DNA of 64,000 nucleotides from Acidobacteriota bacterium (GTDB lineage Bacteria; Acidobacteriota; JAAYUB01). The translations under genes and the position numbers were made by a program. Below the pieces are notes generated by a model, which did no database searches, was not told the DNA's origin, and worked only from the letters and a program-made list of their open reading frames with translations. Shown piece after piece: positions 1 to 64,000 of this stretch (positions are counted from its first letter, which is position 1; every line of letters begins with the position of its first letter). The stretch spans positions 120,975-184,974 of the forward strand of contig JAGNHB010000003.1 in assembly GCA_018001935.1 (NCBI GenBank), read 5' to 3'.

Positions 1-3000
1 ACGTCGCAGAGGGAGACGGCCTCGGGGTTGAGGACGTGCCAGGTCTGTCCCGTGAGCCCGGGGCGAAGGGCCAGCGTGAGGACCGCCCGGCTGGTGCCGT
101 CCACGAAGGAGAGGTCGGCGCGGTCGTACAGGTCGGGGACCGCCCCCAGGTTGACGTAGGCCCGCACCTGCTGGAAGAAGCCGTTGTCTCCGATGTTCTC
201 CTGGCAACGCCCGGTCTCCGAGTCGAAGGTGATGTTGCCCAGCCGGTAGATGGAGGCCGGGACCCCGTCCCGCATGGCCTGCCGCACGAGGCCCTCCGCT
301 TCCAGTTTCGTCTCCAGGTAGAGGTTGCCGGAGCGCTGGCCGACGTCCCCGGTGTACTCGGTGAATAGGAGCTGCGACACCCCGGGGACGTCCCCCCACC
401 CCACCGAGAGGGTGGACATGTGGTGAAAGGCCTTGGGCCGGCCGGTGCGCGCCAGGGCCAGGAGGTTGGCCGTGGCGGTCACGTTGGCCTTCTCGAACTC
501 CTCCCGGAGGCCGTAATGCTTCACCAGCGCCGCCGGGTGGAAGATCGCCTCCACCCCCGAGGCCAGGTCGGCGTAGGCGGCGTCACCCAGGCCGAGGTTC
601 GGGCTGCCCAGGTCCCCCGGCAGCGCATCCAGGCGGTCGCGGTGCGCCGCGAACCACCCCTTCCCGAAGTAGAAGTCCAGCTTGTCGGCCAGCCGCCGGG
701 CGGCCTGCTCCGCCGAGTCGGCCCGGACCACGGTCCGGACCCTGCCGGGGTTCGCCCCCGGAACCCGCCCCTCCACCAGGTCGCGAACCAGGTAGGCTCC
801 CAGGAAGCCCGTGGCGCCCGTCACCAGGACGTCTCCCCACCCTCGCGGCGGCCCGGGGTCGAGGGCCGCCTCGTCGGCGATGCGCCGGCGGTACTCCGCC
901 ATCGCCCCCTCCAGGCCGGATGGGACCTCCGGCTCCGCTTTCGCCGTCTCGCCCAGCGTCCGAAGCGCTTCCAGGCGGAGGCGAATGTTGTCCTGCAGCG
1001 GCTTGACCCGCAGCGCCAGCTCCGCCACCGTCTGGGCGGTGAAGACGTCGTTGACCGTGACCTCGAACTCCTTCTGAAGCAGCGCCACCAGGGCAACCGC
1101 CTTGAGCGAGTGCCCCCCGAGGCTGAAGAAGTTGTCGTAGACCCCCACGTCCGAGAGGCCCAGCACCTTCTCCCAGGCGGCCGCCACCGCCGCTTCCACG
1201 GGGTTGCGGGGCGCCACGTGCACCACGGCGGCGTCGCAGACCTGCTCGGGCTCGGGGAGGGCCTTGCGGTCCACCTTCCCGCTGACGTTGAGCGGGAACG
1301 CCGCCAGACGTACGAACACCGCCGGGACCATGTAGTCGGGCAGCCCCGTCGCCAGTTCACGCTTCACGGCCTCGAGGTCCAGGCCGGCCGCCGACTGCAG
1401 GTAGCCCACCAGGAAGGCGTTCCCGCCGGCGTCGGTCTTCGCCAGGACGACGGCGTTCTCCACGCCCCCCACCTGGCGGAGGCGGCTCTCGATCTCCTCC
1501 AGCTCGATGCGGAAGCCGCGGATCTTCACCTGGAAGTCCTTGCGGCCGATGAAGTCCACGTTGCCGTCGGGGAGCCACCTCGCCAGATCCCCCGTCCGGT
1601 ACATCCGCTCGCCGGGCCGGAAGGGGTCTTCCACGAATTTTTCCGCCGTCAGCTCCGGCCGGTTGAGGTACCCCAGCGCCAGCTGCGCGCCGGCGATGCA
1701 CAGTTCCCCCGGCACGCCCACGGGCAGCAGTTTCCCGCCGGGGTCCAGGATGTAGACCCGCGTGTTGGCCACGGGCCGGCCGATGGGGGACTTCGCGTGG
1801 GGGCGTTCCACCACGAAGGCGGTGGCGTCCACCGTGTACTCGGTGGGGCCGTACTCGTCCACCAGGACGTAGTTGCGCGGCGTGAACTTCTTCAGCTTCT
1901 CGCTCCCCGTCGAGAGCCGGCGAAGCGAGCGGTTGTCCGTGTTCTCCATGAAGGCCTCGCACAGCTGGGTGGGGAGGTCCGTGTAGGTGACGCCGTGGGT
2001 CTCGAGGTACCGGTTGAGGGCCCCCAGGTCGAGGCGGACGCCCTCGGGCAGCACGTGGAGGCAGGCCCCGGCCGCCAGCGGGGAGAAGATCTCCACCACC
2101 GAGGCGTCGAAGCTGAAGGAGGCGTACTCGGCGCAGACGTCGTCGGGCGTCAGGCCGTGGAAACGGGCGTGCCAGGTCACCAGGTTGACGACGCCCCGGT
2201 GGGGGATCATCACCCCCTTGGGTTTCCCCGTGGAGCCCGAGGTGTAGATGACGTAGGCCATGTCCGCCGGGGTGCCGGACGTTGACGGGTTGGCCGTCCC
2301 GCCCGACCAGAGGGACGCCTCGTCCAGCTCCCACACCGTCCCCCCGAAGGTGACGGACGGCCGCAGCGACCGCTGGGTGAGGAGGAGGGCCGCGCCGGCG
2401 TCCTCCAGGATGGTCAGGACCCGCTCGGGCGGGTAGTGGGGGTCGATGGGGACGTAAGCCCCGCCGGCCTTGAGGACGGCCAGCATGGCCGCGATGCCGT
2501 CGGCGCCCCGTTCCACCCGGAGGCCGACGAGGGGACCCTTCCCCGAAAGTTCCCCGCGGAGGCGGTGGGCCAGGGCGTTGGCCCGGGCGTTGAGGGCGGC
2601 GTAGGTGTAGTGGGTGTCCCCGTCCACCAGGGCCGTCCGGTCCGGCCGGCGGGCCGCCTGTTCCTCCACGAGTTGGTGGAGCAGCTTGTCGGACGGGACG
2701 TCCATGGCGGTGTCGTTGAAGGTCTCCAGCAGCAGGCGCCGCTCCTCGGCGGAGAGGATGTCGATGTCGCCCAGCGGGGTTTCGGGCGCGCTGGTGACCC
2801 GCTCCAGGAAACGGAGGTAGTGTTCCGCGAAGCGACGGGCGGTCTCGGGGAGGAAGAGGTCCCGACGGTACTCCAGCCGGAGCGTGTACGCCCCCGCCGA
2901 CGACAACGCGAGTTCCAGGGCCAGATCGAACTGGGCGTCCCGGGTCTCGTGCACCATCATGTGCAGGCGGAGGTCCCCCGACGACACCTCGCCGGCGAAG

Positions 3001-6000
3001 TCGTCGATGGAGAACATGGTCTCGAACAGCGGGTTCCGGCCGGCTTCACGGGGAAGGCCGAGGGTGTCGATGAGGTCGTCGAGCGGGTAGTCCTGGTTGT
3101 CGTACCCGCCCAGGACGGCGTCCCGCACCCGGGAGAGGAGGTCCCGGAACGCGGCCGCCCGGGGGGTGGCCAGGCGGAGGGGCAGGCTGTTGACGAACAT
3201 GCCGATGATCCCCTGCAGGGCGGCGCTGACGCGGCCCGAGGAGGGGACGCCCACCACGACGTCCTCCTGGGAGGTGTAGCGGCCGAGCAGCGCAGCGTAA
3301 GCGGCCAGGTAGACCATGAAGGCCGTGGTCCCGGTCTCGCCGGCCAGGCGGTCGACCGCGGCGGAAAGGCCCCCGGGCACGGCCCGCACGAAGACGTCCC
3401 CCTGCTCCCCGCCAAAGGCGCCCCGGGGGAAATCGACGGGGATCTCCAGCCGGGGCGGCTCCTCCCGGAAACGGTCCGTCCAGTAGGCTTTCTGGTCGGC
3501 AAAAGCGCCCGATCGCCGCGCCGCGTCCTGCCAGACGGCGAAGTCGCGGTACTGGAGCGGCAGCGGGGGGAGGCCCCGATCGACGTACAGGTCCAGCAGT
3601 TCGTTCAGCAGGATCCCCACCGAGAGCCCGTCGAAGATGATGTGATGAGCGTCGAAGAGGAGGACGTGGGCGTCCGGGCCCAGTTTCAGGAGTTCCACGC
3701 GGAACAGCGGCGGCCGGGCGAGGTCGAAGGGTCGCACGAAGGCGCGGAAGCGTTCGGTCACCTCGTCGGGCGAGGCCTCGGAACGGACCATGCGCACCTT
3801 GACGTGGGCCCGGACGCGCTGGACCGGCTCCCCCTCGTGCAGCTCGAAGCCCGTGCGGAAGGACGCGTGGCGCTCGGTGAGGGCCTCTACGGCCGCGGCC
3901 AGCCGGCCGGCGTCGAGGGGGCCGTCGATGCGGAGGACCATGGGGAGGTTGTAGGACAGGCCCGAACGCCCCATGCTCTCCACGGCGTAGAGCCGCTTCT
4001 GGGCCGAGGACGCGGGGTAGAACTCCCGCTCGGGGACCGGGACCAGCCGGGCGTGGGGGGAGGTGCTCCCGGACTCGACCCGGGCGGCCTGCCCTTCCAC
4101 GGTGGGCGTGTCAAAGAGGGCCTGCAGGGGCAGCTGGACCCCGAAGGCCTTCTCCATGGCCGCCTGGAGCATGACGGCCCGGAGGGAGTGGCCGCCGAGG
4201 GAGAAAAAGTTCTCGTCCACCCCGAAGCGGGAAACCCCCAGCACCCCCTGCCAGAGTTCGACGAGCTTCGCCTCCGTGGGTGTGGACGGGGCCTTGACGG
4301 GGCGGTCCCGGTCGACGGGGGGGCCGGGGTCCGGCAGGGCCCGGCGGTCCACCTTGCCGTTGGGGGTGAGGGGCAGCACGGGCAGCCGCACGATCCGGGC
4401 CGGGATCATGTAGGCCGGCAGCGGTTTCGCCAGGGCCTCCCGGACCGCGTCGTCGGAGAGGTCGGTCTCCGTCACGACGTAGGCGCACAGCCAATGGTCG
4501 CCTCCCTCGCCGCGAGCCGTGACCACGGCGTCCTTCACGCCGGGGACCAGGAGCAGCTGGGCCTCGATCTCCCCCAGCTCCACCCGGAAACCCCGCACCT
4601 TGACCTGGAAGTCGATCCGGCCCAGGAACTCGAGGTTGCCGTCGGGGAGCCAGCGGGCGAGGTCCCCCGTCCGGTAGGCGCGGAAACCGTGGCGGAACGG
4701 GTCGGGGATGAACTTCTCCGCCGTCAGCTCGGGCCGGTTCCGATATCCGCGGGCGGTCCCGAGGCCCGAGACGCACAGTTCGCCGGCGGCGCCGGGCGGC
4801 TGCTCCCGCCCCGCGGGGTCCAGGATGTACACCCGCGTGTTGGGGACGGGGCGGCCGATGGGGATGTTGGCCCAGGGCCGGGTCACCTCGAACCTGGTGG
4901 CCTCCACCGTGTACTCGGTGGGGCCGTAGGCGTTGACGATCCGGTAGGGCCGTTTCCGAACGGACCGGAGCTTGTCGCCGCCCATCTCCAGGCAGCGCAG
5001 GGTCCGGTTGTCGCACAGTTCCATGAACTGCTCGGCGAACTGGGTGGGGAGGATGCTGAGCGTGACGCCGTTCTCCTCGAAACAGGCGTTGACGTCCCGG
5101 GGCGACAGGCGGCTTTCCGCGGGGACCACCACCAGGCACCCGCCGGCCGAGAGGATCGGGAAGAACTCGATAACGCTGGCGTCGAAGGCGAAACCGGCGA
5201 ACTTGGACTGGCGGTCCTCCGGCGTCATGCCCTCGAAATCCGCCTGGTAGCGGCAGAGGTGGACGAGGGAGCGGTGGCTGATCTCCACGCCCTTCGGCTT
5301 GCCCGTGGTCCCGGAGGTGTAGATGACGTAAGCGGCGTCCCCGGGGTCGTTCACCGGCGGGAGCGGCGAGGGGTCCCCGGTGAAGGTCTCGTCCGCGTCG
5401 AGGAGGAGGACCGGCCCCTCGAAACCGGCCTTCCCCGCCAGGTGCCGCTGGGTGAGGAGCGCCGGTACCGCCCCGTCTTCCAGCATGTAGCGGACACGGT
5501 CGGGGGGGTAGGCCGGGTCGACGGGCAGGTAGGCCGCCCCCGCCTTCTGGATGGCGAGCAGGCCCAGCGGCATTTCCAGGCAGGGGTCCAGCAGGATGCC
5601 CACGCAGCCGTTCCGCGCGGCGCCCAGCTCCCGCAGCCGCCGGGCCAGGGCGTTGGACTTTTCGTCCAGTTCCCGGTAAGTCAGGATCTTCTCCCGGAAC
5701 CGGACCGCCGGCCGATCCGGGTGACGGGCGGCGGTCTCCGCGAAGAGGGAGACGAACGTCCGCTCCACGTCGTAGGGGACCTCGGTTGAATTGAAGCGGT
5801 CCAGCAGGGCCCGGTCCTCCGGCGAGACGAAGGGGAGGGCGTCGAAGGGCGTCCCGGGCGACCGCAGCCCCCCCTCCAGCAGGAGGGTCACGGCCCAGTG
5901 CAGGGCCTCCACGTGGCCTATGGTGTACAGATCCTCCTGGAACTGCCAGTCGAAGATCACCTGCCCATCCCGCTCCCGTCGGACGAACAGGGTCAGGGGC

Positions 6001-7130
6001 TGGGCTTTCTCCGCGGAGCCGAGGATCTCGATTTCGACCTCCGTCGGCTGTTCCGAAGAAACGACGGTGACACACCAGTTGAGCAGGAAGGCGGGGCTCT
6101 GGTTCCAGGCGGACTGGAGCGAGTCGGACAGCACGTCGAAGGGCAGCCGGCCATGGCGGCGCGCATCCGCGCGAGCGGCGCCCACCCGCTCCACGAAAGC
6201 CCCGAAGGGTTCGCCGTCCCGGACCTGGAGGCGGACCGGCACGGCATTCAGGTGACACCCGACCGTCTCCTCCGCCCGGGGACCGACCCGGCCGTCCAGG
6301 AAAAGCCCCAGGACGAAGTCCTCGACGCCGAGGGCCCGTCGGCAATAGGCCGCCGAGGCCGCGAGCACCAGGTCCTCCAGGGCCGCATCGGTGGGGGCCT
6401 GCTCCCGAAAAAGCGCCGACAGCCCGGGGGGCGCCGGCCGGCGGAGGGCGCCGGCCCGGGGCGTCGGCGCCCGCTCGGTGGAGAAGGTCGGGCTCACCGC
6501 CTCGGGCGGGGTTCGGAAACGGTCTTCCCACCAGGCCGCGTCGGCTTTCCCCTCCGGCCCGGCCAGGTAATCCAGCTCCTTTTGCACCCGGGACTCGAAC
6601 GGCGCGGCCTCGGGGGCTCCCGCGGGCCCACCGCGGGAGAGCGCCTCGGCGTCCCGAAGGACCTGGCTGAACACGGCCCGCGCGCTGTACGGGTCGCACG
6701 CCAGGAAATGGGCCTTGAAGAACCAGGCCGGCCGCCCCTCGTCGGAGCGGAGGAGCACGATTTCCGCCAGGGGCCCGCCCTCGAGGTCGAAGGGCGTTCG
6801 CGCCCGCTGGCGGGCCCACTGCTCCATCTCCTCCTCGCCGCGGTTCGTGCCGAAATACCGTTCCTCGATCCGGACGTCCCCGGGGGCGGCGACGGACTGC
6901 CGGACGCCCGAGGGGTCCTCCGACCCGAAGTGGTGAAGCCGAAGCCGGAGGGCGTCGTGGCGGGTGAAGACCGCCCGGGCGGCTTCCCGGAGGTGCTCGA
7001 CGTCCGCCCCGCCGGGGTGGCGGGCCAGGACGGCGACGTGGTTGACGGCCGAACCGGGCCGGGAGCGCTCCACCCGCCAGATCTGGCGTTGGGCGTGAGA
7101 CAGGGCGAAGGCTTTCTCGGTTTCGGACAC
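1..7130 (-). CDS. Non-ribosomal peptide synthetase, two modules plus terminal reductase (C-A-T-C-A-T-R); 3' end runs off the window at position 1
   Basis: Hand translation of minus frame (codon starts = 2 mod 3; this frame is absent from ORF track because the ORF is open to the window edge). GTG start at 7130 preceded by TAGGAGG (SD overlapping stop of upstream MFS gene). N-terminus VSETEKAFALSHAQRQIW...FTRHDALRLRLHH = C-domain C1/C2 motifs; A3 core AYVIYTSGTTGKPKGV (~5290-5330) and ADMAYVIYTSGSTGKPKGV (~2215-2250); A8 YRTGDLARWLPDGNLEFLGRIDFQVKVRGFRVELGEIE (~4620-4740) and YRTGDLARWLPDGNVDFIGRKDFQVKIRGFRIELEEIE (~1510-1620); T motifs DENFFSLGGHSLRA (~4190) and DNFFSLGGHSLKA (~1100); second C domain HHIIFDGLS (~3640); C-terminal region LVTGATGFLGAYLVRDL ... 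YLETKLEAEG = Rossmann GxTGFLG + YxxxK of NRPS thioester reductase domains (~36-840). Confidence 0.9.
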   Translation of the reverse strand, partial: MSETEKAFALSHAQRQIWRVERSRPGSAVNHVAVLARHPGGADVEHLREAARAVFTRHDALRLRLHHFGSEDPSGVRQSVAAPGDVRIEERYFGTNRGEEEMEQWARQRARTPFDLEGGPLAEIVLLRSDEGRPAWFFKAHFLACDPYSARAVFSQVLRDAEALSRGGPAGAPEAAPFESRVQKELDYLAGPEGKADAAWWEDRFRTPPEAVSPTFSTERAPTPRAGALRRPAPPGLSALFREQAPTDAALEDLVLAASAAYCRRALGVEDFVLGLFLDGRVGPRAEETVGCHLNAVPVRLQVRDGEPFGAFVERVGAARADARRHGRLPFDVLSDSLQSAWNQSPAFLLNWCVTVVSSEQPTEVEIEILGSAEKAQPLTLFVRRERDGQVIFDWQFQEDLYTIGHVEALHWAVTLLLEGGLRSPGTPFDALPFVSPEDRALLDRFNSTEVPYDVERTFVSLFAETAARHPDRPAVRFREKILTYRELDEKSNALARRLRELGAARNGCVGILLDPCLEMPLGLLAIQKAGAAYLPVDPAYPPDRVRYMLEDGAVPALLTQRHLAGKAGFEGPVLLLDADETFTGDPSPLPPVNDPGDAAYVIYTSGTTGKPKGVEISHRSLVHLCRYQADFEGMTPEDRQSKFAGFAFDASVIEFFPILSAGGCLVVVPAESRLSPRDVNACFEENGVTLSILPTQFAEQFMELCDNRTLRCLEMGGDKLRSVRKRPYRIVNAYGPTEYTVEATRFEVTRPWANIPIGRPVPNTRVYILDPAGREQPPGAAGELCVSGLGTARGYRNRPELTAEKFIPDPFRHGFRAYRTGDLARWLPDGNLEFLGRIDFQVKVRGFRVELGEIEAQLLLVPGVKDAVVTARGEGGDHWLCAYVVTETDLSDDAVREALAKPLPAYMIPARIVRLPVLPLTPNGKVDRRALPDPGPPVDRDRPVKAPSTPTEAKLVELWQGVLGVSRFGVDENFFSLGGHSLRAVMLQAAMEKAFGVQLPLQALFDTPTVEGQAARVESGSTSPHARLVPVPEREFYPASSAQKRLYAVESMGRSGLSYNLPMVLRIDGPLDAGRLAAAVEALTERHASFRTGFELHEGEPVQRVRAHVKVRMVRSEASPDEVTERFRAFVRPFDLARPPLFRVELLKLGPDAHVLLFDAHHIIFDGLSVGILLNELLDLYVDRGLPPLPLQYRDFAVWQDAARRSGAFADQKAYWTDRFREEPPRLEIPVDFPRGAFGGEQGDVFVRAVPGGLSAAVDRLAGETGTTAFMVYLAAYAALLGRYTSQEDVVVGVPSSGRVSAALQGIIGMFVNSLPLRLATPRAAAFRDLLSRVRDAVLGGYDNQDYPLDDLIDTLGLPREAGRNPLFETMFSIDDFAGEVSSGDLRLHMMVHETRDAQFDLALELALSSAGAYTLRLEYRRDLFLPETARRFAEHYLRFLERVTSAPETPLGDIDILSAEERRLLLETFNDTAMDVPSDKLLHQLVEEQAARRPDRTALVDGDTHYTYAALNARANALAHRLRGELSGKGPLVGLRVERGADGIAAMLAVLKAGGAYVPIDPHYPPERVLTILEDAGAALLLTQRSLRPSVTFGGTVWELDEASLWSGGTANPSTSGTPADMAYVIYTSGSTGKPKGVMIPHRGVVNLVTWHARFHGLTPDDVCAEYASFSFDASVVEIFSPLAAGACLHVLPEGVRLDLGALNRYLETHGVTYTDLPTQLCEAFMENTDNRSLRRLSTGSEKLKKFTPRNYVLVDEYGPTEYTVDATAFVVERPHAKSPIGRPVANTRVYILDPGGKLLPVGVPGELCIAGAQLALGYLNRPELTAEKFVEDPFRPGERMYRTGDLARWLPDGNVDFIGRKDFQVKIRGFRIELEEIESRLRQVGGVENAVVLAKTDAGGNAFLVGYLQSAAGLDLEAVKRELATGLPDYMVPAVFVRLAAFPLNVSGKVDRKALPEPEQVCDAAVVHVAPRNPVEAAVAAAWEKVLGLSDVGVYDNFFSLGGHSLKAVALVALLQKEFEVTVNDVFTAQTVAELALRVKPLQDNIRLRLEALRTLGETAKAEPEVPSGLEGAMAEYRRRIADEAALDPGPPRGWGDVLVTGATGFLGAYLVRDLVEGRVPGANPGRVRTVVRADSAEQAARRLADKLDFYFGKGWFAAHRDRLDALPGDLGSPNLGLGDAAYADLASGVEAIFHPAALVKHYGLREEFEKANVTATANLLALARTGRPKAFHHMSTLSVGWGDVPGVSQLLFTEYTGDVGQRSGNLYLETKLEAEGLVRQAMRDGVPASIYRLGNITFDSETGRCQENIGDNGFFQQVRAYVNLGAVPDLYDRADLSFVDGTSRAVLTLALRPGLTGQTWHVLNPEAVSLCD

Positions 7131-7139
7131 GTTGACCTC

Positions 7140-8546
7140 CTAGTGGGCGCGGTGCGCGCCCGGACGGGAAGCCGGCCGGGCGACCAGGGCGGTGGCCAGG
7201 ACGGCGAGGCCGAAGAGGACCCCGGCCAGGGCCGCCCGGTGGTAACCGGTGAGGACGAGGGCCGCCGGGGCCGCGGTGTTTGCCGCCCCCGCCGGGAAGG
7301 GGGAGGAGAAGACGGCCTCGAAGAGGCAGACCCCCAGCGTGGACCCGAGGAAGGTGAAGAGAGCGTTGGCGGCCGACACGATCCCCTCCTCGCCGGGGGG
7401 CGCGAGGTTCATGACCAGGGTGGACACCGCGGCGAAGAACGCCCCCAGGGCGGCCCCGTAGAGGGCCAGCGCCGCGATGACGACCCCGTAGCCCGTTCCG
7501 GATCCGAACAGGAGGAAAAGGGCCGTCGAAGCCACCATGGCGGCGGCGGACAGGATGCAGACCCGGCGGGGCCCCACCCGGTCCACCCAGGCCCCGAGGA
7601 AGGGCCCCAGGACGGCCGAGACAGCGGGGAAGACGATGAGGAGCAACCCGATGCGGTCGGGCGTCAGGCCGCGGACGCCGTCGAAATAGAAGGGAAACAG
7701 GAAGCTGTAGCCGTCCAGGAGCAGGGTCGAGGTCAGGGTCCCGAGCAGGGCGGCCGTCAGGTTGCGATCGGAGAAGATCCGCAGGTTCAGGACCGGCGAC
7801 GGCGCCCTGCGCTCGCGGACCACGAAGAGGACCCCGGCCAGGAGGGCGACGGCCGCGGACCCCAAGGCGCCGTGCCCGACCCACCCGTAGTCCTGGGCGG
7901 TGTTGATGCAGTAAATGAAGGCCCCGAGGGCGACGAAGCTGAGCGCCGCCCCGGCGAGATCGAAGCTTTTCCGTTCGCCGTCGCCGGCCCGGTCCCGGGG
8001 GAGGCCCAGCCAGGCCAGCAGGGCGCCCGCCACGCCGGCGGGGACATTGACGAAGAAGACCCAGCGCCAGTCGAGGTAGTGAAGAAGGAACCCGCCCACG
8101 GGGGCCCCCAGGGCGACCCCGACGCTGCCGAAGACGGCCAGGATGCCGAACGCCCGCCCCCGCACCGCCTCCGGCAGGTGCTGAACCACCACGGCGTTGG
8201 CGGTGGCGAAGATCATGGCGCCGCCCACGCCCTGCAGGAAGCGGAAGGCGCAGAGGGCCGGGAGGCCGGGGGCGAAGCCGCACGCCAGGGACCCCAGGGT
8301 GAACAGGACGTACCCCGACCCAAGGACCGTCCGGCTCCCCCAGCGGTCGGCCAGCTTCCCGAAGGTTGGCAGGAAGGCGCACAACGCGAGGAGGTAGAGC
8401 AGGACGGCCCAGCTCACGGCGCCGGTCTCGACCCCGAAGACGCGCGAGAGCGTGGGGAGGGCGATGTAGACGATGGTGGCGTCCAGGTTGGCCATGAAGA
8501 TGGCCATGGAGACGGTGAGCACGACGCGGCGGAAACTCAAGGGCAC
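7140..8546 (-). CDS. MFS transporter (DHA/drug-H+ antiporter-like, ~14 TM)
   Basis: ORF-track 468 aa, highly hydrophobic with repeated GxLaDrxGrr-like MFS signatures (FGKLADRWGSR; GAWVDRVGPRR); stop TAG 7140-7142 overlaps SD of downstream NRPS start (GTG 7130). Confidence 0.85.
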   Translation of the reverse strand: MPLSFRRVVLTVSMAIFMANLDATIVYIALPTLSRVFGVETGAVSWAVLLYLLALCAFLPTFGKLADRWGSRTVLGSGYVLFTLGSLACGFAPGLPALCAFRFLQGVGGAMIFATANAVVVQHLPEAVRGRAFGILAVFGSVGVALGAPVGGFLLHYLDWRWVFFVNVPAGVAGALLAWLGLPRDRAGDGERKSFDLAGAALSFVALGAFIYCINTAQDYGWVGHGALGSAAVALLAGVLFVVRERRAPSPVLNLRIFSDRNLTAALLGTLTSTLLLDGYSFLFPFYFDGVRGLTPDRIGLLLIVFPAVSAVLGPFLGAWVDRVGPRRVCILSAAAMVASTALFLLFGSGTGYGVVIAALALYGAALGAFFAAVSTLVMNLAPPGEEGIVSAANALFTFLGSTLGVCLFEAVFSSPFPAGAANTAAPAALVLTGYHRAALAGVLFGLAVLATALVARPASRPGAHRAH

Positions 8547-8610
8547 GCTCCTTCGAGGGGTGAAGGCATTGTACCCCGCGGGCCGCTCCCGGGCAAGACG
8601 GATGCGAGCC

Positions 8611-8770
8611 CCGCGAACCCGTCAAAAAGTCGCCAATTGGAGATTTCCCGCGAATAACGCCGATTGACCCGAATACAGAAAACAAAGAAATAAAATGACT
8701 TTTCACATTCCGATTCGCGACGATTCGCGTGATTCGCGGGCTGCAAGGGACTTTTTGCGGGGGACGTCAA
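8611..8770. repeat. Copy A of a ~150-190 bp intergenic palindromic element family (GATTCGCG-rich; shared core AAAAGTCGC..GGAGATTTCCCGCGAATAAC..TTCCGATTCGCG..GATTCGCGTGATTCGCGGG..GACTTTTTGCGGGGG)
   Basis: Near-identical stretches recur at 14920-15105 and 46395-46530; element ends are inverted repeats of each other (CCCGCGAATCACGCGAAT / ATTCGCGTGATTCGCGGG; CAAAAAGTCGC / GCGACTTTTTG). Confidence 0.75.
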
Positions 8771-8846
8771 AAGTCATTGACGCATCCCCCGGTTTCCCGA
8801 TAACATACCGTTGCTTCTCATCAGACAGCTTTCCGTGGAGACAAGC

Positions 8847-10184
8847 ATGAACCAGCCGTCCCGGATTCCCCGCACCCCGTTTCGCTGCCGGCTGTTGCCG
8901 GTCCTGACGCCCCTGCTGCTTTGGCTGCCTTCCGGTTGCGGCAGGGGGGGAGGAACCCCGCCCGGCGGGGTGGGCACCGCCCCGCCCATGACCGTGATGG
9001 TCACGGCAGCCCAGACGTGCAACGTACCCTACTTCAGCGAGTTCGTGACGTCCCTGGACGCCGGCACCAGCGGGGAGACGGTGGAGATCCGCGCCCGGGT
9101 GGAGGCGGTCCTGGTGCAGCAGCATTTCTCAGAGGGGCAGCCGGTGCGGAAGGGGCAGGTCCTTTTCACCCTCGACAGTCGCACCTACGAGGCGGACCTG
9201 AAGACCGCCCGGGCCGGTTTGAGCAAGGCGAAGGCCGACCTCGAGTACGCCCGGAACCAGGTGCTGGTGGAGCAGGCGAAGGCCGACCTCGAGTCCGCCC
9301 AGGCCCAGCTCGCCCTCGCCCGGGTCAACGAGGCGCGGCTCAAACCCCTGGCGGAACAGAAGGCGGTCCCCCAGCAGGATTACGACGACGCGGCCACCGC
9401 GCTGCTCACCGCATCGGCCGCCGTGAACGCCAAGAAAGCCAACCTCGACACCGTGGCGCTCAACCGGAAAGTGTCCATCGAGCAGGCCGAGGCCGCGGTC
9501 CTCTCCGCCGAGGCCGACATCCGGCGGGCGGAGATCAACCTGGAGTACTGCACCGTCTGTTCCCCCATCGCCGGCCTGGCGGGCCGCCGCCAGGTGGCGC
9601 CCGGGAACCTGGTGGGCCACGGGGAGGCGACCCTGCTGACCTCCGTCTCCGCCCTGGACCCCGTGCGGGTGACCTTCAGCATCTCCGAGACCGACTACCT
9701 CCGGCACATGGAGATCGTGAAGCGCCAGGGGCAGGACACCGGCAGCCTGGAACTGGAACTCCTTCTCTCGGACGGGAAGAGCTACCCGCACAAGGGTCGG
9801 ATCCTCGTCGCCGACCGGGCCGTCGACGCCCGGACCGGGACCCTGTCCATCATCGGGGAATTCCCCAACCCGGACCGGCTTCTCCGTCCCGGCATGTACG
9901 GGCGGGTCCGCTTCCGGAGCTTCCGGATGGAAAACGCCCTGGTCATTCCCCTGAAGGCGGTGGGGGACCTCCAGGGGGCGAAGACGGTCCTGGTGGTGGG
10001 GACCGACGGCAAGGTCTCGCTCCGGACCGTCAGGCTCGGCCCGGCGTGGGGCGAACGGGTCGTGGTCCTCGAGGGGCTCAAGGCGGGGGAGAACGTGATC
10101 GTGGAAGGCCAGGTCAAGGCCCAGCCGGGGATGACCGTGAAACCCCAGGCGCAGCCCATGCCGGCGGGCGGGGAGGACCGGTGA
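8847..10184 (+). CDS. RND efflux membrane fusion protein (periplasmic adaptor, AcrA/MexA family), lipoprotein
   Basis: ORF 8811..10184; ATG 8847 with GGAG 8 nt upstream; lipobox LPSGC; coiled-coil region (LKTARAGLSKAKADLEYARNQ...) and C-terminal beta-barrel/MP domains typical of HlyD_D23 adaptors; stop TGA overlaps next start (gTGATGg). Confidence 0.85.
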   Translation: MNQPSRIPRTPFRCRLLPVLTPLLLWLPSGCGRGGGTPPGGVGTAPPMTVMVTAAQTCNVPYFSEFVTSLDAGTSGETVEIRARVEAVLVQQHFSEGQPVRKGQVLFTLDSRTYEADLKTARAGLSKAKADLEYARNQVLVEQAKADLESAQAQLALARVNEARLKPLAEQKAVPQQDYDDAATALLTASAAVNAKKANLDTVALNRKVSIEQAEAAVLSAEADIRRAEINLEYCTVCSPIAGLAGRRQVAPGNLVGHGEATLLTSVSALDPVRVTFSISETDYLRHMEIVKRQGQDTGSLELELLLSDGKSYPHKGRILVADRAVDARTGTLSIIGEFPNPDRLLRPGMYGRVRFRSFRMENALVIPLKAVGDLQGAKTVLVVGTDGKVSLRTVRLGPAWGERVVVLEGLKAGENVIVEGQVKAQPGMTVKPQAQPMPAGGEDR

Positions 10185-11653
10185 TGGGACGGCGCACCCG
10201 GCTCCCCTCCCTCGCGGTACCCGTCCTGGGGGTGCTGCTGGGGATGCTGCAGGCCGCCTGCCTCGGGCCGAAGTACGTCCGGCCCACCGTGCCCGTCCCG
10301 GACGCCTTCCGCGGGGCGGAGACCGCCCCGGTTGAAGCGTCGGGGAAGACCTACGGCGACCTGGGCTGGGAGGAGATCTTCAAGGACGAGACCCTGCGGG
10401 GCCTGATCCGCCGGGCGCTGGAGCACAACCCCGACGCCCGGCTGGCGGCCGAGCGGATCGAGGAGGCGAGGGCCTCCCTCCGTATCACGCGGTCCGCGCA
10501 GTACCCGACGGCGTCCGGCGCCGCGGATTTCCAGGCCTGGCGGGACTCCGGCGCCACCAGCGGCGCCTATCCCGGCGCGGAGCGGACCACCTCCTCCTTC
10601 GAGTCGTACGTCCAGGCCGTGTTCGAGCTGGACTTCTGGGGCCGCCTGAGACGCTCCACCGAGGCCGCCCGGGCCCAGCTCCTGGCCACGGAGGAGGCGC
10701 GGCGGACCGTGGCGCTCGGGTTGACGGCCGAGGTGGCCACGGCCTACCTCAGCCTGCGGGAGATGGACCTGGAGCTGGAGATCTCCCGGAAGACCCTGGC
10801 ATCGCGCCTGGAGTCGCTCAAGCTGGTGAAGGCACGCCAGGAAGGCGGGGTCGCCACCCTGCTGGACGTGGACCAGGCCCAGGGGCTCGTGGACCAGGCC
10901 CGCACCACCATCGCCGGACTCGAGCGGCAGGCCGCCCAGCAGGAAAACTACCTCTGCGTCCTCCTGGGGTCGAACCCCGGGGACATCCCGCGGGGAAAAC
11001 CCGTCACGGAGCAGATGGACGCCCCGGAGGTCCCGCCGGGCCTCCCCTCCGGGCTGCTGGAGCGGCGGCCGGACATCCGGCGGGCAGAGCAGAACCTGAT
11101 CGCCGCCAACGCCGGGGTCGCGGTGGCCCGGGCCGAGTACTTCCCGAAGTTCACCCTGACGGGTTCCGCCGGCACCCTCAGCGAGGACTTCAACCACCTC
11201 TTCTCCCGCTCCAGCCTGACGTGGAGCGTCATGCCGCAGCTCACCGTTCCGGTCTTCAACGCGGGGAAGGTGAAGGCCGGCGTGAGGCAGGCGCGGTCGC
11301 GGTACCGGCAGGCGCTCATCACGTACGAGCAGACCGTCCTGCAGGCGTTCCGGGAAGTGGCTGACGCCCTAGTGGGCTACGCCAAGCAGCGGGAGTACCG
11401 CCGGCTCCAGGAGTCGGCCACCGCCACCCTCGCGGACCAGGCCCGCCTGTCGAACCTGCGGTACTCGGGGGGCGTCACCAGCTACCTGGAGGTCCTGGAT
11501 TCCGAGCGGCAGTACTTCAGCGCCCAGCTGACCCTGGCCCAGGCCGTCCGCGACGAGTTCGGGGCGCTGGTCTATCTCTACAAGGTCCTGGGCGGCGGGT
11601 GGAAGGCCGCCGCTTCCCCGGCCGGGGCGCCCGCCCCGTCGCCGGGCCCCTGA
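10184..11653 (+). CDS. Outer membrane efflux protein (NodT/OprM family, RND OMF lipoprotein)
   Basis: In ORF 8921..11653 frame (N-terminal 420 aa of that ORF is out-of-frame read-through of the MFP gene). Real start ATG 10184 (ATGA overlap with MFP stop). Lipobox LQAAC; two OEP repeats (LRITRSAQYPTASGAADFQ... / EYFPKFTLTGSAG...) and C-terminal VLGGGW typical of OprM/NodT. Confidence 0.85.
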   Translation: MGRRTRLPSLAVPVLGVLLGMLQAACLGPKYVRPTVPVPDAFRGAETAPVEASGKTYGDLGWEEIFKDETLRGLIRRALEHNPDARLAAERIEEARASLRITRSAQYPTASGAADFQAWRDSGATSGAYPGAERTTSSFESYVQAVFELDFWGRLRRSTEAARAQLLATEEARRTVALGLTAEVATAYLSLREMDLELEISRKTLASRLESLKLVKARQEGGVATLLDVDQAQGLVDQARTTIAGLERQAAQQENYLCVLLGSNPGDIPRGKPVTEQMDAPEVPPGLPSGLLERRPDIRRAEQNLIAANAGVAVARAEYFPKFTLTGSAGTLSEDFNHLFSRSSLTWSVMPQLTVPVFNAGKVKAGVRQARSRYRQALITYEQTVLQAFREVADALVGYAKQREYRRLQESATATLADQARLSNLRYSGGVTSYLEVLDSERQYFSAQLTLAQAVRDEFGALVYLYKVLGGGWKAAASPAGAPAPSPGP

Positions 11654-11686
11654 CCGTCCGCCAACGCCGTCGACCGAGGAAGAGGA

Positions 11687-14600
11687 ATGGCCAAGTTTTT
11701 CATTAACCGCCCCATCGTCGCCATGGTGATCTCCATCGTGATCGTTCTCGCGGGGGTCGTCTCCCTCGGCGGGCTCCCCGTGGCCCAGTACCCGGACATC
11801 GTGCCGCCCGAGATCCTCGTGTCGGCCTTCTTCACCGGCGCCGACTGCCAGACGCTGGAGCAGGCGGTGGCAACCCCGCTCGAGCAGCAGATCAACGGCG
11901 TGGACAACATGCTCTACGTGCGGTCCACCAATGGCAACGACGGGTCCATGGCCCTCACCGTGGACTTCGCGGTGGGCACCGACGTCAACACCGACCAGGT
12001 GCTGACGCAGAACCGGGCGTCCCAGGCCACCGCCTCCCTCCCCGAGGACGTCAAGGCCTACGGGGTGACCGTGCAGAAGTCCACGTCCACCCTCCTGTTC
12101 ATTTACTCCCTCTACTCGCCGGACAACGTCTACGACCGCCTCTTCCTCTCCAACTACGCCTACATCAACCTCAACGACGCCCTCCTGCGGGTGCCGGGGG
12201 TGAGCCAGGTGTCCGTCCTGGGGGCTTCCCCCTACGCCATGCGCGGCTGGCTCGACCCGGGGAAGCTGGCCCGGCTGAACCTCACCATCGAAGACGTCGT
12301 CTCCGCCGTCAAGGAACAGAACAACGCCAACCCCGCCGGGCAGATCGGCACCGAGCCCGCCCCGCCCGGCCAGCAGTTCACCTACAGCGTGCGGGCGCAG
12401 GGCCGGCTGGTGCAGGCGGAGGAGTTCGGCGAGGTCGTGATCCGGGCCAACCCCGACGGCTCCATGGTCCGGCTCAAGGACGTGGCGAGGCTCGAACTCG
12501 GGGCCCAGTTCTACAACACGGTGGGCCGCTACAACGGAGCGCCCGCCGCCCTCGTCGCCGTCTACCAGGCGCCGGGCTCCAACGCCCTGGAGGTGGCCGC
12601 GGGGGTCAAGCAGGCCATGGCGGACCTCGAAAAACGCTTTCCCCCCGGGCTGAAGGCCGTCCTGTCCCTGGACACCACCCTGGCGGTCAGCTCGGGTATC
12701 GAGGAGATCGTCGTCACGCTGCTGGAAGCCATGGTGCTGGTGATCCTGGTGGTCTACCTGTTCCTCCAGAGCTGGCGCGCCACCCTGATCCCCCTGCTCA
12801 CGGTGCCCGTCTCCCTGGTGGGGACCTTCATGGTCTTCCCCCTGCTGGGTTTCTCCATCAACACCCTCACCCTCTTCGGGATGGTCCTGGCCGTGGGGTT
12901 GGTGGTGGACGACGCCATCGTGGTGGTGGAGGCGGTGGAAGCCCACATGGAGCGGGGCCTCGACCGGAAGGCCGCCACGCTCAAGGCCATGGAGGAGGTC
13001 ACCTCCCCCGTCGTGGCCGTGGCGCTGATCCTGGCGGCTGTCTTCGTCCCGGTGGCCTTCATGGGCGGGATCACGGGGCGGCTCTACCAGCAGTTCGCCC
13101 TCACCATCGCCATCTCGGTGCTCATCTCCGCCTTCAACGCCCTGACCCTGAGCCCCGCCCTCTGCTCCCTCCTCCTCAAGCACCGGGGCGACAAGGGGAA
13201 AAAGAGCCTCCTGGGCCGGTTCTTCGGCGGCTTCAACCGGGTCTTCGACCGGGCGGTCGATGGCTACGTGGGGATCTCCCGCTTCCTCGTCCGCCGCACC
13301 GTGCGGACCTTCCTCCTCCTGCTGGCCATGACGGGCGGCATGCTCTTCATCGGGGCGAAGCTCCCCGGCGGCTTCGTGCCGGACGAGGACCAGGGCTACT
13401 TCTTCCTCAACGTCTCCCTTCCCGAGGCGGCCTCGCTGCAGCGCACCGACGCCCTCATGCGGAAGGTGGAGCAGGTGCTGGAGAAGACCCCCGGCATCGA
13501 GGGGTACACCACCATCAGCGGGTTCAGCCTCCTGAGCGGGGTCAGCAGCACCTTCACCGGTTTCGCCTTCGTCACCCTCAAGCCCTGGGACGATCGGAGG
13601 GGGCCGGGGGAGGACGCCAAGTCGATCCTCAACGGCCTCAACCGCAAGCTGTCGTCCCTCCCGGAGGCGATGGTGTTCGGCTTCCTCCCCGCGGCCATCC
13701 CCGGCGTCGGCAAGTCCGGCGGTTTCAGCTTCATGCTCCAGGACCGGAGCGGGGGCGACGTCAAGTTCCTGGCGGACAACGTGGACAAGTTCCTCGACGC
13801 CGCCCGGAAGCGGCCGGAGCTGGCCAACGTCAGCACCATGTTCCGGGCCGAGGTCCCGCAGCTCTACGCGGACGTGGACCGGCCCAAGTGCGCCAAGCTG
13901 GGCGTGGACGTGGGGAGCGTCTACCTGACCCTCCAGACCTTCCTGGGCGGGTGCTACGTGAACGACTTCAACCGTTTCGGGCGGCAGTGGAAGGTCTACC
14001 TCCAGGGGGCGCCCGACGACCGTGTGCGGCGGGAGGACATCGGGAAGTTCTTCGTCCGGGCGGGCGACGGGACCACCGTGCCGCTCTCGTCGGTGGTCAC
14101 CATCCGGGAGACCAACGGGCCCGAGTTCACCAACCGTTTCAACCTCTTCCGCGCCGCGGAGATCAACGGGTCCGCCGCGCCCGGCTACAGTTCCGGGCAG
14201 GCGATGAACGCCCTGGAGGAGGTGGCGAACACGGTCCTCCCCCGCGAGATGGGCTACGACTGGAGCGGCATGTCCTACCAGGAGCGGAAGGCCCCCGCCT
14301 CGGCCGGCGTCTTCGCCCTCTCCCTCGCCTTCGTTTTCCTGATCCTGGCAGCCCAGTACGAGAGCTGGTCGCTGCCCTTCAGCGTGCTTCTCGGCACGCC
14401 CGTCGCCGTGCTGGGCGCCTTCGTCGGCCTGCTGTCCCGGCGGCTCGAGAACGACGTCTTCGCCCAGGTCGGGCTCGTCATGCTGGTGGGGCTCGCCGCC
14501 AAGAACGCCATCCTCATGGTGGAGTTCTGCAAGGCGGAGCTGGAGAAGGGGCGTCCCCTCGTCGACGCCGCCCTGGCCGGCGCCCGGGCCAGGCTGCGGC

Positions 14601-14875
14601 CCATCCTCATGACCTCCTTCGCCTTCGTCCTGGGCTGCGTCCCGCTCTGGGTGGCCCAGGGCTCCGGGGCCATCTCCCGCCAGATCCTGGGGACGGTGGT
14701 CATCGCGGGGATGCTGGCCTCCACCCTCATCGGCATCTTCGTCGTTCCCGTCCTCTTCGTCCTGGTGGAGTCTTTGGCGCACCGGAGGGGGAAGGCCCCC
14801 GCGCCTCCGGCGGAACCGGGGAATCCGGTCCCCGCACCGCCGGGCGGGGAAGCGCAGTGTCCACCCGCGGAGTGA
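11687..14875 (+). CDS. RND multidrug efflux pump, inner-membrane transporter (HAE1/AcrB family)
   Basis: 1062 aa; N-terminus MAKFFINRPIVAMVISIVIVLAGVVSLGGLPVAQYPDI is the canonical AcrB start; 12 TM with two large periplasmic loops; RBS GAGGAAGAGGA. Confidence 0.95.
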   Translation: MAKFFINRPIVAMVISIVIVLAGVVSLGGLPVAQYPDIVPPEILVSAFFTGADCQTLEQAVATPLEQQINGVDNMLYVRSTNGNDGSMALTVDFAVGTDVNTDQVLTQNRASQATASLPEDVKAYGVTVQKSTSTLLFIYSLYSPDNVYDRLFLSNYAYINLNDALLRVPGVSQVSVLGASPYAMRGWLDPGKLARLNLTIEDVVSAVKEQNNANPAGQIGTEPAPPGQQFTYSVRAQGRLVQAEEFGEVVIRANPDGSMVRLKDVARLELGAQFYNTVGRYNGAPAALVAVYQAPGSNALEVAAGVKQAMADLEKRFPPGLKAVLSLDTTLAVSSGIEEIVVTLLEAMVLVILVVYLFLQSWRATLIPLLTVPVSLVGTFMVFPLLGFSINTLTLFGMVLAVGLVVDDAIVVVEAVEAHMERGLDRKAATLKAMEEVTSPVVAVALILAAVFVPVAFMGGITGRLYQQFALTIAISVLISAFNALTLSPALCSLLLKHRGDKGKKSLLGRFFGGFNRVFDRAVDGYVGISRFLVRRTVRTFLLLLAMTGGMLFIGAKLPGGFVPDEDQGYFFLNVSLPEAASLQRTDALMRKVEQVLEKTPGIEGYTTISGFSLLSGVSSTFTGFAFVTLKPWDDRRGPGEDAKSILNGLNRKLSSLPEAMVFGFLPAAIPGVGKSGGFSFMLQDRSGGDVKFLADNVDKFLDAARKRPELANVSTMFRAEVPQLYADVDRPKCAKLGVDVGSVYLTLQTFLGGCYVNDFNRFGRQWKVYLQGAPDDRVRREDIGKFFVRAGDGTTVPLSSVVTIRETNGPEFTNRFNLFRAAEINGSAAPGYSSGQAMNALEEVANTVLPREMGYDWSGMSYQERKAPASAGVFALSLAFVFLILAAQYESWSLPFSVLLGTPVAVLGAFVGLLSRRLENDVFAQVGLVMLVGLAAKNAILMVEFCKAELEKGRPLVDAALAGARARLRPILMTSFAFVLGCVPLWVAQGSGAISRQILGTVVIAGMLASTLIGIFVVPVLFVLVESLAHRRGKAPAPPAEPGNPVPAPPGGEAQCPPAE

Positions 14876-14919
14876 GCGGAGGCCCCGAGCGCAAGCCGGC
14901 GTTGATGGGCCCGCAACAA

Positions 14920-15105
14920 GTCTTTTTTGCCCGCGAATCACGCGAATGAACGCGAATCAACAACTGACGGGGCCGCAAAAAGTCGCGAAAGGGAGATTTC
15001 CCGCGAATAACACGAATAATATCTAGTAGTTTTTGAATTCTGATTCGCGTTTATTCGCGTGATTCGCGGGCAAAATGCGACTTTTTGCGGGGGTGTCAAC
15101 GTTCG
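14920..15105. repeat. Copy B (most complete) of the GATTCGCG-rich palindromic intergenic element
   Basis: Left arm CAAGTCTTTTTTGCCCGCGAATCACGCGAATGAACGCGAATCA is the reverse complement of right arm TGATTCGCGTTTATTCGCGTGATTCGCGGGCAAAATGCGACTTTTTGCGGGGG; nested IR CCGCAAAAAGTCGCG / CGCGACTTTTTGCGG; matches copies at 8611-8770 and 46395-46530. Confidence 0.75.
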
Positions 15106-15214
15106 GGGAGCCGGGATTCACGAATTCGCTTGACTCCCTGAAGCGTTTCGCCTATTTTCGCCCTTTTCAGGGGCAGCGAAAGACCGATAACCTATCCATA
15201 TTCGGGGAGGAGCC

Positions 15215-15649
15215 ATGAAACAAGGCAAAAAGTGTGACGTTCAGAATGAATGTCTTTCAACACCGGCGGATGCGATGATGGCCGTGGCCATCCTTGCCGT
15301 TTCCTCGGACGGCAAATTGGCCAAGCGGGAGATGGACGGCTTGAAGAGCATTCTGGTTTCCAGTGAGCTTTTCAGGAAAGTGGAAGACCCCGGGGAGTAC
15401 ATTCGACACATCGCCTCCAGCCTCATCGAAAAAGAGTACGACGACGTCCTGGACGCGGTGACGGCCCTGCTCTCGCCGAGTCTCCGGGAGACGGCCTATG
15501 CCTGGGCGGTATACATGGTGGCGGTTGACCGCAAGCAGGTGGGTCCGGAACACTTTTTCCTGGAAAAACTGCGAAAGAAACTGGGGATACACGTGGCCCT
15601 GGCCGGAAAAATCAAGGCGGTGGTCCCGATGTTGATCCGTACAAAATAA
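15215..15649 (+). CDS. TerB-like (tellurite-resistance TerB family / DjlA N-domain-like) protein
   Basis: 144 aa ORF in a locally lower-GC stretch; pattern AMMAVAILAVSSDGKLAKREMDGLKSIL ... ETAYAWAVYMVAVDRK resembles the paired helical TerB fold signature; RBS GGGGAGGAG upstream. Confidence 0.45.
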   Translation: MKQGKKCDVQNECLSTPADAMMAVAILAVSSDGKLAKREMDGLKSILVSSELFRKVEDPGEYIRHIASSLIEKEYDDVLDAVTALLSPSLRETAYAWAVYMVAVDRKQVGPEHFFLEKLRKKLGIHVALAGKIKAVVPMLIRTK

Positions 15650-15933
15650 CGCATTCGTCGCGCCAGGGGTGGGGGGGCCGCCCCTGGGAGTCTTCGAGAG
15701 GGCGCGCTGGGCCGGGTTTTGAAGAGAGGTCCCGGGCATCGGTGGATGGCTGAAGCCTCCGGGCCGATCTGTCGCTCCAAGCGTAATCCCTGGTTTGCCC
15801 CAAAGAGTGCAGACATCAAACGGTGGGCGCCTTGCGGAACGTCAGGGCGCCCACCGCTTTATATCCGGTTTTCTCAGACGCCCGGCCGGGGTGGTGCCGG
15901 CGGACATGGCACGCTTTCAAAATATTTTTTCGA

Positions 15934-15968
15934 GTTCATCGTTGACAAAACGGGGGTCCGGATATAAA
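15934..15968 (+). promoter_or_regulatory. Candidate sigma70-type promoter for the small secreted-protein gene
   Basis: TTGACA (15934-15939) - 16/17 nt - TATAAA/ATAAAA in an AT-rich stretch about 35 nt upstream of the start. Confidence 0.35.
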
Positions 15969-16001
15969 ACGCAGACAGATTCATCACGAATGGAGGGAAT
16001 T

Positions 16002-16532
16002 ATGAAACAGTGTGCGAGGATCCTGATCGTCGTCCTGGCGGTGTTTCTGGTTTGCCTGGCGCTCCCGGCCGACGACAAGCCGATCCAGAAGGAGTCCAAA
16101 CAATCCAAGGCCGCCATCAAGCCCCCATCGCAAGACCTGAGCAAACCGATGCCGAATTACGTGCCGGTCGTGGAGGTCTGCCCCAACGGCGGCGCGCCGG
16201 TCGCCAACGGCACCTCTTTCCTCGGGGACTACGCACTGGTGACGCTGAAAGTGGTCAACAAGGGCGCCGCGGACTGCACGCAGGCCTCCACCGTCTCCTA
16301 TGTCTTCAAGGCGGGCGGCAAGGTGATCAAATACGAGACCAAGGAGATCGCGGGCATTCCGAAGGGAGGGTCCGTGGTGGTTCTCGCGGGCCACAAGGTC
16401 CAGATCACCAAGGATGCCAACGTCCCGTTCGAGATTACGATGACGGTGGACCAAACCAAGAAAGTGATCGAGTCAAAAGAGACGGACAACTCGGTCAGCT
16501 TCAAGTGCGAGGGGCGGTACCCCCCCCGCTGA
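16002..16532 (+). CDS. Small secreted hypothetical protein (signal peptide; Cys-containing, beta-rich)
   Basis: In ORF 15795..16532 frame; ATG 16002 preceded by GGAGGGA (alternative ATG 15990); N-terminus MKQCARILIVVLAVFLVCLALPADD is a Sec signal peptide; lower GC than surroundings. Confidence 0.5.
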   Translation: MKQCARILIVVLAVFLVCLALPADDKPIQKESKQSKAAIKPPSQDLSKPMPNYVPVVEVCPNGGAPVANGTSFLGDYALVTLKVVNKGAADCTQASTVSYVFKAGGKVIKYETKEIAGIPKGGSVVVLAGHKVQITKDANVPFEITMTVDQTKKVIESKETDNSVSFKCEGRYPPR

Positions 16533-16570
16533 CCGCCGACCGTTCCTCCCAGCCCGAAAACCCTCAACCA

Positions 16571-16618
16571 GGACACCGGCCCCATGACCCGATCGGGCCG
16601 GTGTCCTCTTTTTTTTCG
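16571..16618 (+). terminator. Rho-independent terminator
   Basis: GGACACCGGCCC-(12 nt loop)-GGGCCGGTGTCC followed by TTTTTTTT, just after the stop at 16532. Confidence 0.75.
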
Positions 16619-16718
16619 GAAAGACTTTCCACGGTTCGGGCCATCTCCCGGTATAAGAAGTTGTCGGGGGAGAGCCGACGGTGACCTCCCCGCAATACGT
16701 CGCGAAGGGGAGACCGAA

Positions 16719-17342
16719 TTGCTCGAAACCTGTGCCAAGCTGCGGGCGGAGCCCCTTGATGCCGGACGCCAGGTCCCCGGCGACGGCGGTCCCGGGGAGC
16801 CTGGCCGGGCGGGTGCGACGCCGGGGACCCTGGACGACCTCATTTCCAACCACGGGAAGGCGGTGATCCGGGTGGCGCTCCGGATGCTCGGCTGCCTGGA
16901 CGAGGCCCGGAACGCCGCCCAGGAGGTTTTCCTCCGGGCCCACCGCTACGGCGCGTCGCGGGACCCCCGGCTGGACCCCGGTCCCTGGCTTTACCGCATC
17001 ACCGTGAACGTGTGCAACGAGACGCTGGGCCTCCGCCGGCGGCGGGCGGAACGCCCGCTGGCGGAGAGCGAGCGGGAGCAGCTGCGCACGCCCCCCGGGG
17101 AGGGGTCGTGCCCGGAGAGCGGGCTGCTGGAGCGGGAGCGCCGGGACATCCTGGCCCGCGCCCTCCTGACCCTCCCGGAACGGGAGCGGGCGGCGGTGAT
17201 CCTTCGGGACGTGGAGGGCCTGACCACCGCCGAGGCGGCGCGGGCCCTGGGAACCAGCGAGGCGACCGTCCGCTCCCACTCGAGCCACGGGCGGCAGCGG
17301 TTGCGCGAATACGTTCAGCGCGTTTTCGGGAGGCGATCATGA
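16719..17342 (+). CDS. ECF (group IV sigma-70 family) RNA polymerase sigma factor
   Basis: In ORF 16584..17342 frame; likely TTG start at 16719 with GGGGAG 6 nt upstream. Region 2 LISNHGKAVIRVALRMLGCLDEARNAAQEVFLRAHRY and region 4 LPERERAAVILRDVEGLTTAEAARALGTSEATVRSHSSHGRQRL. Confidence 0.8.
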   Translation: MLETCAKLRAEPLDAGRQVPGDGGPGEPGRAGATPGTLDDLISNHGKAVIRVALRMLGCLDEARNAAQEVFLRAHRYGASRDPRLDPGPWLYRITVNVCNETLGLRRRRAERPLAESEREQLRTPPGEGSCPESGLLERERRDILARALLTLPERERAAVILRDVEGLTTAEAARALGTSEATVRSHSSHGRQRLREYVQRVFGRRS

Positions 17343-18094
17343 ACTGTGGAGTCCACGAGGGGGAAATCGCCGGATTCGTTACGGGAGACCTCGAGCCCGA
17401 CCGCATGGCGGCATTCGAGCGGCACGCGGCGGGATGCGCGGCCTGCGCCGCTCAGCGGGCGGAATACGAACTCGATGTTCACGCGCTGCGCGCCTTGGGG
17501 GCCCCGGAGATCTCCGACGCCGACCTCGAAGCGCTCCGCGTGGGCGTGCACCGGGCGCTTGACCCGAAGGTTGCCGTGTTCGAGAGAAACCGACCGGCTT
17601 CCCGGGCCCGGTGGTGGCTGACTGCCGCCGCGGTGTTCGCCTTCGCGGCTTTCGGCGCCTGGCTGGTTTTCCGGCCTGGCGGGGGAGCCCTGGCGCCGTC
17701 ACGGGGCGGGAGGACGCCGGCCCCGGTGGCCGCCGCTCCCGGGGTACCATTGCCGAAGCCCGCACCGGACGTGGCCGGCCCGGTCCCGATGGCGGGGCGG
17801 CCCACCCCCGCAGAGCGAGGGGCCGACCGACGCGGGGAACCGGGCCCGACCGGGTCCCGGCCGGTCCGGGTGGACACCCGCCCCCCGACGGCTCCATCAC
17901 GTTCAGCCTCCCGGTCGCCGGGATCGCCGGGAGAGGGCGGAAGCGCCATCACACCGCCCCTTATCGTTCCCGAGACGATTCAGCCGCCGGACCTCGCCCG
18001 GACCGCCCGGGAGGAGGACACGCACATCCTGCTGGCCACGGATCGCCCGGACGTGACCATCGTCTGGGTGACGGGCTCGCCGGCGGGGTCCTGA
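17339..18094 (+). CDS. Anti-sigma factor, zf-HC2 (zinc-finger) type with one TM helix and Pro-rich periplasmic tail
   Basis: ATG 17339 overlaps sigma stop (ATGA). HAAGCAACAAQ = H-x3-C-x2-C zinc motif; TM WWLTAAAVFAFAAFGAWLVF. The listed ORF 17012..18094 includes an out-of-frame N-terminal extension. Confidence 0.7.
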   Translation: MNCGVHEGEIAGFVTGDLEPDRMAAFERHAAGCAACAAQRAEYELDVHALRALGAPEISDADLEALRVGVHRALDPKVAVFERNRPASRARWWLTAAAVFAFAAFGAWLVFRPGGGALAPSRGGRTPAPVAAAPGVPLPKPAPDVAGPVPMAGRPTPAERGADRRGEPGPTGSRPVRVDTRPPTAPSRSASRSPGSPGEGGSAITPPLIVPETIQPPDLARTAREEDTHILLATDRPDVTIVWVTGSPAGS

Positions 18095-18241
18095 CGCAGG
18101 GCCGGGCAGGTGAGGGCCCGGGAAGGAACCAAAATCGGAAGGTATCCGTCATGACGATCTTCGGTGAGCGGGCGAGGGAGCGGCTTGACGTCGCCGGTCC
18201 CGGCACCCGGTGAAACGTAAAACCAACAATGGAGGACATCC

Positions 18242-19204
18242 ATGAAAACCAAAGCGATCCGAATCCTCTTCGCCGCCGTCCTGGCGGGTTCTCTCCTGTC
18301 AACGTTCCTGTCGGCGCAGAACGCCGCGCCGCCGCCCCCGGCGAAACCCGCTGGGAAGGCCCGGCCGGCGCCCCCGACCCCGCCGGCGCCCCCGCCCGCC
18401 GCCGCCCCGCCCGCCGCCGCCGCCGCCCCGCCCGCCCCGCCGGCAGCCGCCCCGGCCCCTGTCCCCCCAGTCCAGCCGGCGGCGGCCCCCGTCGTCCCCG
18501 ACGAAGGCCCAGACTGGAAAACGCGGGTCTTCAAGGTCCGTCAGGCTGACCTGAACGACATCAAGCGCCTGCTCGGCGTTTTCCGGGCGCACCTCCTCAC
18601 CGACAACGACACCGGGGTCCTGATGGCGAAAGCCTCCCCCCAGACCCTGGACGCCATCGCCGAGACCCTGGAGACCCTGGACGTCCCGCCCCCGCTCCGG
18701 CCGGACGTGGAGTTGACGGTCTACCTGGTGGAGGCCACCGAGAAACCGGCGACCCCTGCCGCCGAGGAGACCGACGGCCTCGGGGAGGCCCTCGCCCAGG
18801 TCCGAAACGCATTCCCATACCACGGGTTCCGCGTGCTGGAGTCCATGGTGCTCCGGGGGCACACGGACGAACTGATGCGCGCGAACGGTGTGGTCCCCTA
18901 CGGCGCCGTCCGCGACGAGGAGCAGCCCCTGCACCTGGAGTACCAGTTCTCGTGCGAGCCGCGGGTCTCCAGCGACCTGAAGGGGAAGGTGATCACCCTC
19001 GACAAGATCTCCCTGGGGGTGCGCATTCCCGTGGCCGTGGGGAGGGGGGGAAACCCGCCCCGAACGGTCTACCAGGACCGGAATTCCGGCTTCAACACCT
19101 CCGTGAATCTCCGGGAGAACGCCCGGGTGATCGTGGGGAAGGCCTCCATGGACGGGACCCGGAACGCCCTTCTCCTCGTCGTCACCGGCCGGTGGGTGGA
19201 GTGA
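18242..19204 (+). CDS. Secreted protein with long Pro/Ala-rich linker and a secretin-N (NolW-like) domain
   Basis: Signal peptide MKTKAIRILFAAVLAGSLLSTFLSAQ; about 60 aa of APPPP low complexity; FKVRQADLNDIKRLLGVF...LTDNDTGVLMAKASPQTLDAIAETLETLD resembles the N0/N1 secretin_N fold signature of GspD/PilQ N-termini; no secretin C-domain. Confidence 0.5.
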   Translation: MKTKAIRILFAAVLAGSLLSTFLSAQNAAPPPPAKPAGKARPAPPTPPAPPPAAAPPAAAAAPPAPPAAAPAPVPPVQPAAAPVVPDEGPDWKTRVFKVRQADLNDIKRLLGVFRAHLLTDNDTGVLMAKASPQTLDAIAETLETLDVPPPLRPDVELTVYLVEATEKPATPAAEETDGLGEALAQVRNAFPYHGFRVLESMVLRGHTDELMRANGVVPYGAVRDEEQPLHLEYQFSCEPRVSSDLKGKVITLDKISLGVRIPVAVGRGGNPPRTVYQDRNSGFNTSVNLRENARVIVGKASMDGTRNALLLVVTGRWVE

Positions 19205-19297
19205 GGGATCCGGCCTCCCGCCGGAGGGCGGACGGAGCGCGTACTCCGTCTGTTCGTCTCGCGGGACCGAATCCGGTCCCGCGAAGGCGCAACGCTC

Positions 19298-19331
19298 GCC
19301 GAGGGGGTGCAAACCCCCTCGGCCTCTTTCG
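19298..19331 (+). terminator. Rho-independent terminator (third of four consecutive GC-rich hairpins at 19220-19375)
   Basis: GCCGAGGGGGT-GCAAA-CCCCCTCGGC followed by CTCTTTC; flanked by hairpins GACGGAG..CTCCGTC, CGCGGGACC..GGTCCCGCG, GTGCCGGG..CCCGGCAC. Confidence 0.5.
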
Positions 19332-19561
19332 ATCGGGTGCCGGGATTCGCTGAAAACCCGGCACGCCTTCGGCCCCACATCCCCCCGCTCCCCTATGCGG
19401 GCTTTGCGCCCGGTCTTCCAAGAAGTTCGAGACCCGGGATTTCGGTTGTGGTATAACACCCCCGGCCGGGTGGCCCGGGGGCGTCTCGCACCTCGGGCGG
19501 CTTCCCGTCGCCCCGCCCGGCCGGCCCTGCAACCAGGCCGGGACACCCACGGAGGTCACCC

Positions 19562-20071
19562 ATGGACGAAAAGGCACGAAGAGGCCGCTACACGCGCATA
19601 CGGGCCCAACTGGAGGAATTGCTGACGAAGACGCCGGACCCCGTCGCCCGCATGGCCACCGTGGTGGCCCTGCTCCACCACAAGATGCCCCACTTCTTCT
19701 GGACCGGTTTCTACCGCCTCCTGGACGGCGACCTGGTGGTCGGGCCCTACCAGGGGCCCCTGGCCTGTCAGGTCCTGGCCCGGGGAAAGGGGGTGTGCTG
19801 GGCGGGTGTCCAGCGCGGGGAGAGCGTGGTGGTGCCCGACGTCGAGAAGTTTCCCGGGCACATCGCCTGCGACGCCCGCTCGAAGTCCGAGATCGTGGTC
19901 CCGCTGCGGGACGCCGCCGGCCAGGTCGTGGGGGTCCTGGACGTGGACAGCGACCGCCTCGCTGCCTTCGACGCGGTGGACCGGGAAGGCCTGGAGCCCA
20001 TCGTGGCGATGATCAGCCAGGAAGCCGGTGCCGCCCCGCCCACCCGGAAGCGCCGGACACCCGCGCATTGA
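19562..20071 (+). CDS. GAF-domain protein (free methionine-R-sulfoxide reductase / YebR family)
   Basis: 169 aa; FFWTGFYRL...LVVGPYQGPLACQVLARGKGVCW...EIVVPL conserved fRMsr-type GAF pattern with the Cys trio. Confidence 0.7.
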   Translation: MDEKARRGRYTRIRAQLEELLTKTPDPVARMATVVALLHHKMPHFFWTGFYRLLDGDLVVGPYQGPLACQVLARGKGVCWAGVQRGESVVVPDVEKFPGHIACDARSKSEIVVPLRDAAGQVVGVLDVDSDRLAAFDAVDREGLEPIVAMISQEAGAAPPTRKRRTPAH

Positions 20072-20097
20072 AGTGCTTTTCGGTTGAGGCGGGCTGA

Positions 20098-20500
20098 GAA
20101 GGGACAAGGGACAAAGGACCAAAAGGACCCAAAGGACATAAAGGACGGCGGGGAGTGAAGGGGCATCGTGTTCCGGGACCCGGACGGCGTTCTCGGCACC
20201 CTTCGGGTTCCCCGCACGGGTTGAGTTCTCCTCACGGGTCAGGTTTTGTCACGGGTTGGGTTTCTCCGCAGCAGCCGGGTTCCCCGCGGCAGCCGGGTTC
20301 TCCACACCCGTTACGCTTGATGGTCTCGTAAAAAGTCGGAAAAGGAACGGGAAAAGGTCTGTAAGACGTTTGTTTGAGCCATCACCCGGAGGGTGATGGT
20401 ACTTATTGCGACCGCGTCACGCTTCGTAAGCCTCTCCCGGGCCTGCCGTCCTTTATGTCTTTTATGTCCTTTTGGTCCTTTGTCCCTTGATCCCTTGACC
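20098..20500. repeat. Large palindromic intergenic element: inverted arms of tandem degenerate octamers (AAAGGACN)n flanking a ~290-bp non-coding core
   Basis: Left arm 20098-20150 GGGACAAGGGACAAAGGACCAAAAGGACCCAAAGGACATAAAGGACGG; right arm 20440-20500 is its reverse complement at about 85% identity; core has degenerate tandem GGGTTnnnTTCTCC..CAC units and a perfect hairpin CCATCACCC-GGAG-GGGTGATGG (20381-20401). It fills the whole space between convergent genes (stops 20071 and 20506). Confidence 0.8.
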
Positions 20501-20505
20501 GGCTA

Positions 20506-21639
20506 TCAGGTCGCCTCCCCCACGACTTCCGTCTCCAGGCGGTGGAGGGGTTTCAGGCCTGCTGCCGCGGCCGCGGCGTCGGGGAAGAAGGCTTCGTCGG
20601 GCTTGTCGGACAGGCCGAAAACCAGTGCCCCCCGGGCCCGGAGCCGCCGGGCGGTCTCGATCACCTCCCGGGTCAGGACGATGCGTTCCGCGAGGAGCGC
20701 TTTCACCGATTTCCCGTCCGCAGCACCGAACCGGGCGGCGGTGCAGCGGTACTCCATGGCGCGGAACGCCGGGAAGGGGGTCGGGTTCCCGTCCCGGAGC
20801 GCCGCCCGAAAGCGCCCGTGGAGAGTCCCCAGGCCGGCCGCTTCCACGTCGCCGCGACGGTGTTCGAGGTCCTCCGTGAAGTCTTCGAGGCGCTTCAACC
20901 TCCCGTTGCGAACCGCTTCCACCAGGGTCCCGAGGTCCGCGAGACCGGCGCCCACGACGAGGCAGACGTAGGCCAGCGTGTCCTGGTTGTCGCGGGTGAA
21001 GGCGTGGAAAGCCGGGCCTTTCAGGACCGCGTAGACTTCCCGGAACCGCCCCTCGTCCCGGCAGGGTCCCCCCAGGGCCGTCACCGTTCCCCGAAGGGCT
21101 TCCAGGCGCACGGCCTCGATAACCCTGTCGTTTCGTCCCCGGGCCGCGATCGCCGTCTTGTCGATGTCCACCACCACGACCGTATCCTCCCCCAACGGGA
21201 AACCCCTTGCCTCCAGTCGATCCAGGAAAAGCGGGAGGGCCGCCCAGCGGCCGGCGGCCATTCGGTCGCCCATCCCTTCCGCCCGGGACGCTTCCCCGGG
21301 CTCGTCGCTCCCGATGAAGAGGGCCCCGCGCCACCCGCCGGCGGCTCGAAGGTTCTCAAAGGCCGTGCCGTCGTTCATGAGGGTGTCCCCGAGGTAGAGC
21401 AGGTTTCGAAGAGCCGTTCCCGGGCGGTCTGCCGCGCTGGTACGCTGCAGGATCCCGGCCACGGCCCGGCCGTAGTCCGGGTCCGACTTGCGGGGGGGAT
21501 ACCGGCCGGTAAAACCCGGTTCCCCCCGAAGCCGGGGATAGGACGGCAACCCGGGGTCGGGCGGGACCAGGTTCCGGCAGAGGATGCGGTCCCCCACCAC
21601 AGAATGCAGCGTGTCGAGTCCGAAACAGCGGTATTTCAC
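20506..21639 (-). CDS. Hypothetical protein, HAD-superfamily-like hydrolase
   Basis: 377 aa; VVVVDIDKTA (DxDxT motif I) and ALVFGLSDKPDEA (motif III-like); weak assignment. Confidence 0.4.
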   Translation of the reverse strand: MKYRCFGLDTLHSVVGDRILCRNLVPPDPGLPSYPRLRGEPGFTGRYPPRKSDPDYGRAVAGILQRTSAADRPGTALRNLLYLGDTLMNDGTAFENLRAAGGWRGALFIGSDEPGEASRAEGMGDRMAAGRWAALPLFLDRLEARGFPLGEDTVVVVDIDKTAIAARGRNDRVIEAVRLEALRGTVTALGGPCRDEGRFREVYAVLKGPAFHAFTRDNQDTLAYVCLVVGAGLADLGTLVEAVRNGRLKRLEDFTEDLEHRRGDVEAAGLGTLHGRFRAALRDGNPTPFPAFRAMEYRCTAARFGAADGKSVKALLAERIVLTREVIETARRLRARGALVFGLSDKPDEAFFPDAAAAAAGLKPLHRLETEVVGEAT

Positions 21640-22718
21640 GGTTCACCGCCCGGGCCCGGGGCCCAAGCTCCCAGCCAACCCTGGGCGGAGAGCAACTCGG
21701 CGAGGTGGACGGCCCCGCCGGCGGCCCCCCGCTGCGTGTTGTGGCTCACCAGGAAGAACTTCCAGTGCAAGAGGGCACAGGGCCGCACCCGGCCCACGTG
21801 GACCGCCATCCCGTCGAGGGCGTCCCGGTCCAGGACCGGTTGGGGTCGGTCCTCGTCGCGGTGGACGACGACGGGGCGGGAAGGGGTCCCGGGCAGGGCG
21901 GCGACCGCCTCGGGGGGCCGGAACCCCTCCAGGGCCGCCGTCACGTCCGGGAGGGACACCCGGCGCCCCAGCTCCACGGAGACGCAGGCGCAGTGGCCGT
22001 CCCGCACGGGGACGCGGTTGCACTGGGCGCTGACGACGGCCGGGGAAGGGCGGACCCGCCCCCCCTCCAGGGTGCCCAGCAGCTTGAGGGGTTCCCCCTC
22101 CACCTTCTCCTCCTCGCCGGCGATCCAGGGGATGACGTTCCCCAGGATGTCCCAGGAGGCCACGCCGGGGTAGCCCGCCCCCGAGACGGCCTGGAAGGTC
22201 ACCACGTTCACCCGGCACAGTCCGAAGGCGTCCCGGAGCGGCTTGAGCGCCAGCACCAGCCCGGCGGTGACGCAGTTGGCGTGCGCGGCGAGAAAGCCTC
22301 CCCAGCCCCGCACCCGGCGCTGTTCGCCGACGAGGGCCGTGTGGTCCGCGTTGACCTCCGGGATGACAAGGGGGACGTCCTCGTCCATCCGGTGGGCCGA
22401 CGCGTTGGAGCAGACAGCGTGACCGGCCCGGGCGTAGCGCTCCTCCAGGGGGCCCGCCACGTCCCCCGGAAGCGCGGAAAAGAGCAGCGGGACATCGGTC
22501 TCTTCCCCCGCCGCCCGCAACGGGAGGTGACGGACCCGGTCCGGCAGAGGGGACGGCAGGCGCCAGCGGCAGGCCTCGCCGTACGTCCGGCCGGCGGAAC
22601 GCCCCGAGGAAGCCAGCCAGGCGGGCTCGAACCAGGGGTGGTCCGCCAGGCGTTCGACGAAACGCTGCCCCACCATGCCGGTGGCGCCCAGGATGCCCAC
22701 GGGGAGCTTATCGGCCAT
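21636..22718 (-). CDS. asd: Aspartate-semialdehyde dehydrogenase
   Basis: 360 aa; N-terminus VGILGATGMVGQRFVERL (NAD(P) binding) and active-site region CSNASAHRM...; overlaps lysC stop. Confidence 0.9.
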   Translation of the reverse strand: MADKLPVGILGATGMVGQRFVERLADHPWFEPAWLASSGRSAGRTYGEACRWRLPSPLPDRVRHLPLRAAGEETDVPLLFSALPGDVAGPLEERYARAGHAVCSNASAHRMDEDVPLVIPEVNADHTALVGEQRRVRGWGGFLAAHANCVTAGLVLALKPLRDAFGLCRVNVVTFQAVSGAGYPGVASWDILGNVIPWIAGEEEKVEGEPLKLLGTLEGGRVRPSPAVVSAQCNRVPVRDGHCACVSVELGRRVSLPDVTAALEGFRPPEAVAALPGTPSRPVVVHRDEDRPQPVLDRDALDGMAVHVGRVRPCALLHWKFFLVSHNTQRGAAGGAVHLAELLSAQGWLGAWAPGPGGEP

Positions 22719-24114
22719 GGCCGTTCCCCCCCAGGCCCAGTTCGGCGTGGAGGAAGCGCACCATGTCCTCCATGCGGTCCTCCGGGATGCAGAACGACAC
22801 CGCCTCCTGGGCCGAGGCCTGGGTGACGGCGATCACCCGGATCCCGTGGCGACCCACCGCCTCGAGGGCCCGCCCCACCAAGCCGGCATCCTCCGGGTCC
22901 GCCATCCCCACGACGGAGACGGTGGCCACCTCCTCCTCCACGTCGACCCCGCCGGCGTGAGCGCGCCCCAGCGCCTTGAGGCAGTGGGCCTGGTCGGGCT
23001 GCCGCACCACCAGGGTCAGGCTGCGCTCGGAGAAGGAGCGGGAGAACATCGCGACATCGATTCCGGCGTCGCCGAGTCGTTGCAGGGCCTCGGCGGCCCA
23101 GCGCAGCGACCAGGCGTCGTCGTCGCAACCCAGGGCGACCCGGCTGAAGCCCCTCGCGGAGAGGATGGCCGGGTGCCGGCGGCGGTCGGTGCGGGGGACT
23201 GGCACGATCCGGGTCCCCGCGTGTTCCGGGTGAAAGGTGTTGAGGAGGCGGAGCGGGATGGCGGAGGCGACGATGGGGCCGATGGTCTTGGGGTGGAGCA
23301 CCTCCGCTCCGAATCGGGCCAGGCTGGCCGCCTCCCCGTAGGACAGCTCCTCCAGGGTCCGGGCCTCGGGCACGAGGTTGGGGTCGGCGGTGAGGATGCC
23401 GTTCACGTCGCTCCAGATCCACACCTCGTCCGCCCCGAGCCCGGCGCCGATCAGGGCGGCCGAGTAGTCGCTCCCGCCCCGGCCGAGGGTGGTGGTGACG
23501 CCCGCGGGGGTGGCGCCGATGAAGCCGGTGATGACGGGGACGACCCCCTGCTCCACCGCCGGGAGGACCTGCTCCCGAAGGCGTGACCGGGTGGGTTCCG
23601 GGAGCGGGGAGGCCCCGCCGAAGTGGTCGTCGGTCACCACGAGGCCGGTGGCGCTGAAGGCCCGGGCGCGCAGTCCCCGCGCGCGGAGGACCGCCGCCAG
23701 CAGGTGCGAGGACAGCTGTTCCCCGAAGGCGGACACGGCGTCGCAGCCCCGGCGGGTCATCTCCCCCAGGACGGCGATGGAACGGTACAGGCGCTCCAGT
23801 TCGTGCAGGCGATCCTCGACGAACCCCGACGCTTCCAGGCGCTCGGGGCCCTCCAGCAGGTCCCGGGCCGTCTCCAGGTGGCGGCGAAGCAATTCGGCCT
23901 TCACGGCCTGGAACACGTCCATCTCGCCCTCGGCGGCGGCCCGGGCCCCCGCGATGAGCCGGCTGGTCACCCCGCTCATGGCGGAGACCACCACCACCGT
24001 CCCGGTGCGCCCCTCCTCCGGCGCCCTCCCGGCGAGTTCAACGACGATGTCGGCCACCCGGGCAAAGGCCCCGGCGCTGCCGACGGACGTTCCTCCGAAC
24101 TTGTGCACGATCAT
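22708..24114 (-). CDS. lysC: Aspartate kinase (with C-terminal ACT domains)
   Basis: In ORF 22708..24180; true start ATG 24114 (MIVHKFGGTSVGSA, GGGAGG SD 5 nt upstream); the 22 upstream codons of the listed ORF are non-genic. Confidence 0.9.
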   Translation of the reverse strand: MIVHKFGGTSVGSAGAFARVADIVVELAGRAPEEGRTGTVVVVSAMSGVTSRLIAGARAAAEGEMDVFQAVKAELLRRHLETARDLLEGPERLEASGFVEDRLHELERLYRSIAVLGEMTRRGCDAVSAFGEQLSSHLLAAVLRARGLRARAFSATGLVVTDDHFGGASPLPEPTRSRLREQVLPAVEQGVVPVITGFIGATPAGVTTTLGRGGSDYSAALIGAGLGADEVWIWSDVNGILTADPNLVPEARTLEELSYGEAASLARFGAEVLHPKTIGPIVASAIPLRLLNTFHPEHAGTRIVPVPRTDRRRHPAILSARGFSRVALGCDDDAWSLRWAAEALQRLGDAGIDVAMFSRSFSERSLTLVVRQPDQAHCLKALGRAHAGGVDVEEEVATVSVVGMADPEDAGLVGRALEAVGRHGIRVIAVTQASAQEAVSFCIPEDRMEDMVRFLHAELGLGGNGHGR

Positions 24115-24136
24115 GGGTTCCTCCCGTATCTCGTTG

Positions 24137-25318
24137 TCAGAACACGGCCAGGGCCTGTTCCAGGTCGGCCAGGATGTCATCGGCGTCCTCGATCCCCATC
24201 GCGTAGCGCACCAGGTTGTCCGCCATCCCGGCTTCCTCCCGCTTCCGGGGGTCCGTGGAGACGAAGAGGGCCGGCTGCTGGACGATGCTCTCGACCCCGC
24301 CCAGGGTGGGACCGATGAAGGGCAGGCGCAAGCGGTCGACCAGGCGGCTCGCCGCGTCCAGGCCCCCGCGGACCTCGAAGCTGACCACCCCGCCGAAGCC
24401 GGACATCAACCGGCAGGCGGTCCCGTGGTCGGGGTGGGACGGCAGACCGGGGTAGTGAACCCGCTCCACGGCCGGGCACGCCTCGAGGAAGCGGGCGACC
24501 CGCAGTGCGGTCTCGTTCTGCCGGCGGACGCGGAGATCGAGGGTTTTCAGGCCCCGCAGCAGCAGCCCGGCGTCGCGGGCCCCGGCGCAGGGGCCCAGGG
24601 TCCCCCGCAGCTCCTCCACCGGCAAGAGGCGTTCGCGGCGCCCGATCGCCAGCCCGGCCACCAGGTCATTGTGGCCCCCGAGGTACTTGGTGGCGCTGTG
24701 CACCACCACGTCGAAACCGTGTTCGAGCGGGCGGAGGTTGACGGGGGTCGCGAAGGTGGCGTCCACCACGCTCGGGAGCCCGTGACGGCGAGCGATGTCC
24801 GAGAGGCGGTCCAGGTCCGGTACCCGGAGGTAGGGGTTGGAGGGGCACTCGGTGAAGAGCAGGCGGGTCTCGGGCCGGATGGCGGTTTCGAGGGCCGCCG
24901 GCTCGTCCGGGGGGGCGAGGGTCGCCTCGATCCCGTACCGCGGCAGGACGAGACGGAAAAAGTCCGCCGTGCGGCGGTAGACCCCCCGCGTGGCCACCAG
25001 GTGGTCTCCGGCCCGGAGGTGGGCCAGGAGGGTGGTGGTGAGGGCCGCCATCCCGCTGCCGAAGAGCAGGGCGGCCTCCCCCCCCTCCAGGGCCGCCGCC
25101 TTGTGCTCCACCGCGGCCTGGGTGGGGTGCCCGTAGCGGGCGTACTCGAAGCGGGAGGGACTGCCCCCGCCCTCCTTTTCCCGGACGAAGTCCCGGACCT
25201 CGGCGGAGTCGCGGAAGACGAAGGTGGAGGAGGGGACGACGGGCACGGTGAGGGCCCCGCAGGGTTTCCAGTGGTCCTCGCCGCCCCGGACGGACACGGT
25301 GGAAAGGCGCTCAGGCAT
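24137..25318 (-). CDS. Cys/Met-metabolism PLP-dependent enzyme (cystathionine gamma-synthase / O-succinylhomoserine sulfhydrylase family)
   Basis: 393 aa; VVHSATKYLGGHNDLVAG (PLP-lysine region), C-terminal ...YAMGIEDADDILADLEQAL; first gene of a metB-lysC-asd co-directional operon (intergenic gaps 22 nt and overlap). Confidence 0.85.
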   Translation of the reverse strand: MPERLSTVSVRGGEDHWKPCGALTVPVVPSSTFVFRDSAEVRDFVREKEGGGSPSRFEYARYGHPTQAAVEHKAAALEGGEAALLFGSGMAALTTTLLAHLRAGDHLVATRGVYRRTADFFRLVLPRYGIEATLAPPDEPAALETAIRPETRLLFTECPSNPYLRVPDLDRLSDIARRHGLPSVVDATFATPVNLRPLEHGFDVVVHSATKYLGGHNDLVAGLAIGRRERLLPVEELRGTLGPCAGARDAGLLLRGLKTLDLRVRRQNETALRVARFLEACPAVERVHYPGLPSHPDHGTACRLMSGFGGVVSFEVRGGLDAASRLVDRLRLPFIGPTLGGVESIVQQPALFVSTDPRKREEAGMADNLVRYAMGIEDADDILADLEQALAVF

Positions 25319-25443
25319 GGCCCACCCCCGTGCAAGTCGTGTGAATCCGCGGCCCCCGGAGGGCGCACGAATCCGTCTGCCGGGCCGCCAGGCGCCGGCC
25401 GGTCGGGGCTCGTCGATGCGTTGTCATGGGAACTCTCTTCGCG

Positions 25444-25489
25444 CAGAAACGAAAAACCCGCCACACAAGCTTGGATGGGCGGGTTCACC
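25444..25489 (-). terminator. Rho-independent terminator on minus strand (after OmpA-like gene, before met operon)
   Basis: Minus strand reads GAACCCGCCCATCCAAGCTTGTGTGGCGGGTTTTTCGTTTCT: stem CCCGCCA/TGGCGGG followed by a T-tract. Confidence 0.7.
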
Positions 25490-25658
25490 GGGCCCACGCT
25501 TTAGCAAAATTTCTAAGGCGCCTGCAAGCTGTGTGTCAAATCGGCGCCGACGCGACTATCGCAGAGAAGAAGGGGAATGTCAAGCCCTGAATCGGGGGCC
25601 CGACCGGCGCGGTGCAAGGGCGTCGCGGTACGAGGGCGGCGCGGAGGCTGCCGGAGCC

Positions 25659-26585
25659 TCACTTCTTCTTGTCTTTGCCGCTCTTGCCTTTGCCCTTGCC
25701 CTTGCCTTTCCCGGAGGATTCGTCCGGCGGGGCGGGTTCGTCGGATTCGGCCACCGGGCCGCCGCCGCCGGGGACCTTGATCACCTTGATCTCCACGGAG
25801 CGGGACAGGGCCCGGGAGGTGGTGGCCTTCATGGCCTGCGAGCCGATGGTTTCCTGTTCGCCCAGCGACGCGATCTCCACGTCGGTTTCCATCGCCCCCG
25901 CGGCGCGGAGTTCCTCCAGGACGGCCTTGCAGCGCCGCTCCCCGAGATCGAGGTTGTAGCTCCGGCTGCCCACCCCGTCGGTGTGGCCGAAGAGGCGCAA
26001 CTTGTAGCTGTGGTTGTGGGAGAGCATGCGGCCGAACCGCGCCAGGAGTTCCCGGAACTCGGGCCGGATCTCCGCCTTGTCGAAGTCGAAGAACACCGTG
26101 GTCTGGATCTTGGTGTCGGCGTCCTTCTCGAGGTCGGAGTCGATGGCCCGCCGGTCCCGCCCCTCCTGCCGGATGCGGATCTCGGCGCGGCGGCGGAGGG
26201 CCTTGTCCGTTTCCGCCTTGTCCTTGCCGAAGCTCTCCTCGTCGCCGACCCCGCGGATCTCGATCTGGTCCGCGCCAACCCCGCTGCCCACCATGAAGTT
26301 GAGCACGGCCTCGGCGCGGCGGCGGGCCAGGGCCTCGTCCTTTTTGTCTTCCTCGGTGGGGTCGGTGTAGGCGACCACCCGGATCCGGTAGGTGGGGTCG
26401 TCCCTGGTGAGGCGGGCCAGCATCCCGAGCACCTTCACGTCGTCGGCGGTGACGGACGAGGCGTGCTTGTCGAAAAAGGCCGTGTAGACGATGAGGGCGT
26501 GGCTCTCCTGGGCGAGCGCGGCAGGTGGGAGCACGACGGCAAGGGCGACGAGTGCGCACAGGGTAAGGGCGTGGCGTCGAATCAT
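25659..26585 (-). CDS. OmpA-family protein with two OmpA_C-like domains and a C-terminal Gly/Lys-rich tail
   Basis: In ORF 25659..26687; start ATG 26585 (AGGAGGAG SD); signal peptide MIRRHALTLCALVALAVVLPPAALAQ; domains ...VVAYTDPTEEDKKDEALARRRAEAV... and ...LFGHTDGVGSRSYNLDLGERRCKAV...; tail GKGKGKGKGKSGKDKKK. Confidence 0.8.
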   Translation of the reverse strand: MIRRHALTLCALVALAVVLPPAALAQESHALIVYTAFFDKHASSVTADDVKVLGMLARLTRDDPTYRIRVVAYTDPTEEDKKDEALARRRAEAVLNFMVGSGVGADQIEIRGVGDEESFGKDKAETDKALRRRAEIRIRQEGRDRRAIDSDLEKDADTKIQTTVFFDFDKAEIRPEFRELLARFGRMLSHNHSYKLRLFGHTDGVGSRSYNLDLGERRCKAVLEELRAAGAMETDVEIASLGEQETIGSQAMKATTSRALSRSVEIKVIKVPGGGGPVAESDEPAPPDESSGKGKGKGKGKSGKDKKK

Positions 26586-26732
26586 GGGATGGCTCCTCCT
26601 TTTCACGGGGGTCACGGGCAAGGTCCCGGTGAGGGTTCTCTGCCGGTTGCTGGGAGGGAGACTATGCCGGAGGGGCCTGAAAGTCAAGAGACAAGCGGGC
26701 GGGGCTGCCTTCGGAAAAGTGGGTGTCCAGGT

Positions 26733-27182
26733 TCAGGGCGCCGGCATCCGCCGGAACCCGCAGACTTTGGGTTTCCAGTAATCGTTGAAGGGGGAGAGGA
26801 TCGTCCCGTGGGACGTGGCCGCGTGGTAGAAGCCGCCGGCATCCCGCACGATCCCGCAGTGGCCAAGGTCGTCGAAGAAGACGACGGTCCCGAAGTCGTA
26901 CCGCCCGCTCTCGGGCGTTTCCGGAAGACAGATGAACAATTTCCGGGCGGAGGTCCGCTTGATGAGGATCCCGGCATCCGTCATGACCCGCCAGACGAAC
27001 CCGGAACAGTCGAAGCTCTTCGTGCCGACGGCGCCCCGCACGTAGGGCCTGCCCAGGTGGGCGGCGATGGAGGCCCGGACCTTCGCGGGGTCCGGTTTCC
27101 CCGGGGCGGCGGCCGCCGGGGGAGGCTCCTTCGCCGACAGGCAGGCCAGGGCAAGGAGAAGCAGCGGAAGGGCTCGTCTCAC
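26733..27182 (-). CDS. NlpC/P60 family peptidoglycan endopeptidase lipoprotein
   Basis: 149 aa; lipobox LALAC; catalytic FDCSGFVWRV ... GHCGIV (Cys/His of the papain-like NlpC/P60 fold). Confidence 0.8.
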   Translation of the reverse strand: MRRALPLLLLALACLSAKEPPPAAAAPGKPDPAKVRASIAAHLGRPYVRGAVGTKSFDCSGFVWRVMTDAGILIKRTSARKLFICLPETPESGRYDFGTVVFFDDLGHCGIVRDAGGFYHAATSHGTILSPFNDYWKPKVCGFRRMPAP

Positions 27183-27385
27183 TTGACGGCGCTCCCCACC
27201 AGGAGACCGATCCCGACGAAGAGGCCCGCCAGGAAGATGGCCACCGACAGGTTGTTCTCCTTCAGTTGGTCGGAAAAATTCACCCCCGGTGTGAGCCAGT
27301 CGAAGATCTTGTAGGCCGCCACGAAGCCCACCAAACCCACCCCCAGGGAAATCAGGATCGAAATCAGGTAATTCACGAGATTCAC
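27179..27385 (-). CDS. DUF350-like small membrane protein
   Basis: 68 aa, two TM helices; overlaps the NlpC/P60 start by 4 nt (coupled). Confidence 0.55.
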   Translation of the reverse strand: MNLVNYLISILISLGVGLVGFVAAYKIFDWLTPGVNFSDQLKENNLSVAIFLAGLFVGIGLLVGSAVK

Positions 27386-27562
27386 GGCATGCTCCTTTTC
27401 AAAGGCCTCCGGACCCCGGGCAGGACCTCCCCGGGGGAACGCCGGTGGACCACGTTACCGCATCCGGCGGGAGGGTTCAATGGAGAATTGGGTGGGTCTC
27501 CCCGGCTGAAAGCCGGACGTTACAATGGGAATTGCCCAACCGAGCCGGTGCAGAGCGCATGG

Positions 27563-27600
27563 ATCCACGGTTGTCCGTGTCGATCCGTGTTCATCCGTGG
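27563..27600. repeat. Tandem decamer repeat arm (ACACGGATSR)n with CCACGG/CCGTGG ends
   Basis: CCACGGTTGTCCGTGTCGATCCGTGTTCATCCGTGG; its reverse complement matches CCACGGATGGACACGGATGGACACGGATG at 43024-43050. Confidence 0.6.
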
Positions 27601-27632
27601 TTCTCTTCCGGTTGACCCGAGTTCGGGCCCCA

Positions 27633-28643
27633 TTATCGCGAAGGCGGCGGGAGCCAGCCGTGTTCGCGGTACCAGGCCACGGTCCGCCGGACGGCCTCGG
27701 CGGGGGGGCAGGCGGGTTCGAAGCCGAAATCGGCCCGGGCGGCGCGGGGGGAGCAGACCCAGTACGGTTGCACCCCCTCCCGGTACTTGTCGAGGTTCAG
27801 GATGGTGGGCCGGCGGGACAGCCGGGCCCACCCTTCCGCAAAGACGGCCGCCGCCGCGAGAAGGGCGTGGGGCACGCGCCGGGCCCGCCGCTTCACCCCG
27901 AGGGCGTCCGCGACGAGGGCGCCGAACTCGGACCACCGCAGGGGCTCGGGGTAACACAGGTAGTACGCCTTGCCGGCTGCGGCGGGGCAGAGGGCGGCGT
28001 CCACCATCCCCCGGGCCAGGTCGGGGGCGAAGACGAGGGACACCCACTTGTCGTCGTGGCCGAGGATGGGGATGAAGGAGCGCCACACGGTCCGCATGAA
28101 GAGGAAGACGTCGGTGTCGGCGGGGCCGAAGACCACGGGGGGGCGGACCACCGTCACGGGGGCCGAGTCCCGGAGGATCTGCATCTCCAGTTCCCCGGCC
28201 AGTTTCGAACACCCGTACCGGGACAGGGGGGCGGGCGGGTCGAAGTCCTCGGGCGGCTCGGCGGTCGGCGAAGGCCCCATGGCGGCCAGGCTGCTCACGT
28301 GCAGCACCCGCTCCACCCGCAGGTCGTTGAGCTGGATCGTTTCCCGGAGGGCCCGGCAGGCTTCCTGGTTCCCGGCCCGGAAGTCGGCGCCGCGGACCGC
28401 CTTGGTGACACCGGCCAGGTGGAAGACCAGGGAAACGTCCCGGAGGCCCTGGAAGAGGGCGCGGCGGTCCAGGGCGTCGCCGGGAACGGCCTCCACGGCC
28501 TCCAGTCCGCCGAAAAGCCCGTCGAATTTGCGCGGGTCCCGGGCGAGCACCCGGACGTGGTACCCCCGCTGCCGAAGCTCCCCCACGACGAGCCGGCCGA
28601 TGAAGCCGGTCCCGCCGGTGACGAAGGCGGTGGGACCGCTCAT
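27633..28643 (-). CDS. NAD-dependent epimerase/dehydratase-family (extended SDR) reductase
   Basis: Real frame starts ATG 28643 (MSGPTAFVTGGTGFIGRLVVGELRQRGYHVRVLARD = GxxGxxG Rossmann), catalytic YGCSKLAGE (YxxxK). The ORF track only shows it fused into an out-of-frame 770-aa ORF. Start overlaps the upstream stop as ATGA. Confidence 0.8.
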   Translation of the reverse strand: MSGPTAFVTGGTGFIGRLVVGELRQRGYHVRVLARDPRKFDGLFGGLEAVEAVPGDALDRRALFQGLRDVSLVFHLAGVTKAVRGADFRAGNQEACRALRETIQLNDLRVERVLHVSSLAAMGPSPTAEPPEDFDPPAPLSRYGCSKLAGELEMQILRDSAPVTVVRPPVVFGPADTDVFLFMRTVWRSFIPILGHDDKWVSLVFAPDLARGMVDAALCPAAAGKAYYLCYPEPLRWSEFGALVADALGVKRRARRVPHALLAAAAVFAEGWARLSRRPTILNLDKYREGVQPYWVCSPRAARADFGFEPACPPAEAVRRTVAWYREHGWLPPPSR

Positions 28644-29857
28644 CCGAGGAGGTGGAAGTGCCGCCCGATCTCCGTCATGGTTTCCACGAGCCGGTCGATG
28701 TGGGCGTTCTCGTGGATGGCCATGCAGCTGATGCGGATCATGCACTTCTCCGCCGCGGGTTTGAAGATGGGGTTGGTGTAGATCCCCGCGTCGAGCAGCG
28801 CCTTGAAGAACTGGCAGAGGACCAGTTCGTCGTTGATGATGACGGGGATGACGGGGGTGATGCCGTCGTAGACCTCGAAACCCGCCGCTTTCAGGCCCGC
28901 GCGGGCCCGCGCCGCGATCTTCAGCAGGTGCGCCCGGCGCTCCGGTTCCGTCCGGATGATCTCCAGGGAAGCCCTGGCGGCGGCCACCGAGGGCGCCGGC
29001 ATGCTGGCCGAGTAAATGAAAGGGGGGGAGTGGTGCTTGAGGTAGGTGATGACCGCTCTCTCGGCGGCGATGAACCCTCCGGTGGACGCGAAGGACTTGC
29101 TGAAGGTGGCCATGTAGACGTCCACCTCGCCCTGGGCGCCCAGGTGTTCGGCCGCCCCGATGCCCCGGGGCCCCAGGACGCCGACCCCGTGCGCCTCGTC
29201 CACGTAGAGCCGCGCGCCGTGGCGCCGGCAGAGGTCCGCCAGGGCGGGCACGGGCGCCAGGTCCCCCTCCATGCTGAACACGCCGTCCACCACCACCAGC
29301 TTCCCCTTGCAGGGGTCCAGGGCGGAGAGGATGGACTCCAGGTCCTCGACGTCGTTGTGCTTGAAGCGCTTGTAGCTCTTGCTGTGCGCCGCCATGGTGC
29401 CGTAGACGATGCTGGCGTGCACGCTCTTGTCCAGGAGGGCGTACTCGTCGCGACCCACCAGGGTGGAGAGGCAGCCGTTGGTCATGAAGCCGGTGCTGTA
29501 GAGCAGTGCCGCTTCCTTGCCGGTGAAGTCCGCCAGCTCCTCCTCCAGCTCCAGGTGGATGTTCAGGGTCCCGTTGAGCATGCGGGAACCGCTGCAGCCG
29601 GACCCGTAACGGTCGATGGCCGCTTTGGCCGCCTCCTTGACCCTGGGGTGGGTGGTGAGCCCCAGGTAGTTGTTGGAGCCGAACATCAGGACGTCGCGGC
29701 CGCGGAGCTTCACCACCGGACTGTTGTCCCCCTCCACAGCTTCGAAGGGCGTGAAGTAGGGGTACAGGCCCATGGCCTGGAACTCGTCCGGCCGGGTGTA
29801 CTCGAAGCACCGCTTGAAAATGTCCCGCGATGCCGTGTCCTCGTCCATCTTGAACAT
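28640..29857 (-). CDS. Alpha-oxoamine synthase family PLP enzyme, serine palmitoyltransferase-like (Kbl/BioF/Spt family)
   Basis: In ORF 28640..29980; likely start ATG 29857 (MFKMDED..., GGAG SD). DVLMFGSNNYLGLT, GSGCSGSRMLNGTL, FKHNDVEDLESIL, KLVVVDGVFSMEGDLAP, FSKSFASTGG (PLP-Lys) closely parallel Sphingomonas Spt motifs as I recall them (DVIMLGSNNYLGMT / GSRMLNGTF / FRHNSVEDL / LVVLEGVYSMLGDIAP). Confidence 0.75.
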   Translation of the reverse strand: MFKMDEDTASRDIFKRCFEYTRPDEFQAMGLYPYFTPFEAVEGDNSPVVKLRGRDVLMFGSNNYLGLTTHPRVKEAAKAAIDRYGSGCSGSRMLNGTLNIHLELEEELADFTGKEAALLYSTGFMTNGCLSTLVGRDEYALLDKSVHASIVYGTMAAHSKSYKRFKHNDVEDLESILSALDPCKGKLVVVDGVFSMEGDLAPVPALADLCRRHGARLYVDEAHGVGVLGPRGIGAAEHLGAQGEVDVYMATFSKSFASTGGFIAAERAVITYLKHHSPPFIYSASMPAPSVAAARASLEIIRTEPERRAHLLKIAARARAGLKAAGFEVYDGITPVIPVIINDELVLCQFFKALLDAGIYTNPIFKPAAEKCMIRISCMAIHENAHIDRLVETMTEIGRHFHLLG

Positions 29858-30022
29858 CCGATTCTCCAGGTTCGTCACAGGATGGGGAAACCCTTCGGCC
29901 GGGCCGGGGCGAGCCCCCGCCGGACCTGACCGTTCCCGAAAACAACCGGGTATTTTACCAGCGTTTCGAGGGGCTGGCAACCGAAACTTGATCGACGTCC
30001 GCCCAGCAGGGGCGGTGGAGGC

Positions 30023-30574
30023 TCAATCACCCCGCCGGCCGAAGAGGCCCTTGAGCCAGTGCACCAGGGACCCCCCCTCGTGGGTGGGCGGCTCCGGAAC
30101 GGGCGCGCTCCCGCCCGGGCCGGTCTCCTTCCAGAAGGTCAGTTCGCCTGGGGTGAGGCCCGCCACCCTGTTGACGAGGGGGAAGAGCTTGTCGGTGACG
30201 TAGGCCTCGGTGTAGTAGTCCAGGTGGACGGCCAGGTCGATCTGCTTGATCACCCCCGTGGGCGAAAGCACCATCAGGGGCATGGGCACCGCCACCTTCA
30301 GGCCGGGGAGGCGGTCCACCAGGCTTTCCCAGGGCGCGTGGATGAAGTGGTCGTCCACCTCGCGCTGGGCGTTCTTGTCCGGCAGGTCCAGGATGAAGAG
30401 GATCGTCAGGCCCTCCAGGCGCATCCCCCGCCGCTCCTGGGCGGAGATCTTGCAGAGGCCCGTGATGTCCCGGCCGCCCGGCAGAAGGAAGTGGAAATCG
30501 TAGTAGGCCAGGAGGTCCTCCTCGTTGATGAGGGTCTTGATCTGTCCCACCAGGTCGATGCTTTTCTGCGACAT
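30023..30574 (-). CDS. Hypothetical protein
   Basis: 183-aa ORF with plausible coding composition between conserved genes; no confident family assignment from sequence alone. Confidence 0.4.
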   Translation of the reverse strand: MSQKSIDLVGQIKTLINEEDLLAYYDFHFLLPGGRDITGLCKISAQERRGMRLEGLTILFILDLPDKNAQREVDDHFIHAPWESLVDRLPGLKVAVPMPLMVLSPTGVIKQIDLAVHLDYYTEAYVTDKLFPLVNRVAGLTPGELTFWKETGPGGSAPVPEPPTHEGGSLVHWLKGLFGRRGD

Positions 30575-30587
30575 GTCCTGTCTCCCT

Positions 30588-32024
30588 TCAGCGTGAAGAT
30601 AACTTCCGGGCGAGGATGCCCCGCCACTTTTCGTTGAGAGCCCGAATCCGCTCCTCGGGGAGCGTCAGGAGCCGGTGGTCGCGCATGAGCCACTTTCCCC
30701 CCGCCATGACCGACTCCACTGCCTCGCCGTGGGCCACGTACACCAGGTGCGAGAACACGTTGTAGACGGGCGCATACTCCGGGCGGCTCAGGTCCACGAC
30801 GATCAGGTCCGCCTTTTTCCCGGCCTCGAGGGAGCCGATCCGGTCCGCGGCGCCGATGGCCTCGGCCCCGCCCAGGGTGGCCATGCGCACCACCTCGAAG
30901 GCCTTGAGCACGGTGGCGTCGTTCCGTTCGGCCTTGTGCATCTTGGCCGCCAGGTCCATGGCGTGGAAGAGGTCCTGGCGGTTGTTGCTGACGGAGCTGT
31001 CGGTGCCGAGGGACACGCGGATCCTGTGCTCCAGCATGGCGGGGACCCGGGCGATCCCGGAGGCCAGCTTGAGGTTGCTGTCGGGGTTGTGGGCCACGGC
31101 GGTGTTGGTGCGGGCCAGGATGTCCAGGTCCTTGTCGGACAGCTTGACGCAGTGGGCCGCCAGGACGGTGGGCCCCAGGACCCCCAGCTCCTCGGCGGCC
31201 TTCACCGGCGACTTGTCGTACTTCTCCCTGACGGTCTTGACCTCCCCCTCGCTCTCCGAAAGGTGCATCGTCATGAGGACGCCGTACTTGTCCGCCAGCG
31301 CCTTCGCGGCCTGGACGTGCTTGCCCGAGCAGGTGTAGAGGGAGTGGGGGGCCGGGATCACCCTCACCATGGGGTCGTCCTTCCACTTGGCCAGGCAGCG
31401 CTCGGTGTAGGCCAGGGCCTCCTCGGGGGTCTTGTGGTCGGGGGCCGGGAAGTCCAGGATGGTCTCGCCGAGCCAGCCGCGCAGGCCCGCTTCCTTGACG
31501 GCCCGGGCCACGTCGTCCTCGAAGTAGTACATGTCCACCACCGTGGTCACCCCGCGCCGGATGTTCTCGGCGCAGGCCGTGAGGGTGGCCTCGTAGACGT
31601 ACTCGGGGTTCACCACCGCCGCTTCCAGGGGGAAGATGTACTTCTGGAGCCAGTCCATCAACTCCAGGTCGTCGCCCATGCCCCGCATGGGGTTCATGGC
31701 GAGGTGGGTGTGGGCGTTGACCAGGCCCGGCAGGACCCAGCGCTCCCCGAGGCGGACCGGGCGGTTCCGCGGGTACCGCCGGAGGACCTCGGCCGCGGGG
31801 CCGACCTCGATGAGGGTGTCGCCCTTCACCACCACGGCGCCGGGCTCGAAGATCCGGCACTGGCCGTCCAGGGTTACCACGTGGGCGGCGGTTAGGACCG
31901 TCACCGCGGGCCGTGCGGCGGGGCGCGGCTTCGCGGCGGGCGCGGCCTCCTGCGCCGCCAGCGGCGCGAGGGCAAGGAAAAGGATGGAAAGCGCCAGTAT
32001 CCACCGCACTCGTATGAACTTCAT
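30588..32024 (-). CDS. Secreted metal-dependent amidohydrolase (TRZ/ATZ - guanine/MTA deaminase-like family)
   Basis: 478 aa; signal peptide MKFIRVRWILALSILFLALAPLAAQ; LPGLVNAHTHLAM (HxH metal motif), ...TMHLSESE..., ...VAHNPDSN..., GTDSSVSNN characteristic of amidohydrolase_1. Confidence 0.8.
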   Translation of the reverse strand: MKFIRVRWILALSILFLALAPLAAQEAAPAAKPRPAARPAVTVLTAAHVVTLDGQCRIFEPGAVVVKGDTLIEVGPAAEVLRRYPRNRPVRLGERWVLPGLVNAHTHLAMNPMRGMGDDLELMDWLQKYIFPLEAAVVNPEYVYEATLTACAENIRRGVTTVVDMYYFEDDVARAVKEAGLRGWLGETILDFPAPDHKTPEEALAYTERCLAKWKDDPMVRVIPAPHSLYTCSGKHVQAAKALADKYGVLMTMHLSESEGEVKTVREKYDKSPVKAAEELGVLGPTVLAAHCVKLSDKDLDILARTNTAVAHNPDSNLKLASGIARVPAMLEHRIRVSLGTDSSVSNNRQDLFHAMDLAAKMHKAERNDATVLKAFEVVRMATLGGAEAIGAADRIGSLEAGKKADLIVVDLSRPEYAPVYNVFSHLVYVAHGEAVESVMAGGKWLMRDHRLLTLPEERIRALNEKWRGILARKLSSR

Positions 32025-32185
32025 GAATGACCTCCGTGTGCCTCGAAAGGAAGCGCAGACGTGCGGCCTATTTCACCACAAAGCCGCCGGGCCGCCAAGC
32101 ACTTTTGACGCGCTGCCCCCGAAGTGGCGGCGGCTTCAGCCCAATGTCCCTGACATTTGATACCCTCGCAAAAAGCCCTTTTCTC

Positions 32186-32277
32186 TCACAGAGGCACGGA
32201 GGCACAGAGAAATGCAAATCGTATTTAATAGAATCAACAATCCTTATGATTCTTCTCCGTGCCTCTGTGAGATCACA
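32186..32277. repeat. 16-bp perfect inverted repeat (TCACAGAGGCACGGAG / CTCCGTGCCTCTGTGA) enclosing a ~60-bp AT-rich loop
   Basis: Sits between the PPIase stop (32304) and amidohydrolase start (32024) on the minus strand; the only strongly AT-rich (about 30% GC) segment of its size in the window. Confidence 0.6.
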
Positions 32278-32303
32278 ACCAGGACTTTTTACGAGGTCAT
32301 CAA

Positions 32304-33416
32304 TTATTTGCCGTCTTCGGGGACTTTCTTCAGCTTGATGGACTTGATCTCGACGCGGGTTTTGGGCTCGGAGCCTTCGCACGCCACGGCGGCGATCTTC
32401 TCCACTGTCTCCATGCCGGACACCACCCTGCCGAAGGCGGTGTACTGGCCGTCCAGGTGCGGCTGAGGGCCCAGGCAGACGAAGAAGGAGGTCAGGGCGC
32501 TGTCGGGGTCCGGCGTGCGGGCCATGGAGACGATCCCCTTTTCGTGAACGGTGTCGTTGAACTCCCGCTTGAGCGGGTGGACCCAGCTCTCGGCGATCTC
32601 GTCGGGCGGGGTGGAGCGCCGGGGCAGCAGCCCGCCCTGGACGCAGAAGCCCGGCACGACCCGGTGGAAGTCGCACCCGTCGTAAAGCCCCGCCTTCATG
32701 TAGCTGAGGAGGGCCCGCACGTGCTCGGGGGCCTTGTCGGGCCAGAACGCGATCTCGAAATCGCCCAGGGAGGTCTCCACCACGGCGTGCCAGGACTTCA
32801 TCTCCTCCACGGCGGCTTTCGCGAAGGCCGGCCGGCTGACGGGCCGGACCTCGATCTTCCGAAGGACGATCCGCTCCGTGGCCCGCTTGCGCTCGTCCAC
32901 CGGGGCGGCGCCGATCCGGTCCGCGACGCGCATCCCCGCCGCCACCTGGCCGAAGACGGTGTACTTGCCGTCCATCTGGGGCTGGGGGCCCAGGCAGATG
33001 AAGAACTGGCTGCCGCCGGTGTCGGGCTGGTCGGGTAGGGTCATGGCCACCACCGACCCGCGGATGCACCGGAGCGCGCCGATTTCGGCCTTGAGGTCCC
33101 CGAAGCCCCCTTCCCCGTAGGTCTCGGCCTTCGCCGGGTCCTTGGTGTTCGGGTCGCCGCCCATGATGACCCCGTTCTTGTAGAGCCGGAAGAAGGTGGT
33201 GCCGTCGTAGGAGCCCTCCCGGGCCAGCTTCAGGAAGTGGGCCGCGTGCGCCGGCGCCTCCGCGGCGTGAAAGCGCACGACGAGGTCGCCGTAGTCCGTC
33301 TTGAGGACCGCTTCCACGCCGGCAGGGTCGTCGGGCGCCGTCTCCCCGGCCGCCGCCGGGGCCGACAGACCGGCACACAGAAGAACAATGCCAACAAACA
33401 GCCGCTTGGTCTTCAT
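32304..33416 (-). CDS. Secreted tandem cyclophilin-type peptidyl-prolyl cis-trans isomerase (two PPIase domains)
   Basis: 370 aa; signal/lipobox MKTKRLFVGIVLLCAG; two copies of the cyclophilin core (...GYYDGTTFHR..., ...FFICL...P.LDGKYTVFGQV... / ...LYDGCDFHRVVPGFCVQGG..., ...FFVCLGPQPHLDGQYTAFGRV...). Confidence 0.85.
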   Translation of the reverse strand: MKTKRLFVGIVLLCAGLSAPAAAGETAPDDPAGVEAVLKTDYGDLVVRFHAAEAPAHAAHFLKLAREGSYDGTTFFRLYKNGVIMGGDPNTKDPAKAETYGEGGFGDLKAEIGALRCIRGSVVAMTLPDQPDTGGSQFFICLGPQPQMDGKYTVFGQVAAGMRVADRIGAAPVDERKRATERIVLRKIEVRPVSRPAFAKAAVEEMKSWHAVVETSLGDFEIAFWPDKAPEHVRALLSYMKAGLYDGCDFHRVVPGFCVQGGLLPRRSTPPDEIAESWVHPLKREFNDTVHEKGIVSMARTPDPDSALTSFFVCLGPQPHLDGQYTAFGRVVSGMETVEKIAAVACEGSEPKTRVEIKSIKLKKVPEDGK

Positions 33417-33548
33417 GGAAACTCCTCATCCGGGAAAATCGGTCTCCGCGGCGACAGGGGCATGTCCGCGGACAATCTCTTTCTACCACGAAGTGCTCTG
33501 CCGGGAGCATGAAATCATCCGCGGGAGACCGTGCCCGGGACGTCGGCC

Positions 33549-34427
33549 TTATTGCTTTTCCTTGAAATATTTCGCCAGGGGTGAATCCTTGGGGACCCAG
33601 GAACGCGCCTTTTCCCACCACTGCTTCCGTTGCTCCTCATCCCCCATCGCCCCGTAAAGTTGGGAGATGTTCATGGCCAGTTCGGTCCGGACCTCGTCGT
33701 CATTGGTGTCCAGAGCGGTCAGGCAGCGCTGGTACACCTTGACCGCTTCCGCGTGCCGGCCGCTGCACATGTAGGCGTACGCCAGTTCCTTCTGGAGGAG
33801 AAGGTCGTTCTCAACCTGCTTGCCGGCAGCCTGGAGAACGCCGAGGGCCTGGTCGTACCTCTTGGTGGCGTTGTAGGCGAACGCCAACTCAAAGGCCAGC
33901 CCCTTGGCGTCAGGCTTTGCCTTCCAGGCGCTCTCCAGGTATTCCAGGGCCCGGTCGGAGGCCCCCATGTGGTTGTATTGAAAGCCCCAGCGTACCTTGT
34001 GGGTGACCGGGTCGGAACCGTCTTTGTAAATGTCCAGCCAAGAAGGGACTTTCTCCAGGCCAAGGGTTGCGATCGCCTCGTCGGGCAGCAGCGCCACAAC
34101 TCCGTTGTGTTGCGCGTCGAGCCGGAGCTTGAACGATACTTTCTCTTTCTCGAGAGGGCTTTTGACCCGGATAACCCGGCCTTCGGGGCCCAGGGCAAGG
34201 CACCCTTCATAGTTGAAGGTGAAACCCGCCTGGGGATCGATATAGACAAACCCGAAGTGGAAAGTCGATTCCCCCGCGTCGGGTTTCATCACAACCCATC
34301 GGTTTTCGCAATCGGACATCCGGCGGTCGAACTTGAGACCTTCCCCCGCCCGGAGACAGGGCATCAGGCCGGAGAACAGGATGAACACAAGAACCGAACG
34401 CCCGGTTCGAACCACAGTTACACTCAT
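33549..34427 (-). CDS. Secreted TPR-repeat protein
   Basis: In ORF 33549..34436; start ATG 34427 (GGAAGGAGGTGG SD); signal peptide; C-terminal half with TPR-like helical repeats (ALEYLESAWKAKPDAKGLAFELAFAYNATKRYDQALGVLQAA...). Confidence 0.6.
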   Translation of the reverse strand: MSVTVVRTGRSVLVFILFSGLMPCLRAGEGLKFDRRMSDCENRWVVMKPDAGESTFHFGFVYIDPQAGFTFNYEGCLALGPEGRVIRVKSPLEKEKVSFKLRLDAQHNGVVALLPDEAIATLGLEKVPSWLDIYKDGSDPVTHKVRWGFQYNHMGASDRALEYLESAWKAKPDAKGLAFELAFAYNATKRYDQALGVLQAAGKQVENDLLLQKELAYAYMCSGRHAEAVKVYQRCLTALDTNDDEVRTELAMNISQLYGAMGDEEQRKQWWEKARSWVPKDSPLAKYFKEKQ

Positions 34428-34469
34428 GTCGGCCACCTCCTTCCTTCTTGCATTACAACGAGATGACGC

Positions 34470-34922
34470 TCACATCCCCTCCTCCGGGCCCTCGCGGCAG
34501 ATCTGGACCAGGGTGTCGTCGTGCTTCCCCCCGGACGTGTCCTGCCAGGGGCTGCGCACCATGACCCGGACGAAGGGGTCGGTCCGGTGCAAAAACCGGG
34601 CGTCCTTGTCGCCGATCCCGTCCGGGGTCAGGCTGGTGTTCGCCTTGAAGAACTCGGTCACTTTGCCCAGGCCGTCCCCGGTGCGGTAGCAGTGGAACTC
34701 CCCGCCGAAGGTCCTGCTGAAGGCCTTTGAAGCCTCGGCGTCGTACGTCGCCCCGGGGTAGACCGCCACGCCGAAGCGATTTTCGCCCGCCGGGGCGGAA
34801 GCCGCGGGCGCGCCCGGCGCCGCTCCCGCCGGTTTCCCCGAAGCCTTCTCCGCCTCCCCGGCGGGACCGGAGCACCCCGCACACAACAGAACCGCAAGCA
34901 CCCACGACATCAAGATTCTCAC
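34470..34922 (-). CDS. Hypothetical lipoprotein
   Basis: In ORF 34470..35207; start GTG 34922 or ATG 34910 after GGAGGAGG; lipobox VLLCAGCSG; the remaining N-terminal 95 aa of the listed ORF are non-genic. Confidence 0.45.
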   Translation of the reverse strand: MRILMSWVLAVLLCAGCSGPAGEAEKASGKPAGAAPGAPAASAPAGENRFGVAVYPGATYDAEASKAFSRTFGGEFHCYRTGDGLGKVTEFFKANTSLTPDGIGDKDARFLHRTDPFVRVMVRSPWQDTSGGKHDDTLVQICREGPEEGM

Positions 34923-35064
34923 GAGACCTCCTCCCGGCCATGGAAGCCGGCCGCACGCCCTTCGGAATTCCCCCCATGATACATCGGAGAGGCCTTCCCG
35001 GGAAAGGTGATTCATGTCTTCCGGCCCCTGTCGCGATGGCCCGGTTTTTCGAAAGCCGGAGGGG

Positions 35065-35105
35065 GATTTTGCTTGACAGGACGGAGGGGATGCCCAATAA
35101 TGTGA
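35065..35105 (+). promoter_or_regulatory. Candidate sigma70 promoter and operator for the tetR gene
   Basis: TTGACA (35065) - 17 nt - AATAAT/TAATGT; followed by imperfect palindrome GTGATTGTTTGTTCAC (GTGA-N8-TCAC) typical of TetR operators. Confidence 0.35.
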
Positions 35106-35134
35106 TTGTTTGTTCACTTTCAGGAAGGCTAAGC

Positions 35135-35770
35135 GTGCGGGCGGAAAAGCGAAAGACGGAGGTCCGGAAGGAACAGATCGCCACGGCGGCGCTGCGGCTC
35201 GTGGCAAGCCAGGGCATGCGCGCCCTGACGCTGGACCGGCTGGCCGGCCTCGTGGGGCTGGTCCCCTCGGCCATCTACCGCCACTTCCGCGGCAAGGACG
35301 ACATCCTCAAGGCCGTCCTGGAACTGGTGGAGGCACGGTTTGCCGCCAACGTCCACGAGGCGAGGAAAGCGTCACCCTCGGTCCTGGAGGCCCTCCGGCG
35401 CCTTCTCCGGAAGCACATGGGGTTGGTGATGGAGTTCCAGGCCATCCCCCGGATCCTGTTCTCGGAGGACGTCTACAGCGGGAACCCCGAGCGGAAGGAC
35501 CAGCTCCACCGCCTGGTGAGCGGTCTGCTCGACGCCCTGCGGGCCATCTTCGAGGAGGGGCAGGCCCGGGGGGAAATCCGCGCCGACCTCCCGGCCGGCA
35601 GCCTGGCGGTGATGTTCCTGGGGCTTTTCCAGCCGTCGATGTTCCTGTGGCACCTGAGCGGCGGCGAATTTGACGTGGTTCGGCAGACCGAGCAGTCGTG
35701 GCGGGTCTTCACCGCCGCCCTGGAACCGCCGGGCGGCGAGGCAGGCAACGACAAAAGACAAATGATCTAA
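35135..35770 (+). CDS. TetR/AcrR-family transcriptional regulator
   Basis: In ORF 34727..35770 frame; GTG 35135 with AGGAAGG SD; HTH EQIATAALRLVASQGMRALTLDRLAGLVGLVPSAIYRHFRGKDDIL; sits immediately upstream of an HlyD-ABC-ABC2 export operon (CecR/YbiH-YbhGFSR-like arrangement). Confidence 0.8.
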   Translation: MRAEKRKTEVRKEQIATAALRLVASQGMRALTLDRLAGLVGLVPSAIYRHFRGKDDILKAVLELVEARFAANVHEARKASPSVLEALRRLLRKHMGLVMEFQAIPRILFSEDVYSGNPERKDQLHRLVSGLLDALRAIFEEGQARGEIRADLPAGSLAVMFLGLFQPSMFLWHLSGGEFDVVRQTEQSWRVFTAALEPPGGEAGNDKRQMI

Positions 35771-35998
35771 AGGACTTAAAAGACCTAAACGACTCAAAGG
35801 ACGTATGGGAATATGGGAGAGGCGAATCTGCGATGAAAGAAGGCGGGAGTTGCGGACATGCCGGCATCCCCGAGGCTGCTATGCCTCGCGCGGGTACGGG
35901 AGCGGTTCTACCCGGCAGAGGTGTCGGTCGTTCCGGCAAGGGGCCTGCCGTCCTTTTGGTCCCTTTGGTCGTTTTGGTCCTTTTGTCCTTTAAACGAT
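35762..35998. repeat. Octamer-armed palindromic element (second locus): inverted (AAAGGACN)n arms around a ~140-bp core
   Basis: Left arm 35762-35800 TAAAGGACTTAAAAGACCTAAACGACTCAAAGGACG; right arm 35940-35998 CGTCCTTTTGGTCCCTTTGGTCGTTTTGGTCCTTTTGTCCTTTAAACG (reverse complement of the same octamer array); lies between tetR stop and hlyD start. Confidence 0.75.
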
Positions 35999-36037
35999 GT
36001 GAGTTTGATTTCACTTCTTGCGCGAGGTGAGGGTAAT

Positions 36038-37205
36038 CATGGCAGTCAAGCCAAGTAAACGACATGTGATCGGGGCCTGGGCAGCTCTCCTGCTGCTCCC
36101 GGCGGCGGGGTGCGGGCTCTTTTCCGACGGGGGCCGCACGGGGGCGATCCGGGTCTCGGGGAACATCGAGATCACCGACGCCGAACTCGGCTTCAAGCTT
36201 GCGGGGCGGGTCCTGGAACGGCCCGTGGACGAGGGCGAACTCGTGAAGGCGGGGCAGTTGATCGCCCGTCTGGAGAGCGCCGACATCGAGCGCGAGGTGG
36301 CGGCCAAGAAGGCCGACGTGGCCCTGGCCGCCGCGGCCCTGGCGGAGCTGGAGGCGGGCTCGCGCCCCGAGGAGATCGCCCAGGCCGCCGCCGCGGCCGC
36401 CCAGGCCCGCTCGGCCGTCGCCGACCTGAGCGCCGGCCCCCGCCCCCAGGAGATCGAGTCCGCCCGCGCCGTCGTGAAAAGCGCGGAAGCGGACGCGGAG
36501 AAGGCGGCCCTCGACTTCAGCCGGATGAAGGACCTTTACGAGAAGAGCAACGTGGTTTCCCGGAACGATTTCGACGTTGCCCGGACGGCGGACGAGATGG
36601 CCCGGGCGAGACTCAAGGACGCGCGGGAGAAGCTGGCGATCGCCGAGGAAGGCTACCGGAAGGACCAGGTGGAGCAGGCCCGGCAGGCCCTCCAGCAGGC
36701 GGAGGCCAACTACACCCTGGTGAAGAAGGGCCCGCGGGTGGAGGAGATCGAGCAGGGCCGCGCACGGCTGCAGCAGGCGAAGGAGGCCCTGGCCCTCTCG
36801 GAGACGAAACTCTCCTACGCCATCCTCTCGAGCCCGATGGCGGGGTTGGTCCTGTCCAAGAATGTCGAACCGGGGGAGTTCGTTTCCGCCGGGACGCCCG
36901 TGGTGACCGTGGGCGACCTCGCCCACCCGTGGGTTCGTGCCTACGTGGAGGAGACCGACCTGGGCCGGGTCAAGCTGGGGCAGTCGGTCCGCGTGACCTG
37001 CGACAGCTACCCGGGGAAAGTCTACGCCGGGAAGGTCGTCTTCATCTCGGGCGAGGCCGAGTTCACGCCCAAGAGCGTCCAGACGAAAAAGGAGCGGGTG
37101 AAGCTGGTCTACCGGATCAAGGTGGACATCGACAACCCCGCCCTGGAGCTCAAGCCCGGCATGCCGGTGGACGCGGAAATCACCACGGACGAGCCGAAAA
37201 AATGA
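36038..37205 (+). CDS. HlyD-family secretion protein (membrane fusion protein of ABC-2 type exporter, YbhG-like), lipoprotein
   Basis: In ORF 36018..37205; ATG 36038; lipobox LPAAGCG; long coiled-coil (EIEREVAAKKADVALAAAALAELEAG...), C-terminal beta-barrel; precedes two ABC ATPase and two ABC-2 permease genes. Confidence 0.8.
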
Positions 37206-37222
37206 AGGACGGATTTTCAACC

Positions 37223-37410
37223 ACGAAATTCACGGAATACACAAAACCTGAGAGACCTGATCGGGAAAACCCTTCACACCCTGCTGGCTTGCCTTATCGA
37301 ATTACAGAGGCCGAAGTAGTCGACAAGACGCATGCCTCTTCTTCGTCTTTTCCGAGAATTGATTCCATGCACCTGATTCGTTCGTGTATTTCGTGTATTT
37401 CGTGGTTAAT
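37223..37410. repeat. Decamer-armed palindromic element inside the operon (between hlyD and first ABC gene)
   Basis: Left arm CCACGAAATTCACGGAATACACAAAA (37223-37248); right arm TTCGTGTATTTCGTGTATTTCGTGG (37383-37408) is the inverse orientation of tandem CCACGAAATA-type units; about 130-bp core. Confidence 0.65.
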
Positions 37411-37457
37411 CTCTTGTTCCTTTTTCTTCGCTTTCCTGCGGTTGGAAGGTGGGTGAG

Positions 37458-38417
37458 ATGATCCGGTGTGAAGGGCTGACGCGGCGGTTCCGCGATGTCA
37501 CCGCGGTGGACGGGCTGGACCTTTCCGTGGAGAAGGGGGAGCTGTTCGGCCTGGTCGGGCCCGACGGCGCCGGGAAGACCACCACCATGCGCATGCTGGC
37601 GGGGATCCTGCGCCCCACCTCCGGCACGGCCAAAGTGGCGGGCCACGACATCGTCCGGGACCCGGAGGGGGTCAAGGGGAGGATCGCCTACATGGCCCAG
37701 CGGTTCGGGCTCTACGTGGACCTCACCGTGGCCGAGAACATCGCCTTCTACGGCGATCTTTACGGCGTCTCCCGGAAAGGGCGCGGGGAGCGGACGGACC
37801 GCCTCCTGACCATGGCCGGGATGGAGCCTTTCAAGCGCCGCCGCGCAGGGAACCTCTCGGGGGGGATGAAGCAGAAACTGGCGCTGGTCTGTTCCCTGAT
37901 CCACTCGCCGGAAGTGCTCCTCCTGGACGAGCCCACCAACGGCGTGGACCCCGTCTCCCGGCGGGACTTCTGGCGCATTCTCTACCAGCTCCTCCGGGAG
38001 GGGGTCACGGTGTTCGTCTCCACCGCCTACCTCGACGAGGCCGAGCGCTGTTCCCGCCTGGTACTGCTCCACAAGGGACGCCGGGTGGGTCACGGTTCGC
38101 CGGACGAGGTGAAGGGCCTGGTGCGGGGTTCCATCCTGGAAGTGCGCCTGGACGCGCCCCGGCAGGCGGCGGAATCGCTTCGCGCGGCCCTTCCGCCCGG
38201 CAGCGTCAACGTCTTCGGTGACCGGCTGCACGTGACGGCCGACGACGCCGCGGAGGGCGAGCGTGCCATCCGACGGGCCCTGGGCGCCCGGCCGGGCAAT
38301 GTCGAGATCACCGCGGTAGCCCCCTCCCTCGAGGACGTTTTCGTCTCGGTCCTCGCGCGGGAGGGCCTTTCCACCGGCGCCCCGGCACCCGGAGAGGCCG
38401 ACGGGAGGCCCAAATGA
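37458..38417 (+). CDS. ABC transporter ATP-binding protein (first of split tandem ATPase, YbhF-like)
   Basis: Walker A GPDGAGKTT, signature LSGGMKQKLAL, Walker B LLLDEPTNGVD; ATG 37458 after GGAAGGTGGGTGAG (the ORF track starts at GTG 37449). Confidence 0.9.
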   Translation: MIRCEGLTRRFRDVTAVDGLDLSVEKGELFGLVGPDGAGKTTTMRMLAGILRPTSGTAKVAGHDIVRDPEGVKGRIAYMAQRFGLYVDLTVAENIAFYGDLYGVSRKGRGERTDRLLTMAGMEPFKRRRAGNLSGGMKQKLALVCSLIHSPEVLLLDEPTNGVDPVSRRDFWRILYQLLREGVTVFVSTAYLDEAERCSRLVLLHKGRRVGHGSPDEVKGLVRGSILEVRLDAPRQAAESLRAALPPGSVNVFGDRLHVTADDAAEGERAIRRALGARPGNVEITAVAPSLEDVFVSVLAREGLSTGAPAPGEADGRPK

Positions 38418-39382
38418 ACCCGGCTGCCATCGCCGTCTCGGTCCGCGGCCTCGAGAAGCGTTTCGGCGATTTCGTCGCCGTCAACCGGATCGACCTGGAG
38501 GTCCCCGCGGGGGAGATCTTCGGCTTTCTCGGGCCCAACGGCGCCGGGAAGTCCACCACCATCCGGATGCTCTGCGGCCTCCTGGTCCCCTCCGCCGGCG
38601 AGGGGTGTGTGGCCGGGTTCGACATCCGCACGGAAACCGAGCGCATCAAGACCCGCATCGGGTACATGAGCCAGAAGTTCTCCCTCTACGACGACCTCAC
38701 CGTGGAGGAGAACCTCGACTTCTTCGCCGGGATCTACCGGATCCCGCGCAGCAAACGGCGGGAGCGGAAGGAGTGGGCGCTCGCCATGTCCGATCTCCTG
38801 GAGCACCGGAACCGGCGGACCTACACCCTGTCCGGGGGGTGGAAGCAGCGCCTGGCCCTGGGGTGCGCCGTGATGCACGAGCCGCCCATCCTCTTCCTCG
38901 ACGAGCCCACCTCGGGCGTGGACCCCAACAGCCGCCGGAAGTTCTGGGACCTCATCCACGAACTGGCCCTGCAGGGCGTCACCGTCTTCGTCACCACGCA
39001 CTACATGGACGAGGCGGAGTACTGCGACCGGGTCGCCCTGATCTACCGGGGCGAGATCATCGCCCTGGGCACGCCGGGGGGCCTCAAAACCGACATCATG
39101 TCCGACGCCGTGGTGGAAGTGGAGTGCGACCGGCCCCAGGACGCGCTGGACCTCGTGGAGCGCGCGCCGGGGGTGCGGGAGGCGGCCCTCTTCGGCCGCG
39201 GGCTGCACGCGGTGGCCTCCGACGTGGAGGAGGCGCTCGCGTCCATCCCGGCGGTGCTGTCGACCGCCGGCCTGGAGACCAAGTGCGTCCGGCGCATCAT
39301 CCCCTCCATGGAGGATGTCTTCGTATCCCTCATCGAGAGCCGGGACCGGCGGGAACGCCCGCTGGGGGAGGTGAGATCGTGA
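38414..39382 (+). CDS. ABC transporter ATP-binding protein (second ATPase)
   Basis: Walker A GPNGAGKST, signature LSGGWKQRLAL, Walker B LFLDEPTSGVD; 4-nt overlap with upstream gene. Confidence 0.9.
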   Translation: MNPAAIAVSVRGLEKRFGDFVAVNRIDLEVPAGEIFGFLGPNGAGKSTTIRMLCGLLVPSAGEGCVAGFDIRTETERIKTRIGYMSQKFSLYDDLTVEENLDFFAGIYRIPRSKRRERKEWALAMSDLLEHRNRRTYTLSGGWKQRLALGCAVMHEPPILFLDEPTSGVDPNSRRKFWDLIHELALQGVTVFVTTHYMDEAEYCDRVALIYRGEIIALGTPGGLKTDIMSDAVVEVECDRPQDALDLVERAPGVREAALFGRGLHAVASDVEEALASIPAVLSTAGLETKCVRRIIPSMEDVFVSLIESRDRRERPLGEVRS

Positions 39383-40512
39383 ACCTCCGCCGCCTGGTCG
39401 CCGTGGCCCGCAAGGAAGCTCTCCACGTGCTCCGCGACCCCCGGAGTCTGGGTTTCGCCTTCCTGATCCCCATGCTCCTTCTGATTCTCTTCGGGTTTGC
39501 GCTCACCCTGGACGTGGACCACGTCCCCATCGTCGTGTGGGACCAATCCCACACGGCCGCGAGCCGGGAACTCGTGGCCCGCTTCGCGGGGTCGCGCTAT
39601 TTCACCCTGACGAAGCAGGTGGACCGCTACAAGGAGATCGAGCACGACCTGGACACGGGCCAGGCCCTGTGCGCCCTGATCATCCCCCGGGATTACGCCC
39701 GGAACCTCGTGAACCGGCGGAGCGCCACGGTCCAGTTCCTCCTGGACGGGAGCGATGCCAACACCGGGTCGCTGGCCCTGGGCTACGCGGAGTCCGTCGT
39801 GTCGTCCCAGTCGGAAAGCGTCATGGTGAAGGAGGCCCGCCGCAAGGCCCCCCAGCCGCCGCGCCCCCCCCTGGAGCCGCGCCCCCGGGTCTGGTACAAC
39901 CCTGACCTGGAATCGCGAAACCTGATTATTCCCGGGCAGATCGCCGTCATCATGGTGGTGCTGGCCTCCCTGCTCACCTCCCTCACCTTCGCCCGGGAAT
40001 GGGAGAACGGGACGATGGAACAACTGGTCTCGACGCCCGTCACGGGAGCGGAACTCGTGATGGGGAAACTCCTCCCTTACGTGATCATCGGCCTGGCGGA
40101 CGTGGGGATCGCCATGCTCGCCACGCGCTATGTTTTCGAGGTCACCATGCGGGGGAACGCCCTCCTCCTCCTGGCCCTGGCCTTCGTCTTCCTCGTGGGG
40201 GCCCTGGCCATGGGGATGCTCATCAGCATCCTCCTGAAGTCCCAGCTCCTGGCCAGCCAGCTCTCCATGATGGTGACGTACCTTCCCGCCATCCTGCTGT
40301 CGGGCCTCGTCTTCGCCATCAAGAACATGCCGGCGTTCGTCCAGTACCTCACCTACCTCTTCCCTGCCCGTTATTTCATGTCGGTGATCAAGGGGATCTA
40401 TCTGAAGGGGCTCGGACTCGAGGAGATGGGGGGCGAGGTGGTTTTGCTCCTCGTGTTCGCGACGGCCATGGTCCTGCTTTGCATCCTGCGCTTCCGCAAG
40501 CGCATCGCGTGA
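39379..40512 (+). CDS. ABC-2 type transporter permease
   Basis: GTG 39379 overlapping the upstream stop (GTGA); the listed ORF 38605..40512 has an out-of-frame N-terminal extension; 6 TM; start VNLRRLVAVARKEALHVLRDPRS parallels the paralog at 40521. Confidence 0.8.
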   Translation: MNLRRLVAVARKEALHVLRDPRSLGFAFLIPMLLLILFGFALTLDVDHVPIVVWDQSHTAASRELVARFAGSRYFTLTKQVDRYKEIEHDLDTGQALCALIIPRDYARNLVNRRSATVQFLLDGSDANTGSLALGYAESVVSSQSESVMVKEARRKAPQPPRPPLEPRPRVWYNPDLESRNLIIPGQIAVIMVVLASLLTSLTFAREWENGTMEQLVSTPVTGAELVMGKLLPYVIIGLADVGIAMLATRYVFEVTMRGNALLLLALAFVFLVGALAMGMLISILLKSQLLASQLSMMVTYLPAILLSGLVFAIKNMPAFVQYLTYLFPARYFMSVIKGIYLKGLGLEEMGGEVVLLLVFATAMVLLCILRFRKRIA

Positions 40513-40520
40513 GGTGACCC

Positions 40521-41648
40521 GTGTGGGAGCGCATCCGGCACATGATCCGCAAGGAGTTCATCCAGGTCCTTCGGGACCCGCGCACGCGAGGCGTCATCTT
40601 CGTCCTCCCCATCGTCCAGCTCCTGGTCTTCAGCTACGCCGTGAACACGGACGTGACCCACATCGCCCTGGCGGTGCGGGACGCCGACGGGACCGCCGCC
40701 AGTCGAGCCCTCGTCACGCGATTCACCGGTTCGGGCTACTTCGACCGGGTCTTCGATGCCGCCGACGAGCGGGACATCCAGCACGCCATGGACCACGGCT
40801 GGGTCCAGGCCACGCTGGACATCCCCCGCGGGTTCGGCGCCGAACTGGAGGGCGGACGCACGGCGGAAGTCCAGTTCCTGCTCGACGGGTCGGACTCCAA
40901 CACCTCGGGCATCATCCAGCAGTACGCCATCGGGATTCTCGGCGTCTACAACTCCGAGCAACTGAAACTCCGCATCCGCCGCCTGACCGGCGAAGCGCCC
41001 GCCGGCGGGGTGGAGTTACGCGCGCGGGCTTTCTTCAACGAGAACCTGGACAGCCGCAACTTCTTCATCCCCGGCGTGATCGCCCTCATGATCACCCTGG
41101 TGACCCTGATCCTCACCAGCCTGGCCGTGGTCCGGGAGAAGGAGGCGGGGACCATGGAACAGCTCATGGTGACCCCTATCCGGCCCAAGGAGATCATCAT
41201 CGGAAAGACGGTCCCCTTCGCCGTCATCGGTTTCGTGGACATCATCCTGGTGACCGTCGTGGGCGTCGCGTGGTTCGGCGTCCCGATCCGCGGAAATCTT
41301 CTCCTCCTCGCCGGGGCCACGGTGATCTACCTCCTCTCCACCCTGGGGATCGGCCTCTTCATCTCCACCATCAGCGGGACCCAGCAGCAGGCCCTCATGA
41401 GCACCTTCTTCTTCTTCCTGCCCGCCATCATGTTGAGTGGTTTCATGTTCCCCATCGCCAACATGCCGGAGGCCGTCCAGTGGATCACCTACGCCAACCC
41501 CATGCGCTACTACCTGGTGATCGTGCGTTTCATCTTCCTGAAGGGGGTCGGTGCGGACCTCCTCTGGCCTTACATCGCCGTCCTGGCCGGGATGGGTTTC
41601 GCCACCCTGGGCGCCGCTGTGCTCCGCTTCCGCAAGACCCTCCAGTAG
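40521..41648 (+). CDS. ABC-2 type transporter permease (paralog)
   Basis: 375 aa; VWERIRHMIRKEFIQVLRDPRTRG; 6 TM; GAGGTGA SD. Confidence 0.8.
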   Translation: MWERIRHMIRKEFIQVLRDPRTRGVIFVLPIVQLLVFSYAVNTDVTHIALAVRDADGTAASRALVTRFTGSGYFDRVFDAADERDIQHAMDHGWVQATLDIPRGFGAELEGGRTAEVQFLLDGSDSNTSGIIQQYAIGILGVYNSEQLKLRIRRLTGEAPAGGVELRARAFFNENLDSRNFFIPGVIALMITLVTLILTSLAVVREKEAGTMEQLMVTPIRPKEIIIGKTVPFAVIGFVDIILVTVVGVAWFGVPIRGNLLLLAGATVIYLLSTLGIGLFISTISGTQQQALMSTFFFFLPAIMLSGFMFPIANMPEAVQWITYANPMRYYLVIVRFIFLKGVGADLLWPYIAVLAGMGFATLGAAVLRFRKTLQ

Positions 41649-41714
41649 TGCGGCCCTCCGGCCTGCGACGGTGACGTAGCGCGGGGCTCCGTCCCGCGCA
41701 CGGTCCCGCCGCGG

Positions 41715-41738
41715 CGAGATCGTCCATCGCCCGGAGGG
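41715..41738. repeat. Conserved small hairpin motif CCATCGCCC-GGAG-GGGCGATGG-TAC (second copy; first at 20381-20404)
   Basis: The two copies differ in the stem by a compensatory pair (G:C vs A:T at the same stem position), preserving the 9-bp stem and GGAG loop. Confidence 0.6.
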
Positions 41739-42045
41739 CGATGGTACAGGGGACGCAGCGCGGCGCTCCGGGCCGCGCACGAGTGGAATCAGCCGGCCTG
41801 CGCCTTTGCGTGAGGCCTTTCACACCGATCCTATCCAGCGGCGCCCGGAATGGGTGTATCTTCACCTGTCAAGGCGCCAGGCGAAATGATCGTAGCTATG
41901 TCTCACTGAAAAGAAAAGAGATGTGTTTTTGCTCGCTATGTCTTGTTGATAGAGTAGGATTTAGGTAGCATCTGGCACCATTCTCGTTGTCTTGATCGAC
42001 GGTTTAGGCTATATTTCCATCCGTCAATCTTTTCGGGAGCGATGC

Positions 42046-43023
42046 ATGCCCGCCAACCTGACCCCCCAGTACCTGGACGCCGAGGAACAGTACAAGCGGG
42101 CCGCCACCGCCGAGGAAAAACGGGCGGCCCTCGAGGAGATGTACGCCCTCCTGCCCAAGCACAAGGGGACGGAGAAACTCCAGGCGGAGATCAAGAAGAA
42201 GCTCTCCCAGCTCAAGAAGGACCAGGAGAGCGCCAAGGGGCCCCAGCGGCACGACCCCACCGCGATCCCCCGGGAGGGGGCGGGGCGCGTGGTGCTGGTC
42301 GGCCCGCCCAACGCGGGAAAGAGCGCCCTGCTGCGGGCCCTGAGTTCGGCGGAGCCCGAGGTGGCGCCCTACGCCTTCACCACCCGCTTGCCCGAGCAGG
42401 GGATGGCGCCGTGGGAGGACATCCAGGTCCAGGTGCTCGACCTGCCGGCCGTCAGTCGGGAATTCATGGAGAACTGGGTCCCCGCCGTCATCCGGACCGG
42501 CGACCTGGCCCTCCTGGTGGCCGACCCGTCCAGCCCCGGCGTCCTGGAGGAGATCGAGGAAGTGGAGACGATCCTCCGGGAGCACAAGGTCTGGTTGAGC
42601 CGGTGCGATGGGGAACTCCCCCGGGGCGGCATCGTGGTGAGGGCCCTCCTGGTGGTCAACAAGATCGACCTGGCCGGCCCCGAGAGCGCCCAGGTGGTGG
42701 GCGAGTTCTTCGGGGACCGGTACCCCGTCCTTGCGGTGTCCGCCGAAGGCGGAGACGGCGTGGGGGAACTCCGGGCGGCCATCGTCCGGGAGCTGAACAT
42801 CGTCCGGGTCTACACGAAGATCCCCGGGAAGCCCTTCGTGAAGGAAAAGCCCTACGCCCTTCGGCGGGGGAGCGACCTGATGGACCTTTGCGCCATGGTC
42901 CACAAGGATTTTTCGGAGAAGCTCTCCTTCGCCCGCATCTGGGGGACCCACAAGTACGAGGGCCAGCGCGTCAACCGGGACTACGTCCTGGAAGACGGCG
43001 ACGTGGTGGAACTCCACCTTTAA
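42046..43023 (+). CDS. GTP-binding protein of the OBG/DRG family with C-terminal TGS domain
   Basis: In ORF 41992..43023; ATG 42046 (GGGAG SD); G1 GPPNAGKSAL, G3 DLPA..., G4 NKID; C-terminal TGS-like ...VYTKIPGKP...GDVVELHL. Confidence 0.75.
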   Translation: MPANLTPQYLDAEEQYKRAATAEEKRAALEEMYALLPKHKGTEKLQAEIKKKLSQLKKDQESAKGPQRHDPTAIPREGAGRVVLVGPPNAGKSALLRALSSAEPEVAPYAFTTRLPEQGMAPWEDIQVQVLDLPAVSREFMENWVPAVIRTGDLALLVADPSSPGVLEEIEEVETILREHKVWLSRCDGELPRGGIVVRALLVVNKIDLAGPESAQVVGEFFGDRYPVLAVSAEGGDGVGELRAAIVRELNIVRVYTKIPGKPFVKEKPYALRRGSDLMDLCAMVHKDFSEKLSFARIWGTHKYEGQRVNRDYVLEDGDVVELHL

Positions 43024-43072
43024 CCACGGATGGACACGGATGGACACGGATGCATTCATCCGTCGTTTGTCT
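43024..43072 (+). terminator. Tandem decamer repeat (CCACGGATGGACACGGATGGACACGGATG) running into a small hairpin and T-rich tail; likely terminator
   Basis: ACGGATG-CATT-CATCCGT hairpin (43046-43063) followed by CGTTTGTCT; immediately after stop 43023. Confidence 0.5.
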
Positions 43073-43209
43073 CCCCGCTCTCTCGGGGCAAGGCATCACG
43101 AAAGGCTTGACTTCACCCGGTCCCGAGAGGAAAATCCACCGTTTGCGCGCGGGGTGCCGTCACCCCGGCGGCAAGTCCCGGGGGACGTGAGCCCCGCAGG
43201 AGGCGAAGG

Positions 43210-44349
43210 TTGAGCAAGCGAGACTACTACGAGGTCCTCGGGGTGTCGAAAGGCGCCTCGGCGGACGAGATCAAGAAAGCTTACCGACAGATGGCCCTCC
43301 AGTACCACCCGGACAAGAACCCGGGGAACAAGGAGGCCGAGGAGAAGTTCAAGGAAGCCGCCGAGGCCTACAGTATCCTGGGGAATCCCGACAAGCGGGC
43401 CCAGTACGACCGTTTCGGCCACGCCGGCGTCTCGGGCGGGGGGTTCAACGGCAATTTCGACCCGTCCGTCTTCGGCGACTTCTCGGACATCTTCGAGAGC
43501 GTCTTCGGCTTCGGCGACCTCTTCGGCCGCGGTTCGTCCCGCGGCCGCACCCGGGCCCAGCGCGGGAACGACCTCCAGTACGAGATCAAGATCTCCTTCC
43601 TCGACAGCGCCTTCGGCACCGAAACCAAGCTGCGAATCCCGGTGATGGAGACCTGCGCGGAGTGCGGCGGCTCGGGGGCCGCCAAGGGGACGGGGCCGGT
43701 CACCTGCCCCACCTGCAACGGCGGCGGCCAGGTCCGCTACCAGCAGGGTTTCTTCACCATCGCGCGCACCTGTTCCCACTGCAACGGGGCGGGCAAGATC
43801 ATCCGCAACCCCTGTCCCGAGTGCCACGGCAAGACCCGTGTCCGGAAGGAGAAGACCATCGAGGCGAAGATTCCCCCCGGGATCTCCACCGACACCCGCC
43901 TCCGGCTCCAGGGCCAGGGTGAGGCCGGGGTGCACGGGGGCCCCCCCGGCGACCTCTACATTCTCGTCTACGTGGAGGAGCACCCCTTCTTCAACCGCGA
44001 AGGGTCCGACCTCCTGCTGGAGATGCCCGTCTCTCTGGCCCAGGCGGCCCTCGGCACCGACCTGACGGTCCCCACCCTCTACGGGGACGAGCGGCTGAAA
44101 GTCCCCGCCGGCACCCAGCCCGACGCGGTCATCACTTTGAAAGGGCGGGGGATGCCCGAGATCGGCGGTGGCCGCCGGGGCGATCTCTACGTCCGGGTCA
44201 AGGTGGACGTCCCACGAAAGCTCTCGCGGGAACAGCGGAAGATACTCGAGGATTTCGCCGCAGTCTCGGACAAGGAGATGCAGTCGAGCCAGAAGCAGTT
44301 CCTCGGCCGGATCCGGGACAGCGTCCAGCGGCCCCGGAAAGGCAACTGA
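43210..44349 (+). CDS. dnaJ: Molecular chaperone DnaJ
   Basis: J-domain [37 protein letters not shown] (HPD), G/F region, four CxxCxGxG zinc-finger repeats ([32 protein letters not shown]); TTG start with GGAGG SD. Confidence 0.95.
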
Positions 44350-44365
44350 GGGGCGGGGGGACGGC

Positions 44366-45286
44366 ATGGCGGACCTGCCCGCGGAAGACCTGCTGTTGGA
44401 AGTCACCGTCCCGGCCGACGCCGAGGACCTCGCGTCCTGCGTGTTCCTCGACCTGGGCACCCGGGGGGTCCAACCCCTGGCGGGGCCGAGCGGCGGCACG
44501 GTCCTGCAGGCCTGGTTCGACGCCGCCCTCGAACCCCAACCGCTGGTGGCCGAAGCGGTTTCCCGACTGTCGGCGTACATCCCCGGCGCCTCCTTCTCAC
44601 CCCGGTGGTCCCGGGTGCCCCGTCACGACTGGGTGGCCGAGACCCGGCACAACTTCGTGCCCATCCCCGCGGGGGAGCACTTCCTGATTCACGCCTCGTG
44701 GAACCGGCCGGACGACCTCCGGGGGCGCCTCCCCATCCAGGTCGATCCGGGGGAGGCGTTCGGCACGGGCTCGCACGAGACCACCCGCCTCTGCCTCACC
44801 CTCCTGGAAAAGCACTTCGACGGCGGCTTCCGGCGCGTGCTGGACGCCGGCTGCGGGAGCGGGATCCTGCTCATCGCCGCCGCCCGGTGGCTGGAAAAGC
44901 TCCGGGCCGATGGGCGGGCGGGCCGGCCGGGCGAGTACTTCTTCGCCGGCATCGACATCGAGGAGCCCAGCGTGGAGGTCAGCCGGAAGAACCTCGCCCT
45001 GAACGGGGTGGAGGTCCCCGCCGACATCCGGCTCTGCGACCTGGAGCACTTCTCGGCGCCCCCCTTCGACTGGGTTTTCGCCAACATCCTCTCCGGGGTG
45101 ATCCTGGCCAACCGGAAGCAGCTGGACACCCTCCTGAAGCCGGGCGGGCGGATCCTGCTCACCGGGGTGCTGGCTTCCGAGGAGCCCGGTTTCCTGCCGC
45201 CCGTCATGGAGCTTGGCTGGGTGTTGCGGGAGCGCGCCCAGGAGGGGGAGTGGGCCGCCTGGGTCTTCGGCAAGCCGCCGGCCTGA
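44366..45286 (+). CDS. prmA: Ribosomal protein L11 methyltransferase
   Basis: In ORF 44168..45286; ATG 44366 (17 nt after dnaJ stop); SAM motif VLDAGCGSGILLIAAA and PrmA substrate-recognition N-domain; classic dnaJ-prmA adjacency. Confidence 0.85.
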   Translation: MADLPAEDLLLEVTVPADAEDLASCVFLDLGTRGVQPLAGPSGGTVLQAWFDAALEPQPLVAEAVSRLSAYIPGASFSPRWSRVPRHDWVAETRHNFVPIPAGEHFLIHASWNRPDDLRGRLPIQVDPGEAFGTGSHETTRLCLTLLEKHFDGGFRRVLDAGCGSGILLIAAARWLEKLRADGRAGRPGEYFFAGIDIEEPSVEVSRKNLALNGVEVPADIRLCDLEHFSAPPFDWVFANILSGVILANRKQLDTLLKPGGRILLTGVLASEEPGFLPPVMELGWVLRERAQEGEWAAWVFGKPPA

Positions 45287-45485
45287 CCCGGGTCGAAACC
45301 GGCGGCTGCGGGAGCGGGGGAATCTCCGCCCCCGGGGTCATGCCCGGCCGGCAAACCCTTTCCCCCGACGCTCAAGCGTTCGACTCCACCCAGCCGCAAA
45401 GAACGCAGAGAACACAAAGAAAGATAAGGCTTTACATACACTTTCCTCTTCGTTTCCCGACTTTTTGCGACCGCGTCATCGTTGA

Positions 45486-46382
45486 TTAACGCGTCTGAAA
45501 CCAGAAAGAAGCCCCGTTGAAGATCGGCTCCCTCCCGACGGCCTCCCCGAAGACCGCCTGCATGGCGGCCGCGCGGGTGCGCGACATGAAGTGGGTGGCG
45601 AAGACCACCTCGCACCGCGGGTTGCCGGCCAGGAAGGCGTGGAGGAGGTACTGCTCGGTGTAGAACATCCGCACGTAGACGTCGGGGTAGTCGAAGGGGA
45701 TGAACACGTCGTGAACGTGCACCAGCACGCCGGGGGGAAGGGACGGGAGGACCCGGCAGTAGAGGAAAGGCAGGTCCCCGCCCCGGCGGCAGACGTGGCT
45801 GGAGTCGATGAACAGCAGGGTCCCCGGGCCAGGGAGGTCGGCCAGGAGCGAGCTGTCCTCCACCCGCCGGTACTCGACGGCGTGGGCGAGGTTTTCGACG
45901 GCGCGACGGGGGGCGGGGTCGATGACCCGGATCTTCGACGGGAGCCCCAGGTGGTCAACGGCCGCCCGGGCGACGGCGGTGCTGTAGCCCGACCCCACCT
46001 CGGTGACGGCCGTCGGCCGGAACCACCGGATCATGGCAGCGTAGAGCTCGGCGTCGGGGGTGGGGTAGAACCCGTTGTGAATCAGGCCGCGGGCGGCGTA
46101 GTCGACCCCCCGGAAGCCGGGGTTGATGCCGGGGTCGCCCCGCAGCCGCGCGAAGAGGCGGCGGCAGTCGTCGTCCCCGAGCGGGCCGAGAAAGGCCGCC
46201 ATCTTCTCCGCGTCGAGGAGGAGGCCCTCGTCGCCCGACCGGTACCGGGGGGCCAGGCCGTCCTCCTCCCGGAACCCGGGGGGGATCAGTTCGGACCGGA
46301 GGGTGTCCAGGAGGCGGAGGTCCGCTTTCGACAGGAAGCGCAGGCCGGTTTTGCGGGCGATACGGTTCCAGGTGCTGCTCAC
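45486..46382 (-). CDS. Class I SAM-dependent methyltransferase (O-methyltransferase-like)
   Basis: In ORF 45486..46643, whose N-terminal ~85 aa run through the repeat element and tRNA region and are not genic; probable GTG start 46382; VTEVGSGYSTAVARAAVDHLG (SAM motif I-like), LLFIDSSHV. Confidence 0.55.
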   Translation of the reverse strand: MSSTWNRIARKTGLRFLSKADLRLLDTLRSELIPPGFREEDGLAPRYRSGDEGLLLDAEKMAAFLGPLGDDDCRRLFARLRGDPGINPGFRGVDYAARGLIHNGFYPTPDAELYAAMIRWFRPTAVTEVGSGYSTAVARAAVDHLGLPSKIRVIDPAPRRAVENLAHAVEYRRVEDSSLLADLPGPGTLLFIDSSHVCRRGGDLPFLYCRVLPSLPPGVLVHVHDVFIPFDYPDVYVRMFYTEQYLLHAFLAGNPRCEVVFATHFMSRTRAAAMQAVFGEAVGREPIFNGASFWFQTR

Positions 46383-46394
46383 GTTTGATGCTCC

Positions 46395-46530
46395 CGCAAT
46401 CAGTCGCCAACTGGATATTTCCCGCGAAAAACGCCAATTGACGCGAATAACGAATACAACTAAATGAAAGGACTTGTGATATTCCGATTCGCGAAGATTC
46501 GCGGGTGTAAACAGACTTTTTTCACGGCCG
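46395..46530. repeat. Copy C of the GATTCGCG-rich palindromic intergenic element
   Basis: AGTCGCCAACTGGATATTTCCCGCGAAAAACGCC...TTCCGATTCGCGAAGATTCGCGGG...GACTTTTTTCACGG aligns with copies A and B. Confidence 0.7.
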
Positions 46531-46544
46531 CCCTCTTCGAGGCC

Positions 46545-46585
46545 CCCTAAAAAACGGGGCCGGCGCACGCGGCGCCGGCCCGGGG
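46545..46585 (-). terminator. Rho-independent terminator downstream of tRNA-Ser (minus strand)
   Basis: Minus strand: GGCCGGCGCCGCGTGCGCCGGCC hairpin then CCGTTTTTTAGGGGG. Confidence 0.7.
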
Positions 46586-46675
<90 letters not shown>

Positions 46676-46710
46676 GGGAAAAATCGAAAGAACCATCGGC
46701 CCAAGAACGC

Positions 46711-46745
46711 CGGATTCTACCCGCTCGGCACCTTGAAAGCAACGG
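46711..46745 (-). promoter_or_regulatory. Candidate promoter for tRNA-Ser
   Basis: Minus strand TTGCTT - 17 nt - TAGAAT about 45 nt upstream of the tRNA 5' end. Confidence 0.4.
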
Positions 46746-47014
46746 TTTTTTACTGAGCCGCTCATATTCCCTCCCCCTCTTTCCCGAAGAACGCGACGTG
46801 AACCCTTTTTTCCTCTGCGGAGTGCGGCGCGCAGGCTGCCGGAGCGCCGCTTTGAACGCGCCGCGCAGGCTGCCGGAGCGGCGCGGTCCGGTCCCCCCAG
46901 ACAGCGGGCCACCCCGAACCGCCTGGACACGGACTGCGTGGAAGCCCTCTGCTCGTGCCTCCCCGAGGTGGAGGCGATCCAGCGGCGGTTTTTCGACCCC
47001 GAAGCGCCCGGGGT

Positions 47015-47863
47015 CTAAGCACGGAACGCCTTCGTCACGAGCACGGCGAGGAGGACGAGGGTGCACAGCGTGGAGATCAGGGCGAAGAAGGTGACGCCGG
47101 TGAGGAGCCGCAAGCGGGTGAGGGAGTGCGGGAGGACCGGAACGCGACGGCCGGGAAGGCGGGGAAGGGCCTGCCACTGGTGCCGGACGCTGCGCCAGGC
47201 GGCCAGGGACCACAGCACGAAGGTGGCCAGCCACCCCAGGAGGGCGGGGGTTTTCCCACGGGCGCCGCTGCTCAGGGACATGCCGAAAATTGCGCAGAGC
47301 GGCGCGAGGATCAGAACCCCGAGCAATTGAACGGTGGGGTCGGCAAGCATCCGGGAACGCCGCCGCCGGCCCGCTCGGACCGGCCGGGATTGAGCGGCCG
47401 TCCCGCCGGAGGGCGGTTCGGGGATGCCGCCCGCCGGCGGCGGTGCGAGCCCGGGCAGGGGGGGGGCCGGGGGCGAGAGAGGCGGCGGGGCAGGCGCTTC
47501 GCCCGGGACCCCGTTCCGTTGCAGCACTCGTTTTCGAACGGCCAGGAACTTCAGGCGGTAACGACAGACCGGGCAGAACCAGTCGAGCGCGAGGGTGGGA
47601 TTTTCGGCTGGCCCGATCAGCTGCTCCTCGGTGAGATCCATCTCCCGGGAGGGCGGAAATCCCCAGTAATCCGGGAAGAAAGAGCCAAAGTCGGCGTCAC
47701 AGAAGTCGCAGAGCACCATCCGCTCGCCGGGGAAAACCTCGTACTCGGCGTAGGTGTGCGCACCCTGGCGGAACTCGTCCAGCTCGCGCGGCGCATGGCC
47801 GCAGACGAAGCAGGGCGCCATCTCCCGCCGCTCCATCTCCGACCGGCAGATCGGGCAGTGCAT
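47015..47863 (-). CDS. Hypothetical zinc-ribbon membrane protein
   Basis: In ORF 47015..47965; probable ATG start near 47863 after GGAGGAA; N-terminal CPICRSEM...CFVCGH and CDFCDADF...CPVCRYRL Cys pairs, Pro-rich linker, two C-terminal TM helices. Confidence 0.4.
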   Translation of the reverse strand: MHCPICRSEMERREMAPCFVCGHAPRELDEFRQGAHTYAEYEVFPGERMVLCDFCDADFGSFFPDYWGFPPSREMDLTEEQLIGPAENPTLALDWFCPVCRYRLKFLAVRKRVLQRNGVPGEAPAPPPLSPPAPPLPGLAPPPAGGIPEPPSGGTAAQSRPVRAGRRRRSRMLADPTVQLLGVLILAPLCAIFGMSLSSGARGKTPALLGWLATFVLWSLAAWRSVRHQWQALPRLPGRRVPVLPHSLTRLRLLTGVTFFALISTLCTLVLLAVLVTKAFRA

Positions 47864-47983
47864 GGGTTCCTCCGCCGGGTCCCGGCTTCTCCGGGACTCG
47901 CGGCCTGTTGTACCTGAATCCGCTGCCTGTTGGCCAGAGAAAACCAACGAAGGCGACCCCGACACCCGACGCCCCGGTTCCCG

Positions 47984-49288
47984 TCATTCCGACAGGAGCC
48001 AGTCGACGGCGGAATGGACCTTCACCCCGGCCGGGGTCTCCTTCACCGCTTCGGGAAAGAGGGTCACGAGGCGGAGACCGGCAGCGGGCAATTCCCGCGC
48101 ACCGGCCGAAAGGGCCCGCAGCTCTCTGTCAACCGTCCCGGGGTCGTCCGGGTCGGCGCAGACCTGGATCAGTTCCTGGCGTCCGTCGGGAAACCGGGCC
48201 AGGAAATCGACTTCGTACCCTTCGGGCGATTTGGCGTACGCCAGTTCGGCGCCTCGTCGATCGAGCGACAACAGTACGGCCGTCTCGAGGGCGTGCCCGA
48301 TGTTCGCGCGTCCGGACCGGTCGAAAACAGGGATGAGCCCCGGGTCGATGGGATACACCTTGCGCGGGTTCACCCTGCGCTGGCGTTCGGACGTGGAGGC
48401 GATGCCGATCGTCCGGACCAGGAAGGCGTCCTCCAAATGGGCTAAAAACGCGTGCAGCGTGTCTTTCCCAACGGAGATGCCCTGCGAACGCATGTCGTTG
48501 GCGTACTTGTTGATGCTGAAAAGTCCCGCGGCGTTGCCCAGGAGTTGCCGCGTCAACCAGCGAAGCGCGGTGGGTTGTGAAACGGCGTGGCGCTCCACCA
48601 CGTCCCGGAACAGGGCCACGTCCACGTACCCCCGGAGGAGCTCGAAACGGTCCCGCCCCGTCAGGCCCTGCGCTTCGGGGAACCCTCCCGAAGCGAGATA
48701 GGCCGGAAGCTTGTGGTTCAGCGACGACAGCACGGCCTTGGACAGACGTTCCGTCCCGGCCTCGGGCTCTTTCCCGTGATGGCGCAGGTACTCGCGGAAG
48801 CTGAAGGGGTGAACGAGGGCCTCCATGGACCGCCCCCGCATGCTCGTCGCCACCTCGCGACTGAGGAGGCGCGCCGAGGAGCCGGAGAGGAACAGTTCGA
48901 TGTTCTCGGTGTCCAGGAGCCGACGGACGAAGGTCTCCCAGCCCGGCACCGCCTGGACCTCGTCGAGACAGAAGAGGGTCCGGTCCCGGTCCCTTCCCTC
49001 GGGATACAACCGGAAGAATTCATCCGCCACCCAGTGGAGATCGTCGGCCGTCATCCCCGCCAGGCGGTCGTCCTCGAAGTTGAAGAGGAGTGTCCGCTCC
49101 CGGCCGGCGCCCTGCCGGGCGCGATCGGCGATGACTTGCCAGAGAAAGCAGGTCTTTCCCGTGCGCCGCATTCCGATGACCGCGATCGCCTTGCCCGGGA
49201 CGACCGGGAGATGGACGTCCCGTCGGGTGATCCCCGGGAAAGGCGCCTCCTGGAAATCGATGATCTTTTGTCGGACGATGTTGCGCAT
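47984..49288 (-). CDS. AAA-family ATPase with DUF4143-type C-terminal domain (COG1373-like)
   Basis: 434 aa; Walker A GMRRTGKTC, Walker B LFCLDEVQ; family typical of ATPase plus DUF4143 proteins. Confidence 0.7.
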   Translation of the reverse strand: MRNIVRQKIIDFQEAPFPGITRRDVHLPVVPGKAIAVIGMRRTGKTCFLWQVIADRARQGAGRERTLLFNFEDDRLAGMTADDLHWVADEFFRLYPEGRDRDRTLFCLDEVQAVPGWETFVRRLLDTENIELFLSGSSARLLSREVATSMRGRSMEALVHPFSFREYLRHHGKEPEAGTERLSKAVLSSLNHKLPAYLASGGFPEAQGLTGRDRFELLRGYVDVALFRDVVERHAVSQPTALRWLTRQLLGNAAGLFSINKYANDMRSQGISVGKDTLHAFLAHLEDAFLVRTIGIASTSERQRRVNPRKVYPIDPGLIPVFDRSGRANIGHALETAVLLSLDRRGAELAYAKSPEGYEVDFLARFPDGRQELIQVCADPDDPGTVDRELRALSAGARELPAAGLRLVTLFPEAVKETPAGVKVHSAVDWLLSE

Positions 49289-49292
49289 TTAT

Positions 49293-49345
49293 CCTTTACC
49301 TGAAGATAAAATACCTATTATTTGTCCTTCTGTCAAGGATAAATC
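49293..49345. promoter_or_regulatory. Inverted repeat TTTATCCTT ... AAGGATAAA in AT-rich divergent promoter region
   Basis: TTTATCCTTTACCTGAAGATAAAATACCTATTATTTGTCCTTCTGTCAAGGATAAATC lies directly upstream of the AAA ATPase start and about 340 bp upstream of the divergent histidine kinase. Confidence 0.4.
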
Positions 49346-49683
49346 GTTCTCATGTTATCTTCCTGTTGCGGATATATGTTTCCGGGGCTTGCGCAGCGGG
49401 CGGTTGAGAGCGGGGACGCCGGCATCCTGCCGGAATTTGTCCATTGAACCCAAAGGGGTTGCCGGCAGGGATGACGGCGCTCTGTTAATTTTTTACGCGT
49501 CCGTCGAAGGTCTTTGTCCGTGGGCGGCGGCGCGGGCGTGGTTGAGGGCGGGGAGGCGGGCGAGGACCGACTCCCGCCGGGCTTTTCTCTTGAATTGCCC
49601 CTTCCCGTCGGGTATTGTAAGGCGGTGTTTGGCTCCATCGTACGTCGTCCGCCGGCCCGAAAGCGACCCTGTCGGGGAGACAC

Positions 49684-52600
49684 ATGAAAAAGCCGGGGCG
49701 CCCGCCTTGCACCCTGAATATGTTGAGGATGGCCGTACTCTGCCTGTTGTCGACCCTGGCGGGGCCCTGCGCCCTCCTCGCCCTCGACCCCCACCGGGCG
49801 GTCACCCAGTACATCCTGGAGACCTGGACCAGCGAGAACGGCCTGCCCCAGAACACCGTGCACCGGATCCTGCAGACCCGGGACGGCTTCCTCTGGATCG
49901 GCACCGAGAGCGGGCTGGTCCGCTTCGACGGGATCGAGTTCAGGCTCTTCAACCGGGCCAACACGCCCGCCCTGAGCCGCAACAGCATCCAGGGCCTGTA
50001 CGAGGACCGCAAGGGGACCTTGTGGGTCGGCAACGACGGCGGCGCCTGCTGTTACGCCGCGGGGCGTTTTTTCGACACGCCCGCCACGGTGCAGCTCCGG
50101 GACAAGCCCGTCACGTCCTTTTTCGAGGACGCGACGGGCACCCTGTGGGCGGTGGGGCGGCACGCGGTCTACCGTCTCCGCTCGCTGTCGGCCCAGGCCT
50201 TCCCCGTCCCCATGCGGTTGACGTCGACCTCCCTCCACCAGCGGCAGGCGGTCAACGTCCTTTTCGAGAACGACGGGGGAGTGCTCTTCGCGGGCACCAA
50301 CACGGGGCTTTTCCGCCTGGAGGGCGGGCGGTTCCGGCCGGAACCCGGCTTCGAGACGACTCCGGTGCGCATGGCCTTCCGCGACCGGTCGGGGACCCTC
50401 TGGATGGTGTCGGGCGGCGGCAACTGGCACCGGGTCGCCAGGGGCGGTTTCGAGCCCGTGGTCCGCCCCGGCGGCGAGGGCCTGTCGCCCGGCTCCTTCA
50501 TCAGCGCCGTGGTGGAGGACCGGGACGCCAACCTCTGGGTGGGCACGGCCCGGGACGGGATCCGGCGGATCCACGGGGGGGCCCTGGCCCGCCTGACCGG
50601 GCAGGAGGGGCTCAACGACAACTTCATTCGCTGCCTGTACGAGGACCGGGAGGGGAGCCTCTGGATCGGGACCCACGGCGGGGGCCTGACCCGCCTCAAG
50701 GACGGGAAGCTCTCGGTCCTGGGCCGCCCGGAGGGGCTGCCGGACGAAATGACCTGGTGCGCCCTGGAAAGCCGTTCCGGTCACCTCTGGGTCGGCTCCG
50801 AGGGCGGGCTCACCCGGTTCGACGGCAGCCGGTGCGAGACCTTCGACCTTTCGCGGGGCCTGTCCAACAACAGCGTCCACTGCCTGTACGAGGACCCCGC
50901 CAGGACACTCTGGATCGGCACCTGGAGCGGTGGGCTCAACCGGATGGAAACGGGGGGGAGAATCACCCCGGTGGTGCTTCCCGGCCTGTCCTCCGGCGAG
51001 ATCCTCTCGTGCATCGTGCCCTCCCGGGACGGCTCCCTATGGATCGGCACGCGCGGCGGGGGACTCAAGCGCCTGCGGGACGGGGTCATACAGGCCTGGA
51101 CGACCCGAAACGGCCTCTCCTCCAACGATGTCCTGGCGGTGGCGGAGGACCGGGACGGGACCCTCTGGGTCGCCACCGACGACGGGTTCGACCGCTTGGC
51201 CGACGGCCAGGTCCGACCGGTCGGTCAGGAACCCTGGAAACTGCACCTGCGGAGCCTCTTCCTCGACCGGGAGGGCACCCTGTGGGCCGGGACGAACCAG
51301 TACGGCCTGGTGGGCATCCGCGACGGCCAGGCGCGCGTCTACGGCGCCGCCCAGGGCTTCACCGAGGACCCGGTCACGGCCATCATCGACAACGCGGCGG
51401 GGGATACGCTCTGGGTGTCCACCTTCAACGGGATTCATGCGGTGCTGCGGAAAGACCTCGACGCCCTCGACGCGGGGCTGCTCTCCCGACTCCCCTGCCG
51501 GGTCTTCGGCCCCGCGGACGGGATGCGTAACCGCGAGTGCAACGGCCTGTCCCACCCCCCGGCCTGCCGGTACCGCCTGGGCCGGCTCTGGTTCCCCTCG
51601 GTTTCGGGCGTGGTGATCGTGGACGAGCGCTTCATGAAGCGCAACCCGGTGCCGCCGCCCGTCTCCATCGAGACCGTCACCGTGGACGGGGAGCACCACC
51701 CGGCGGAGGGCACGCCGGAGTACCCCCCCGGCGTGGGGTCCCTCGAGTTCCACTACACCGCCCTGAGCCTGCTGTGGCCTCACCAGGTGCGCTTCAAGTA
51801 CCGCCTCGAGGGGTACGACGCCGGGTGGGTCGACCCGGGGGCCCGCCGGGACGCCTACTACACCAACCTGCCGCCGGGCCGGTACACCTTCCGGGTCATC
51901 GCCTGCAACAACGACGGGGTGTGGAACCAGGCGGGGGCGGCCTTCTCCTTCTACCTCCGGCCGCGGTTCCACCAGACCGTGGGGTTCCAGGCGCTGGTGG
52001 TTCTCGCCCTTGCGCTGGGCGCCTGGGGGATGCTCCACCTGCGGGTCCGCCACCTCAAGGCCCGCAAACGGGAGCTGGAGGAGCGGGTGACGGAGCGCAC
52101 CGAACAACTGGCCGAGGCCAACCGGAAACTCCAGGAACTGGACCGGATGAAGACGGACTTCCTGAACATGGCGGCCCACGAACTCCGGACCCCGCTCACC
52201 TCCGTGGTGGGCTTCGCCAAGATCGTCCGGAAAAAGCAGGAGGAACTGCTGGCGCTGGTCCCCGGGATCGAGGCCGCCCGCAACCCGCGCAGCCTGGCCC
52301 AGGTCCGGGGCAACATGGACATCATCGTCTCGGAGGGGGAGCGCCTGACCCACCTCATCAACGACCTTCTGGACATCGCCAAGCTGGAGGCCGGCAAGAT
52401 CGAGTGGCGCATGGAGCGGCTCGAGGTCGGGGAACTGGTGCGCCACGCCGTGGAGTCCACCTCGTCCCTGTTCGAGCAGTACCGCCTGTCCGCGGAAGAG
52501 CGGGTGGACCCCGGCCTGCCCGCGGTCCGGGGGGACCGCGAACGCCTGTTGCAGGTCCTGCTCAACCTCCTCTCGAACGCCGTGAAATTCACGCGGGAAG

Positions 52601-53019
52601 GGGAGCGGGTCACCGTGGAAGCCCGCCTGGCGCATGAGCGGGTGGAAAAGGCGGCGGCCGGCCCGCCCGGGACCGTCTTTTCCGAAAGCGGCGGCGGGGA
52701 GCCCCCCGACGAGGCCGGCGGGAACGGGCGCCGCCGGGTGGTGGTGTCCGTCCGTGACCGGGGCGTCGGCATCGCCCCCGAGGACCTTCCCGCCGTTTTC
52801 GAGAAGTTCACCCAGCTGGGCCCGAACCGGGAGGGCGTTTTGCGGGGCACCGGGCTCGGCCTCACCATCAGCCGCCAGATCGTCGAGCACCACGGCGGCC
52901 GGATCTGGGTGGACAGCACTCCCGGGCTGGGAAGCGTCTTCTCGTTCTCCCTCCCGATCGAGACGGAACCCGGGCCGACCGGCTTGCCTGACCCCGGCAT
53001 CGCGGCACAAGAGAGGTAA
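49684..53019 (+). CDS. Sensor histidine kinase with periplasmic two-component-regulator propeller (Reg_prop x about 13) + Y_Y_Y sensor domain; no receiver domain
   Basis: 1111 aa; signal peptide; repeated LW[IV]GT..GL.R motifs; Y_Y_Y YRLEGYDAGWVDPGARRDAYYTNLPPGRYTFRV; TM ALVVLALALGAWGMLHL; HisKA H-box MAAHELRTPLTSV; HATPase_c (N, G1, G2 boxes ...GTGLGLTISRQIVEHHGGRIW). Confidence 0.9.
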   Translation: MKKPGRPPCTLNMLRMAVLCLLSTLAGPCALLALDPHRAVTQYILETWTSENGLPQNTVHRILQTRDGFLWIGTESGLVRFDGIEFRLFNRANTPALSRNSIQGLYEDRKGTLWVGNDGGACCYAAGRFFDTPATVQLRDKPVTSFFEDATGTLWAVGRHAVYRLRSLSAQAFPVPMRLTSTSLHQRQAVNVLFENDGGVLFAGTNTGLFRLEGGRFRPEPGFETTPVRMAFRDRSGTLWMVSGGGNWHRVARGGFEPVVRPGGEGLSPGSFISAVVEDRDANLWVGTARDGIRRIHGGALARLTGQEGLNDNFIRCLYEDREGSLWIGTHGGGLTRLKDGKLSVLGRPEGLPDEMTWCALESRSGHLWVGSEGGLTRFDGSRCETFDLSRGLSNNSVHCLYEDPARTLWIGTWSGGLNRMETGGRITPVVLPGLSSGEILSCIVPSRDGSLWIGTRGGGLKRLRDGVIQAWTTRNGLSSNDVLAVAEDRDGTLWVATDDGFDRLADGQVRPVGQEPWKLHLRSLFLDREGTLWAGTNQYGLVGIRDGQARVYGAAQGFTEDPVTAIIDNAAGDTLWVSTFNGIHAVLRKDLDALDAGLLSRLPCRVFGPADGMRNRECNGLSHPPACRYRLGRLWFPSVSGVVIVDERFMKRNPVPPPVSIETVTVDGEHHPAEGTPEYPPGVGSLEFHYTALSLLWPHQVRFKYRLEGYDAGWVDPGARRDAYYTNLPPGRYTFRVIACNNDGVWNQAGAAFSFYLRPRFHQTVGFQALVVLALALGAWGMLHLRVRHLKARKRELEERVTERTEQLAEANRKLQELDRMKTDFLNMAAHELRTPLTSVVGFAKIVRKKQEELLALVPGIEAARNPRSLAQVRGNMDIIVSEGERLTHLINDLLDIAKLEAGKIEWRMERLEVGELVRHAVESTSSLFEQYRLSAEERVDPGLPAVRGDRERLLQVLLNLLSNAVKFTREGERVTVEARLAHERVEKAAAGPPGTVFSESGGGEPPDEAGGNGRRRVVVSVRDRGVGIAPEDLPAVFEKFTQLGPNREGVLRGTGLGLTISRQIVEHHGGRIWVDSTPGLGSVFSFSLPIETEPGPTGLPDPGIAAQER

Positions 53020-53023
53020 ACCA

Positions 53024-55624
53024 ATGACAAACCTTGACATCCTGCTCGTCCGAACCCTCGTTCGGACCCGTGGCCCGGCCTGTTTCCCATGGGTGCTTCT
53101 CCTGGTTGCCGGGCTCGGCGGTCTGGCGGGGGCCCAGGTCCCCGTCGGGCGGATCGACCTCCCGGGCAGGGACCTCGGCGGGGTCCTGGTTCATGCCCCG
53201 ACCGGCCGGGTCTGCGTGTACAATGCCACGGACGCGAAGGTCCACCTGTTCGACGGGCTCACGCTGGGAGCGGTGGCGACGGTTTCCGACGTCGGGTCCA
53301 TGAACGGGATGCTGCTTCACCAGGGGGCCGGCCGCCTTTTCATCAGTTCCATGGCCGGCCGGGAGGTCACCGTCGTCGACCTCGCGTCCGCCCAGGTGGT
53401 CGGTCGGGTTCCCACGACCCAGTATCACCTGATGGCCCTGGACGAGACCGCGGGGTACCTTCTCCTGCTCGATGAAAACCACCTTCAGCGCATCGACGTG
53501 AACAGCCTGTCGATTTCCTTTCTCGAAGGCCTGACGGCCAACGTCTTCTACATGGACCTGGCCGTCAACCCGGCGACCCATGAACTGTTCATCGGCAACG
53601 CGCTGTCCGGTTACCTGGAAGTGGTGGACATCCTCAGCTTCGCCCGGTCCAGCCTGACCTACGACGGCGTGCGCAGCTGCGGGCCGGCGGTCGGCATAAA
53701 CCCACTGCGAAACAAGGTTTGTATCTCGACCGGCATGGGGGTCCATGTCCCTTTCATCCTGTTCGACCGTGCGGCCGGAAGCTCCCGGCTGCTGTACGCG
53801 GACAACGACAACCTCCGCTTCTTCTATCACCCGGGGATGGACGCCCTGTTCACCTCGGTGGAAGTGAACAATATCTGCACCATCCTGCGGGGAGCGGACG
53901 ACGCCTTCTTCAACCTCCCCATGCAGGGGCCGATCCTCAACCTGGCCTTCAGCCCGTCCACCGGTCACGTCTACTTCGCCGGCGCGTCCTTCCTGGGCTT
54001 TTACGACCCCTCGAGCGACTTCCTGGCGTTGATTCCCCCCGAGGGGACCCCCCCGGGGGGCGCCGCCGTGTTCGAAGCGGATGCCGGCGCGGCGCCGTCC
54101 CCGGCCATGGCGCCGACCCCCTCGACGGCCCCGGCCGCCGACCCTCCCGAGTTGGACCTGGACCCCGTCACGGGCCGGGTCTTCTTTCTCCGGAACAACG
54201 CCGTGCACGTCTTCCAGGACACCGACGCCCCCGTTCGCCCCCCCTTGATCATCCTGGATTCGCACTACTCCATCTGGGACCCCGTCAGCCGCACGCTGAG
54301 GTCGACGCGAACCGGTTCGGAGGGGTTCGGCAACGGGTCGGCGGTTCGCCCGGGCACCGGCCGGGTCTACATCCCCGAACAGGCCTGGGGCCGTGTCGGG
54401 ATCTACACCGGGTGCGGCCCTTACGCCCGCATCGGTTACCTTCCCTGCGGCGGCCAGGGCCCCTCGACCCTGGCGTTCGCCCCCGACGGCTCCCGCCTGT
54501 ACGTGGTCAACGAGAATTCCGACAGCGTGGGCGTCATCGACCCGGACCAGGGGACCGTCATCGCCGCCATCCCCGTGGGGGACCTTCCCGCGGGGATCGC
54601 CGTGCACCCGGACGGTACGCGTGTCTACGTCGCCAACAACTGGGGAAAGTCCGTGTCGGTGATCGACACCCGTTCCCTGGGCGTGACGGCCACCATCTCC
54701 ACCGCCCCGCCCGGCCAGCCCTACGCCGGGTACCCGCGCGGCGTGGCCGTCACCCGGGGCGGCGCCCGGGTCCTGGTGGTCAACGAAAACCCCTCCTCGC
54801 TGGCGGTCATCGACACGAAAACCAACACCAAGCTCGGCCACGTCTCCCTGGGGGGAAGTGCCAGCTCCCAGCACCCGTCCTGGATCGCCCTCACGCCCGA
54901 CGGGGAAACCGCCTACATCACCAATCTCTTTTCCAACACCGTCTCCGTGGTGGACGTCAAGGGGCTGACGCTCAAGAGCACCCTGACGGTCGGGACGAAC
55001 CCGACCCACCTGGCAGTTCTTCCGGACGCCAGTGAAGTGTGGGTCTACAACGAAAACTACGCCGGGCTTCCCTCGCTTTCCATCGTCAAGCACCCCGAAG
55101 GAACCGTCGCCGCCCTGACCCCTTACACCAACCACTGGATCGGCCAGGGATTCGCCGCCCCCGACCCCTACAGCCGCGTCCAGGGCCTGGTGGAAACCGC
55201 GCAGGGGCCGGCGACGGCCGCCGCGGTCCGCCTTTCCCCCCGAGTCGGGGCCGACCGGACGGTGAACACCGACCTTCGGGGGGAATACGCCCTGGCCGGA
55301 TTGCCCGTCGGTGCCGGGGATGTCCGGGTGACCCTGCCGGGGCACACCGCCCGGAACCACTTCGACCTCACCCTCGGTCTCGGGAGGACCCTTTTCTTCC
55401 CCGACAAGCTCTCCGTGCAACCGCTCCCGGGCGACCTCGACGAAACCGGGGAGGTTGGGCTCGCCGACCTGGTCCTGATGGACCTTTACCTGGCCGGGAA
55501 CCTCACCCCGGGGCAGGGTCGTTTCACCGCCCCGCTTCAGGCCGGGGACCTCAACGGCGACGGATTGCTGAACGCCGCGGACCGGGGCTTGCTGGCCGAC
55601 CGGCTCAGTGCCTCCGGGAATTGA
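53024..55624 (+). CDS. Secreted YVTN-family beta-propeller repeat protein with CarboxypepD_reg-like domain and C-terminal dockerin-like module
   Basis: In ORF 52634..55624 frame; ATG 53024 (AGAGAGG SD) 5 nt after the HK stop; signal peptide; repeated ...LYVVNENSDSVGVIDPDQGTVIAAIPVG..P.GIAV.PDG.RVYVAN... units; C-terminus GDLDETGEVGLADLVLMDLYLAGN...GDLNGDGLLNAADRGLLADRL = duplicated Ca-binding dockerin-type loops. Confidence 0.7.
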   Translation: MTNLDILLVRTLVRTRGPACFPWVLLLVAGLGGLAGAQVPVGRIDLPGRDLGGVLVHAPTGRVCVYNATDAKVHLFDGLTLGAVATVSDVGSMNGMLLHQGAGRLFISSMAGREVTVVDLASAQVVGRVPTTQYHLMALDETAGYLLLLDENHLQRIDVNSLSISFLEGLTANVFYMDLAVNPATHELFIGNALSGYLEVVDILSFARSSLTYDGVRSCGPAVGINPLRNKVCISTGMGVHVPFILFDRAAGSSRLLYADNDNLRFFYHPGMDALFTSVEVNNICTILRGADDAFFNLPMQGPILNLAFSPSTGHVYFAGASFLGFYDPSSDFLALIPPEGTPPGGAAVFEADAGAAPSPAMAPTPSTAPAADPPELDLDPVTGRVFFLRNNAVHVFQDTDAPVRPPLIILDSHYSIWDPVSRTLRSTRTGSEGFGNGSAVRPGTGRVYIPEQAWGRVGIYTGCGPYARIGYLPCGGQGPSTLAFAPDGSRLYVVNENSDSVGVIDPDQGTVIAAIPVGDLPAGIAVHPDGTRVYVANNWGKSVSVIDTRSLGVTATISTAPPGQPYAGYPRGVAVTRGGARVLVVNENPSSLAVIDTKTNTKLGHVSLGGSASSQHPSWIALTPDGETAYITNLFSNTVSVVDVKGLTLKSTLTVGTNPTHLAVLPDASEVWVYNENYAGLPSLSIVKHPEGTVAALTPYTNHWIGQGFAAPDPYSRVQGLVETAQGPATAAAVRLSPRVGADRTVNTDLRGEYALAGLPVGAGDVRVTLPGHTARNHFDLTLGLGRTLFFPDKLSVQPLPGDLDETGEVGLADLVLMDLYLAGNLTPGQGRFTAPLQAGDLNGDGLLNAADRGLLADRLSASGN

Positions 55625-55760
55625 AACGGGGCGCCGGGGGCGCTGCGCGAGGCGAACAGCGGGCCCCCGTGGAAAACCGGAAACAAATGCACCGCATTCC
55701 AGTATGATTTAGGGAATCCTCGAGGCCACCGGCCGCCATGTCTTTTTCGTGGAGGAAATC

Positions 55761-56807
55761 GTGGTCAAGAAAAGCAGCCCGTCGGGCACCGACCGCCGGG
55801 ACTTCCTCAAGCAGCTCGCCGCCGCGGGCCTGGTCTTGTGCGTCCTGCCGGGAGAGGCCCTCCCGCGGCCGGAGAATGCGCCCGCCGCGCCCGCCCCCGC
55901 GCCCGCCGCCGGGGCCATCCGGTACCAGTACCGGACCGTCTCGGTGAAGCACCTCCCCGAGCTGGAGGCCTGGTTCACCAAGCTCAAGCAGGAAAAGCGG
56001 ATCAGCGACCACCCCATCTTCCGGAAGTGGATCGACGGCTTCGTCTTCAAGGCCCCCGAGAAGATGCCCGGCGCCCGGTCGCTGGTGGTGACCTCCCTGC
56101 CGCAGAAGATCGGGTCCGTCACCCTCAACCGGGAGGGGAAGCGCTACACGGTGATCGTCGCCCCCGGTTACGTCGATGACGGCATCACCTTCCCGGTGTT
56201 CCAGGAGACGCTGTGCCGTGACGTTTTGAAAAAGCCCGGCTCGCCGCTGATCTTCGCGCGGCTTCCCCTGAAAACCCTCGCGGTCCGCTGCGGCCTGGCG
56301 GAGTACGGCCGGAACAACGTGACCTACGTCAAGGGGTACGGCAGCTTCCACCAGCTGCTCGCCTTTTACACCGAGGTGGAGTTGCCGGACCAGTGGCGGC
56401 CGCTCAAGCAGATGGCCGTCTGCAAACGGTGCGGTCTCTGCTCCGACACCTGCCCGACGAAGGCGATCCGCAAGCCGGAGTTCGTCATCGACGCCGGTAA
56501 GTGCATCTCGCTCTACAACGAGATCCCCGATCCCATGCCCGACTGGATCGACCCCAAGGCGCACAACGCCCTGGCGGGGTGCATGAAGTGCCAGTACCAG
56601 TGCCTCGGGAACCGCGGGCTGACCGGCGACGTGGACAACGTCGGGGAACTGACCGAAGCCGAAACCGGCCTGCTGCTGGAAGAGCGGCGGGACGCGGCGA
56701 TGGAGGCGGTCATCATCGAGAAGCTGAAGCGGCTGCCCATCGTGAAGAACATCCCCTACGTCTCGCGGAACCTGAAGCTGGCCTTCGCCAACTGCACGCC
56801 GATGTGA
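55761..56807 (+). CDS. Tat-exported 4Fe-4S cluster protein of the QueG / reductive-dehalogenase-like fold
   Basis: In ORF 55749..56807; better start GTG 55761 (GGAGGAA SD 4 nt upstream); twin-arginine motif DRRDFLKQLAAAGLVL; CKRCGLCSDTCP (CxxCxxCxxxCP) + CMKCQYQC (CxxCxxxC) ferredoxin motifs as in RdhA/QueG C-termini. Confidence 0.65.
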   Translation: MVKKSSPSGTDRRDFLKQLAAAGLVLCVLPGEALPRPENAPAAPAPAPAAGAIRYQYRTVSVKHLPELEAWFTKLKQEKRISDHPIFRKWIDGFVFKAPEKMPGARSLVVTSLPQKIGSVTLNREGKRYTVIVAPGYVDDGITFPVFQETLCRDVLKKPGSPLIFARLPLKTLAVRCGLAEYGRNNVTYVKGYGSFHQLLAFYTEVELPDQWRPLKQMAVCKRCGLCSDTCPTKAIRKPEFVIDAGKCISLYNEIPDPMPDWIDPKAHNALAGCMKCQYQCLGNRGLTGDVDNVGELTEAETGLLLEERRDAAMEAVIIEKLKRLPIVKNIPYVSRNLKLAFANCTPM

Positions 56808-56817
56808 GGGCGGGAAG

Positions 56818-56868
56818 GTTATCGCGCCAAAGGACGAAAGGACCCAAAGGACCAAAACGACCCAAAGG
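56818..56868. repeat. Solo octamer array (AAAGGACN)n arm plus conserved core start (third locus; no inverted partner)
   Basis: CCAAAGGACGAAAGGACCCAAAGGACCAAAACGACCCAAAGGACGGAGAGCGCGAAAAGGGTCGGGG; the post-array GGACGGAGAG.GCG..GGGT.GGGG matches locus 59676-59740. Confidence 0.7.
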
Positions 56869-57061
56869 ACGGAGAGCGCGAAAAGGGTCGGGGAAGCGAA
56901 AGGCCACGGGGGCATGCGCCGCCCCGGTTCCCAAAGACGACCCGCTCCCCGGTGGAGATTCGACATTGGTAACGGGGGCGGCCGCCCGGAAACCCGTCAG
57001 CGCCGCGCGCGTGAGCAAGCGATTAAAGATCTGACCTTTACCACTCCCTCACGGTCGTGGC

Positions 57062-59515
57062 TCAGATGTTGCAGCGGTTGTGCAGGACCGTCACGAGGTC
57101 CCGGGCGGTCACCCGGCCGTCGCCGTCCACATCGCCGCAGAACCAGCCGCAGGGGAGCTCCCACAGCCTCCCGGAAAGATAGGCGGCCAGCAGGAGCACG
57201 TCCTGGGCGTCCACCACGCCGTCACCGCTCAGGTCGCAGCCCGCCGGGTCGTCGTTGTCCGTGATGGTGCAGTGACTGGTTGAATCGGCGATGGTGGCGT
57301 TGACGGGGTTGTGGACATTCAGGACGAAGTTTTCGTCGCTCTCGTCGAGGGTGTCGCCCTTCACCGCCACGGTGACGGTTTTCGACGTCTGGCCGGGCGT
57401 GAAGGTGAGGGTCTGGGTGAGCGCCGTGTAATCGTCCGGCTGCACGGCGGTCCCGTCGGAGGTGTACACCTCCGCGCTGACCGTCTTCCCGGAGGCGGCC
57501 AGCAGGTTCACCGTGAAGACGGCGTTCACCGTCGCCCCGTCCCCCTCCGTGACCGTGATGTCCGTCCCCATCATGAGGACCGCCTGCGGATCGTTGTCGT
57601 TGATGGTGCAGACTCCCTGGGCGTCCCCCAGGGGGGCGTTGACGGGGTTGGACAGGTCGACCCGGAAGGTCTCGTTGTCCTCGTCCAGCGTGTCGCCCGC
57701 GACCGGCACTTTCACCGCCTGGGCGAACTGCCCCGGCGCGAAGCTCAGGGTCCCCGAGCCCGCGGTGTAATCGGACGGCTGCAGGGCCGTCCCGTTCGCG
57801 GTGGCCCAGTCCACCGTGACGGTGTTGGGGCTGGTGGCCGCCAGGGTCACCACGAAGGTGGCGTCCTGCGTCCCCGCGTCCGTTTCCGTCACCGTGACGT
57901 CCCCGATGGAGACGGTCGGGGGCCCGTCGTCGTCGAGGATGGTGCAGCGGGTCGTGGAGTCCGCGATCGTGGCGTTGACGGCGTTGCGCACGTTCAGGTC
58001 GAAGGTCTCGTCGTATTCGTCCTTGTAATCCCCGGTGACGCTCACCGGGACTTGCTTGCTGGTCTCCCCCGGGCTGAACGTCAGGGTCTGGACGAGGGCG
58101 GTGTAGTCGTACCCGTGAAGGGCCGTGCCGTCGGTCGTGTAGACCTCCGCCGTCACCGTCCGCCCCGACGGGCTCAGCAGGTTGACGGTGAAGGACGCGA
58201 CGGCCGTCTCCCCGCCGGCGCCTTCCGTCACCGAGAGGTCCGTGCCCATCATGATCACCGCCAGGGGGTCGTTGTCGGTGATGGCGCACGTCCCCCGGCC
58301 GGTCCCGATCTCCGCGTTGACGGGGCCCGACAGGTCGAGGTGGAAGACCTCGTTGTCCTCGTCCAGGGTGTCCCCTTTCACCGCGACGGTCACCGTTCTG
58401 GTGGACTGGCCCGGGGTGAAGGTCAGCGGCCCCGACGCCGCCGTGTAATCCGCCGGCGAGACCGCCGTGCCGTTGACCGTGGCGTAGTTCGCCGTCACCG
58501 TGTTCGAGGAGGTCGGCGACAGGGTCACCGTGAAGGAGGCGTTGACGGTGCCGCTGTCCCCCTCGGAGACCGTCACGTCGCTCACGTACAGTTTCGAGGT
58601 CCCATCGTCGTCGGTGATGGTCCCCACGCCCTGGGCATCCGTGATCTGGGCCCCGGAAGCCCCCGACAGGTTGACGAGAAACGTCTCGTCGCTCTCGCTC
58701 ACGGTGTCGCCGTTGACGGCGACGGACACCGTCTTGCTCCCGTCGCCGGCGCTGTAGGTCAGGGTCCCGGAGCCGCTGGCGTAGTCGCCGGGCTGGCCGG
58801 CCGTCCCGTTGGCCGTGGCCCAGTTCACGGTGACGGTCTGCCCGGTGCCCGGCGCGGGGCTGCAGCTCACCGTGAACACGGCGCTGGTCGTGCCCGAGTT
58901 CCCCTCCTTGACGGACACGTCGCTGAGGGAAAGCTCGGGGCGGTACACCGTCACCCGGACCTGGAACGTCCCGCTGTTGGGCGTGCTGGCGCAATCGTTG
59001 ACGCCCAGGTACAGGGTCTTGTTCGCCGTCACGTTGAAGCTCGCCCCGCCGGAACCGATGAACGTCCTCGCCGAGTTCAGCATCATGTAGAGCCCGGCAT
59101 GGCCGTTGCCGGGGAGGGGGTCCGCGCAGTAGTCGTCGCAGTCGTAGCAGATGGCCTGGTTCATGGGGTCGTCGTAGATGGCCCGGGGCAGCCCGTCGGG
59201 GTCGACGATGTAGTCTGTCGGGTTGCACGGCTTGCACTGGGGATCCGTGGAGTTGTTGAAGCAGACGTAACCCGAGATGCTGTCCACGACCACGCGGTCG
59301 CCGGCCACCAGGCTGCAGACGAGGCGCTCGTTGCCCGCGATGTCCGTCCCCTGCACGGTGACGTTGTGGATCGTCGTGCCGGCCAGGCACAAGCCCGGGC
59401 CCGGCAGGAGGAGCACGCACAGGAGAACCAAACCGCGACGGGAAACGCCCGGGATCGTCTCGCGGGAAAGGCCGTCTTTTCCCGGCGCCCTTCGCCTGAA
59501 GACGTTTCTTCTCAT
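57062..59515 (-). CDS. Large secreted Calx-beta repeat protein (six Calx-beta domains) with Cys-rich N-terminal domain and C-terminal dockerin-like module
   Basis: 817 aa; ATG 59515 with AGGAGG SD; signal peptide; six approx 100-aa repeats each with DxxE...TxxFxPG...V.V..D...E.DE.F Calx-beta signature (e.g. GDYASGSGTLTYSAGDGSKTVSVAVNGDTVSESDETFLVNLSG); C-terminus CDLSGDGVVDAQDVLLLAAYLSG...GDVDGDGRVTARDLVTVLHNRC (dockerin-type duplicated loops). Confidence 0.75.
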   Translation of the reverse strand: MRRNVFRRRAPGKDGLSRETIPGVSRRGLVLLCVLLLPGPGLCLAGTTIHNVTVQGTDIAGNERLVCSLVAGDRVVVDSISGYVCFNNSTDPQCKPCNPTDYIVDPDGLPRAIYDDPMNQAICYDCDDYCADPLPGNGHAGLYMMLNSARTFIGSGGASFNVTANKTLYLGVNDCASTPNSGTFQVRVTVYRPELSLSDVSVKEGNSGTTSAVFTVSCSPAPGTGQTVTVNWATANGTAGQPGDYASGSGTLTYSAGDGSKTVSVAVNGDTVSESDETFLVNLSGASGAQITDAQGVGTITDDDGTSKLYVSDVTVSEGDSGTVNASFTVTLSPTSSNTVTANYATVNGTAVSPADYTAASGPLTFTPGQSTRTVTVAVKGDTLDEDNEVFHLDLSGPVNAEIGTGRGTCAITDNDPLAVIMMGTDLSVTEGAGGETAVASFTVNLLSPSGRTVTAEVYTTDGTALHGYDYTALVQTLTFSPGETSKQVPVSVTGDYKDEYDETFDLNVRNAVNATIADSTTRCTILDDDGPPTVSIGDVTVTETDAGTQDATFVVTLAATSPNTVTVDWATANGTALQPSDYTAGSGTLSFAPGQFAQAVKVPVAGDTLDEDNETFRVDLSNPVNAPLGDAQGVCTINDNDPQAVLMMGTDITVTEGDGATVNAVFTVNLLAASGKTVSAEVYTSDGTAVQPDDYTALTQTLTFTPGQTSKTVTVAVKGDTLDESDENFVLNVHNPVNATIADSTSHCTITDNDDPAGCDLSGDGVVDAQDVLLLAAYLSGRLWELPCGWFCGDVDGDGRVTARDLVTVLHNRCNI

Positions 59516-59675
59516 CTTCCACCTCCTGTACCCGCGGTTGGGCCGCGGCCGGTTCCTCGCCGGGGGCGTCGGGGAAAAGGCATCATGGCGATTCCTCTCC
59601 CGGGGCCCCGTATCCGTTTTCGGCCAGTATACCAGAACCGGTTTTATTTCTGCAATTCATGCGGGAAGGGCCTGG

Positions 59676-59812
59676 CGAAAAAGGACCAAGGGACCTAAAG
59701 GACCAAAGGGACCCAAAGGACGGAGAGGGCGGAAGGGGTGGGGTCAAAGAGCCCCTCTCGACGATGCTGTCCTTTAGGTCGTTTATGTCCTTTTGGTCCT
59801 TTGTCCTTTTCA
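59676..59812. repeat. Octamer-armed palindromic element (fourth locus), short 40-bp core with its own 7-bp hairpin
   Basis: Left arm AAAAAGGACCAAGGGACCTAAAGGACCAAAGGGACCCAAAGGACGG (59676-59722); core GAGAGGGCGGAAGGGGTGGGGTCAAAGAGCCCCTCTC (GAGAGGG/CCCTCTC); right arm GCTGTCCTTTAGGTCGTTTATGTCCTTTTGGTCCTTTGTCCTTTTCAGG (59762-59812) abutting or overlapping the def stop. Confidence 0.8.
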
Positions 59813-60313
59813 GGCGGGCGCCCCGAACTTGCCGGGGTTGAAGCGGAAGGCGCCCGGGTGCACGGCGCGCTGCACGGCCAGGACGCCGTCGAGGTGGTCG
59901 CACTCGTGCTGGAGCAGTTCCGCCAGGTCGCCCTCGAGTTCCCGGCGGTGCTGCACCCATGCCAGGTCGAGGTAGTCGATCACGCAGCGCCGGTATCGCC
60001 TCACGCGCACTTCCAGGCCGGGGAAGCTCATGCAGTCATCCCAAAGTTCATAGGTTTCGGGATCGGGAAAGCTGAGGATCGGGTTGACCAGGGCCTCCGG
60101 CTCCCCCACGTCCAGGCAAACCAGGCGGACGAGCTCGCCGATCTGCGGCGCCGCCACCGCGCGCCCGAAGCCGTGCCGCCGGCGGAACGCGAGGAGCGTG
60201 TCGTGCAGGTCCCCCATCACCCGCCGGGCCAGGTCTTTCTCCCCGTCCCCGATCACCCGGCAGGCCTGGTAAAGCCGATCGTCGCCCAGCAGCAGGATCT
60301 TCTGTTCAGGCAT
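59810..60313 (-). CDS. def: Peptide deformylase
   Basis: 167 aa; motif 1 GxGxAAxQ (GFGRAVAAPQIG), motif 2 EGCLS-like (DCMSFPG), motif 3 HECDHLDG metal-binding. Confidence 0.9.
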   Translation of the reverse strand: MPEQKILLLGDDRLYQACRVIGDGEKDLARRVMGDLHDTLLAFRRRHGFGRAVAAPQIGELVRLVCLDVGEPEALVNPILSFPDPETYELWDDCMSFPGLEVRVRRYRRCVIDYLDLAWVQHRRELEGDLAELLQHECDHLDGVLAVQRAVHPGAFRFNPGKFGAPA

Positions 60314-60343
60314 CGTTACACCTCGCGATCTTGATCGGCCACC

Positions 60344-61648
60344 TCAGAATATCGGGCAGTTGTCGCCCCGGTCGCCCGTCCACAGGATCCTCCCCCAGCG
60401 ATCGACATACTTCCAACAGCCATTCTTCTTGAAAAGACCCACCTCGCCGTCGAAGAATTCCACGGTAGAGTATCGGGGCGGGATCACCCAGCGCCCCTTG
60501 GTGTCGATCAGTCCCCATCGACCCCCGATGCCTTCTTCGACGCTGATAGCATCGCAAACGGAGGGTTCAATCCCACCAATGTTGACCAGAGCGTATCCTT
60601 CCTGGAAACTCTGATGGCCGTGGAACCGCGGGGAGATCAACCACTTCCCTCGAGGGTCCACAACTCCCCAACGACCACTCTGCTTCACCCAGGCCCTGCC
60701 GCCGGAAAAATCTTCCACCTCACTGAATCGAAAGGGGATCCGGAGTTCACCGGAAGGGTCGACACATCCCCATCCCTTTCCGTCCCAAACCCAGGACAGG
60801 CCTTCGTGAAAAAGTCTTGACGCCTTGAATGAGGGGGGGATGACAACCTTTCCTTTGCGATCGACGGTGCCCCATCGACCTTCAGTAAGAACCCACGCGA
60901 AGCCCTCGGAGAAGAGTTCGGCTTCCTGGTATTGCGGGAGAATCGCCCATTGCCCAGTCTGGTTCAGATAACCCCAAAGACCATTTGAACGGACAGCGGC
61001 GAGTTCCTGAAAATATGGTTTTGCAAGGTCGATGTCGGGGGTGTTCAGGACGATCCCTGAAATATGCACAAATCTCGGTATTCCCTGCCTGTCTTTCAGC
61101 AGGCAATAGTCGCCATGCATGAAAAAGTCGACGTTATACACCTGGTACTGCATAGGTATGATGGCCTCGCCACTTTTGTCTATAAAACCGCCACCTTGGG
61201 CTGTGCCCACCCAGGCTCGATTCTTATAGAAAGAGCAGGCGCTCTGAAAACGGGGAGAAATTGGCAGATTCCCAGCTTTGTCCATGAATCCTATCAGACG
61301 ATCGGGTCCTTCAAGGTCGCGAACAATTGACATCCCGTTCAGAAAGCCCATGATCTGATAAGGTTGGGGAGAGATCACCATCCGTCCCGTCCGGTCGATG
61401 GCGCCCCAGAGCTTGCCGACCTTCACCGGGGCCAGCCCTTCGGAAAAGGCGGAGGCCGCGTCGTACGCCAGGGGAATGACCACCCGGCCGGTCCGGTCGA
61501 TGAAGCCGCACTTCCCTTGGTTCCGAACCAGATACAGCTTTTCTTCCGGTGCGGCGCCCGTATCCCCCGCCGCGGGGAGCAGACCGGTGATGGCGTTCAG
61601 GAAGAAGAGGAAGACCAGGGCGAGTGTTTTCATCCTCGACACCTTCAT
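60344..61648 (-). CDS. Secreted WG-containing repeat (KWG) beta-propeller-like protein
   Basis: 434 aa; signal peptide; about 10 repeats of G..D..G...IPP.Y....F..GLA.V...G.WG.ID.KG (e.g. KCGFIDRTGRVVIPLAYDAASAFSEGLAPVKVGKLWGAIDRTG). Confidence 0.6.
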   Translation of the reverse strand: MKVSRMKTLALVFLFFLNAITGLLPAAGDTGAAPEEKLYLVRNQGKCGFIDRTGRVVIPLAYDAASAFSEGLAPVKVGKLWGAIDRTGRMVISPQPYQIMGFLNGMSIVRDLEGPDRLIGFMDKAGNLPISPRFQSACSFYKNRAWVGTAQGGGFIDKSGEAIIPMQYQVYNVDFFMHGDYCLLKDRQGIPRFVHISGIVLNTPDIDLAKPYFQELAAVRSNGLWGYLNQTGQWAILPQYQEAELFSEGFAWVLTEGRWGTVDRKGKVVIPPSFKASRLFHEGLSWVWDGKGWGCVDPSGELRIPFRFSEVEDFSGGRAWVKQSGRWGVVDPRGKWLISPRFHGHQSFQEGYALVNIGGIEPSVCDAISVEEGIGGRWGLIDTKGRWVIPPRYSTVEFFDGEVGLFKKNGCWKYVDRWGRILWTGDRGDNCPIF

Positions 61649-61965
61649 TCCCCTGGGGGGGCGAGGCGAAGTCGGAGGAGCGTCCGGGCCAGCCGGTAGA
61701 TATCGCTCCGGTCGCCTTCTTTCCTCCGCCCGACGGCCACCCCCGTCACGGTGGCGCCCTCGATCCGGTAGAGGATGCGGTATCGCTGACCCGCCGCCCG
61801 GACGCTGCGCAGCCCACGCAGTTCGCCGTGAAGCTCCTTGCCCTGCTGCCCGGGGTTTTCCGCCAGGCGGTCGATGCGCTTGACGAGAAGCCCGCGGACC
61901 CGGCGGTCCTCGATCCGGCGGAGTTGGTCCAGGGCGGTCGGGGTGATCTCGACCGTGTATCTCAC
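61645..61965 (-). CDS. Type II toxin, RelE/ParE family
   Basis: 106 aa; MRYTVEITPTALDQLRRI...GELRGLRSVRAGQRYRILYRIEG..VTGVAVGRRKE (RelE/ParE fold signature, conserved R/Y); 4-nt overlap with upstream antitoxin gene. Confidence 0.7.
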   Translation of the reverse strand: MRYTVEITPTALDQLRRIEDRRVRGLLVKRIDRLAENPGQQGKELHGELRGLRSVRAAGQRYRILYRIEGATVTGVAVGRRKEGDRSDIYRLARTLLRLRLAPPGE

Positions 61966-62237
61966 TTTTCCAACTCTCCGCGGGCGGCTTCCCAGGAAAC
62001 GGCCTTTCCTTCCCGGACCTCCTTCAAGCTATTTTGAAGGGCTTGCATGGCCGGTTCGTCTCCGAGGATCTCGAGGGTCTCGGTGAGGGATTCGAAAAAG
62101 TCCCAGGAGAGAATGGCCAGCACCGGCCTGCCCCGTCGGGTCACGGCCACAGCGGTTTCCGCTCCTTCCTCCGAAAGAGATTCCGGGAGGGAGGTCAACT
62201 TGTTCCGGGCTTCCACCATCGGCATCGTCAGCGTCAA
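61962..62237 (-). CDS. Type II antitoxin, Phd/YefM family
   Basis: In ORF 61962..62351; likely TTG start 62237 (GGAGG + 6 nt) or ATG 62225; MPMVEARNKLTSLPESL...VAVTRRGRPVLAILSWDFFESLTETLEILGDEP typical Phd/YefM. Confidence 0.65.
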   Translation of the reverse strand: MTLTMPMVEARNKLTSLPESLSEEGAETAVAVTRRGRPVLAILSWDFFESLTETLEILGDEPAMQALQNSLKEVREGKAVSWEAARGELEK

Positions 62238-62371
62238 GATCCACCTCCAAACGTACATCTCACTGTACAGTATACCGCGCTTCGGTGCGCGTGACACCGA
62301 AAAAGTAACAGCCGGTATCGTAACCGGCACTTCTTTCAGGCTACCGTACACCCTTTCAGGAAATGACTGAT

Positions 62372-62432
62372 TTTCGTGTATTCCGTGTATTTCGTGGTCT
62401 ATTTCGTGGTCTATTTCGTGGTCAGTTCTCTT
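62372..62432. repeat. Solo tandem decamer array (TTTCGTGTAT / CTATTTCGTGG units, five units)
   Basis: TTTCGTGTATTCCGTGTATTTCGTGGTCTATTTCGTGGTCTATTTCGTGG; same unit family as 37383-37408. Confidence 0.7.
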
Positions 62433-62445
62433 CGGTCCCCGCTTC

Positions 62446-64000
62446 TCAGAAGTCGATCTCGAACTTGCCCCGGAAGGTGCGGCCGATGCTGTTGTAGAAG
62501 GTCCCGTAGGTCGGGCTGTCGAGGTTGTTCTGGACGTCCCGCGGGTTCCAGTGGTTGGTGATGTTGAAGATCTTCACGCCGATGCGGCAGTTCCACTTCT
62601 GTTTCAGGAACTTGATCTTCACCTTCTTCACGATCTGCACGTCCAGGGAGAGGAAGCGGGGGAAGCGGCCCGCCTCGTTGCGGGGGCCCACGAAGTCCTG
62701 GTCCTCGTTCACGTTGGAGTACGGGAAGCCCTTGCGAAGGTCCAGGACCGGGTAGGCGATGATCCCCCAGGGGAAAGAGATGCTCCCGCTGACGAGGAGG
62801 CGGTCCGGCGTGTCGTGGGGGAGGGGTCCGTACTCGTCGGGGCGGACCACCGGGTAGCGGTAGTTGCCCAGGAAGAGTTCGTAGCTGTTGAGGTTGCCCT
62901 TGGCCGAGGAGTGGACGTAGGAGACGGAGGCGTCGAAGCGCTCGCCCAGCTGGTACTTCACGCTGAAGAGCCACTCCCGGTAGTTCTGGTCCCCCGCGTT
63001 GGCCAGGACCAGTTGCGGCGTCGGCGAGGTGACGGGGTTCAGGACCAGGTCGTCGTGGGTCCGCCGCCACTGGTAGCCCACGCGGGCCAGCAGCCCCGGG
63101 AGGATCTCCCGGTCGATCTCGACGTTCCACTGGAAGGCGTAGGGGTTGCGGATCCGGCCGTCCCGGATCACGTTGGCGTAGGTGAGGGGAGTCCCGATGA
63201 GGGTGTGGCCGTCCGGCCCGAAGGTCGTGACGCGCATCTGCTGGTACTGGTCGAAGACGGCGGTGCTCAGCGGGATCTTGTCGTAGAAGAGCCCGCACCC
63301 GGCCCGGATCACGGTTTTCGTGCTGGAGGGGACCGGCAGGAACGAGACGCCGAAGCGGGGCGCCACGTTGACGCGGCGGGCGATGCTGTCCCAGTCGAGG
63401 CGGACGCCCAGGCTCAGCGTCACCGGGGCGCCGATCTGCCACTTGTCCTGGAGGAAGGTGGTGAGTTCCCAGGCCTTCTGCTCGAGGCCGGTGCCGCCGA
63501 GGTAGTCCAGGATCTGGGACCGCGTGCCGTTCTCCCGCAGGATCTCCACGGGGCGGCGGCGGTCGTCGCCGTCGTACTTCAGCCGGGAGACGACGTAGCC
63601 GGCCTTGAGGTCGTGGAGCCCCTTCCAGCGCCGCTGGGTGAAGGTGTAGGTCTGGGACAGCTCGTAGCGCCGGCTGTAACGGTCCTGGTTGTTGTAGTAG
63701 CCGCCCTCCCACCCCTCGGGGGTGATGACCATGGGCGCTTCCACGTTGGGGTAGATGTGGGCGTCGTACTGCTTGATGCTGAAGTTGGTCTCCAGGAGGG
63801 AGGAGCCGCCGACGATCCAGTTGTCGCTCAGGGCCAGGAAGAAGCCGCGCTGGCGGAAGTTCGGCGTGACCTCCTGGGGGTGGAAGGTGTCCAGGTTGAC
63901 CCACTTGAGGTTCTGGGGGTAGACCGAGAAGATGGAGGAGAGCCGGTGGGTGGCGGTGGGGGCCCAGTCCATCCGGGTGAAGGAGTCGAAGGTCTCCAGC
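62446..64000 (-). CDS. Outer-membrane beta-barrel protein (TonB-dependent-receptor-like barrel), 5' end outside the window
   Basis: Minus-strand ORF ending at 62446 with C-terminal ...FRGKFEIDF (terminal Phe of OM beta-barrels); alternating amphipathic beta strands rich in Y/G/N; the listed start at 63972 is likely internal because the frame stays open to the window edge. Confidence 0.5.
   Translation of the reverse strand, partial: LETFDSFTRMDWAPTATHRLSSIFSVYPQNLKWVNLDTFHPQEVTPNFRQRGFFLALSDNWIVGGSSLLETNFSIKQYDAHIYPNVEAPMVITPEGWEGGYYNNQDRYSRRYELSQTYTFTQRRWKGLHDLKAGYVVSRLKYDGDDRRRPVEILRENGTRSQILDYLGGTGLEQKAWELTTFLQDKWQIGAPVTLSLGVRLDWDSIARRVNVAPRFGVSFLPVPSSTKTVIRAGCGLFYDKIPLSTAVFDQYQQMRVTTFGPDGHTLIGTPLTYANVIRDGRIRNPYAFQWNVEIDREILPGLLARVGYQWRRTHDDLVLNPVTSPTPQLVLANAGDQNYREWLFSVKYQLGERFDASVSYVHSSAKGNLNSYELFLGNYRYPVVRPDEYGPLPHDTPDRLLVSGSISFPWGIIAYPVLDLRKGFPYSNVNEDQDFVGPRNEAGRFPRFLSLDVQIVKKVKIKFLKQKWNCRIGVKIFNITNHWNPRDVQNNLDSPTYGTFYNSIGRTFRGKFEIDF

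Follow-up and report, generated by a model that had tools for sequence, protein, structure and literature searches.

Small non-ribosomal peptide synthetases (NRPSs) make dipeptide aldehydes and pyrazinones that serve as protease inhibitors and signals, and the gut-bacterial clusters encoding NRPSs with the domain order C-A-T-C-A-T-R (condensation, adenylation, carrier, and terminal thioester reductase domains) typically also contain a transporter and a phosphopantetheinyl transferase (PPTase) gene. C-A-T-C-A-T-R is regarded as the canonical architecture for the synthesis of pyrazinones and dipeptide aldehydes (PMC10979478; PMC8210680; PMC12327764). According to the passages of these papers that cite them, the gut-bacterial enzymes (Guo et al. 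2017; ruminopeptin, Schneider et al.) produce free or N-acylated dipeptide aldehydes, with the N-acyl subset cited via PMC8210680. AusA/PznA, the aureusimine synthetase of Staphylococcus aureus, is a dimodular A-T-C-A-T-R enzyme with a structurally characterized R domain (4F6C and 4F6L); it releases a dipeptide aldehyde that then cyclizes to a pyrazinone.

The 64,000-nucleotide stretch of Acidobacteriota DNA analyzed here (the window), which comes from the genome of an uncultured bacterium, contains an NRPS gene that invites comparison with both systems. Like AusA, the encoded enzyme is dimodular and carries a homologous terminal thioester reductase, and AusA was also its best curated full-length model (NF047350, 1268 bits over aa 287–2380), although the equivalog cut-off of 2500 was not reached. 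In contrast to AusA, it possesses an N-terminal condensation domain (C1) and a C-terminal cNMP-binding-fold (CNB) domain, its gene is coupled to a major facilitator superfamily (MFS) gene, and the host phylum and the A-domain codes differ. With the gut-bacterial NRPSs it shares, as far as their descriptions allow a comparison, the same core including the N-terminal C domain and the location in a small cluster, whereas a CNB domain is unmentioned where PMC10979478, PMC8210680, and PMC12327764 refer to these enzymes. The initial annotation of the locus had associated its architecture with dipeptide aldehydes or pyrazinones, in agreement with the literature (PMC10979478, PMC8210680). The NRPS is a known kind of enzyme, and the degenerate C1 and the CNB tail are its unusual features. 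We regard it as rather probable that the locus is an intact MFS-NRPS operon, whose C-A-T-C-A-T-R-CNB enzyme makes a free dipeptide aldehyde and uses the CNB domain for regulation or dimerization.

The gene had initially been derived by hand, as an NRPS of more than 2370 aa, from a minus-strand frame that is absent from the program-made list of open reading frames only because it extends past the window edge. This frame contains no internal stops and is open across 2379 codons from position 7139 to 3, including the 2376 NRPS codons located in the window. Its GC3 is 0.93, and the shadow ORFs on the other frames are GC2-rich. Pfam detected two Condensation domains (8e-146), two AMP-binding domains (6e-163), two PP-binding domains, and NAD_binding_4 (4e-44, profile positions 1–256 of 258) in the translation, and these matches and the core motifs confirm the proposed dimodular architecture (Table 1). 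A chance origin of the domain matches in the NRPS and its neighbors is ruled out by the E-values. The start codon is a GTG at position 7130 that directly follows TAGGAGGTCAAC. The TAG inside this sequence (7140–7142) is the stop codon of the MFS gene, which is thus positioned within the Shine-Dalgarno sequence of the NRPS, 9 nt away from the GTG. This arrangement, described before as tight coupling of the two genes, was seen in the window and also on a second contig (L002) that is 100% identical to the window across 8737 bp, where an independently made gene call reproduced both the stop of the MFS gene and the start of the NRPS with the 9-nt spacing.

Contig L002, which may share its sequencing run with the source genome and is the sole source for the CNB domain here, also revealed the complete NRPS product of 2618 aa. 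As had been noted, the R domain is cut by the window edge. However, the expectations that the protein ends in this domain and that the cluster continues leftward did not hold: the gene extends 727 bp to the left of position 1, encoding the end of the R domain and the CNB domain that follows it, and then stops. No exact match to the DNA was found in the GTDB species genomes or the JGI metagenomes, and two scans with C1 retrieved no close relatives from these collections (best identity 41%).

Table 1 Features of the NRPS locus. Positions refer to the window; amino acid (aa) positions refer to the NRPS product.
Feature	Position	Strand	Details
Remaining 242 NRPS codons	Left of position 1	-	C-terminal subdomain of R and CNB domain; contig L002
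NRPS gene	3..7130	-	First 2376 of 2618 codons; C-A-T-C-A-T-R; open frame, Pfam, and contig L002
Thioester reductase (R), NAD(P)H-binding part, cut by window edge	3..833	-	GATGFLG at 798-818; YLETK at 306-320
T2 carrier domain	1005..1214	-	Pfam; GGHSL serine motif at 1098-1118
A2 adenylation domain, aa 1496-1956	1263..2645	-	Pfam; code DAVDSGEVDK
C2 condensation domain, elongation, LCL-type	2706..4055	-	HHIIFDG at 3627-3647
T1 carrier domain	4077..4292	-	Pfam; GGHSL serine motif at 4176-4196
A1 adenylation domain, aa 471-930	4341..5720	-	Pfam; code DAIIEGAVEK
C1 condensation domain, aa 1-450	5781..7130	-	Degenerate motif HFLACDP at 6690-6710
DHA2/EmrB-like MFS exporter, 466 aa	7140..8540	-	TTG start; MFS_1; 100% identical to deposited protein P0271
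Divergent intergenic region, 306 bp	8541..8846	.	One promoter-like site in each direction; shared short repeats
HlyD-type membrane fusion protein (MFP)	8847..10184	+	Pfam; not conserved with the NRPS family
Outer membrane efflux protein (OMF)	10184..11653	+	OEP x2; start overlaps MFP stop (TGATG)
RND AcrB-type inner-membrane pump	11687..14875	+	ACR_tran 1106 bits, profile positions 1-1020 of 1021

All core motifs of the A, T, C2, and R domains are intact, and both T domains retain the serine for phosphopantetheine attachment in a GGHSL motif. Judged by its sequence, C2 is clearly an LCL elongation domain that joins the two A-T modules: it scored 480 bits with the LCL and 338 bits with the DCL group HMM, and its closest solved structure is TycC (2JGP, 341 bits). 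The R domain aligned with the terminal reductase MxaA (4U7W, 2e-34) and with the R domain of AusA (4F6C, 9e-23), and the matching Tyr and Lys residues together with the GATGFLG and YLETK motifs bear out the catalytic Tyr/Lys pair and the NAD(P)H motif assigned earlier. The A-domain codes, extracted with a procedure that was validated on GrsA, did not match any assignable code. The A2 code agrees at 7 of 10 positions with Glu/Gln codes, but its acidic residues could equally fit a basic side chain.

Following the established logic of loading, condensation, and reductive release in NRPSs, A1 and A2 would adenylate two amino acids and load them onto T1 and T2, and C2 would join the two bound residues. 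The NAD(P)H-dependent terminal reductase would then free the dipeptidyl thioester as an aldehyde, the release chemistry also used by AusA, or, following another reduction, as an alcohol. Export through the inner membrane would be the task of the co-translated DHA2 MFS protein.

The N-terminal condensation domain had been interpreted as a starter C domain that implies N-acylation of the product. Its position is that of a starter domain, as C1 opens the first module and no other module precedes it in the operon. The solved structures closest to C1 are also N-terminal starter domains, RzmA-Cs (7C1H, 75 bits) and CdaPS1-C1 (4JN3, 69 bits), compared with 34.5 bits for the LCL-type TycC. The similarity, however, amounts to only 69–75 bits, and C1 is placed outside the RzmA-like clade, ranking 269th of 1248 domains against RzmA-Cs. 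In the group HMM comparison C1 obtained 202 bits for LCL, 197 for DCL, and 170 for Cs, and it appears to be neither LCL nor DCL. The C1 domains of the relatives described below, in which the R domain is likewise fused to a CNB domain (the R-CNB family), form a separate group of their own. A search of the whole library with C1, ranked by the summed score over many C domains, placed giant synthetases on top, with a best identity of 21–29%.

The active site of C1 reads HFLACDP and not HHxxxDG, with Phe in place of the second His and Pro in place of the Gly. HHxxxDG is kept in C1 of all 24 other dimodular family members, so that the window copy alone is degenerate (n = 25), and the second His is missing in only 16 of the 1248 C-family domains from 271 NRPS proteins (270 from the database and the window protein). 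C1 is also the fastest-diverging domain of this NRPS: its identity to the family equals 0.73 of the family norm, while the other domains reach 0.92–0.98. The second His of RzmA-Cs holds both substrates in position, its exchange in the H140V variant led to an extremely low yield with some residual activity, and the Gly of HHxxxDG must be free of a side chain so that the donor can enter (PMC7804268). Since C1 has lost both residues and diverges faster than all other domains, N-acylation by the window NRPS is probably weak or absent.

A working starter domain, and thus a stable N-acyl dipeptide aldehyde that acts as a protease inhibitor, as proposed in the initial annotation, appears doubtful. 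Besides the location of C1 and its nearest structures, the motif retained by every other family member is consistent with such a function, and a PaaK/F390-synthetase-like ligase, whose gene is present in the type II clusters of the family, could supply the acyl donor. C1 may even still acylate slowly, by analogy with the trace activity left in the second-His mutant of RzmA-Cs. However, the loss of the second His and the Gly, the accelerated divergence, and the HMM and clade placement of C1 argue against this possibility. In addition, no genes for acyl-donor supply (ligase, FAAL, ACP), which starter domains do not always require in their cluster, were found within the window, and acyl-activating or tailoring genes are absent to the right of the NRPS within the window. 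If acylation by C1 is weak or absent, the product would therefore be a free dipeptide aldehyde, and an unacylated compound of this kind would tend to cyclize to a dihydropyrazinone or pyrazinone. Most likely, reductive release yields a dipeptide aldehyde whose N-terminus is free; this product would be prone to cyclize to a pyrazinone and would be exported by the MFS protein.

The degenerate and fast-evolving C1 could also mark the first step of pseudogenization in a decaying gene, in which case nothing would be made. No PPTase gene was found within the window, and the lack of close relatives in the GTDB species genomes and JGI metagenomes would fit this scenario as well. Nevertheless, we consider it very improbable, as all 2618 codons are open with the high GC3 given above, the core motifs outside C1 are intact, and the coupled MFS-NRPS start is preserved. 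The R-CNB tail also has the invariant residues of five aligned tails, a set that includes the window protein by construction, as it consists of this protein and four relatives. An intact enzyme with an impaired C1 remains our preferred reading.

At its C-terminus, outside the window, the NRPS continues from the R domain into a CRP/FNR-like CNB domain. PF00027 scored 44.9 bits on the L002 product (gathering cut-off 27.5), and the closest solved structures are CRP-family effector domains (2PQQ, 1e-13; M. tuberculosis Crp, 3MZH, 1e-10). An AF2 model of the R-CNB fragment of one family member (P0391) showed a beta-sandwich followed by a long C-terminal helix with pLDDT values of 70–89; at a pTM of 0.55 the folds of the domains are credible, and their packing against each other is left aside. 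The CNB tail thus shares the fold family and the long terminal helix with CRP/FNR effector domains, but differs from these proteins by the absence of a DNA-binding domain, the fusion to an NRPS reductase, and a non-canonical phosphate-binding cassette. In the window protein, Leu occupies the position of the cassette Glu, and the Arg is out of register. Almost all family members lack the Arg and carry a conserved (S/T)(A/V)E(A/S) motif in its place. The above-threshold PF00027 score, the best structure matches, and the modeled fold would all be compatible with a true cAMP or cGMP receptor that switches the reductase on and off, but the altered cassette makes this function improbable, and other ligands are common among CRP/FNR effector domains. 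Most likely, the domain serves in regulation or dimerization and not as a classical cAMP sensor.

Upstream of the NRPS, the exporter gene was identified by Pfam MFS_1 (9e-60), and its product came close to the TIGR00711 cut-off (225.7 versus 230.2 bits). MFS homologues with 31–43% identity directly adjoin the NRPS in 10 further loci of the family, for which a DHA2 MFS exporter is a conserved companion. The adjacent efflux operon had been described correctly as a divergent set with the OMF gene in the middle (order MFP-OMF-RND, plus strand, 8847–14875), and it encodes a complete tripartite system of AcrB-type pump, MFP, and OMF. However, the proposed coupling of the NRPS to this RND exporter was not confirmed. 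While the MFS gene is conserved, the 10-kb flanks of the NRPS contain no homologue of the MFP, OMF, or RND pump (E ≤ 1e-10) in any of the approximately 49 family loci. A dedicated second export stage, in which the MFS protein would export the product as far as the periplasm and leave passage of the outer membrane to the RND system, therefore seems unlikely, also because RND pumps commonly serve as housekeeping efflux systems. In favor of such a role, diderm bacteria require a route across the outer membrane for an exported product. The RND operon also directly borders the MFS-NRPS operon in divergent orientation, and the 306 bp between them form a common promoter region with promoter-like sites for either direction and shared short repeats. 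No Rfam elements were detected at the locus.

The wider family surfaced in a scan of the GTDB species genomes with degenerate patterns, which yielded 176 relatives; a homologue search with the R-CNB tail had returned only three proteins, not including the query protein itself. Approximately 49 of the 80 loci examined among these relatives contain the R-CNB fusion, and 24 loci plus the window gene encode complete C-A-T-C-A-T-R-CNB enzymes (n = 25). The fusion spans more than 10 phyla, including methanogens, and occurs in the cultured strains Desulforhopalus vacuolatus DSM 9700 and Methanospirillum lacunae Ki8-1 as well as in many MAGs. Relatives without the CNB domain are plain C-A-T-C-A-T-R enzymes of about 2260–2480 aa, compared with 2618 aa for the window NRPS. 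We found no earlier description of the C-A-T-C-A-T-R-CNB family in the literature, nor, as far as our searches reach, of a sensor domain fused directly to an NRPS release domain.

We tentatively suggest, as a possibility, that the C-A-T-C-A-T-R-CNB enzymes work as assembly lines gated by a ligand or regulated by a partner, that they spread horizontally among anaerobes of more than 10 phyla, and that their products are conserved signaling or protease-controlling metabolites. If so, a CRP-like sensor on the release domain would control the timing of small peptide aldehyde synthesis, and the dead C1 would make the Acidobacteria copy a natural ‘acylation-off’ variant. With about 50 R-CNB genes in cultured strains and MAGs, post-translational control of non-ribosomal synthesis can be put to a direct test. 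The role of the N-terminal C domain can likewise be probed in the window copy as a natural experiment, because the catalytic motif has been lost there alone. A PPTase gene is present in nine family loci, mostly directly downstream of the NRPS, and the family loci are often accompanied by SpoIIE/STAS/RsbW-like partner-switching modules.

The minus-strand frame running from position 7139 to 3 contains 2379 codons without a stop, has a GC3 of 0.93 and a coding-type GC1/GC2 pattern, and matched the Pfam families Condensation, AMP-binding, AMP-binding_C and PP-binding (each twice) and NAD_binding_4 at E-values between 1e-17 and 1e-163. This confirms the NRPS that the initial annotation had placed in a frame missed by the ORF track. 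The frame is missing from the ORF list only because it passes the window end, and the many long spurious ORFs in the window are due to its high GC content (0.61–0.74). The NRPS starts with GTG at 7130 in the context CAC-TAG-GAGGTCAAC-GTG. As proposed earlier, the gap between the stop of the MFS exporter gene and this start is 9 nt, and the stop (TAG, 7140–7142) belongs to the AGGAGG Shine-Dalgarno. Both genes were placed in the same way when called independently on the identical contig L002.

L002, a Logan contig, is identical to the window at 8737/8737 bases and reaches 1026 bp further left. On this contig the NRPS gene encodes 2618 aa and reaches its stop codon 727 bp to the left of window position 1. 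The assembly line had been expected to run on leftward, but beyond the window edge it ends in an extra CRP/FNR-like cNMP-binding-fold domain (CNB) located after the thioester reductase (R) domain (PF00027, cNMP_binding; 44.9 bits versus a cut-off of 27.5). A spacer of ~235 bp with 9-bp tandem repeats follows the stop (five copies of CTGTCTGAC at L002 9517–9562), and the next gene begins at the contig end. A near-reverse-complement repeat, GGTCCGACA (3.4 copies, L002 9733–9763), lies inside the start of this next ORF and encodes SDRSDRSDRS; the contig breaks there.

Features annotated in the window to the right of the NRPS gene.
Feature	Position	Strand	Remark
MFS	7140–8540	minus	TTG 8540 is the better start and yields the 466-aa deposited protein
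MFP	8847–10184	plus	divergent operon
OMF	10184–11653	plus	TGATG overlap with MFP
AcrB-type pump	11687–14875	plus	divergent operon
CARDB-domain ORF	15723–16529		within lower-GC stretch 14876–16532
ECF-type sigma factor	16533–17342		directly past lower-GC stretch
Aspartate-family gene run	21636–25423	minus	aspartate-semialdehyde dehydrogenase, aspartokinase with ACT domains, Cys/Met-metabolism PLP enzyme
tRNA-Ser(GGA)	46586–46675	minus	overlaps 5' end of stop-to-stop ORF 45489–46652

Whole-protein homologues of the window NRPS shared at most 41% identity with it. The best of them (database protein P0115), from another Acidobacteriota MAG, has the same architecture including PF00027. GTDB species genomes were scanned with an alignment of the R C-terminal subdomain and the CNB from five proteins, which retrieved 176 relatives; 80 of these were fetched, and their domains were annotated with locally built HMMs. 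The R-CNB fusion was present in ~49 of the fetched loci. Twenty-five complete genes (24 from fetched loci plus the window gene) encode C-A-T-C-A-T-R-CNB proteins of ~2600 aa, and other variants are C-A-T-R-CNB or trimodular. The hosts comprise Bacteroidota, Geobacter/Trichlorobacter, many Desulfobacterota (e.g. Desulforhopalus vacuolatus DSM 9700), Gammaproteobacteria, Bacillota and Negativicutes, Acidobacteriota, Riflebacteria, Synergistia, and Methanomicrobiales (Methanospirillum lacunae Ki8-1). Relatives without the CNB (Saccharibacillus, Paenibacillus, Clostridium) are ordinary C-A-T-C-A-T-R proteins of ~2260–2480 aa.

Clustering of the neighbouring ORFs yielded two layouts. Type I is DHA2 MFS–NRPS–Sfp-type PPTase, and the window locus corresponds to its MFS-NRPS core. 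Type II is NRPS–MatE::HATPase_c_2–PaaK/F390-synthetase-like ligase–(NMT1–SpoIIE phosphatase–STAS). The window MFS shares 100% identity with P0271 (‘MAG: MFS transporter [Acidobacteria bacterium]’), and it has counterparts adjoining the NRPS at 10 further loci of the family (31–43% identity). In contrast, comparison of the neighbouring ORFs revealed no counterpart of the window MFP, OMF or RND proteins in any family locus. The gene coordinates bear out the divergent MFP-OMF-pump order, whereas the suggested coupling of this pump set to the NRPS was not supported. A complete MFS-NRPS(-PPTase) cassette also occurs in Methanospirillum and other Methanomicrobiales archaea (loci L053 3212–11047, L040 and L038), which suggests inter-domain horizontal transfer.

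In the type II clusters (L025 11058–17946; L034, L047, L037, L042, L044), a MATE transporter carries a fused RsbW-like HATPase_c_2 kinase domain and is accompanied by the PaaK/F390-synthetase-like ligase. Several (e.g. L025, L034, L047) further encode NMT1-like and SpoIIE phosphatase proteins, with STAS also in L025 and L034. These neighbours form a partner-switching module beside the NRPS. On a JGI 3300075153 contig, a 48% identical MFS (P0274) is flanked on one side by a STAS protein and a dCache-HAMP-SpoIIE phosphatase, and on the other by LuxC/LuxE-like acyl reductase and synthetase genes and a HATPase_c_2 protein, an arrangement that apparently repeats the pairing of transporter and partner-switching genes, but with another aldehyde-forming enzyme.

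The best solved relatives of the CNB were CRP/FNR effector domains (2PQQ, 1e-13; M. tuberculosis Crp, 1e-10). In the AF2 model of family member P0391 (pTM 0.55, with unreliable inter-domain geometry), the CNB forms a beta-sandwich with a 25-residue terminal helix (pLDDT 70–89). Its phosphate-binding cassette is non-canonical: Glu is replaced by Leu in the window protein, and almost all family members lack the Arg and carry a conserved (S/T)(A/V)E(A/S) in place. This makes it unlikely that the domain binds cAMP or cGMP in the classical way. The CNB could instead bind a different ligand, mediate dimerisation via the helix, or dock partner-switching proteins.

The initial annotation, whose factual elements all held while its interpretation was supported only in part, had assigned the first condensation domain (C1) as a starter domain implying N-acylation. 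The nearest solved structures were indeed starter domains (RzmA-Cs, 75 bits; CdaPS1-C1, 69 bits), ahead of the LCL-type TycC (34.5 bits), whereas the second condensation domain (C2), used as control, scored 341 bits with TycC and 68 bits with RzmA-Cs. By these scores, C1 would not be of the elongation type. However, among 1248 C-family domains from 271 NRPS proteins (270 from databases plus the window protein), RzmA-Cs retrieved a clear N-terminal clade at 142–214 bits; window C1, ranking 269th with 74 bits, falls outside it. Its group HMM scores (LCL 202, DCL 197, Cs 170 bits) form a flat profile common to all family C1 domains, which thus represent a group of their own. Moreover, window C1 carries HFLACDP in place of HHxxxDG, which is kept in C1 of 24/24 other dimodular family members; the second His is absent from only 16 of the 1248 domains. 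Identity to family C1 domains was 22%, compared to 30% among the others (ratio 0.73), while this ratio was 0.92–0.98 for every other domain of the protein. In RzmA-Cs, donor and acceptor are both positioned by the second His, and the yield of H140V is extremely low; a side chain at the Gly of the motif would keep the donor out (PMC7804268). Acylation has probably been lost in the window copy or is very weak. Among the 1248 domains, loss of the second His occurred mainly in N-terminal C domains (9/16 cases). It is seen in L031 and L032 (C1 motif HSLILDG) and in the N-terminal C domains of P0154, P0193, P0248, P0067 and P0111 (PxLCxDA type), and N-terminal C domains without catalytic function may form a class.

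By its sequence, C2 is an LCL domain, in keeping with the lack of an E domain. Core motifs are intact in the A domains, as are the serines of the two carrier domains and, in R, the predicted GATGFLG and YxxxK motifs. Specificity codes, read from an alignment that correctly returned DAWTIAAICK for GrsA, were DAIIEGAVEK (A1) and DAVDSGEVDK (A2); as a lead only, the acidic residues in the pockets point to polar or cationic side chains. Since the codes vary across the family (recurrent: DVVHVGEMAK, DLTKIGEVGK, DFWSTGMVHK), no single family product is expected. The closest matches of R were MxaA, AusA and the mycobacterial Nrp reductase, and release could be a two-electron or a four-electron reduction, the sequence favouring neither. 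The C-A-T-C-A-T-R core is the textbook pyrazinone/dipeptide-aldehyde line (PMC10979478; PMC8210680; PMC12327764). AusA is the closest curated model, but the window NRPS scores half its equivalog cut-off. The incompletely covered literature that we searched contained no mention of an NRPS with a cyclic-nucleotide-binding domain. The fused CNB, the broad patchy distribution and the tie to signalling genes thus appear unreported, with gut-family enzymes compared by description only. Taken alone, the window locus is a small NRPS cluster of an ordinary kind with what appears to be a broken starter domain; of greater interest is the family that its NRPS reveals.

The rest of the window, beyond the right-hand end of the RND operon, contains housekeeping genes, among them the ECF sigma factor, asd, aspartokinase, an ABC transporter and DnaJ, but no genes for tailoring, a ligase, a PPTase or partner switching; no link between the aspartate-family run and the NRPS was evident. 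The lower-GC stretch after the RND gene (0.625) carries small ORFs without Pfam match. Because of the tRNA overlap, the true start of the methyltransferase-like gene in ORF 45489–46652 lies further downstream. Two large secreted-type proteins with dockerin type I domains (52586–55621 and 57065–59656) were found, one with beta-propeller/CarboxypepD_reg and one with five Calx-beta repeats. The divergent MFS/MFP intergenic region (8541–8846) contains three direct GATTCGCG repeats ~10 bp apart near 8706–8738. CGTCAAAA(A)GTC occurs twice in it, near 8620 and near 8766, and the latter copy forms a CGTCAA-N6-TTGACG palindrome overlapping the -35 of the plus-strand promoter-like site; these repeats and the palindrome are possible operator sites.

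What the first reader, a model, noticed from the sequence alone, without database searches (positions are those of the whole stretch)
8611..8770. Three copies of a 150-190-bp GATTCGCG-rich palindromic element in promoter and terminator gaps
Copies at 8611-8770 (between divergent MFS/NRPS and RND operons), 14920-15105 (after the RND pump) and 46395-46530 (between a methyltransferase and tRNA-Ser) share long near-identical blocks (GGAGATTTCCCGCGAATAAC, TTCCGATTCGCG, GATTCGCGTGATTCGCGGG, GACTTTTTGCGGGGG). Copy B shows full terminal inverted repeats plus a nested inverted repeat. Size, TIRs and intergenic-only placement fit a MITE or REP-like mobile element, or a conserved regulatory module. Copy A sits in the shared control region of the NRPS/MFS and RND operons, and the ORF track was fooled into extending genes through copies A and C.
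Basis: seen in the sequence. Interest (0 to 1): 0.55.

Follow-up and report, generated by a model that had tools for sequence, protein, structure and literature searches.

The report
Gene-less heptad-repeat hairpin mobile elements
The three repeats are real: they are gene-less, partly decayed copies of a widespread and apparently undescribed family of tiny hairpin-shaped mobile elements, whose arms are triple CGCGAAT repeats and whose full-length relatives in other bacteria carry an uncharacterised GxxExxY nuclease gene.

Summary
Copies A (8611-8770), B (14905-15098) and C (46392-46527) are homologous, intergenic and AT-rich in a roughly 70% GC Acidobacteria MAG. Each is a long imperfect palindrome. 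The arms are three tandem CGCGAAT heptads spaced 9-10 bp apart, and an outer inverted repeat (CCGCAAAAAGTC / GACTTTTTGCGG) encloses them. B folds very strongly, A moderately, and C no better than shuffled sequence.

They belong to a larger class. At least 13 intergenic regions of the window carry 3-5 tandem 8-10-bp units of related sequence. The CGCGAAT triple array occurs in more than 150 viral and metagenome contigs, singly or as inverted doublets.

In other genomes the same inverted arrays tightly bracket a roughly 0.5-kb cassette encoding a GxxExxY protein (PF13366, a PD-(D/E)XK nuclease of unknown function). In Ca. Udaeobacter this cassette is present, internally deleted, or absent between dsbA and vkor. 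The filled site shows a roughly 10-bp target duplication. That is direct evidence of insertion, and of a route from cassette to gene-less hairpin.

So the window copies are best read as MITE-like derivatives. No cognate gene, target duplication or strain polymorphism could be shown for them. The enzyme that moves the family is inferred, not demonstrated. The closest described relatives are the 23S rRNA intervening sequences.

The parts
8611..8770 (.). Copy A, whole element, between the divergent MFS (7140-8546, -) and RND adaptor (8847-10184, +) genes
   Evidence: Folds as a long imperfect hairpin, z = -4.9 / -5.1. Promoter-like hexamers lie outside it at 8596-8568(-) and 8777-8806(+).
8619..8634 (+). 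A: left outer inverted-repeat motif CCGTCAAAAAGTCGCC
   Evidence: Pairs with 8747-8763 in the fold.
8647..8676 (+). A: left arm, three degenerate heptads (CGCGAAT / CGCCGAT / CCCGAAT)
   Evidence: Read directly; aligned.
8707..8741 (+). A: right arm, 3 x ATTCGCG (GATTCGCG at 8712, 8722, 8731) plus GGC
8747..8763 (+). A: right outer motif GGGACTTTTTGCGGGGG
   Evidence: exact match 8749-8762.
14905..15098 (.). Copy B, whole element, 30-56 nt after the stop of the RND pump gene (11687-14875) and upstream of a hypothetical gene (15215-15649)
   Evidence: RNA fold -95.2 kcal/mol, z = -9.9.
14930..14959 (+). B: outer left arm, 3 x CGCGAAT (CCCGCGAATCACGCGAATGAACGCGAATCA), preceded by the outer motif CCCGCAACAAGTC (14910-14922) and a T-run
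   Evidence: I5: 35 nt, 97% complementary to 15041-15075.
14973..15019 (+). B: duplicated left half. Second outer motif CCGCAAAAAGTCGCG, the block GGAGATTTCCCGCGAATAAC, and a degenerate heptad array
   Evidence: (D16).
15041..15071 (+). B: right arm, 3 x ATTCGCG plus GGC
15079..15093 (+). B: right outer motif GACTTTTTGCGGGGG
46392..46527 (.). Copy C, whole element (decayed). Lies between the tRNA-Ser terminator (46557-46581, -) and the start of the Methyltransf_24 gene (GTG at 46383-46381, -)
   Evidence: (D9, 83% to A). Folds no better than shuffles.
46421..46457 (+). C: left arm, degenerate heptads (CGCGAAA / CGCCAAT / CGCGAAT / ACGAAT)
46481..46505 (+). C: right arm, 2 x GATTCGCG plus GG

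Best explanation
A, B and C are gene-less, non-autonomous (MITE-like) and partly decayed members of a cross-phylum family of very small mobile hairpin elements. The termini of the family are inverted arrays of about three tandem heptads (here CGCGAAT, 9-10 bp apart, framed by TTTTGCC...GGCAAAA).

Full-length members are roughly 0.5-kb cassettes in which these arrays tightly bracket one gene for a GxxExxY protein (PF13366, PD-(D/E)XK nuclease fold).

Shown in relatives: the cassette inserts into new sites with a roughly 10-bp target duplication, loses its gene by internal deletion to leave a hairpin, and is present or absent between closely related strains.

Inferred:
- The heptads are the binding sites of the protein that moves the element. 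The candidates are GxxExxY itself or an unlinked transposase, about equally likely.
- The window copies spread as gene-less units, because A and C share homologous loop sequence.
- Their present effects on the host are side effects. B places a 35-bp perfect stem in the 3' region of the RND transcript, a plausible RNase III or exonuclease-blocking site. A sits between two divergent promoters without supplying them. C forms the 5' leader of the methyltransferase gene.
For: Anatomy and repetition in the window.

Same kind of array at 13 or more intergenic sites in the window: 25 arrays against 6.3 +/- 2.5 in shuffles, and 18 of 25 lie outside called genes although 81% of the window is in called genes.

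It has the same TTTT-R-N-CCGCGAAT frame as copy B.

Every GxxExxY gene in those loci is bracketed by inverted arrays.

GxxExxY genes chosen by protein alone show the same arrangement:
- 2 of 2 viral loci.
- Bacteroides finegoldii and Bernardetia, with inverted 3 x CACAGAG arrays.
- Treponema, with an 11-bp inverted repeat containing CACGGAT.
- Gemmatirosa, with an adjacent CGCGGAT doublet.

Empty, filled and internally deleted alleles exist at the dsbA-vkor junction of Ca. Udaeobacter. ATGACCGTAT is duplicated at the filled site. A gene-less hairpin (L014) has a perfect 10-bp direct repeat. Gene-less hairpins also differ between those strains.

Orthologous loci keep the heptads while the spacers change (L066/L095, L061/L107).
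Against: - No target duplication above chance at A, B or C.
- No GxxExxY gene or remnant, and no transposase, in the 64-kb window.
- The source genome and close relatives could not be retrieved. Copy number and strain polymorphism of these particular copies are therefore untested.
- The outer motif CCGCAAAAAGTC was not seen in the cassettes of other genomes.
- 28 hairpins taken together show no systematic exact target duplication.
- Loci used for the first GxxExxY association were chosen for having arrays, so that sample is biased. One of six isolate genes had no flanking repeat, and one had a direct rather than inverted repeat.
- The mobilising enzyme is unknown. Structure prediction of GxxExxY failed (pLDDT 36).
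Confidence: 0.72

Rival explanations
1. Host regulatory module. The heptad arrays are operator sites for a DNA-binding regulator that binds cooperatively once per helical turn. Copy A would then co-regulate the divergent MFS/NRPS and RND operons.
For: Three direct repeats 9-10 bp apart is the classic layout of cooperative protein-binding sites. A lies between divergent genes. Heptads are conserved while spacers vary between orthologous loci. A Paraburkholderia prophage has an operator-like run of five similar repeats upstream of a gene.
Against: Positions relative to genes are inconsistent. One copy lies after a stop codon, one between divergent genes, one just upstream of a start. The neighbouring genes are functionally unrelated. 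Promoter-like hexamers lie outside A. About half of the longer intergenic regions carry some flavour of array. The same arrays bracket a mobile cassette and are present or absent between strains.
Confidence: 0.08
2. The primary function is at RNA level. The hairpins are kept because, once transcribed, they act as RNase III processing sites, 3' stabilisers or terminators for the neighbouring genes.
For: B is a 35-bp near-perfect stem 56 nt after the RND pump stop. Single arrays lie 0-40 nt after the stop of a same-strand ORF 30 times against 9 antisense. The Coxiella 23S IVS has a 28-bp terminal stem with heptamer repeats and is cut by RNase III (PMC4990558).
Against: C does not fold. Most arrays have no partner arm, or only a degenerate one. 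Spacers of opposite arms are often not complementary. The T-run precedes the stem and the A-run follows it, the reverse of an intrinsic terminator. The orientation bias is explained by geometry: the outer end of an arm abuts host genes and the inner end abuts cargo or remnant. This reading also does not explain the insertion polymorphism.
Confidence: 0.1
3. REP/REPIN elements mobilised by a RAYT (IS200/IS605-type Y1 transposase).
For: Extragenic, multi-copy, occurring as singlets and as inverted doublets that form hairpins, often near gene 3' ends. This is the REPIN layout described in PMC3116915 (listed).
Against: The arm unit is a direct heptad array, not a short palindrome with a conserved 5' tetranucleotide. 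The only recurrent gene between such arms is GxxExxY. A roughly 10-bp target duplication is seen in relatives, whereas IS200/IS605-type transposition makes none (established knowledge). The same heptads occur across phyla, unlike lineage-specific REPs. No Y1 transposase is in the window.
Confidence: 0.04
4. Independent local products of replication slippage in AT-rich spacers, with no common descent and no mobility.
For: Arrays are homogeneous within a site but differ between sites. Local duplications are frequent: the left half of B, L133, L159, and a 16-bp duplication in L177.
Against: A and C share 83% identity over 107 nt, including non-repetitive loop sequence. The same heptad, frame and spacing recur in hundreds of contigs. 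The heptads follow a restricted pattern, C-R-C-R-R-A-D.
Confidence: 0.03

Closest known systems
23S rRNA intervening sequences (IVS) of Coxiella and Leptospira carrying an S23p (four-helix-bundle) ORF
   Same: A selfish cassette of roughly 0.4-0.5 kb holding one small ORF of unknown function. Its termini form a roughly 28-bp stem, and the terminal region contains about three tandem heptamers (GACAGAT in Coxiella). Heptamer number varies between strains. One strain has a 176-bp internal deletion of the ORF. Distribution is sporadic and suggests horizontal transfer (PMC4990558). The full-length relatives found here have the same size, the same stem length, heptad arrays and internal deletions.
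   Different: IVSs sit in helix 25 or 45 of 23S rRNA, and their heptamers are contiguous (period 7). Here the sites are ordinary intergenic or intra-operon positions, the period is 9-10 bp, and the cargo is GxxExxY rather than S23p. The window copies have no ORF at all. RNase III cleavage was not tested here.
MITEs and mobile insertion cassettes (MICs)
   Same: Small and multi-copy, with inverted termini. Gene-less forms derive from gene-carrying forms by internal deletion. Relatives show a target duplication (about 10 bp) and insertion polymorphism.
   Different: The termini are arrays of short direct repeats rather than a single inverted repeat derived from a known IS family. No DDE transposase with matching ends is known. 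The recurrent cargo is one conserved nuclease-fold family found across phyla.
REP / REPIN - RAYT systems
   Same: Extragenic singlets and hairpin-forming inverted doublets at high density. A single-gene 'master' copy is bracketed by the repeats.
   Different: See the membership test. The repeat unit differs, the associated protein differs, a target duplication is present, and the heptads are not lineage-specific.
Transposon ends with several transposase-binding sites (Mu L1-L3/R1-R3, Tn7 TnsB sites; plant hAT/CACTA subterminal repeats)
   Same: About three direct repeats at each end, inverted between ends. Mu end sites contain RCGAAA cores that resemble the CACGAAA and CGCGAAA flavours (comparison from memory, not tested).
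   Different: Those binding sites are about 22 bp and belong to multi-kilobase elements with DDE transposases.
Cyanobacterial STRR (short tandemly repeated repetitive) heptamers
   Same: Intergenic tandem heptamers of several sequence types, of unknown function (from memory).
   Different: STRR units are contiguous and run to many copies. No link to inverted doublets or to GxxExxY is known to me. Not tested.

Membership tests
MITE (non-autonomous miniature inverted-repeat element) | Small (under about 500 bp) and non-coding | tested here: met
   136-194 bp. No GxxExxY remnant in a six-frame profile search of the window; no other protein family was tested on the elements themselves.
MITE (non-autonomous miniature inverted-repeat element) | Terminal inverted repeats | tested here: met
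   B: 35 nt at 97% plus outer pairs. A: imperfect. C: decayed.
MITE (non-autonomous miniature inverted-repeat element) | Several homologous copies in one genome | tested here: met
   Three copies in 64 kb. A and C are 83% identical over 107 nt including the loop. A whole-genome count was not possible.
MITE (non-autonomous miniature inverted-repeat element) | Target-site duplication | tested here: inconclusive
   None above chance at A, B or C. About 10 bp at the Udaeobacter dsbA-vkor cassette. A perfect 10-mer at the L014 hairpin. No systematic exact duplication across 28 hairpins.
MITE (non-autonomous miniature inverted-repeat element) | A gene-carrying element with the same termini | tested here: inconclusive
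   Found in other genomes: L084, L092, L113, L128, L131, L133, L151, L160. Not found in the window. The rest of the source genome is unavailable.
MITE (non-autonomous miniature inverted-repeat element) | Presence/absence polymorphism between strains | not testable with these tools
   The nearest relatives of the source are about 65% identical in protein. For family members in Udaeobacter the feature is met.
REP / REPIN - RAYT | Repeat unit is a short imperfect palindrome with a conserved 5' tetranucleotide | tested here: not met
   The unit is a direct array of heptads. The frame is TTTT-R-N-CCGCGAAT.
REP / REPIN - RAYT | Inverted doublets that form hairpins, plus singlets | tested here: met
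REP / REPIN - RAYT | Associated Y1 (IS200/IS605-type) transposase gene flanked by the repeats | tested here: not met
   The only recurrent gene between arrays is GxxExxY. No Y1 transposase among about 40 window proteins scanned.
23S rRNA IVS-type cassettes | Terminal stem of about 28 bp containing tandem heptamer repeats | tested here: met
   27-35-bp arms of three heptads. Compared with PMC4990558. The period here is 9-10, not 7.
23S rRNA IVS-type cassettes | Inserted in helix 25/45 of 23S rRNA and encoding S23p | tested here: not met
   Window copies lie between protein-coding and tRNA genes and have no ORF. Relatives carry GxxExxY.
23S rRNA IVS-type cassettes | Excised from the transcript by RNase III | not testable with these tools
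   Needs RNA data.
Intrinsic (Rho-independent) terminator | GC-rich stem-loop followed at once by a U-run | tested here: not met
   No terminator-like site found at A, and none within C; the two sites in the C-region scan belong to the tRNA-Ser terminator and a weak site outside the element. In the family the T-run precedes the arm and the A-run follows it. Two weak matches at the ends of B are not conserved in A or C.
Known RNA families (Rfam 15) | Match to a curated covariance model | tested here: not met
   Only tRNA-Ser reaches the gathering score in the window. Nothing credible at E up to 10 on A and B.

The most novel reading that the evidence does not exclude
GxxExxY (PF13366) proteins are the nuclease or transposase of a new, cross-phylum class of ultra-small (about 0.5 kb) autonomous mobile elements. 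Their ends are tandem heptad arrays recognised one heptad per subunit. The 23S rRNA IVS/S23p cassettes are a sister class. Gene-less derivatives of these elements make up a large share of intergenic DNA in soil Acidobacteriota, Verrucomicrobiota and related phyla and their phages.
Probability: 0.3. Interest if true: 0.85.

Novelty: new variant of a known kind. Interest (0 to 1): 0.62.

Why it matters
- It would give a first functional context to a very large, uncharacterised protein family. GxxExxY/PDDEXK_3 is listed as function unknown with many horizontal transfers (PMC3424549), and one Udaeobacter subfamily alone returned about 8000 protein clusters.
- It would explain a pervasive feature of intergenic DNA in abundant but poorly studied soil phyla.
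- It would connect the long-unexplained 23S rRNA intervening sequences to a general class of mobile cassettes. Their origin and mobility are still called unclear in PMC4990558.
- Practically, these AT-rich hairpins mislead ORF callers in GC-rich genomes, as seen at A and C. They probably also break metagenome assemblies.
- Bacteroides carries a tractable example, with CACAGAG arrays around a GxxExxY gene, so the idea is directly testable.

Tried and rejected
- **Retrieving the source genome or near relatives:** an exact-protein look-up failed twice. A pattern specific to the composite element found nothing in the metagenomes. The GTDB scan with the right-arm pattern gave only three true hairpins in other phyla and two coding chance hits.
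- **Rfam:** no family.
- **Cultured phages and plasmids by blastn:** nothing meaningful.
- **Literature search for the repeat sequences and for array/GxxExxY links:** nothing.
- **A CsrA-type GGA sponge, Shine-Dalgarno-like enhancers, three-frame stop cassettes, phased A-tract curvature and a consensus RNAP pause:** each fits only some heptad flavours on inspection and was dropped. These are inferences, not separate tests.
- **integron attC sites and Chi, KOPS or DnaA-box arrays:** no match to their consensus on inspection.
- **Rho rut site:** the arrays are G-rich, so dropped.
- **Orientation bias as evidence of an RNA-level function:** re-read as geometry, with the outer end of an arm next to host genes.
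- **Exact target duplications over 28 hairpins:** same distribution as the control.
- **AlphaFold model of GxxExxY from a shallow alignment:** pLDDT 36, unusable, so no fold search was run.
- **PDB sequence search, PADLOC and PHROGs for GxxExxY:** no significant hit.
- **Looking up one exact GxxExxY protein in many contigs to find different insertion sites:** all places were the same locus.

Full report
**Observation**

The three regions were read directly and aligned.
- The repeat finder links A and C over 107 nt at 83% identity, and all three over a 45-nt block at 80-82% (D9 and D16).
- The block ATTTCCCGCGAATAAC, allowing 3 mismatches, occurs six times against 0.21 expected. All six lie in the three copies.
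- All nine GATTCGCG octamers of the window lie in them too.
- The window is about 70% GC and the elements about 45-50%.

Some quoted blocks are exact in only one or two of the three copies. B begins near 14905. Only B is a strong palindrome.

**Anatomy**

Each copy is a long imperfect palindrome.
- An outer inverted repeat (CCGCAAAAAGTC ... GACTTTTTGCGG, often extended by TGAC ... GTCA) encloses two arms.
- Each arm is a run of about three heptads. They read CGCGAAT on the left and ATTCGCG on the right, start-to-start 9-10 bp.
- An AT-rich loop separates the arms.
- The right arms are well kept. The left arms of A and C are degenerate.
- B carries a tandem duplication of the left half, so that a near-perfect 35-nt arm (14925-14959) pairs with 15041-15075 (I5).

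As single strands, B folds at -95 kcal/mol (z = -9.9). A gives z of about -5 on both strands. C is no better than shuffles. No Rfam family matches.

**The copies are one flavour of a larger set**

A scan for at least three copies of a 7-mer at 8-11-bp spacing finds 25 arrays in the window, against 6.3 +/- 2.5 in dinucleotide shuffles. Eighteen of the 25 lie outside called genes, although 81% of the window is in called genes.

The other flavours are:
- CACGGAT (43024, 27573)
- CACGAAA / CACGGAA (37222/37380 and 62372)
- CACAGAGG (32187)
- AAAGGAC (20112/20448, 35768/35950, 56827, 59680/59769)
- CGCAAAGAA (45395)

Many form inverted pairs. The element at 32155-32300 has the same outer motif as A-C but CACAGAGG arms. 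Most flavours fit C-R-C-R-R-A-D. Neighbouring genes are ordinary housekeeping genes. No transposase or GxxExxY gene is present.

**Elsewhere**

The source is an Acidobacteria MAG. Its RND pump is 100% identical to an NCBI MAG protein on a 186-kb contig, and the next relatives are about 65% identical. Neither the source nor near relatives could be fetched.

It does not appear in cultured phages or plasmids by blastn.

The GTDB scan with the right-arm pattern found hairpins of this type in three MAGs. One is labelled Kuenenia and one Chitinophaga, and both of those contigs look planctomycete-like by gene content. The third is Chloroflexi.

Across 167 non-redundant arrays the frame is TTTT-R-N-CCGCGAAT, followed by A-rich sequence. 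Spacers are purine-rich and end in A. About a quarter have a clear inverted partner with a loop of 3-200 nt, and many more have a degenerate one. Beyond the arrays the inverted repeat extends only about 3 nt.

Not every pattern hit is homologous. One is an operator-like run in a Paraburkholderia phymatum prophage.

**Link to a gene**

In loci chosen only for the array, every GxxExxY-family gene is bracketed tightly by inverted arrays. The start codon lies 3-40 nt after the left array and the stop 3-30 nt before the right array. The whole unit spans 0.48-0.56 kb. Family assignment is NCBIfam TIGR04256 at E = 1e-35 to 1e-42 and Pfam PF13366. No other cargo recurs.

That sample is biased, so GxxExxY genes were also sampled by protein alone.
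- Both viral loci have inverted arrays, of CGCGAAA/CGCAAAA and of CACGAAA flavour.
- Bacteroides finegoldii and Bernardetia have inverted triple CACAGAG arrays.
- Treponema saccharophilum has a perfect 11-bp inverted repeat containing CACGGAT.
- Gemmatirosa has a CGCGGAT hairpin doublet 40 nt downstream.
- A Fusobacteria plasmid has a 22-bp direct repeat containing ATCCGTG.
- Persicobacter has nothing.

The P-D ... E-x-K signature is conserved in the family. The published function is 'unknown', with many horizontal transfers (PMC3424549).

**Mobility (shown, in relatives)**

The L113-type protein belongs to Ca. Udaeobacter / Chthoniobacterales. In many samples the cassette sits between dsbA and vkor, with 39-nt spacers filled by the arrays. 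In strains whose DsbA is 84-89% identical, dsbA and vkor overlap by ATGA with nothing between them.

The junctions read as follows:
- Empty: ...GGCATGACCGTATCGCG...
- Filled, left: ...GGCATGAGCGTAT|GTACCCGCGAAT...
- Filled, right: ...CCGCGGGCTGATCCT|ATGACTGTCT...

So about 10 bp (ATGACCGTAT) is duplicated. The duplication preserves the dsbA stop and the vkor start.

A third allele, L146, keeps both arrays and the first roughly 33 codons of the gene but lacks about 300 bp. That leaves a hairpin with a 146-nt loop. A gene-less 65-bp hairpin (L014) is flanked by a perfect 10-bp direct repeat. Other gene-less hairpins differ between these strains.

Tandem duplication of the left end, as in window copy B, recurs in L133 and L159.

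**What the window copies are**

They share the termini of these cassettes. For example, L084 reads TTTTTGCCCGCGAATTACGCGAATGAACGCGAAT ... ATTCGCGGGCAAAAAA, and B reads TTTTTTGCCCGCGAATCACGCGAATGAACGCGAAT ... ATTCGCGGGCAAAA. They have no gene.

Because A and C share loop sequence, they most likely multiplied as gene-less units. No target duplication survives and C has decayed, so they are probably old.

Promoter-like hexamers for the MFS and RND genes lie just outside A. A is therefore inserted between the two promoters rather than supplying them. C lies between the tRNA-Ser terminator and the methyltransferase start, and forms that gene's leader.

**Mechanism: shown and inferred**

Shown:
- The repeat architecture.
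- The family-wide association with GxxExxY.
- Insertion with a roughly 10-bp duplication.
- Internal deletion to a hairpin.
- Strain polymorphism (all in relatives).

Inferred:
- The heptads are protein-binding sites, one per subunit, on both ends.
- GxxExxY is the mobilising nuclease (probability about 0.4), or it is a passenger moved by an unlinked transposase (about 0.4).
- Transcribed stems of 27-35 bp are RNase III substrates, as shown for the Coxiella IVS (PMC4990558).

Single arrays tend to follow the stop of a same-strand ORF, 30 against 9. There is no bias towards gene starts, 18 against 18. This is explained by the outer end of an arm abutting host genes, and needs no RNA-level function.

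**Comparison with known systems**

The closest described relatives are the 23S rRNA intervening sequences. The Coxiella IVS is 444 nt and has a 28-bp terminal stem. It has three tandem heptamers (GACAGAT), whose number varies between strains, and a small ORF (S23p) that is internally deleted in one strain.

The family found here differs in insertion site, repeat period and cargo. It works like a MITE or mobile insertion cassette. It resembles REPIN-RAYT in layout but fails the defining features of that family. I found no description of heptad arrays flanking GxxExxY genes in the searchable literature, though that library is incomplete.

**Limits**

- The link from the window copies to the mobile cassettes rests on shared termini and architecture, not on evidence from the source genome.
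- The enzyme is unknown.
- Structure prediction failed.
- Gene calls in the loci were crude ORF-based calls.

Noticed in passing
window 20105-20489: A 48-nt inverted repeat (92% complementary) made of AAAGGAC octamers lies between convergent genes. Each arm reads in the sense direction just after its gene's stop. Inside is a unit with degenerate outer motifs (TCTCGTAAAAAGTCGG ... TACTTATTGCGACC) and a 9-bp hairpin, CCATCACCC-GGA-GGGTGATGG.
   Followed up: partly
window 32155-32300: This element has the same outer motif as A-C (CCTCGCAAAAAGCC ... GACTTTTTACGAGG) but CACAGAGG/CACGGAGG arms. That is the heptad that flanks the GxxExxY gene of Bacteroides finegoldii (L174).
   Followed up: partly
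window 27573-27600, 35768-35802/35950-35991, 37222-37246/37380-37405, 43024-43054, 45395-45422, 56827-56871, 59680-59722/59769-59803, 62372-62420: Further tandem 8-10-bp arrays (CACGGAT, AAAGGAC, CACGAAA/CACGGAA, CGCAAAGAA), several as inverted pairs. They lie in intergenic regions next to dnaJ, ABC transporter, peptide deformylase and toxin-antitoxin genes, among others.
   Followed up: partly
window 20400-20425 and 45459-45485: Both sites carry TTGCGACCGCGTCA directly after an outer-motif-like T-run. This may be a conserved extension of the element end (...TTTTTGCG-N3-5-GTCA).
   Followed up: no
window 46557-46581 (-): A canonical intrinsic terminator (10 GC pairs plus T6) follows tRNA-Ser. 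The genome therefore does use ordinary terminators, and the heptad hairpins are something else.
   Followed up: no
window 60344-62351: A segment with lower GC3 holds a WG-repeat protein and a Phd/RelE toxin-antitoxin pair. Five CACGAAA repeats end 20 nt upstream of the antitoxin start.
   Followed up: no
L133 2805-2890; L159 1355-1480: Tandem duplication of the left end of the cassette (array plus the first bases of the gene, and in L159 also the host flank). Window copy B shows the same rearrangement.
   Followed up: partly
L113 and L128 (GxxExxY gene) versus L160: In two of the dsbA-vkor alleles the Lys of the E-x-K motif is Arg (IVELRAV). It is Lys in L160 and in the family consensus. These copies may be inactive.
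   Followed up: no
L158 1440-1900: The longest ORF starts upstream of the left array and runs through the right array. Heptad arrays with a 9-nt period would then be translated as tripeptide repeats (TAKDAKSAK...). This may explain odd N-terminal repeats in annotated GxxExxY proteins.
   Followed up: no
L032 4135-4182 (Paraburkholderia phymatum prophage): Five GCGAATTA-type repeats lie about 70 nt upstream of a 461-aa gene, near an integrase and recT. They look like operator or iteron sites. This shows that the triple-CGCGAAT pattern also picks up unrelated repeats.
   Followed up: partly
L177 1330-1430 versus L160, L176, L180: In one Udaeobacter strain a CGCGAAT hairpin replaces the left arm of an older GACGAA/ATTCGTG-type hairpin upstream of dsbA. 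The vkor-response-regulator spacer holds a GAGCAAGAG-type hairpin in some strains and only 26-42 nt in others. L177 has a 16-bp tandem duplication there.
   Followed up: partly
L122 943-1318: A cas2-like ORF (VVAYDISDDRRRTRL...) lies between two outward-facing CGCGAAT-type arrays.
   Followed up: no
L013, L025, L030, L037 (viral contigs): Phage intergenic spacers carry up to four successive arrays of different flavours, for example CGCAGAG, CGCAAAG, CACAGAG and GGGAGTA in L025 2569-2725. They usually point towards the next gene.
   Followed up: partly
window 57241-58837 and 49867-51208: These are coding tandem repeats: five units of about 339 bp in the 817-aa gene on the minus strand, and 126-bp units in the 1111-aa gene at 49684-53019 (not annotated here). 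They are unrelated to the finding.
   Followed up: no

What the first reader, a model, noticed from the sequence alone, without database searches (positions are those of the whole stretch)
20098..20500. Family of palindromic intergenic elements whose inverted arms are tandem degenerate octamers (AAAGGACN)n
Four loci (20098-20500, 35762-35998, 56818-56868, 59676-59812) carry 40-60-bp arrays of a degenerate octamer such as AAAGGACC / AAAGGACG / TAAAGGAC. Three of them are paired with a reverse-complement array 40, 140 or 290 bp away, so each locus can fold into a very long imperfect hairpin. The arms share a conserved continuation (GGACGG-GAG-G.G-AAGGGG). Each element precisely fills an intergenic gap: between convergent genes, between tetR and its target operon, and between def and the Calx-beta gene. 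One locus is a solo arm. I know no described REP/MITE class with arms made of tandem octamers. They could be protein-binding arrays, bidirectional terminators, or a MITE with oligomer-built TIRs.
Basis: seen in the sequence. Interest (0 to 1): 0.7.

Follow-up and report, generated by a model that had tools for sequence, protein, structure and literature searches.

The report
Nonamer-array hairpin repeats, IVS-like
The four loci are gene-less copies of a dispersed hairpin repeat whose stems are tandem 9-bp units (NN+AAAGGAC); the same repeat occurs in many bacterial phyla and brackets a conserved four-helix-bundle gene related to the proteins encoded inside 23S rRNA intervening sequences.

Summary
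Three loci are long imperfect hairpins and one is a solo arm. All are intergenic and lie 0-27 nt from a stop codon. The source is an Acidobacteriota MAG.

The element is an insertion. Three distant relatives have a 26-54 bp TetR-HlyD gap where the window has 268 bp. A closer relative (HlyD 91% identical) keeps the element with different unit counts. Short-read contigs break inside the arms.

The same arrays occur in more than 120 loci across many phyla (about 2-3 expected by chance). They are mostly in the order AAAGGAC-arm then GTCCTTT-arm (37 versus 7). No transposase sits nearby.

Instead, 9-bp GAC-unit arrays of this kind flank a highly conserved ~190-aa "four-helix-bundle suffix" gene (TIGR02436+TIGR04258, Avd/S23p fold): 29 of 80 loci versus 1 of 534 control windows.

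The closest known relatives are 23S rRNA intervening sequences. The Coxiella one also has GAC-containing tandem repeats before its S23p ORF.

Most likely these are IVS/REPIN-like selfish hairpins, tolerated because the RNA stem is processed or terminates transcription. Function and mobilisation are inferred, not shown.

The parts
20099..20146 (+). L1 left arm: 6 units (AAGGGAC AAGGGAC AAAGGACC AAAAGGACCC AAAGGACAT AAAGGAC). It starts 27 nt after the GAF gene stop (20069-20071).
20147..20447 (.). L1 interior (about 300 nt). It begins GGCGGGGAGTGAAGGGG and ends GGGCCTGCC. It holds 17-18-bp tandem repeats and the hairpin CCATCACCCGGAGGGTGATGG, which recurs at 41722-41748. It may be a nested composite.
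20448..20496 (-). L1 right arm, (GTCCTTTNN)n. It is 92% complementary to the left arm and ends about 10 nt before the stop codon of the convergent 377-aa ORF (20506-20508).
35747..35802 (+). L2 left arm, about 7 degenerate units. The TetR stop codon (35768-35770) is the TAA of a TAAAGGAC unit.
35803..35949 (.). L2 interior. Its 3' end is a small GC hairpin (CGGCAAGGGGCCTGCCG) followed by the T-rich arm, and the terminator scan flags it.
35950..35991 (-). L2 right arm, 5 units. The conserved operator-like sequence and the HlyD start (36039) follow.
56827..56870 (+). L3 solo arm, 5 units, 19 nt after the Fer4 gene stop. It is followed by the family's left inner motif GGAGAGCGCGAAAAGGG. It has no inverted partner and no significant fold.
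59678..59721 (+). L4 left arm, 5 units, about 160 nt upstream of the Calx-beta start codon. Independent metagenome contigs end at 59694, inside this arm.
59722..59768 (.). L4 interior (47 nt), containing an inner GC hairpin GAGAGGGC...GCCCCTCTC.
59769..59809 (-). L4 right arm, 5 units. It directly abuts the def stop codon (TCA at 59810-59812 on the + strand).

Best explanation
**What they are.** The four loci are ORF-less copies of a widespread extragenic hairpin repeat. The stem arms are tandem 9-bp units: two free bases plus a (A)ARGGAC core. They are insertions into the short gaps just after stop codons. The arms change by gain and loss of whole units.

**What they belong to.** The same hairpins sit about 20 nt upstream of, and often also downstream of, a highly conserved ~190-aa 'four-helix-bundle suffix' gene with the S23p/Avd fold. 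That is the gene family found inside 23S rRNA intervening sequences (IVS). I therefore read the window elements as extragenic, gene-less relatives of IVS-type selfish hairpins. They stand to the gene-carrying form roughly as REPINs stand to their RAYT gene.

**How they probably work (inferred).** When transcribed from either side, the purine-rich arm pairs with the later U-rich arm into a 30-60 bp RNA stem. That stem ends or insulates the upstream message, by an intrinsic-terminator-like effect and/or RNase III cleavage as shown for IVS. This would make insertions between genes, even inside operons, harmless.

**How copies spread.** Unknown. The flanked four-helix-bundle protein is the obvious candidate partner, but this is unproven.
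For: **Shown: the repeat family and its hairpins**
- The arrays, inverted arms and fold statistics are real.
- The four loci share inner-junction motifs, so they form one within-genome family.

**Shown: it is an insertion**
- The TetR-HlyD gap is 268 bp in the window and 270 bp in L124 (HlyD 91% identical).
- The same gap is 54, 47 and 26 bp in L126, L384 and L385 (HlyD 62-65% identical). The operator-like sequence after the TetR stop is also kept in L126.
- The HlyD-ABC junction is 0 bp in those three relatives. In the window a 243-bp gap holds another array hairpin there.

**Shown: fast unit turnover**
- The orthologous L124 element has 8 and 4 units in its arms, against about 7 and 5 in the window, and a diverged interior.

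**Shown: repeat behaviour in assemblies**
- Contigs end inside the arms.

**Shown: distribution**
My estimate of the chance expectation is about 2-3.
- 37 pairs are in plus-then-minus order and 7 are in the opposite order.
- By context, 28 elements lie between convergent genes, 41 between tandem genes and 12 between divergent genes. The background is 100, 242 and 107.

**Shown: link to the four-helix-bundle gene**
- In five phyla a gene about 67-68% identical in nucleotides lies between or next to AAAGGAC arrays.
- The gene matches TIGR04258 (E 1e-21), TIGR02436, and weakly PF05635.
- Of 80 further loci fetched by the protein alone, 29 have an array of at least 4 GAC units at 9-bp steps in a flank. 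Among the 40 closest, 24 do. Control windows score 1 of 534 (p = 3e-27).
- The distance from the hairpin end to the start of the protein match peaks at 19-20 nt.
- The unit spacing is 9 in 310 of 331 steps, and the spacer positions carry 0.02-0.05 bit.
- A finished Prevotella nigrescens replicon also shows a variant array next to an annotated member of the family.

**Shown: fold of the protein**
- The AlphaFold model has mean pLDDT 89.5. Its best PDB matches are Xcc0516 (2GSC), BT_0352 (2RLD) and the Avd chain of a DGR ribonucleoprotein (8UB7).

**From the literature**
- The Coxiella IVS is a selfish stem-loop with a 28-bp terminal stem cut by RNase III.
- It has an S23p ORF in the loop.
- It carries 2-3 tandem GACAGAT heptamers, varying in copy number, upstream of the ORF (PMC4990558).
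- IVS are thought to spread horizontally (PMC11270868).
Against: - The window has no four-helix-bundle gene, even at E <= 10 with a family profile. The link therefore rests on other genomes.
- The usual arrangement is a hairpin upstream of the ORF, not an ORF inside the loop. Only L054 shows the classic IVS layout.
- The association could be co-inheritance within one cassette, with no functional interaction.
- There are no transcript data. RNase III cleavage and termination are inferences.
- L1 lacks a U-run after its stem, and L3 does not fold at all.
- The gene calls behind the context statistics are crude, and the enrichment is moderate.
- The closest relatives for L3 and L4 could not be aligned base by base.
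Confidence: 0.6

Rival explanations
1. They are locally evolved bidirectional intrinsic terminators. Each hairpin arose in place by slippage and quasi-palindrome correction, and is kept only because it ends transcription. No mobility or common origin is involved.
For: - The elements abut stop codons. They are enriched between convergent genes and depleted between divergent ones.
- Polarity is purine arm then U-rich arm in 37 of 44 pairs.
- Every unit reads as a small A-tract / GC clamp / U-tract module.
- One terminator-like site is flagged at the L2 inner junction.
Against: - The same 7-nt core and the same inner-junction motifs recur at four loci here and in many phyla.
- Relatives have clean empty sites with 26-54 bp gaps.
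- There is a specific association with one gene family.
- L3 is a solo arm with no fold, and L1 has no U-run after its stem.
- The terminator scan finds no more sites than in shuffled sequence: 14 against 13.7.
Confidence: 0.15
2. They are double-stranded DNA binding arrays for an oligomerising protein (operator, centromere-like or nucleoid site). The hairpin potential is a by-product of head-to-head site arrangement.
For: - The period is strictly 9 bp (310 of 331 steps), with a conserved 7-nt core and information-free 2-nt spacers.
- Spacer bases are only partly palindromic between arms, 47% against 30% expected.
- Arms have 3-6 units.
- Relatives of the adjacent four-helix-bundle protein form pentamers (PMC4990558) and sit in a ribonucleoprotein complex (8UB7).
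Against: - There is no fixed position relative to promoters.
- The outermost units are only 7-8 bp long in L1 and L2.
- Arrays are sometimes read through by ORFs.
- No DNA-binding motif is known in the candidate protein.
- This reading does not explain the insertion-like distribution. It could also hold alongside the best explanation.
Confidence: 0.15
3. They are classical MITEs or REPINs moved by a DDE transposase or a RAYT (HUH Y1 transposase) encoded elsewhere in the genome.
For: - They are short, numerous, intergenic, inverted-repeat elements that break assemblies.
- A gene flanked by its own repeats is the REP-RAYT signature.
- The genome also carries GTAG-headed REP-like palindromes at about 41640-41790.
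Against: - I saw no target-site duplication by eye at L1 or L4.
- No transposase or RAYT-like ORF recurs in 120 array loci or 80 gene loci.
- The arms lack the GTAG/CGTC tag and are tandem arrays, not REP palindromes.
- The flanked gene is a helical bundle with no known nuclease motif.
Confidence: 0.08

Closest known systems
23S rRNA intervening sequences (IVS) carrying an S23p / PF05635 ORF (Coxiella, Leptospira, Salmonella)
   Same: - A long stem made of terminal inverted repeats.
- Tolerated inside transcribed DNA.
- Scattered, horizontally spread distribution, in both gene-carrying and gene-less forms.
- The associated protein has the same four-helix-bundle fold.
- The Coxiella IVS has GAC-containing tandem short repeats, variable in copy number, just upstream of the ORF (PMC4990558, PMC11270868).
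   Different: - The elements here lie between protein-coding genes, not in rRNA helices.
- The stems are built almost wholly of 9-bp units.
- The gene belongs to the 'suffix' subfamily (TIGR04258) and usually lies after the hairpin, not in its loop.
- RNase III cleavage has not been tested.
REP / REPIN elements with their RAYT gene
   Same: - High-copy extragenic palindromes at gene 3' ends.
- Inverted dimers that form long hairpins.
- A conserved gene flanked by the repeats it is associated with.
- Family-specific sequence within a genome.
   Different: - No GTAG/CGTC tag.
- The arms are tandem arrays, not single palindromes.
- The same core occurs across phyla.
- The partner gene is not a HUH Y1 transposase.
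Cyanobacterial STRR (short tandemly repeated repetitive) heptamers (my recollection of Mazel et al. 1990; not read here)
   Same: Tandem short units in intergenic DNA, in several sequence families per genome.
   Different: - The period is 7, not 9.
- STRR are described for heterocystous cyanobacteria.
- I know of no reported gene association and no fixed inverted two-arm architecture.
Bidirectional intrinsic terminators
   Same: A symmetric hairpin between convergent genes, with an A-rich 5' side and a U-rich 3' side on both strands.
   Different: - The stems are 30-60 bp, not 5-15 bp.
- They have a repeat-unit construction and a weak or absent terminal U-run.
- They behave as dispersed insertions.

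Membership tests
23S rRNA IVS | Inserted in a 23S (or 16S) rRNA helix | tested here: not met
   All four loci lie between protein-coding genes. Rfam finds no rRNA in the window.
23S rRNA IVS | Bordered by complementary sequences that form a long stable stem | tested here: met
   Met for L1, L2 and L4: arms of 32-48 nt, fold z-scores from -2.8 to -8.2. L3 is a solo arm.
23S rRNA IVS | Some members carry an ORF for a PF05635/S23p four-helix-bundle protein | tested here: inconclusive
   Absent from the window. Present next to, or in L054 inside, the same array hairpins in other genomes.
23S rRNA IVS | Excised from the transcript by RNase III | not testable with these tools
   This needs RNA end mapping in wild type versus an rnc mutant. 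The stem lengths are compatible.
REP/REPIN-RAYT | A 20-40 bp imperfect palindrome tagged by GTAG or CGTC | tested here: not met
   The arms are tandem nonamers with no such tag. This is the definition given in PMC3733652.
REP/REPIN-RAYT | Repeats flank a RAYT (HUH Y1 transposase) gene | tested here: not met
   The recurrently flanked gene is TIGR02436/TIGR04258. No transposase cluster appears in 200 loci.
MITE | Terminal inverted repeats plus a target-site duplication | tested here: inconclusive
   Inverted arms are present. I saw no convincing duplication by eye at L1 or L4. The empty sites available are too diverged for base-level junctions.
MITE | A parent autonomous element with the same ends | tested here: not met
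   None was found in the 120 + 80 loci. Whole genomes were not searched.
Intrinsic terminator | A GC-rich stem directly followed by a U-tract | tested here: inconclusive
   There is one scan hit at the L2 inner junction, and the scan total equals the shuffle expectation. L4 ends in U4-U5, while L1 has no U-run.
STRR | Tandem heptanucleotide units | tested here: not met
   The period is 9.

The most novel reading that the evidence does not exclude
The four-helix-bundle suffix protein is the sequence-specific partner of the arrays. As an oligomeric ring, like its pentameric relatives, it would bind one ARGGAC core per subunit on a single strand, much as TRAP binds spaced triplets. It would thereby control hairpin formation, and it would drive or guide copying of the hairpins to new sites just after stop codons. 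That would be a REPIN/RAYT-like genome symbiosis run by an Avd-like protein rather than by a transposase, possibly through an RNA intermediate.
Probability: 0.25. Interest if true: 0.85.

Novelty: new variant of a known kind. Interest (0 to 1): 0.68.

Why it matters
- **A function for an orphan protein family.** S23p / 'four helix bundle' proteins are abundant: at least 8000 clusters at 90% identity for this subfamily alone. Apart from the DGR accessory protein Avd, they have no known function. A conserved nucleic-acid partner with a defined 9-nt code makes that question testable by binding assays.
- **A wider view of IVS.** The link suggests rRNA intervening sequences are one niche of a broader class of hairpin elements that also colonise mRNA 3' ends and operon junctions.
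- **A practical cost in metagenomics.** These arrays break short-read assemblies. They also extend called ORFs: the TetR tail in L124 and the 4HB N-terminus in L377 are read through the arrays.

Tried and rejected
- **Rfam.** At gathering and at E <= 1 it gave nothing at the loci except a chance miRNA-precursor hit caused by the long stem.
- **Shared neighbour genes.** Among the 120 array loci there is no transposase, RT or nuclease. The only array-linked cluster was the four-helix-bundle ORF.
- **Neighbours of the four-helix-bundle gene.** The only recurrent one is hsdM, in 8-9 of 80 loci. There is no RT or transposase.
- **Phage origin.** Viral contigs have 116 AAAGGAC arrays but no plus-then-minus pair. 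Most lie in long ORFs. I suspect collagen-like Gly-X-Y coding, which I did not test.
- **CGCGAAT arrays in viral contigs.** In 10 of the 54 loci they sit beside a recurrent ORF that I judged, by eye only, to be a replication-initiator-like gene. They look like iterons, a separate phenomenon.
- **Orientation of solo arms.** There is no bias relative to gene direction (16 sense, 12 antisense, counted by hand). This argues against a strand-specific RNA motif.
- **Arm-to-arm covariation at spacers.** It is only partial.
- **Defence and structure libraries.** PADLOC, PHROGs and the PDB sequence search gave nothing for the protein.
- **A wrong recollection.** I remembered the family as classed within HEPN, but that paper does not mention it.
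- **Orthologues of the Calx-beta gene.** They show no array where L4 sits, but the flanks are too diverged to define junctions.
- **GC skew.** It is uninformative for orientation.
- **Two extra GAC-run hits.** Those at 14741-14774 and 16815-16838 are coding-sequence coincidences.

Full report
**1. The observation**

All four loci carry the arrays.
- AAAGGAC occurs 28 times in the window against 6.2 expected, and no shuffle reaches that number.
- Tandem Repeats Finder assigns period 9, with 18-bp double units, to every arm. The unit is therefore a nonamer: two variable bases plus AAAGGAC. Shorter 7-8-bp units occur only at the outer ends.
- Inverted partners exist at L1 (48 nt, 92% complementary, 289 nt apart), L2 (35 nt, 77%) and L4 (32 nt, 78%). 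L3 is a solo arm.
- As RNA, L1 folds at -214 kcal/mol (z -8.2). L4 folds at -71 and -62 kcal/mol on the two strands (z about -5.8). L2 gives z -2.8. L3 does not fold.
- The arms share inner-junction motifs: AAAGGAC-GGAGAGGGCGG..AAGGGG on the left and GGGCCTGCC-GTCCTTT on the right.
- The window has 67.8% G+C. The AAAGGAC-type units are A+T-richer: a unit is 3 G+C in 7 core bases.

**2. Context**

- The source is an Acidobacteriota MAG with locus tags KA419_.
- Every element lies 0-27 nt from a stop codon:
  - The TetR stop is the TAA of a TAAAGGAC unit.
  - The def stop directly abuts the L4 right arm.
  - The L1 arms end about 27 and 10 nt from the two convergent stops.
- No Rfam family matches the loci.

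**3. The elements are insertions and evolve quickly**

- I searched for homologues of the HlyD-type adaptor next to L2.
- The closest relative (91% identical, L124) has the element at the same place, but:
  - its arms have 8 and 4 units against about 7 and 5 in the window;
  - its interior has diverged;
  - its TetR ORF runs through the whole left arm.
- Three more distant relatives (62-65% identical: L126, L384, L385) have TetR-HlyD gaps of only 54, 47 and 26 bp. The operator-like sequence after the TetR stop is also present in L126.
- In those three relatives the HlyD and ABC genes touch with no gap. In the window and L124 a different array hairpin (CACGAAATA units) separates them, so it was inserted inside an operon.
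- Independent short-read contigs end inside the arms.
- Orthologues of the Calx-beta gene (82-85% identical) show no array where L4 sits. Their flanks are too diverged to define the junctions.

**4. Distribution**

- I scanned one genome per species for three AAAGGAC cores spaced by 1-3 bases. My estimate of the chance expectation is about 2-3.
- Hosts include Thermoanaerobaculia and other Acidobacteriota, Hydrogenedentota, Chlamydiota, Planctomycetota, Verrucomicrobiota, Rhodanobacteraceae, Nitrospirales and Cyanobacteria.
- 37 pairs have the order AAAGGAC-arm then GTCCTTT-arm, and only 7 have the reverse. RNA read from either side therefore has the purine-rich arm first and the U-rich arm last.
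- With crude gene calls, 28 elements lie between convergent genes, 41 between tandem genes and 12 between divergent genes. The background is 100, 242 and 107.
- Solo arms show no orientation bias relative to neighbouring genes (16 sense, 12 antisense, counted by hand).
- Spacer bases match between the two arms in 47% of positions against 30% expected. Palindromy is therefore only partly maintained there.
- In viral contigs the same pattern occurs 116 times, but never as a plus-then-minus pair and mostly inside long ORFs. I suspect coding repeats, which I did not test. That is a different thing.

**5. The gene link**

- No transposase recurs near the arrays.
- An all-against-all DNA comparison showed a ~500-bp segment about 67-68% identical between loci from Pirellulaceae, Hydrogenedentota, Nitrospirales and a MAG labelled Clostridia. 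A truncated copy occurs in a Parachlamydiaceae locus. In each case it lies between or beside AAAGGAC arrays.
- The segment encodes a ~190-aa protein that matches TIGR04258 (four helix bundle suffix domain, E 1e-21), TIGR02436 (four helix bundle protein) and, weakly, PF05635 (23S rRNA intervening sequence protein).
- To test the link without selecting on the arrays, I fetched loci by the protein alone. At least 588 were found and 80 were kept.
  - An array of at least four GAC units at 8-10-bp steps lies in a flank of 29 of the 80 loci, and of 24 of the 40 closest. Control windows in the same loci score 1 of 534 (p = 3e-27).
  - A plus-then-minus hairpin lies upstream in 22 of 72 loci and downstream in 11 of 62.
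  - The distance from the hairpin end to the start of the protein match peaks sharply at 19-20 nt.
  - In 456 units the spacing is 9 bp in 310 of 331 steps. The consensus is NN-a-A-R-G-GAC, and the two spacer positions carry 0.02-0.05 bit.
  - More distant proteins have other A/T parts (ATGGGAC, ATAGGAC, GGGGACA) but keep GGAC or GAC.
  - The upstream and downstream flanks are often direct repeats of one hairpin, interior included.
- In a 3-Mb contig the unit sits right after the lpdA stop codon. The called ORF starts at an ATG that overlaps that stop and reads through both arms.
- 8-9 of the 80 loci follow an hsdM gene.
- A finished Prevotella nigrescens replicon shows a variant array beside an annotated family member, so the arrays are not an assembly artefact.
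- The window itself has no homologue of the protein.

**6. The protein**

- The family is very large and strongly conserved: at least 8000 clusters at 90% identity, many 75-80% identical to the query.
- The AlphaFold model is confident (mean pLDDT 89.5) and all-helical.
- Its best PDB matches are Xcc0516 (2GSC), BT_0352 (2RLD) and the Avd chain of a DGR ribonucleoprotein (8UB7).
- There is no match in PADLOC, PHROGs or the PDB sequence search.

**7. Comparison with known systems**

- IVS of 23S rRNA are stem-loops bordered by inverted repeats. RNase III cuts them out without religation, and they are thought to spread horizontally. Some carry an S23p ORF of unknown function (PMC11270868, PMC4990558).
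- The Coxiella IVS has a 28-bp terminal stem and the ORF in its loop. It also has 2-3 tandem GACAGAT heptamers, variable between strains, just upstream of the ORF, with the RNase III site at the first repeat (PMC4990558). That is the nearest published parallel.
- PF05635 genes have also been noted wedged between cas genes (PMC3936711).
- The elements are not REPs in the sense of PMC3733652: they have no GTAG/CGTC tag and no RAYT.
- A full-text search for six array strings found no paper.

**8. Mechanism**

Shown:
- It is a repeat family.
- It is an insertion.
- Its units turn over.
- It has a fixed arm polarity.
- It lies close to stop codons.
- It is associated with the four-helix-bundle gene.

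Inferred:
- The RNA stem terminates or is cut by RNase III, which makes insertions harmless.
- The 9-bp period (three codons) keeps unit gain or loss in frame where ORFs run into the arrays.
- The protein may recognise the units.

The means of spread is unknown.

**9. Verdict**

This is a real, widespread element family that I could not find described, related in form to IVS and REPINs. Its membership and gene association are well supported. Its function and mobility are open.

Noticed in passing
window 8711-8738; 14929-14960; 15000-15020; 15041-15070: A second array family with ATTCGCG/CGCGAAT cores (period 9-10). It forms an inverted pair at 14929-15070 and a solo arm at 8711-8738. Each arm is joined to a conserved 'head', CCCCGCAAAAAGTC, about 8 nt beyond the array. 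It is not linked to any gene here.
   Followed up: partly
window 37218-37250 / 37378-37407; 62372-62428: A third family with (CACGAAATA)n units. One inverted pair was inserted between HlyD and its ABC gene, which touch in three relatives. The pair is conserved in L124, whose contig ends inside it. A 6-unit array also lies upstream of a Phd/ParE toxin-antitoxin pair.
   Followed up: partly
window 43021-43057: A (CACGGATGGA)x3 array just past the end (43023) of the 41992-43023 ORF and upstream of dnaJ. It forms a short hairpin with the following CATCCGT. The ACACGGATG unit resembles my recollection of the CsrA-binding consensus.
   Followed up: no
window about 41640-41790: Three GC-rich REP-like palindromes with GTAG/GCAG heads (for example GTAGCGCGGGGCTCCGTCCCGCGCAC). 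This is a classical REP-type family, distinct from the arrays. Contigs of relatives (L381, L382) end in a similar sequence.
   Followed up: no
window 20381-20405 and 41722-41748: The hairpin CCATCACCCGGAGGGTGATGGTAC lies inside the L1 interior. It recurs as CCATCGCCCGGAGGGCGATGGTAC, with a compensatory A-T to G-C change in the stem.
   Followed up: no
window 25484-25557 (-): A SAM_alpha riboswitch match just below threshold (34.2 bits against 36; E 5.7e-4). A sigma-70-like promoter lies directly upstream at 25583-25555.
   Followed up: no
L252, L259, L262, L266 (viral contigs): Composite arrays, (CCTTGRT)n followed by (CGCGAATSCT)n, lie beside a recurrent ORF that I judged by eye to be a replication-initiator-like gene. 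They are probably phage origin iterons.
   Followed up: partly
L303, L316, L319, L323 and others: Four-helix-bundle suffix genes with their hairpins often sit inside type I restriction-modification operons. An upstream hsdM is supported by ORF clustering. The downstream hsdS or hsdR assignments are only my reading of translated flanks.
   Followed up: partly
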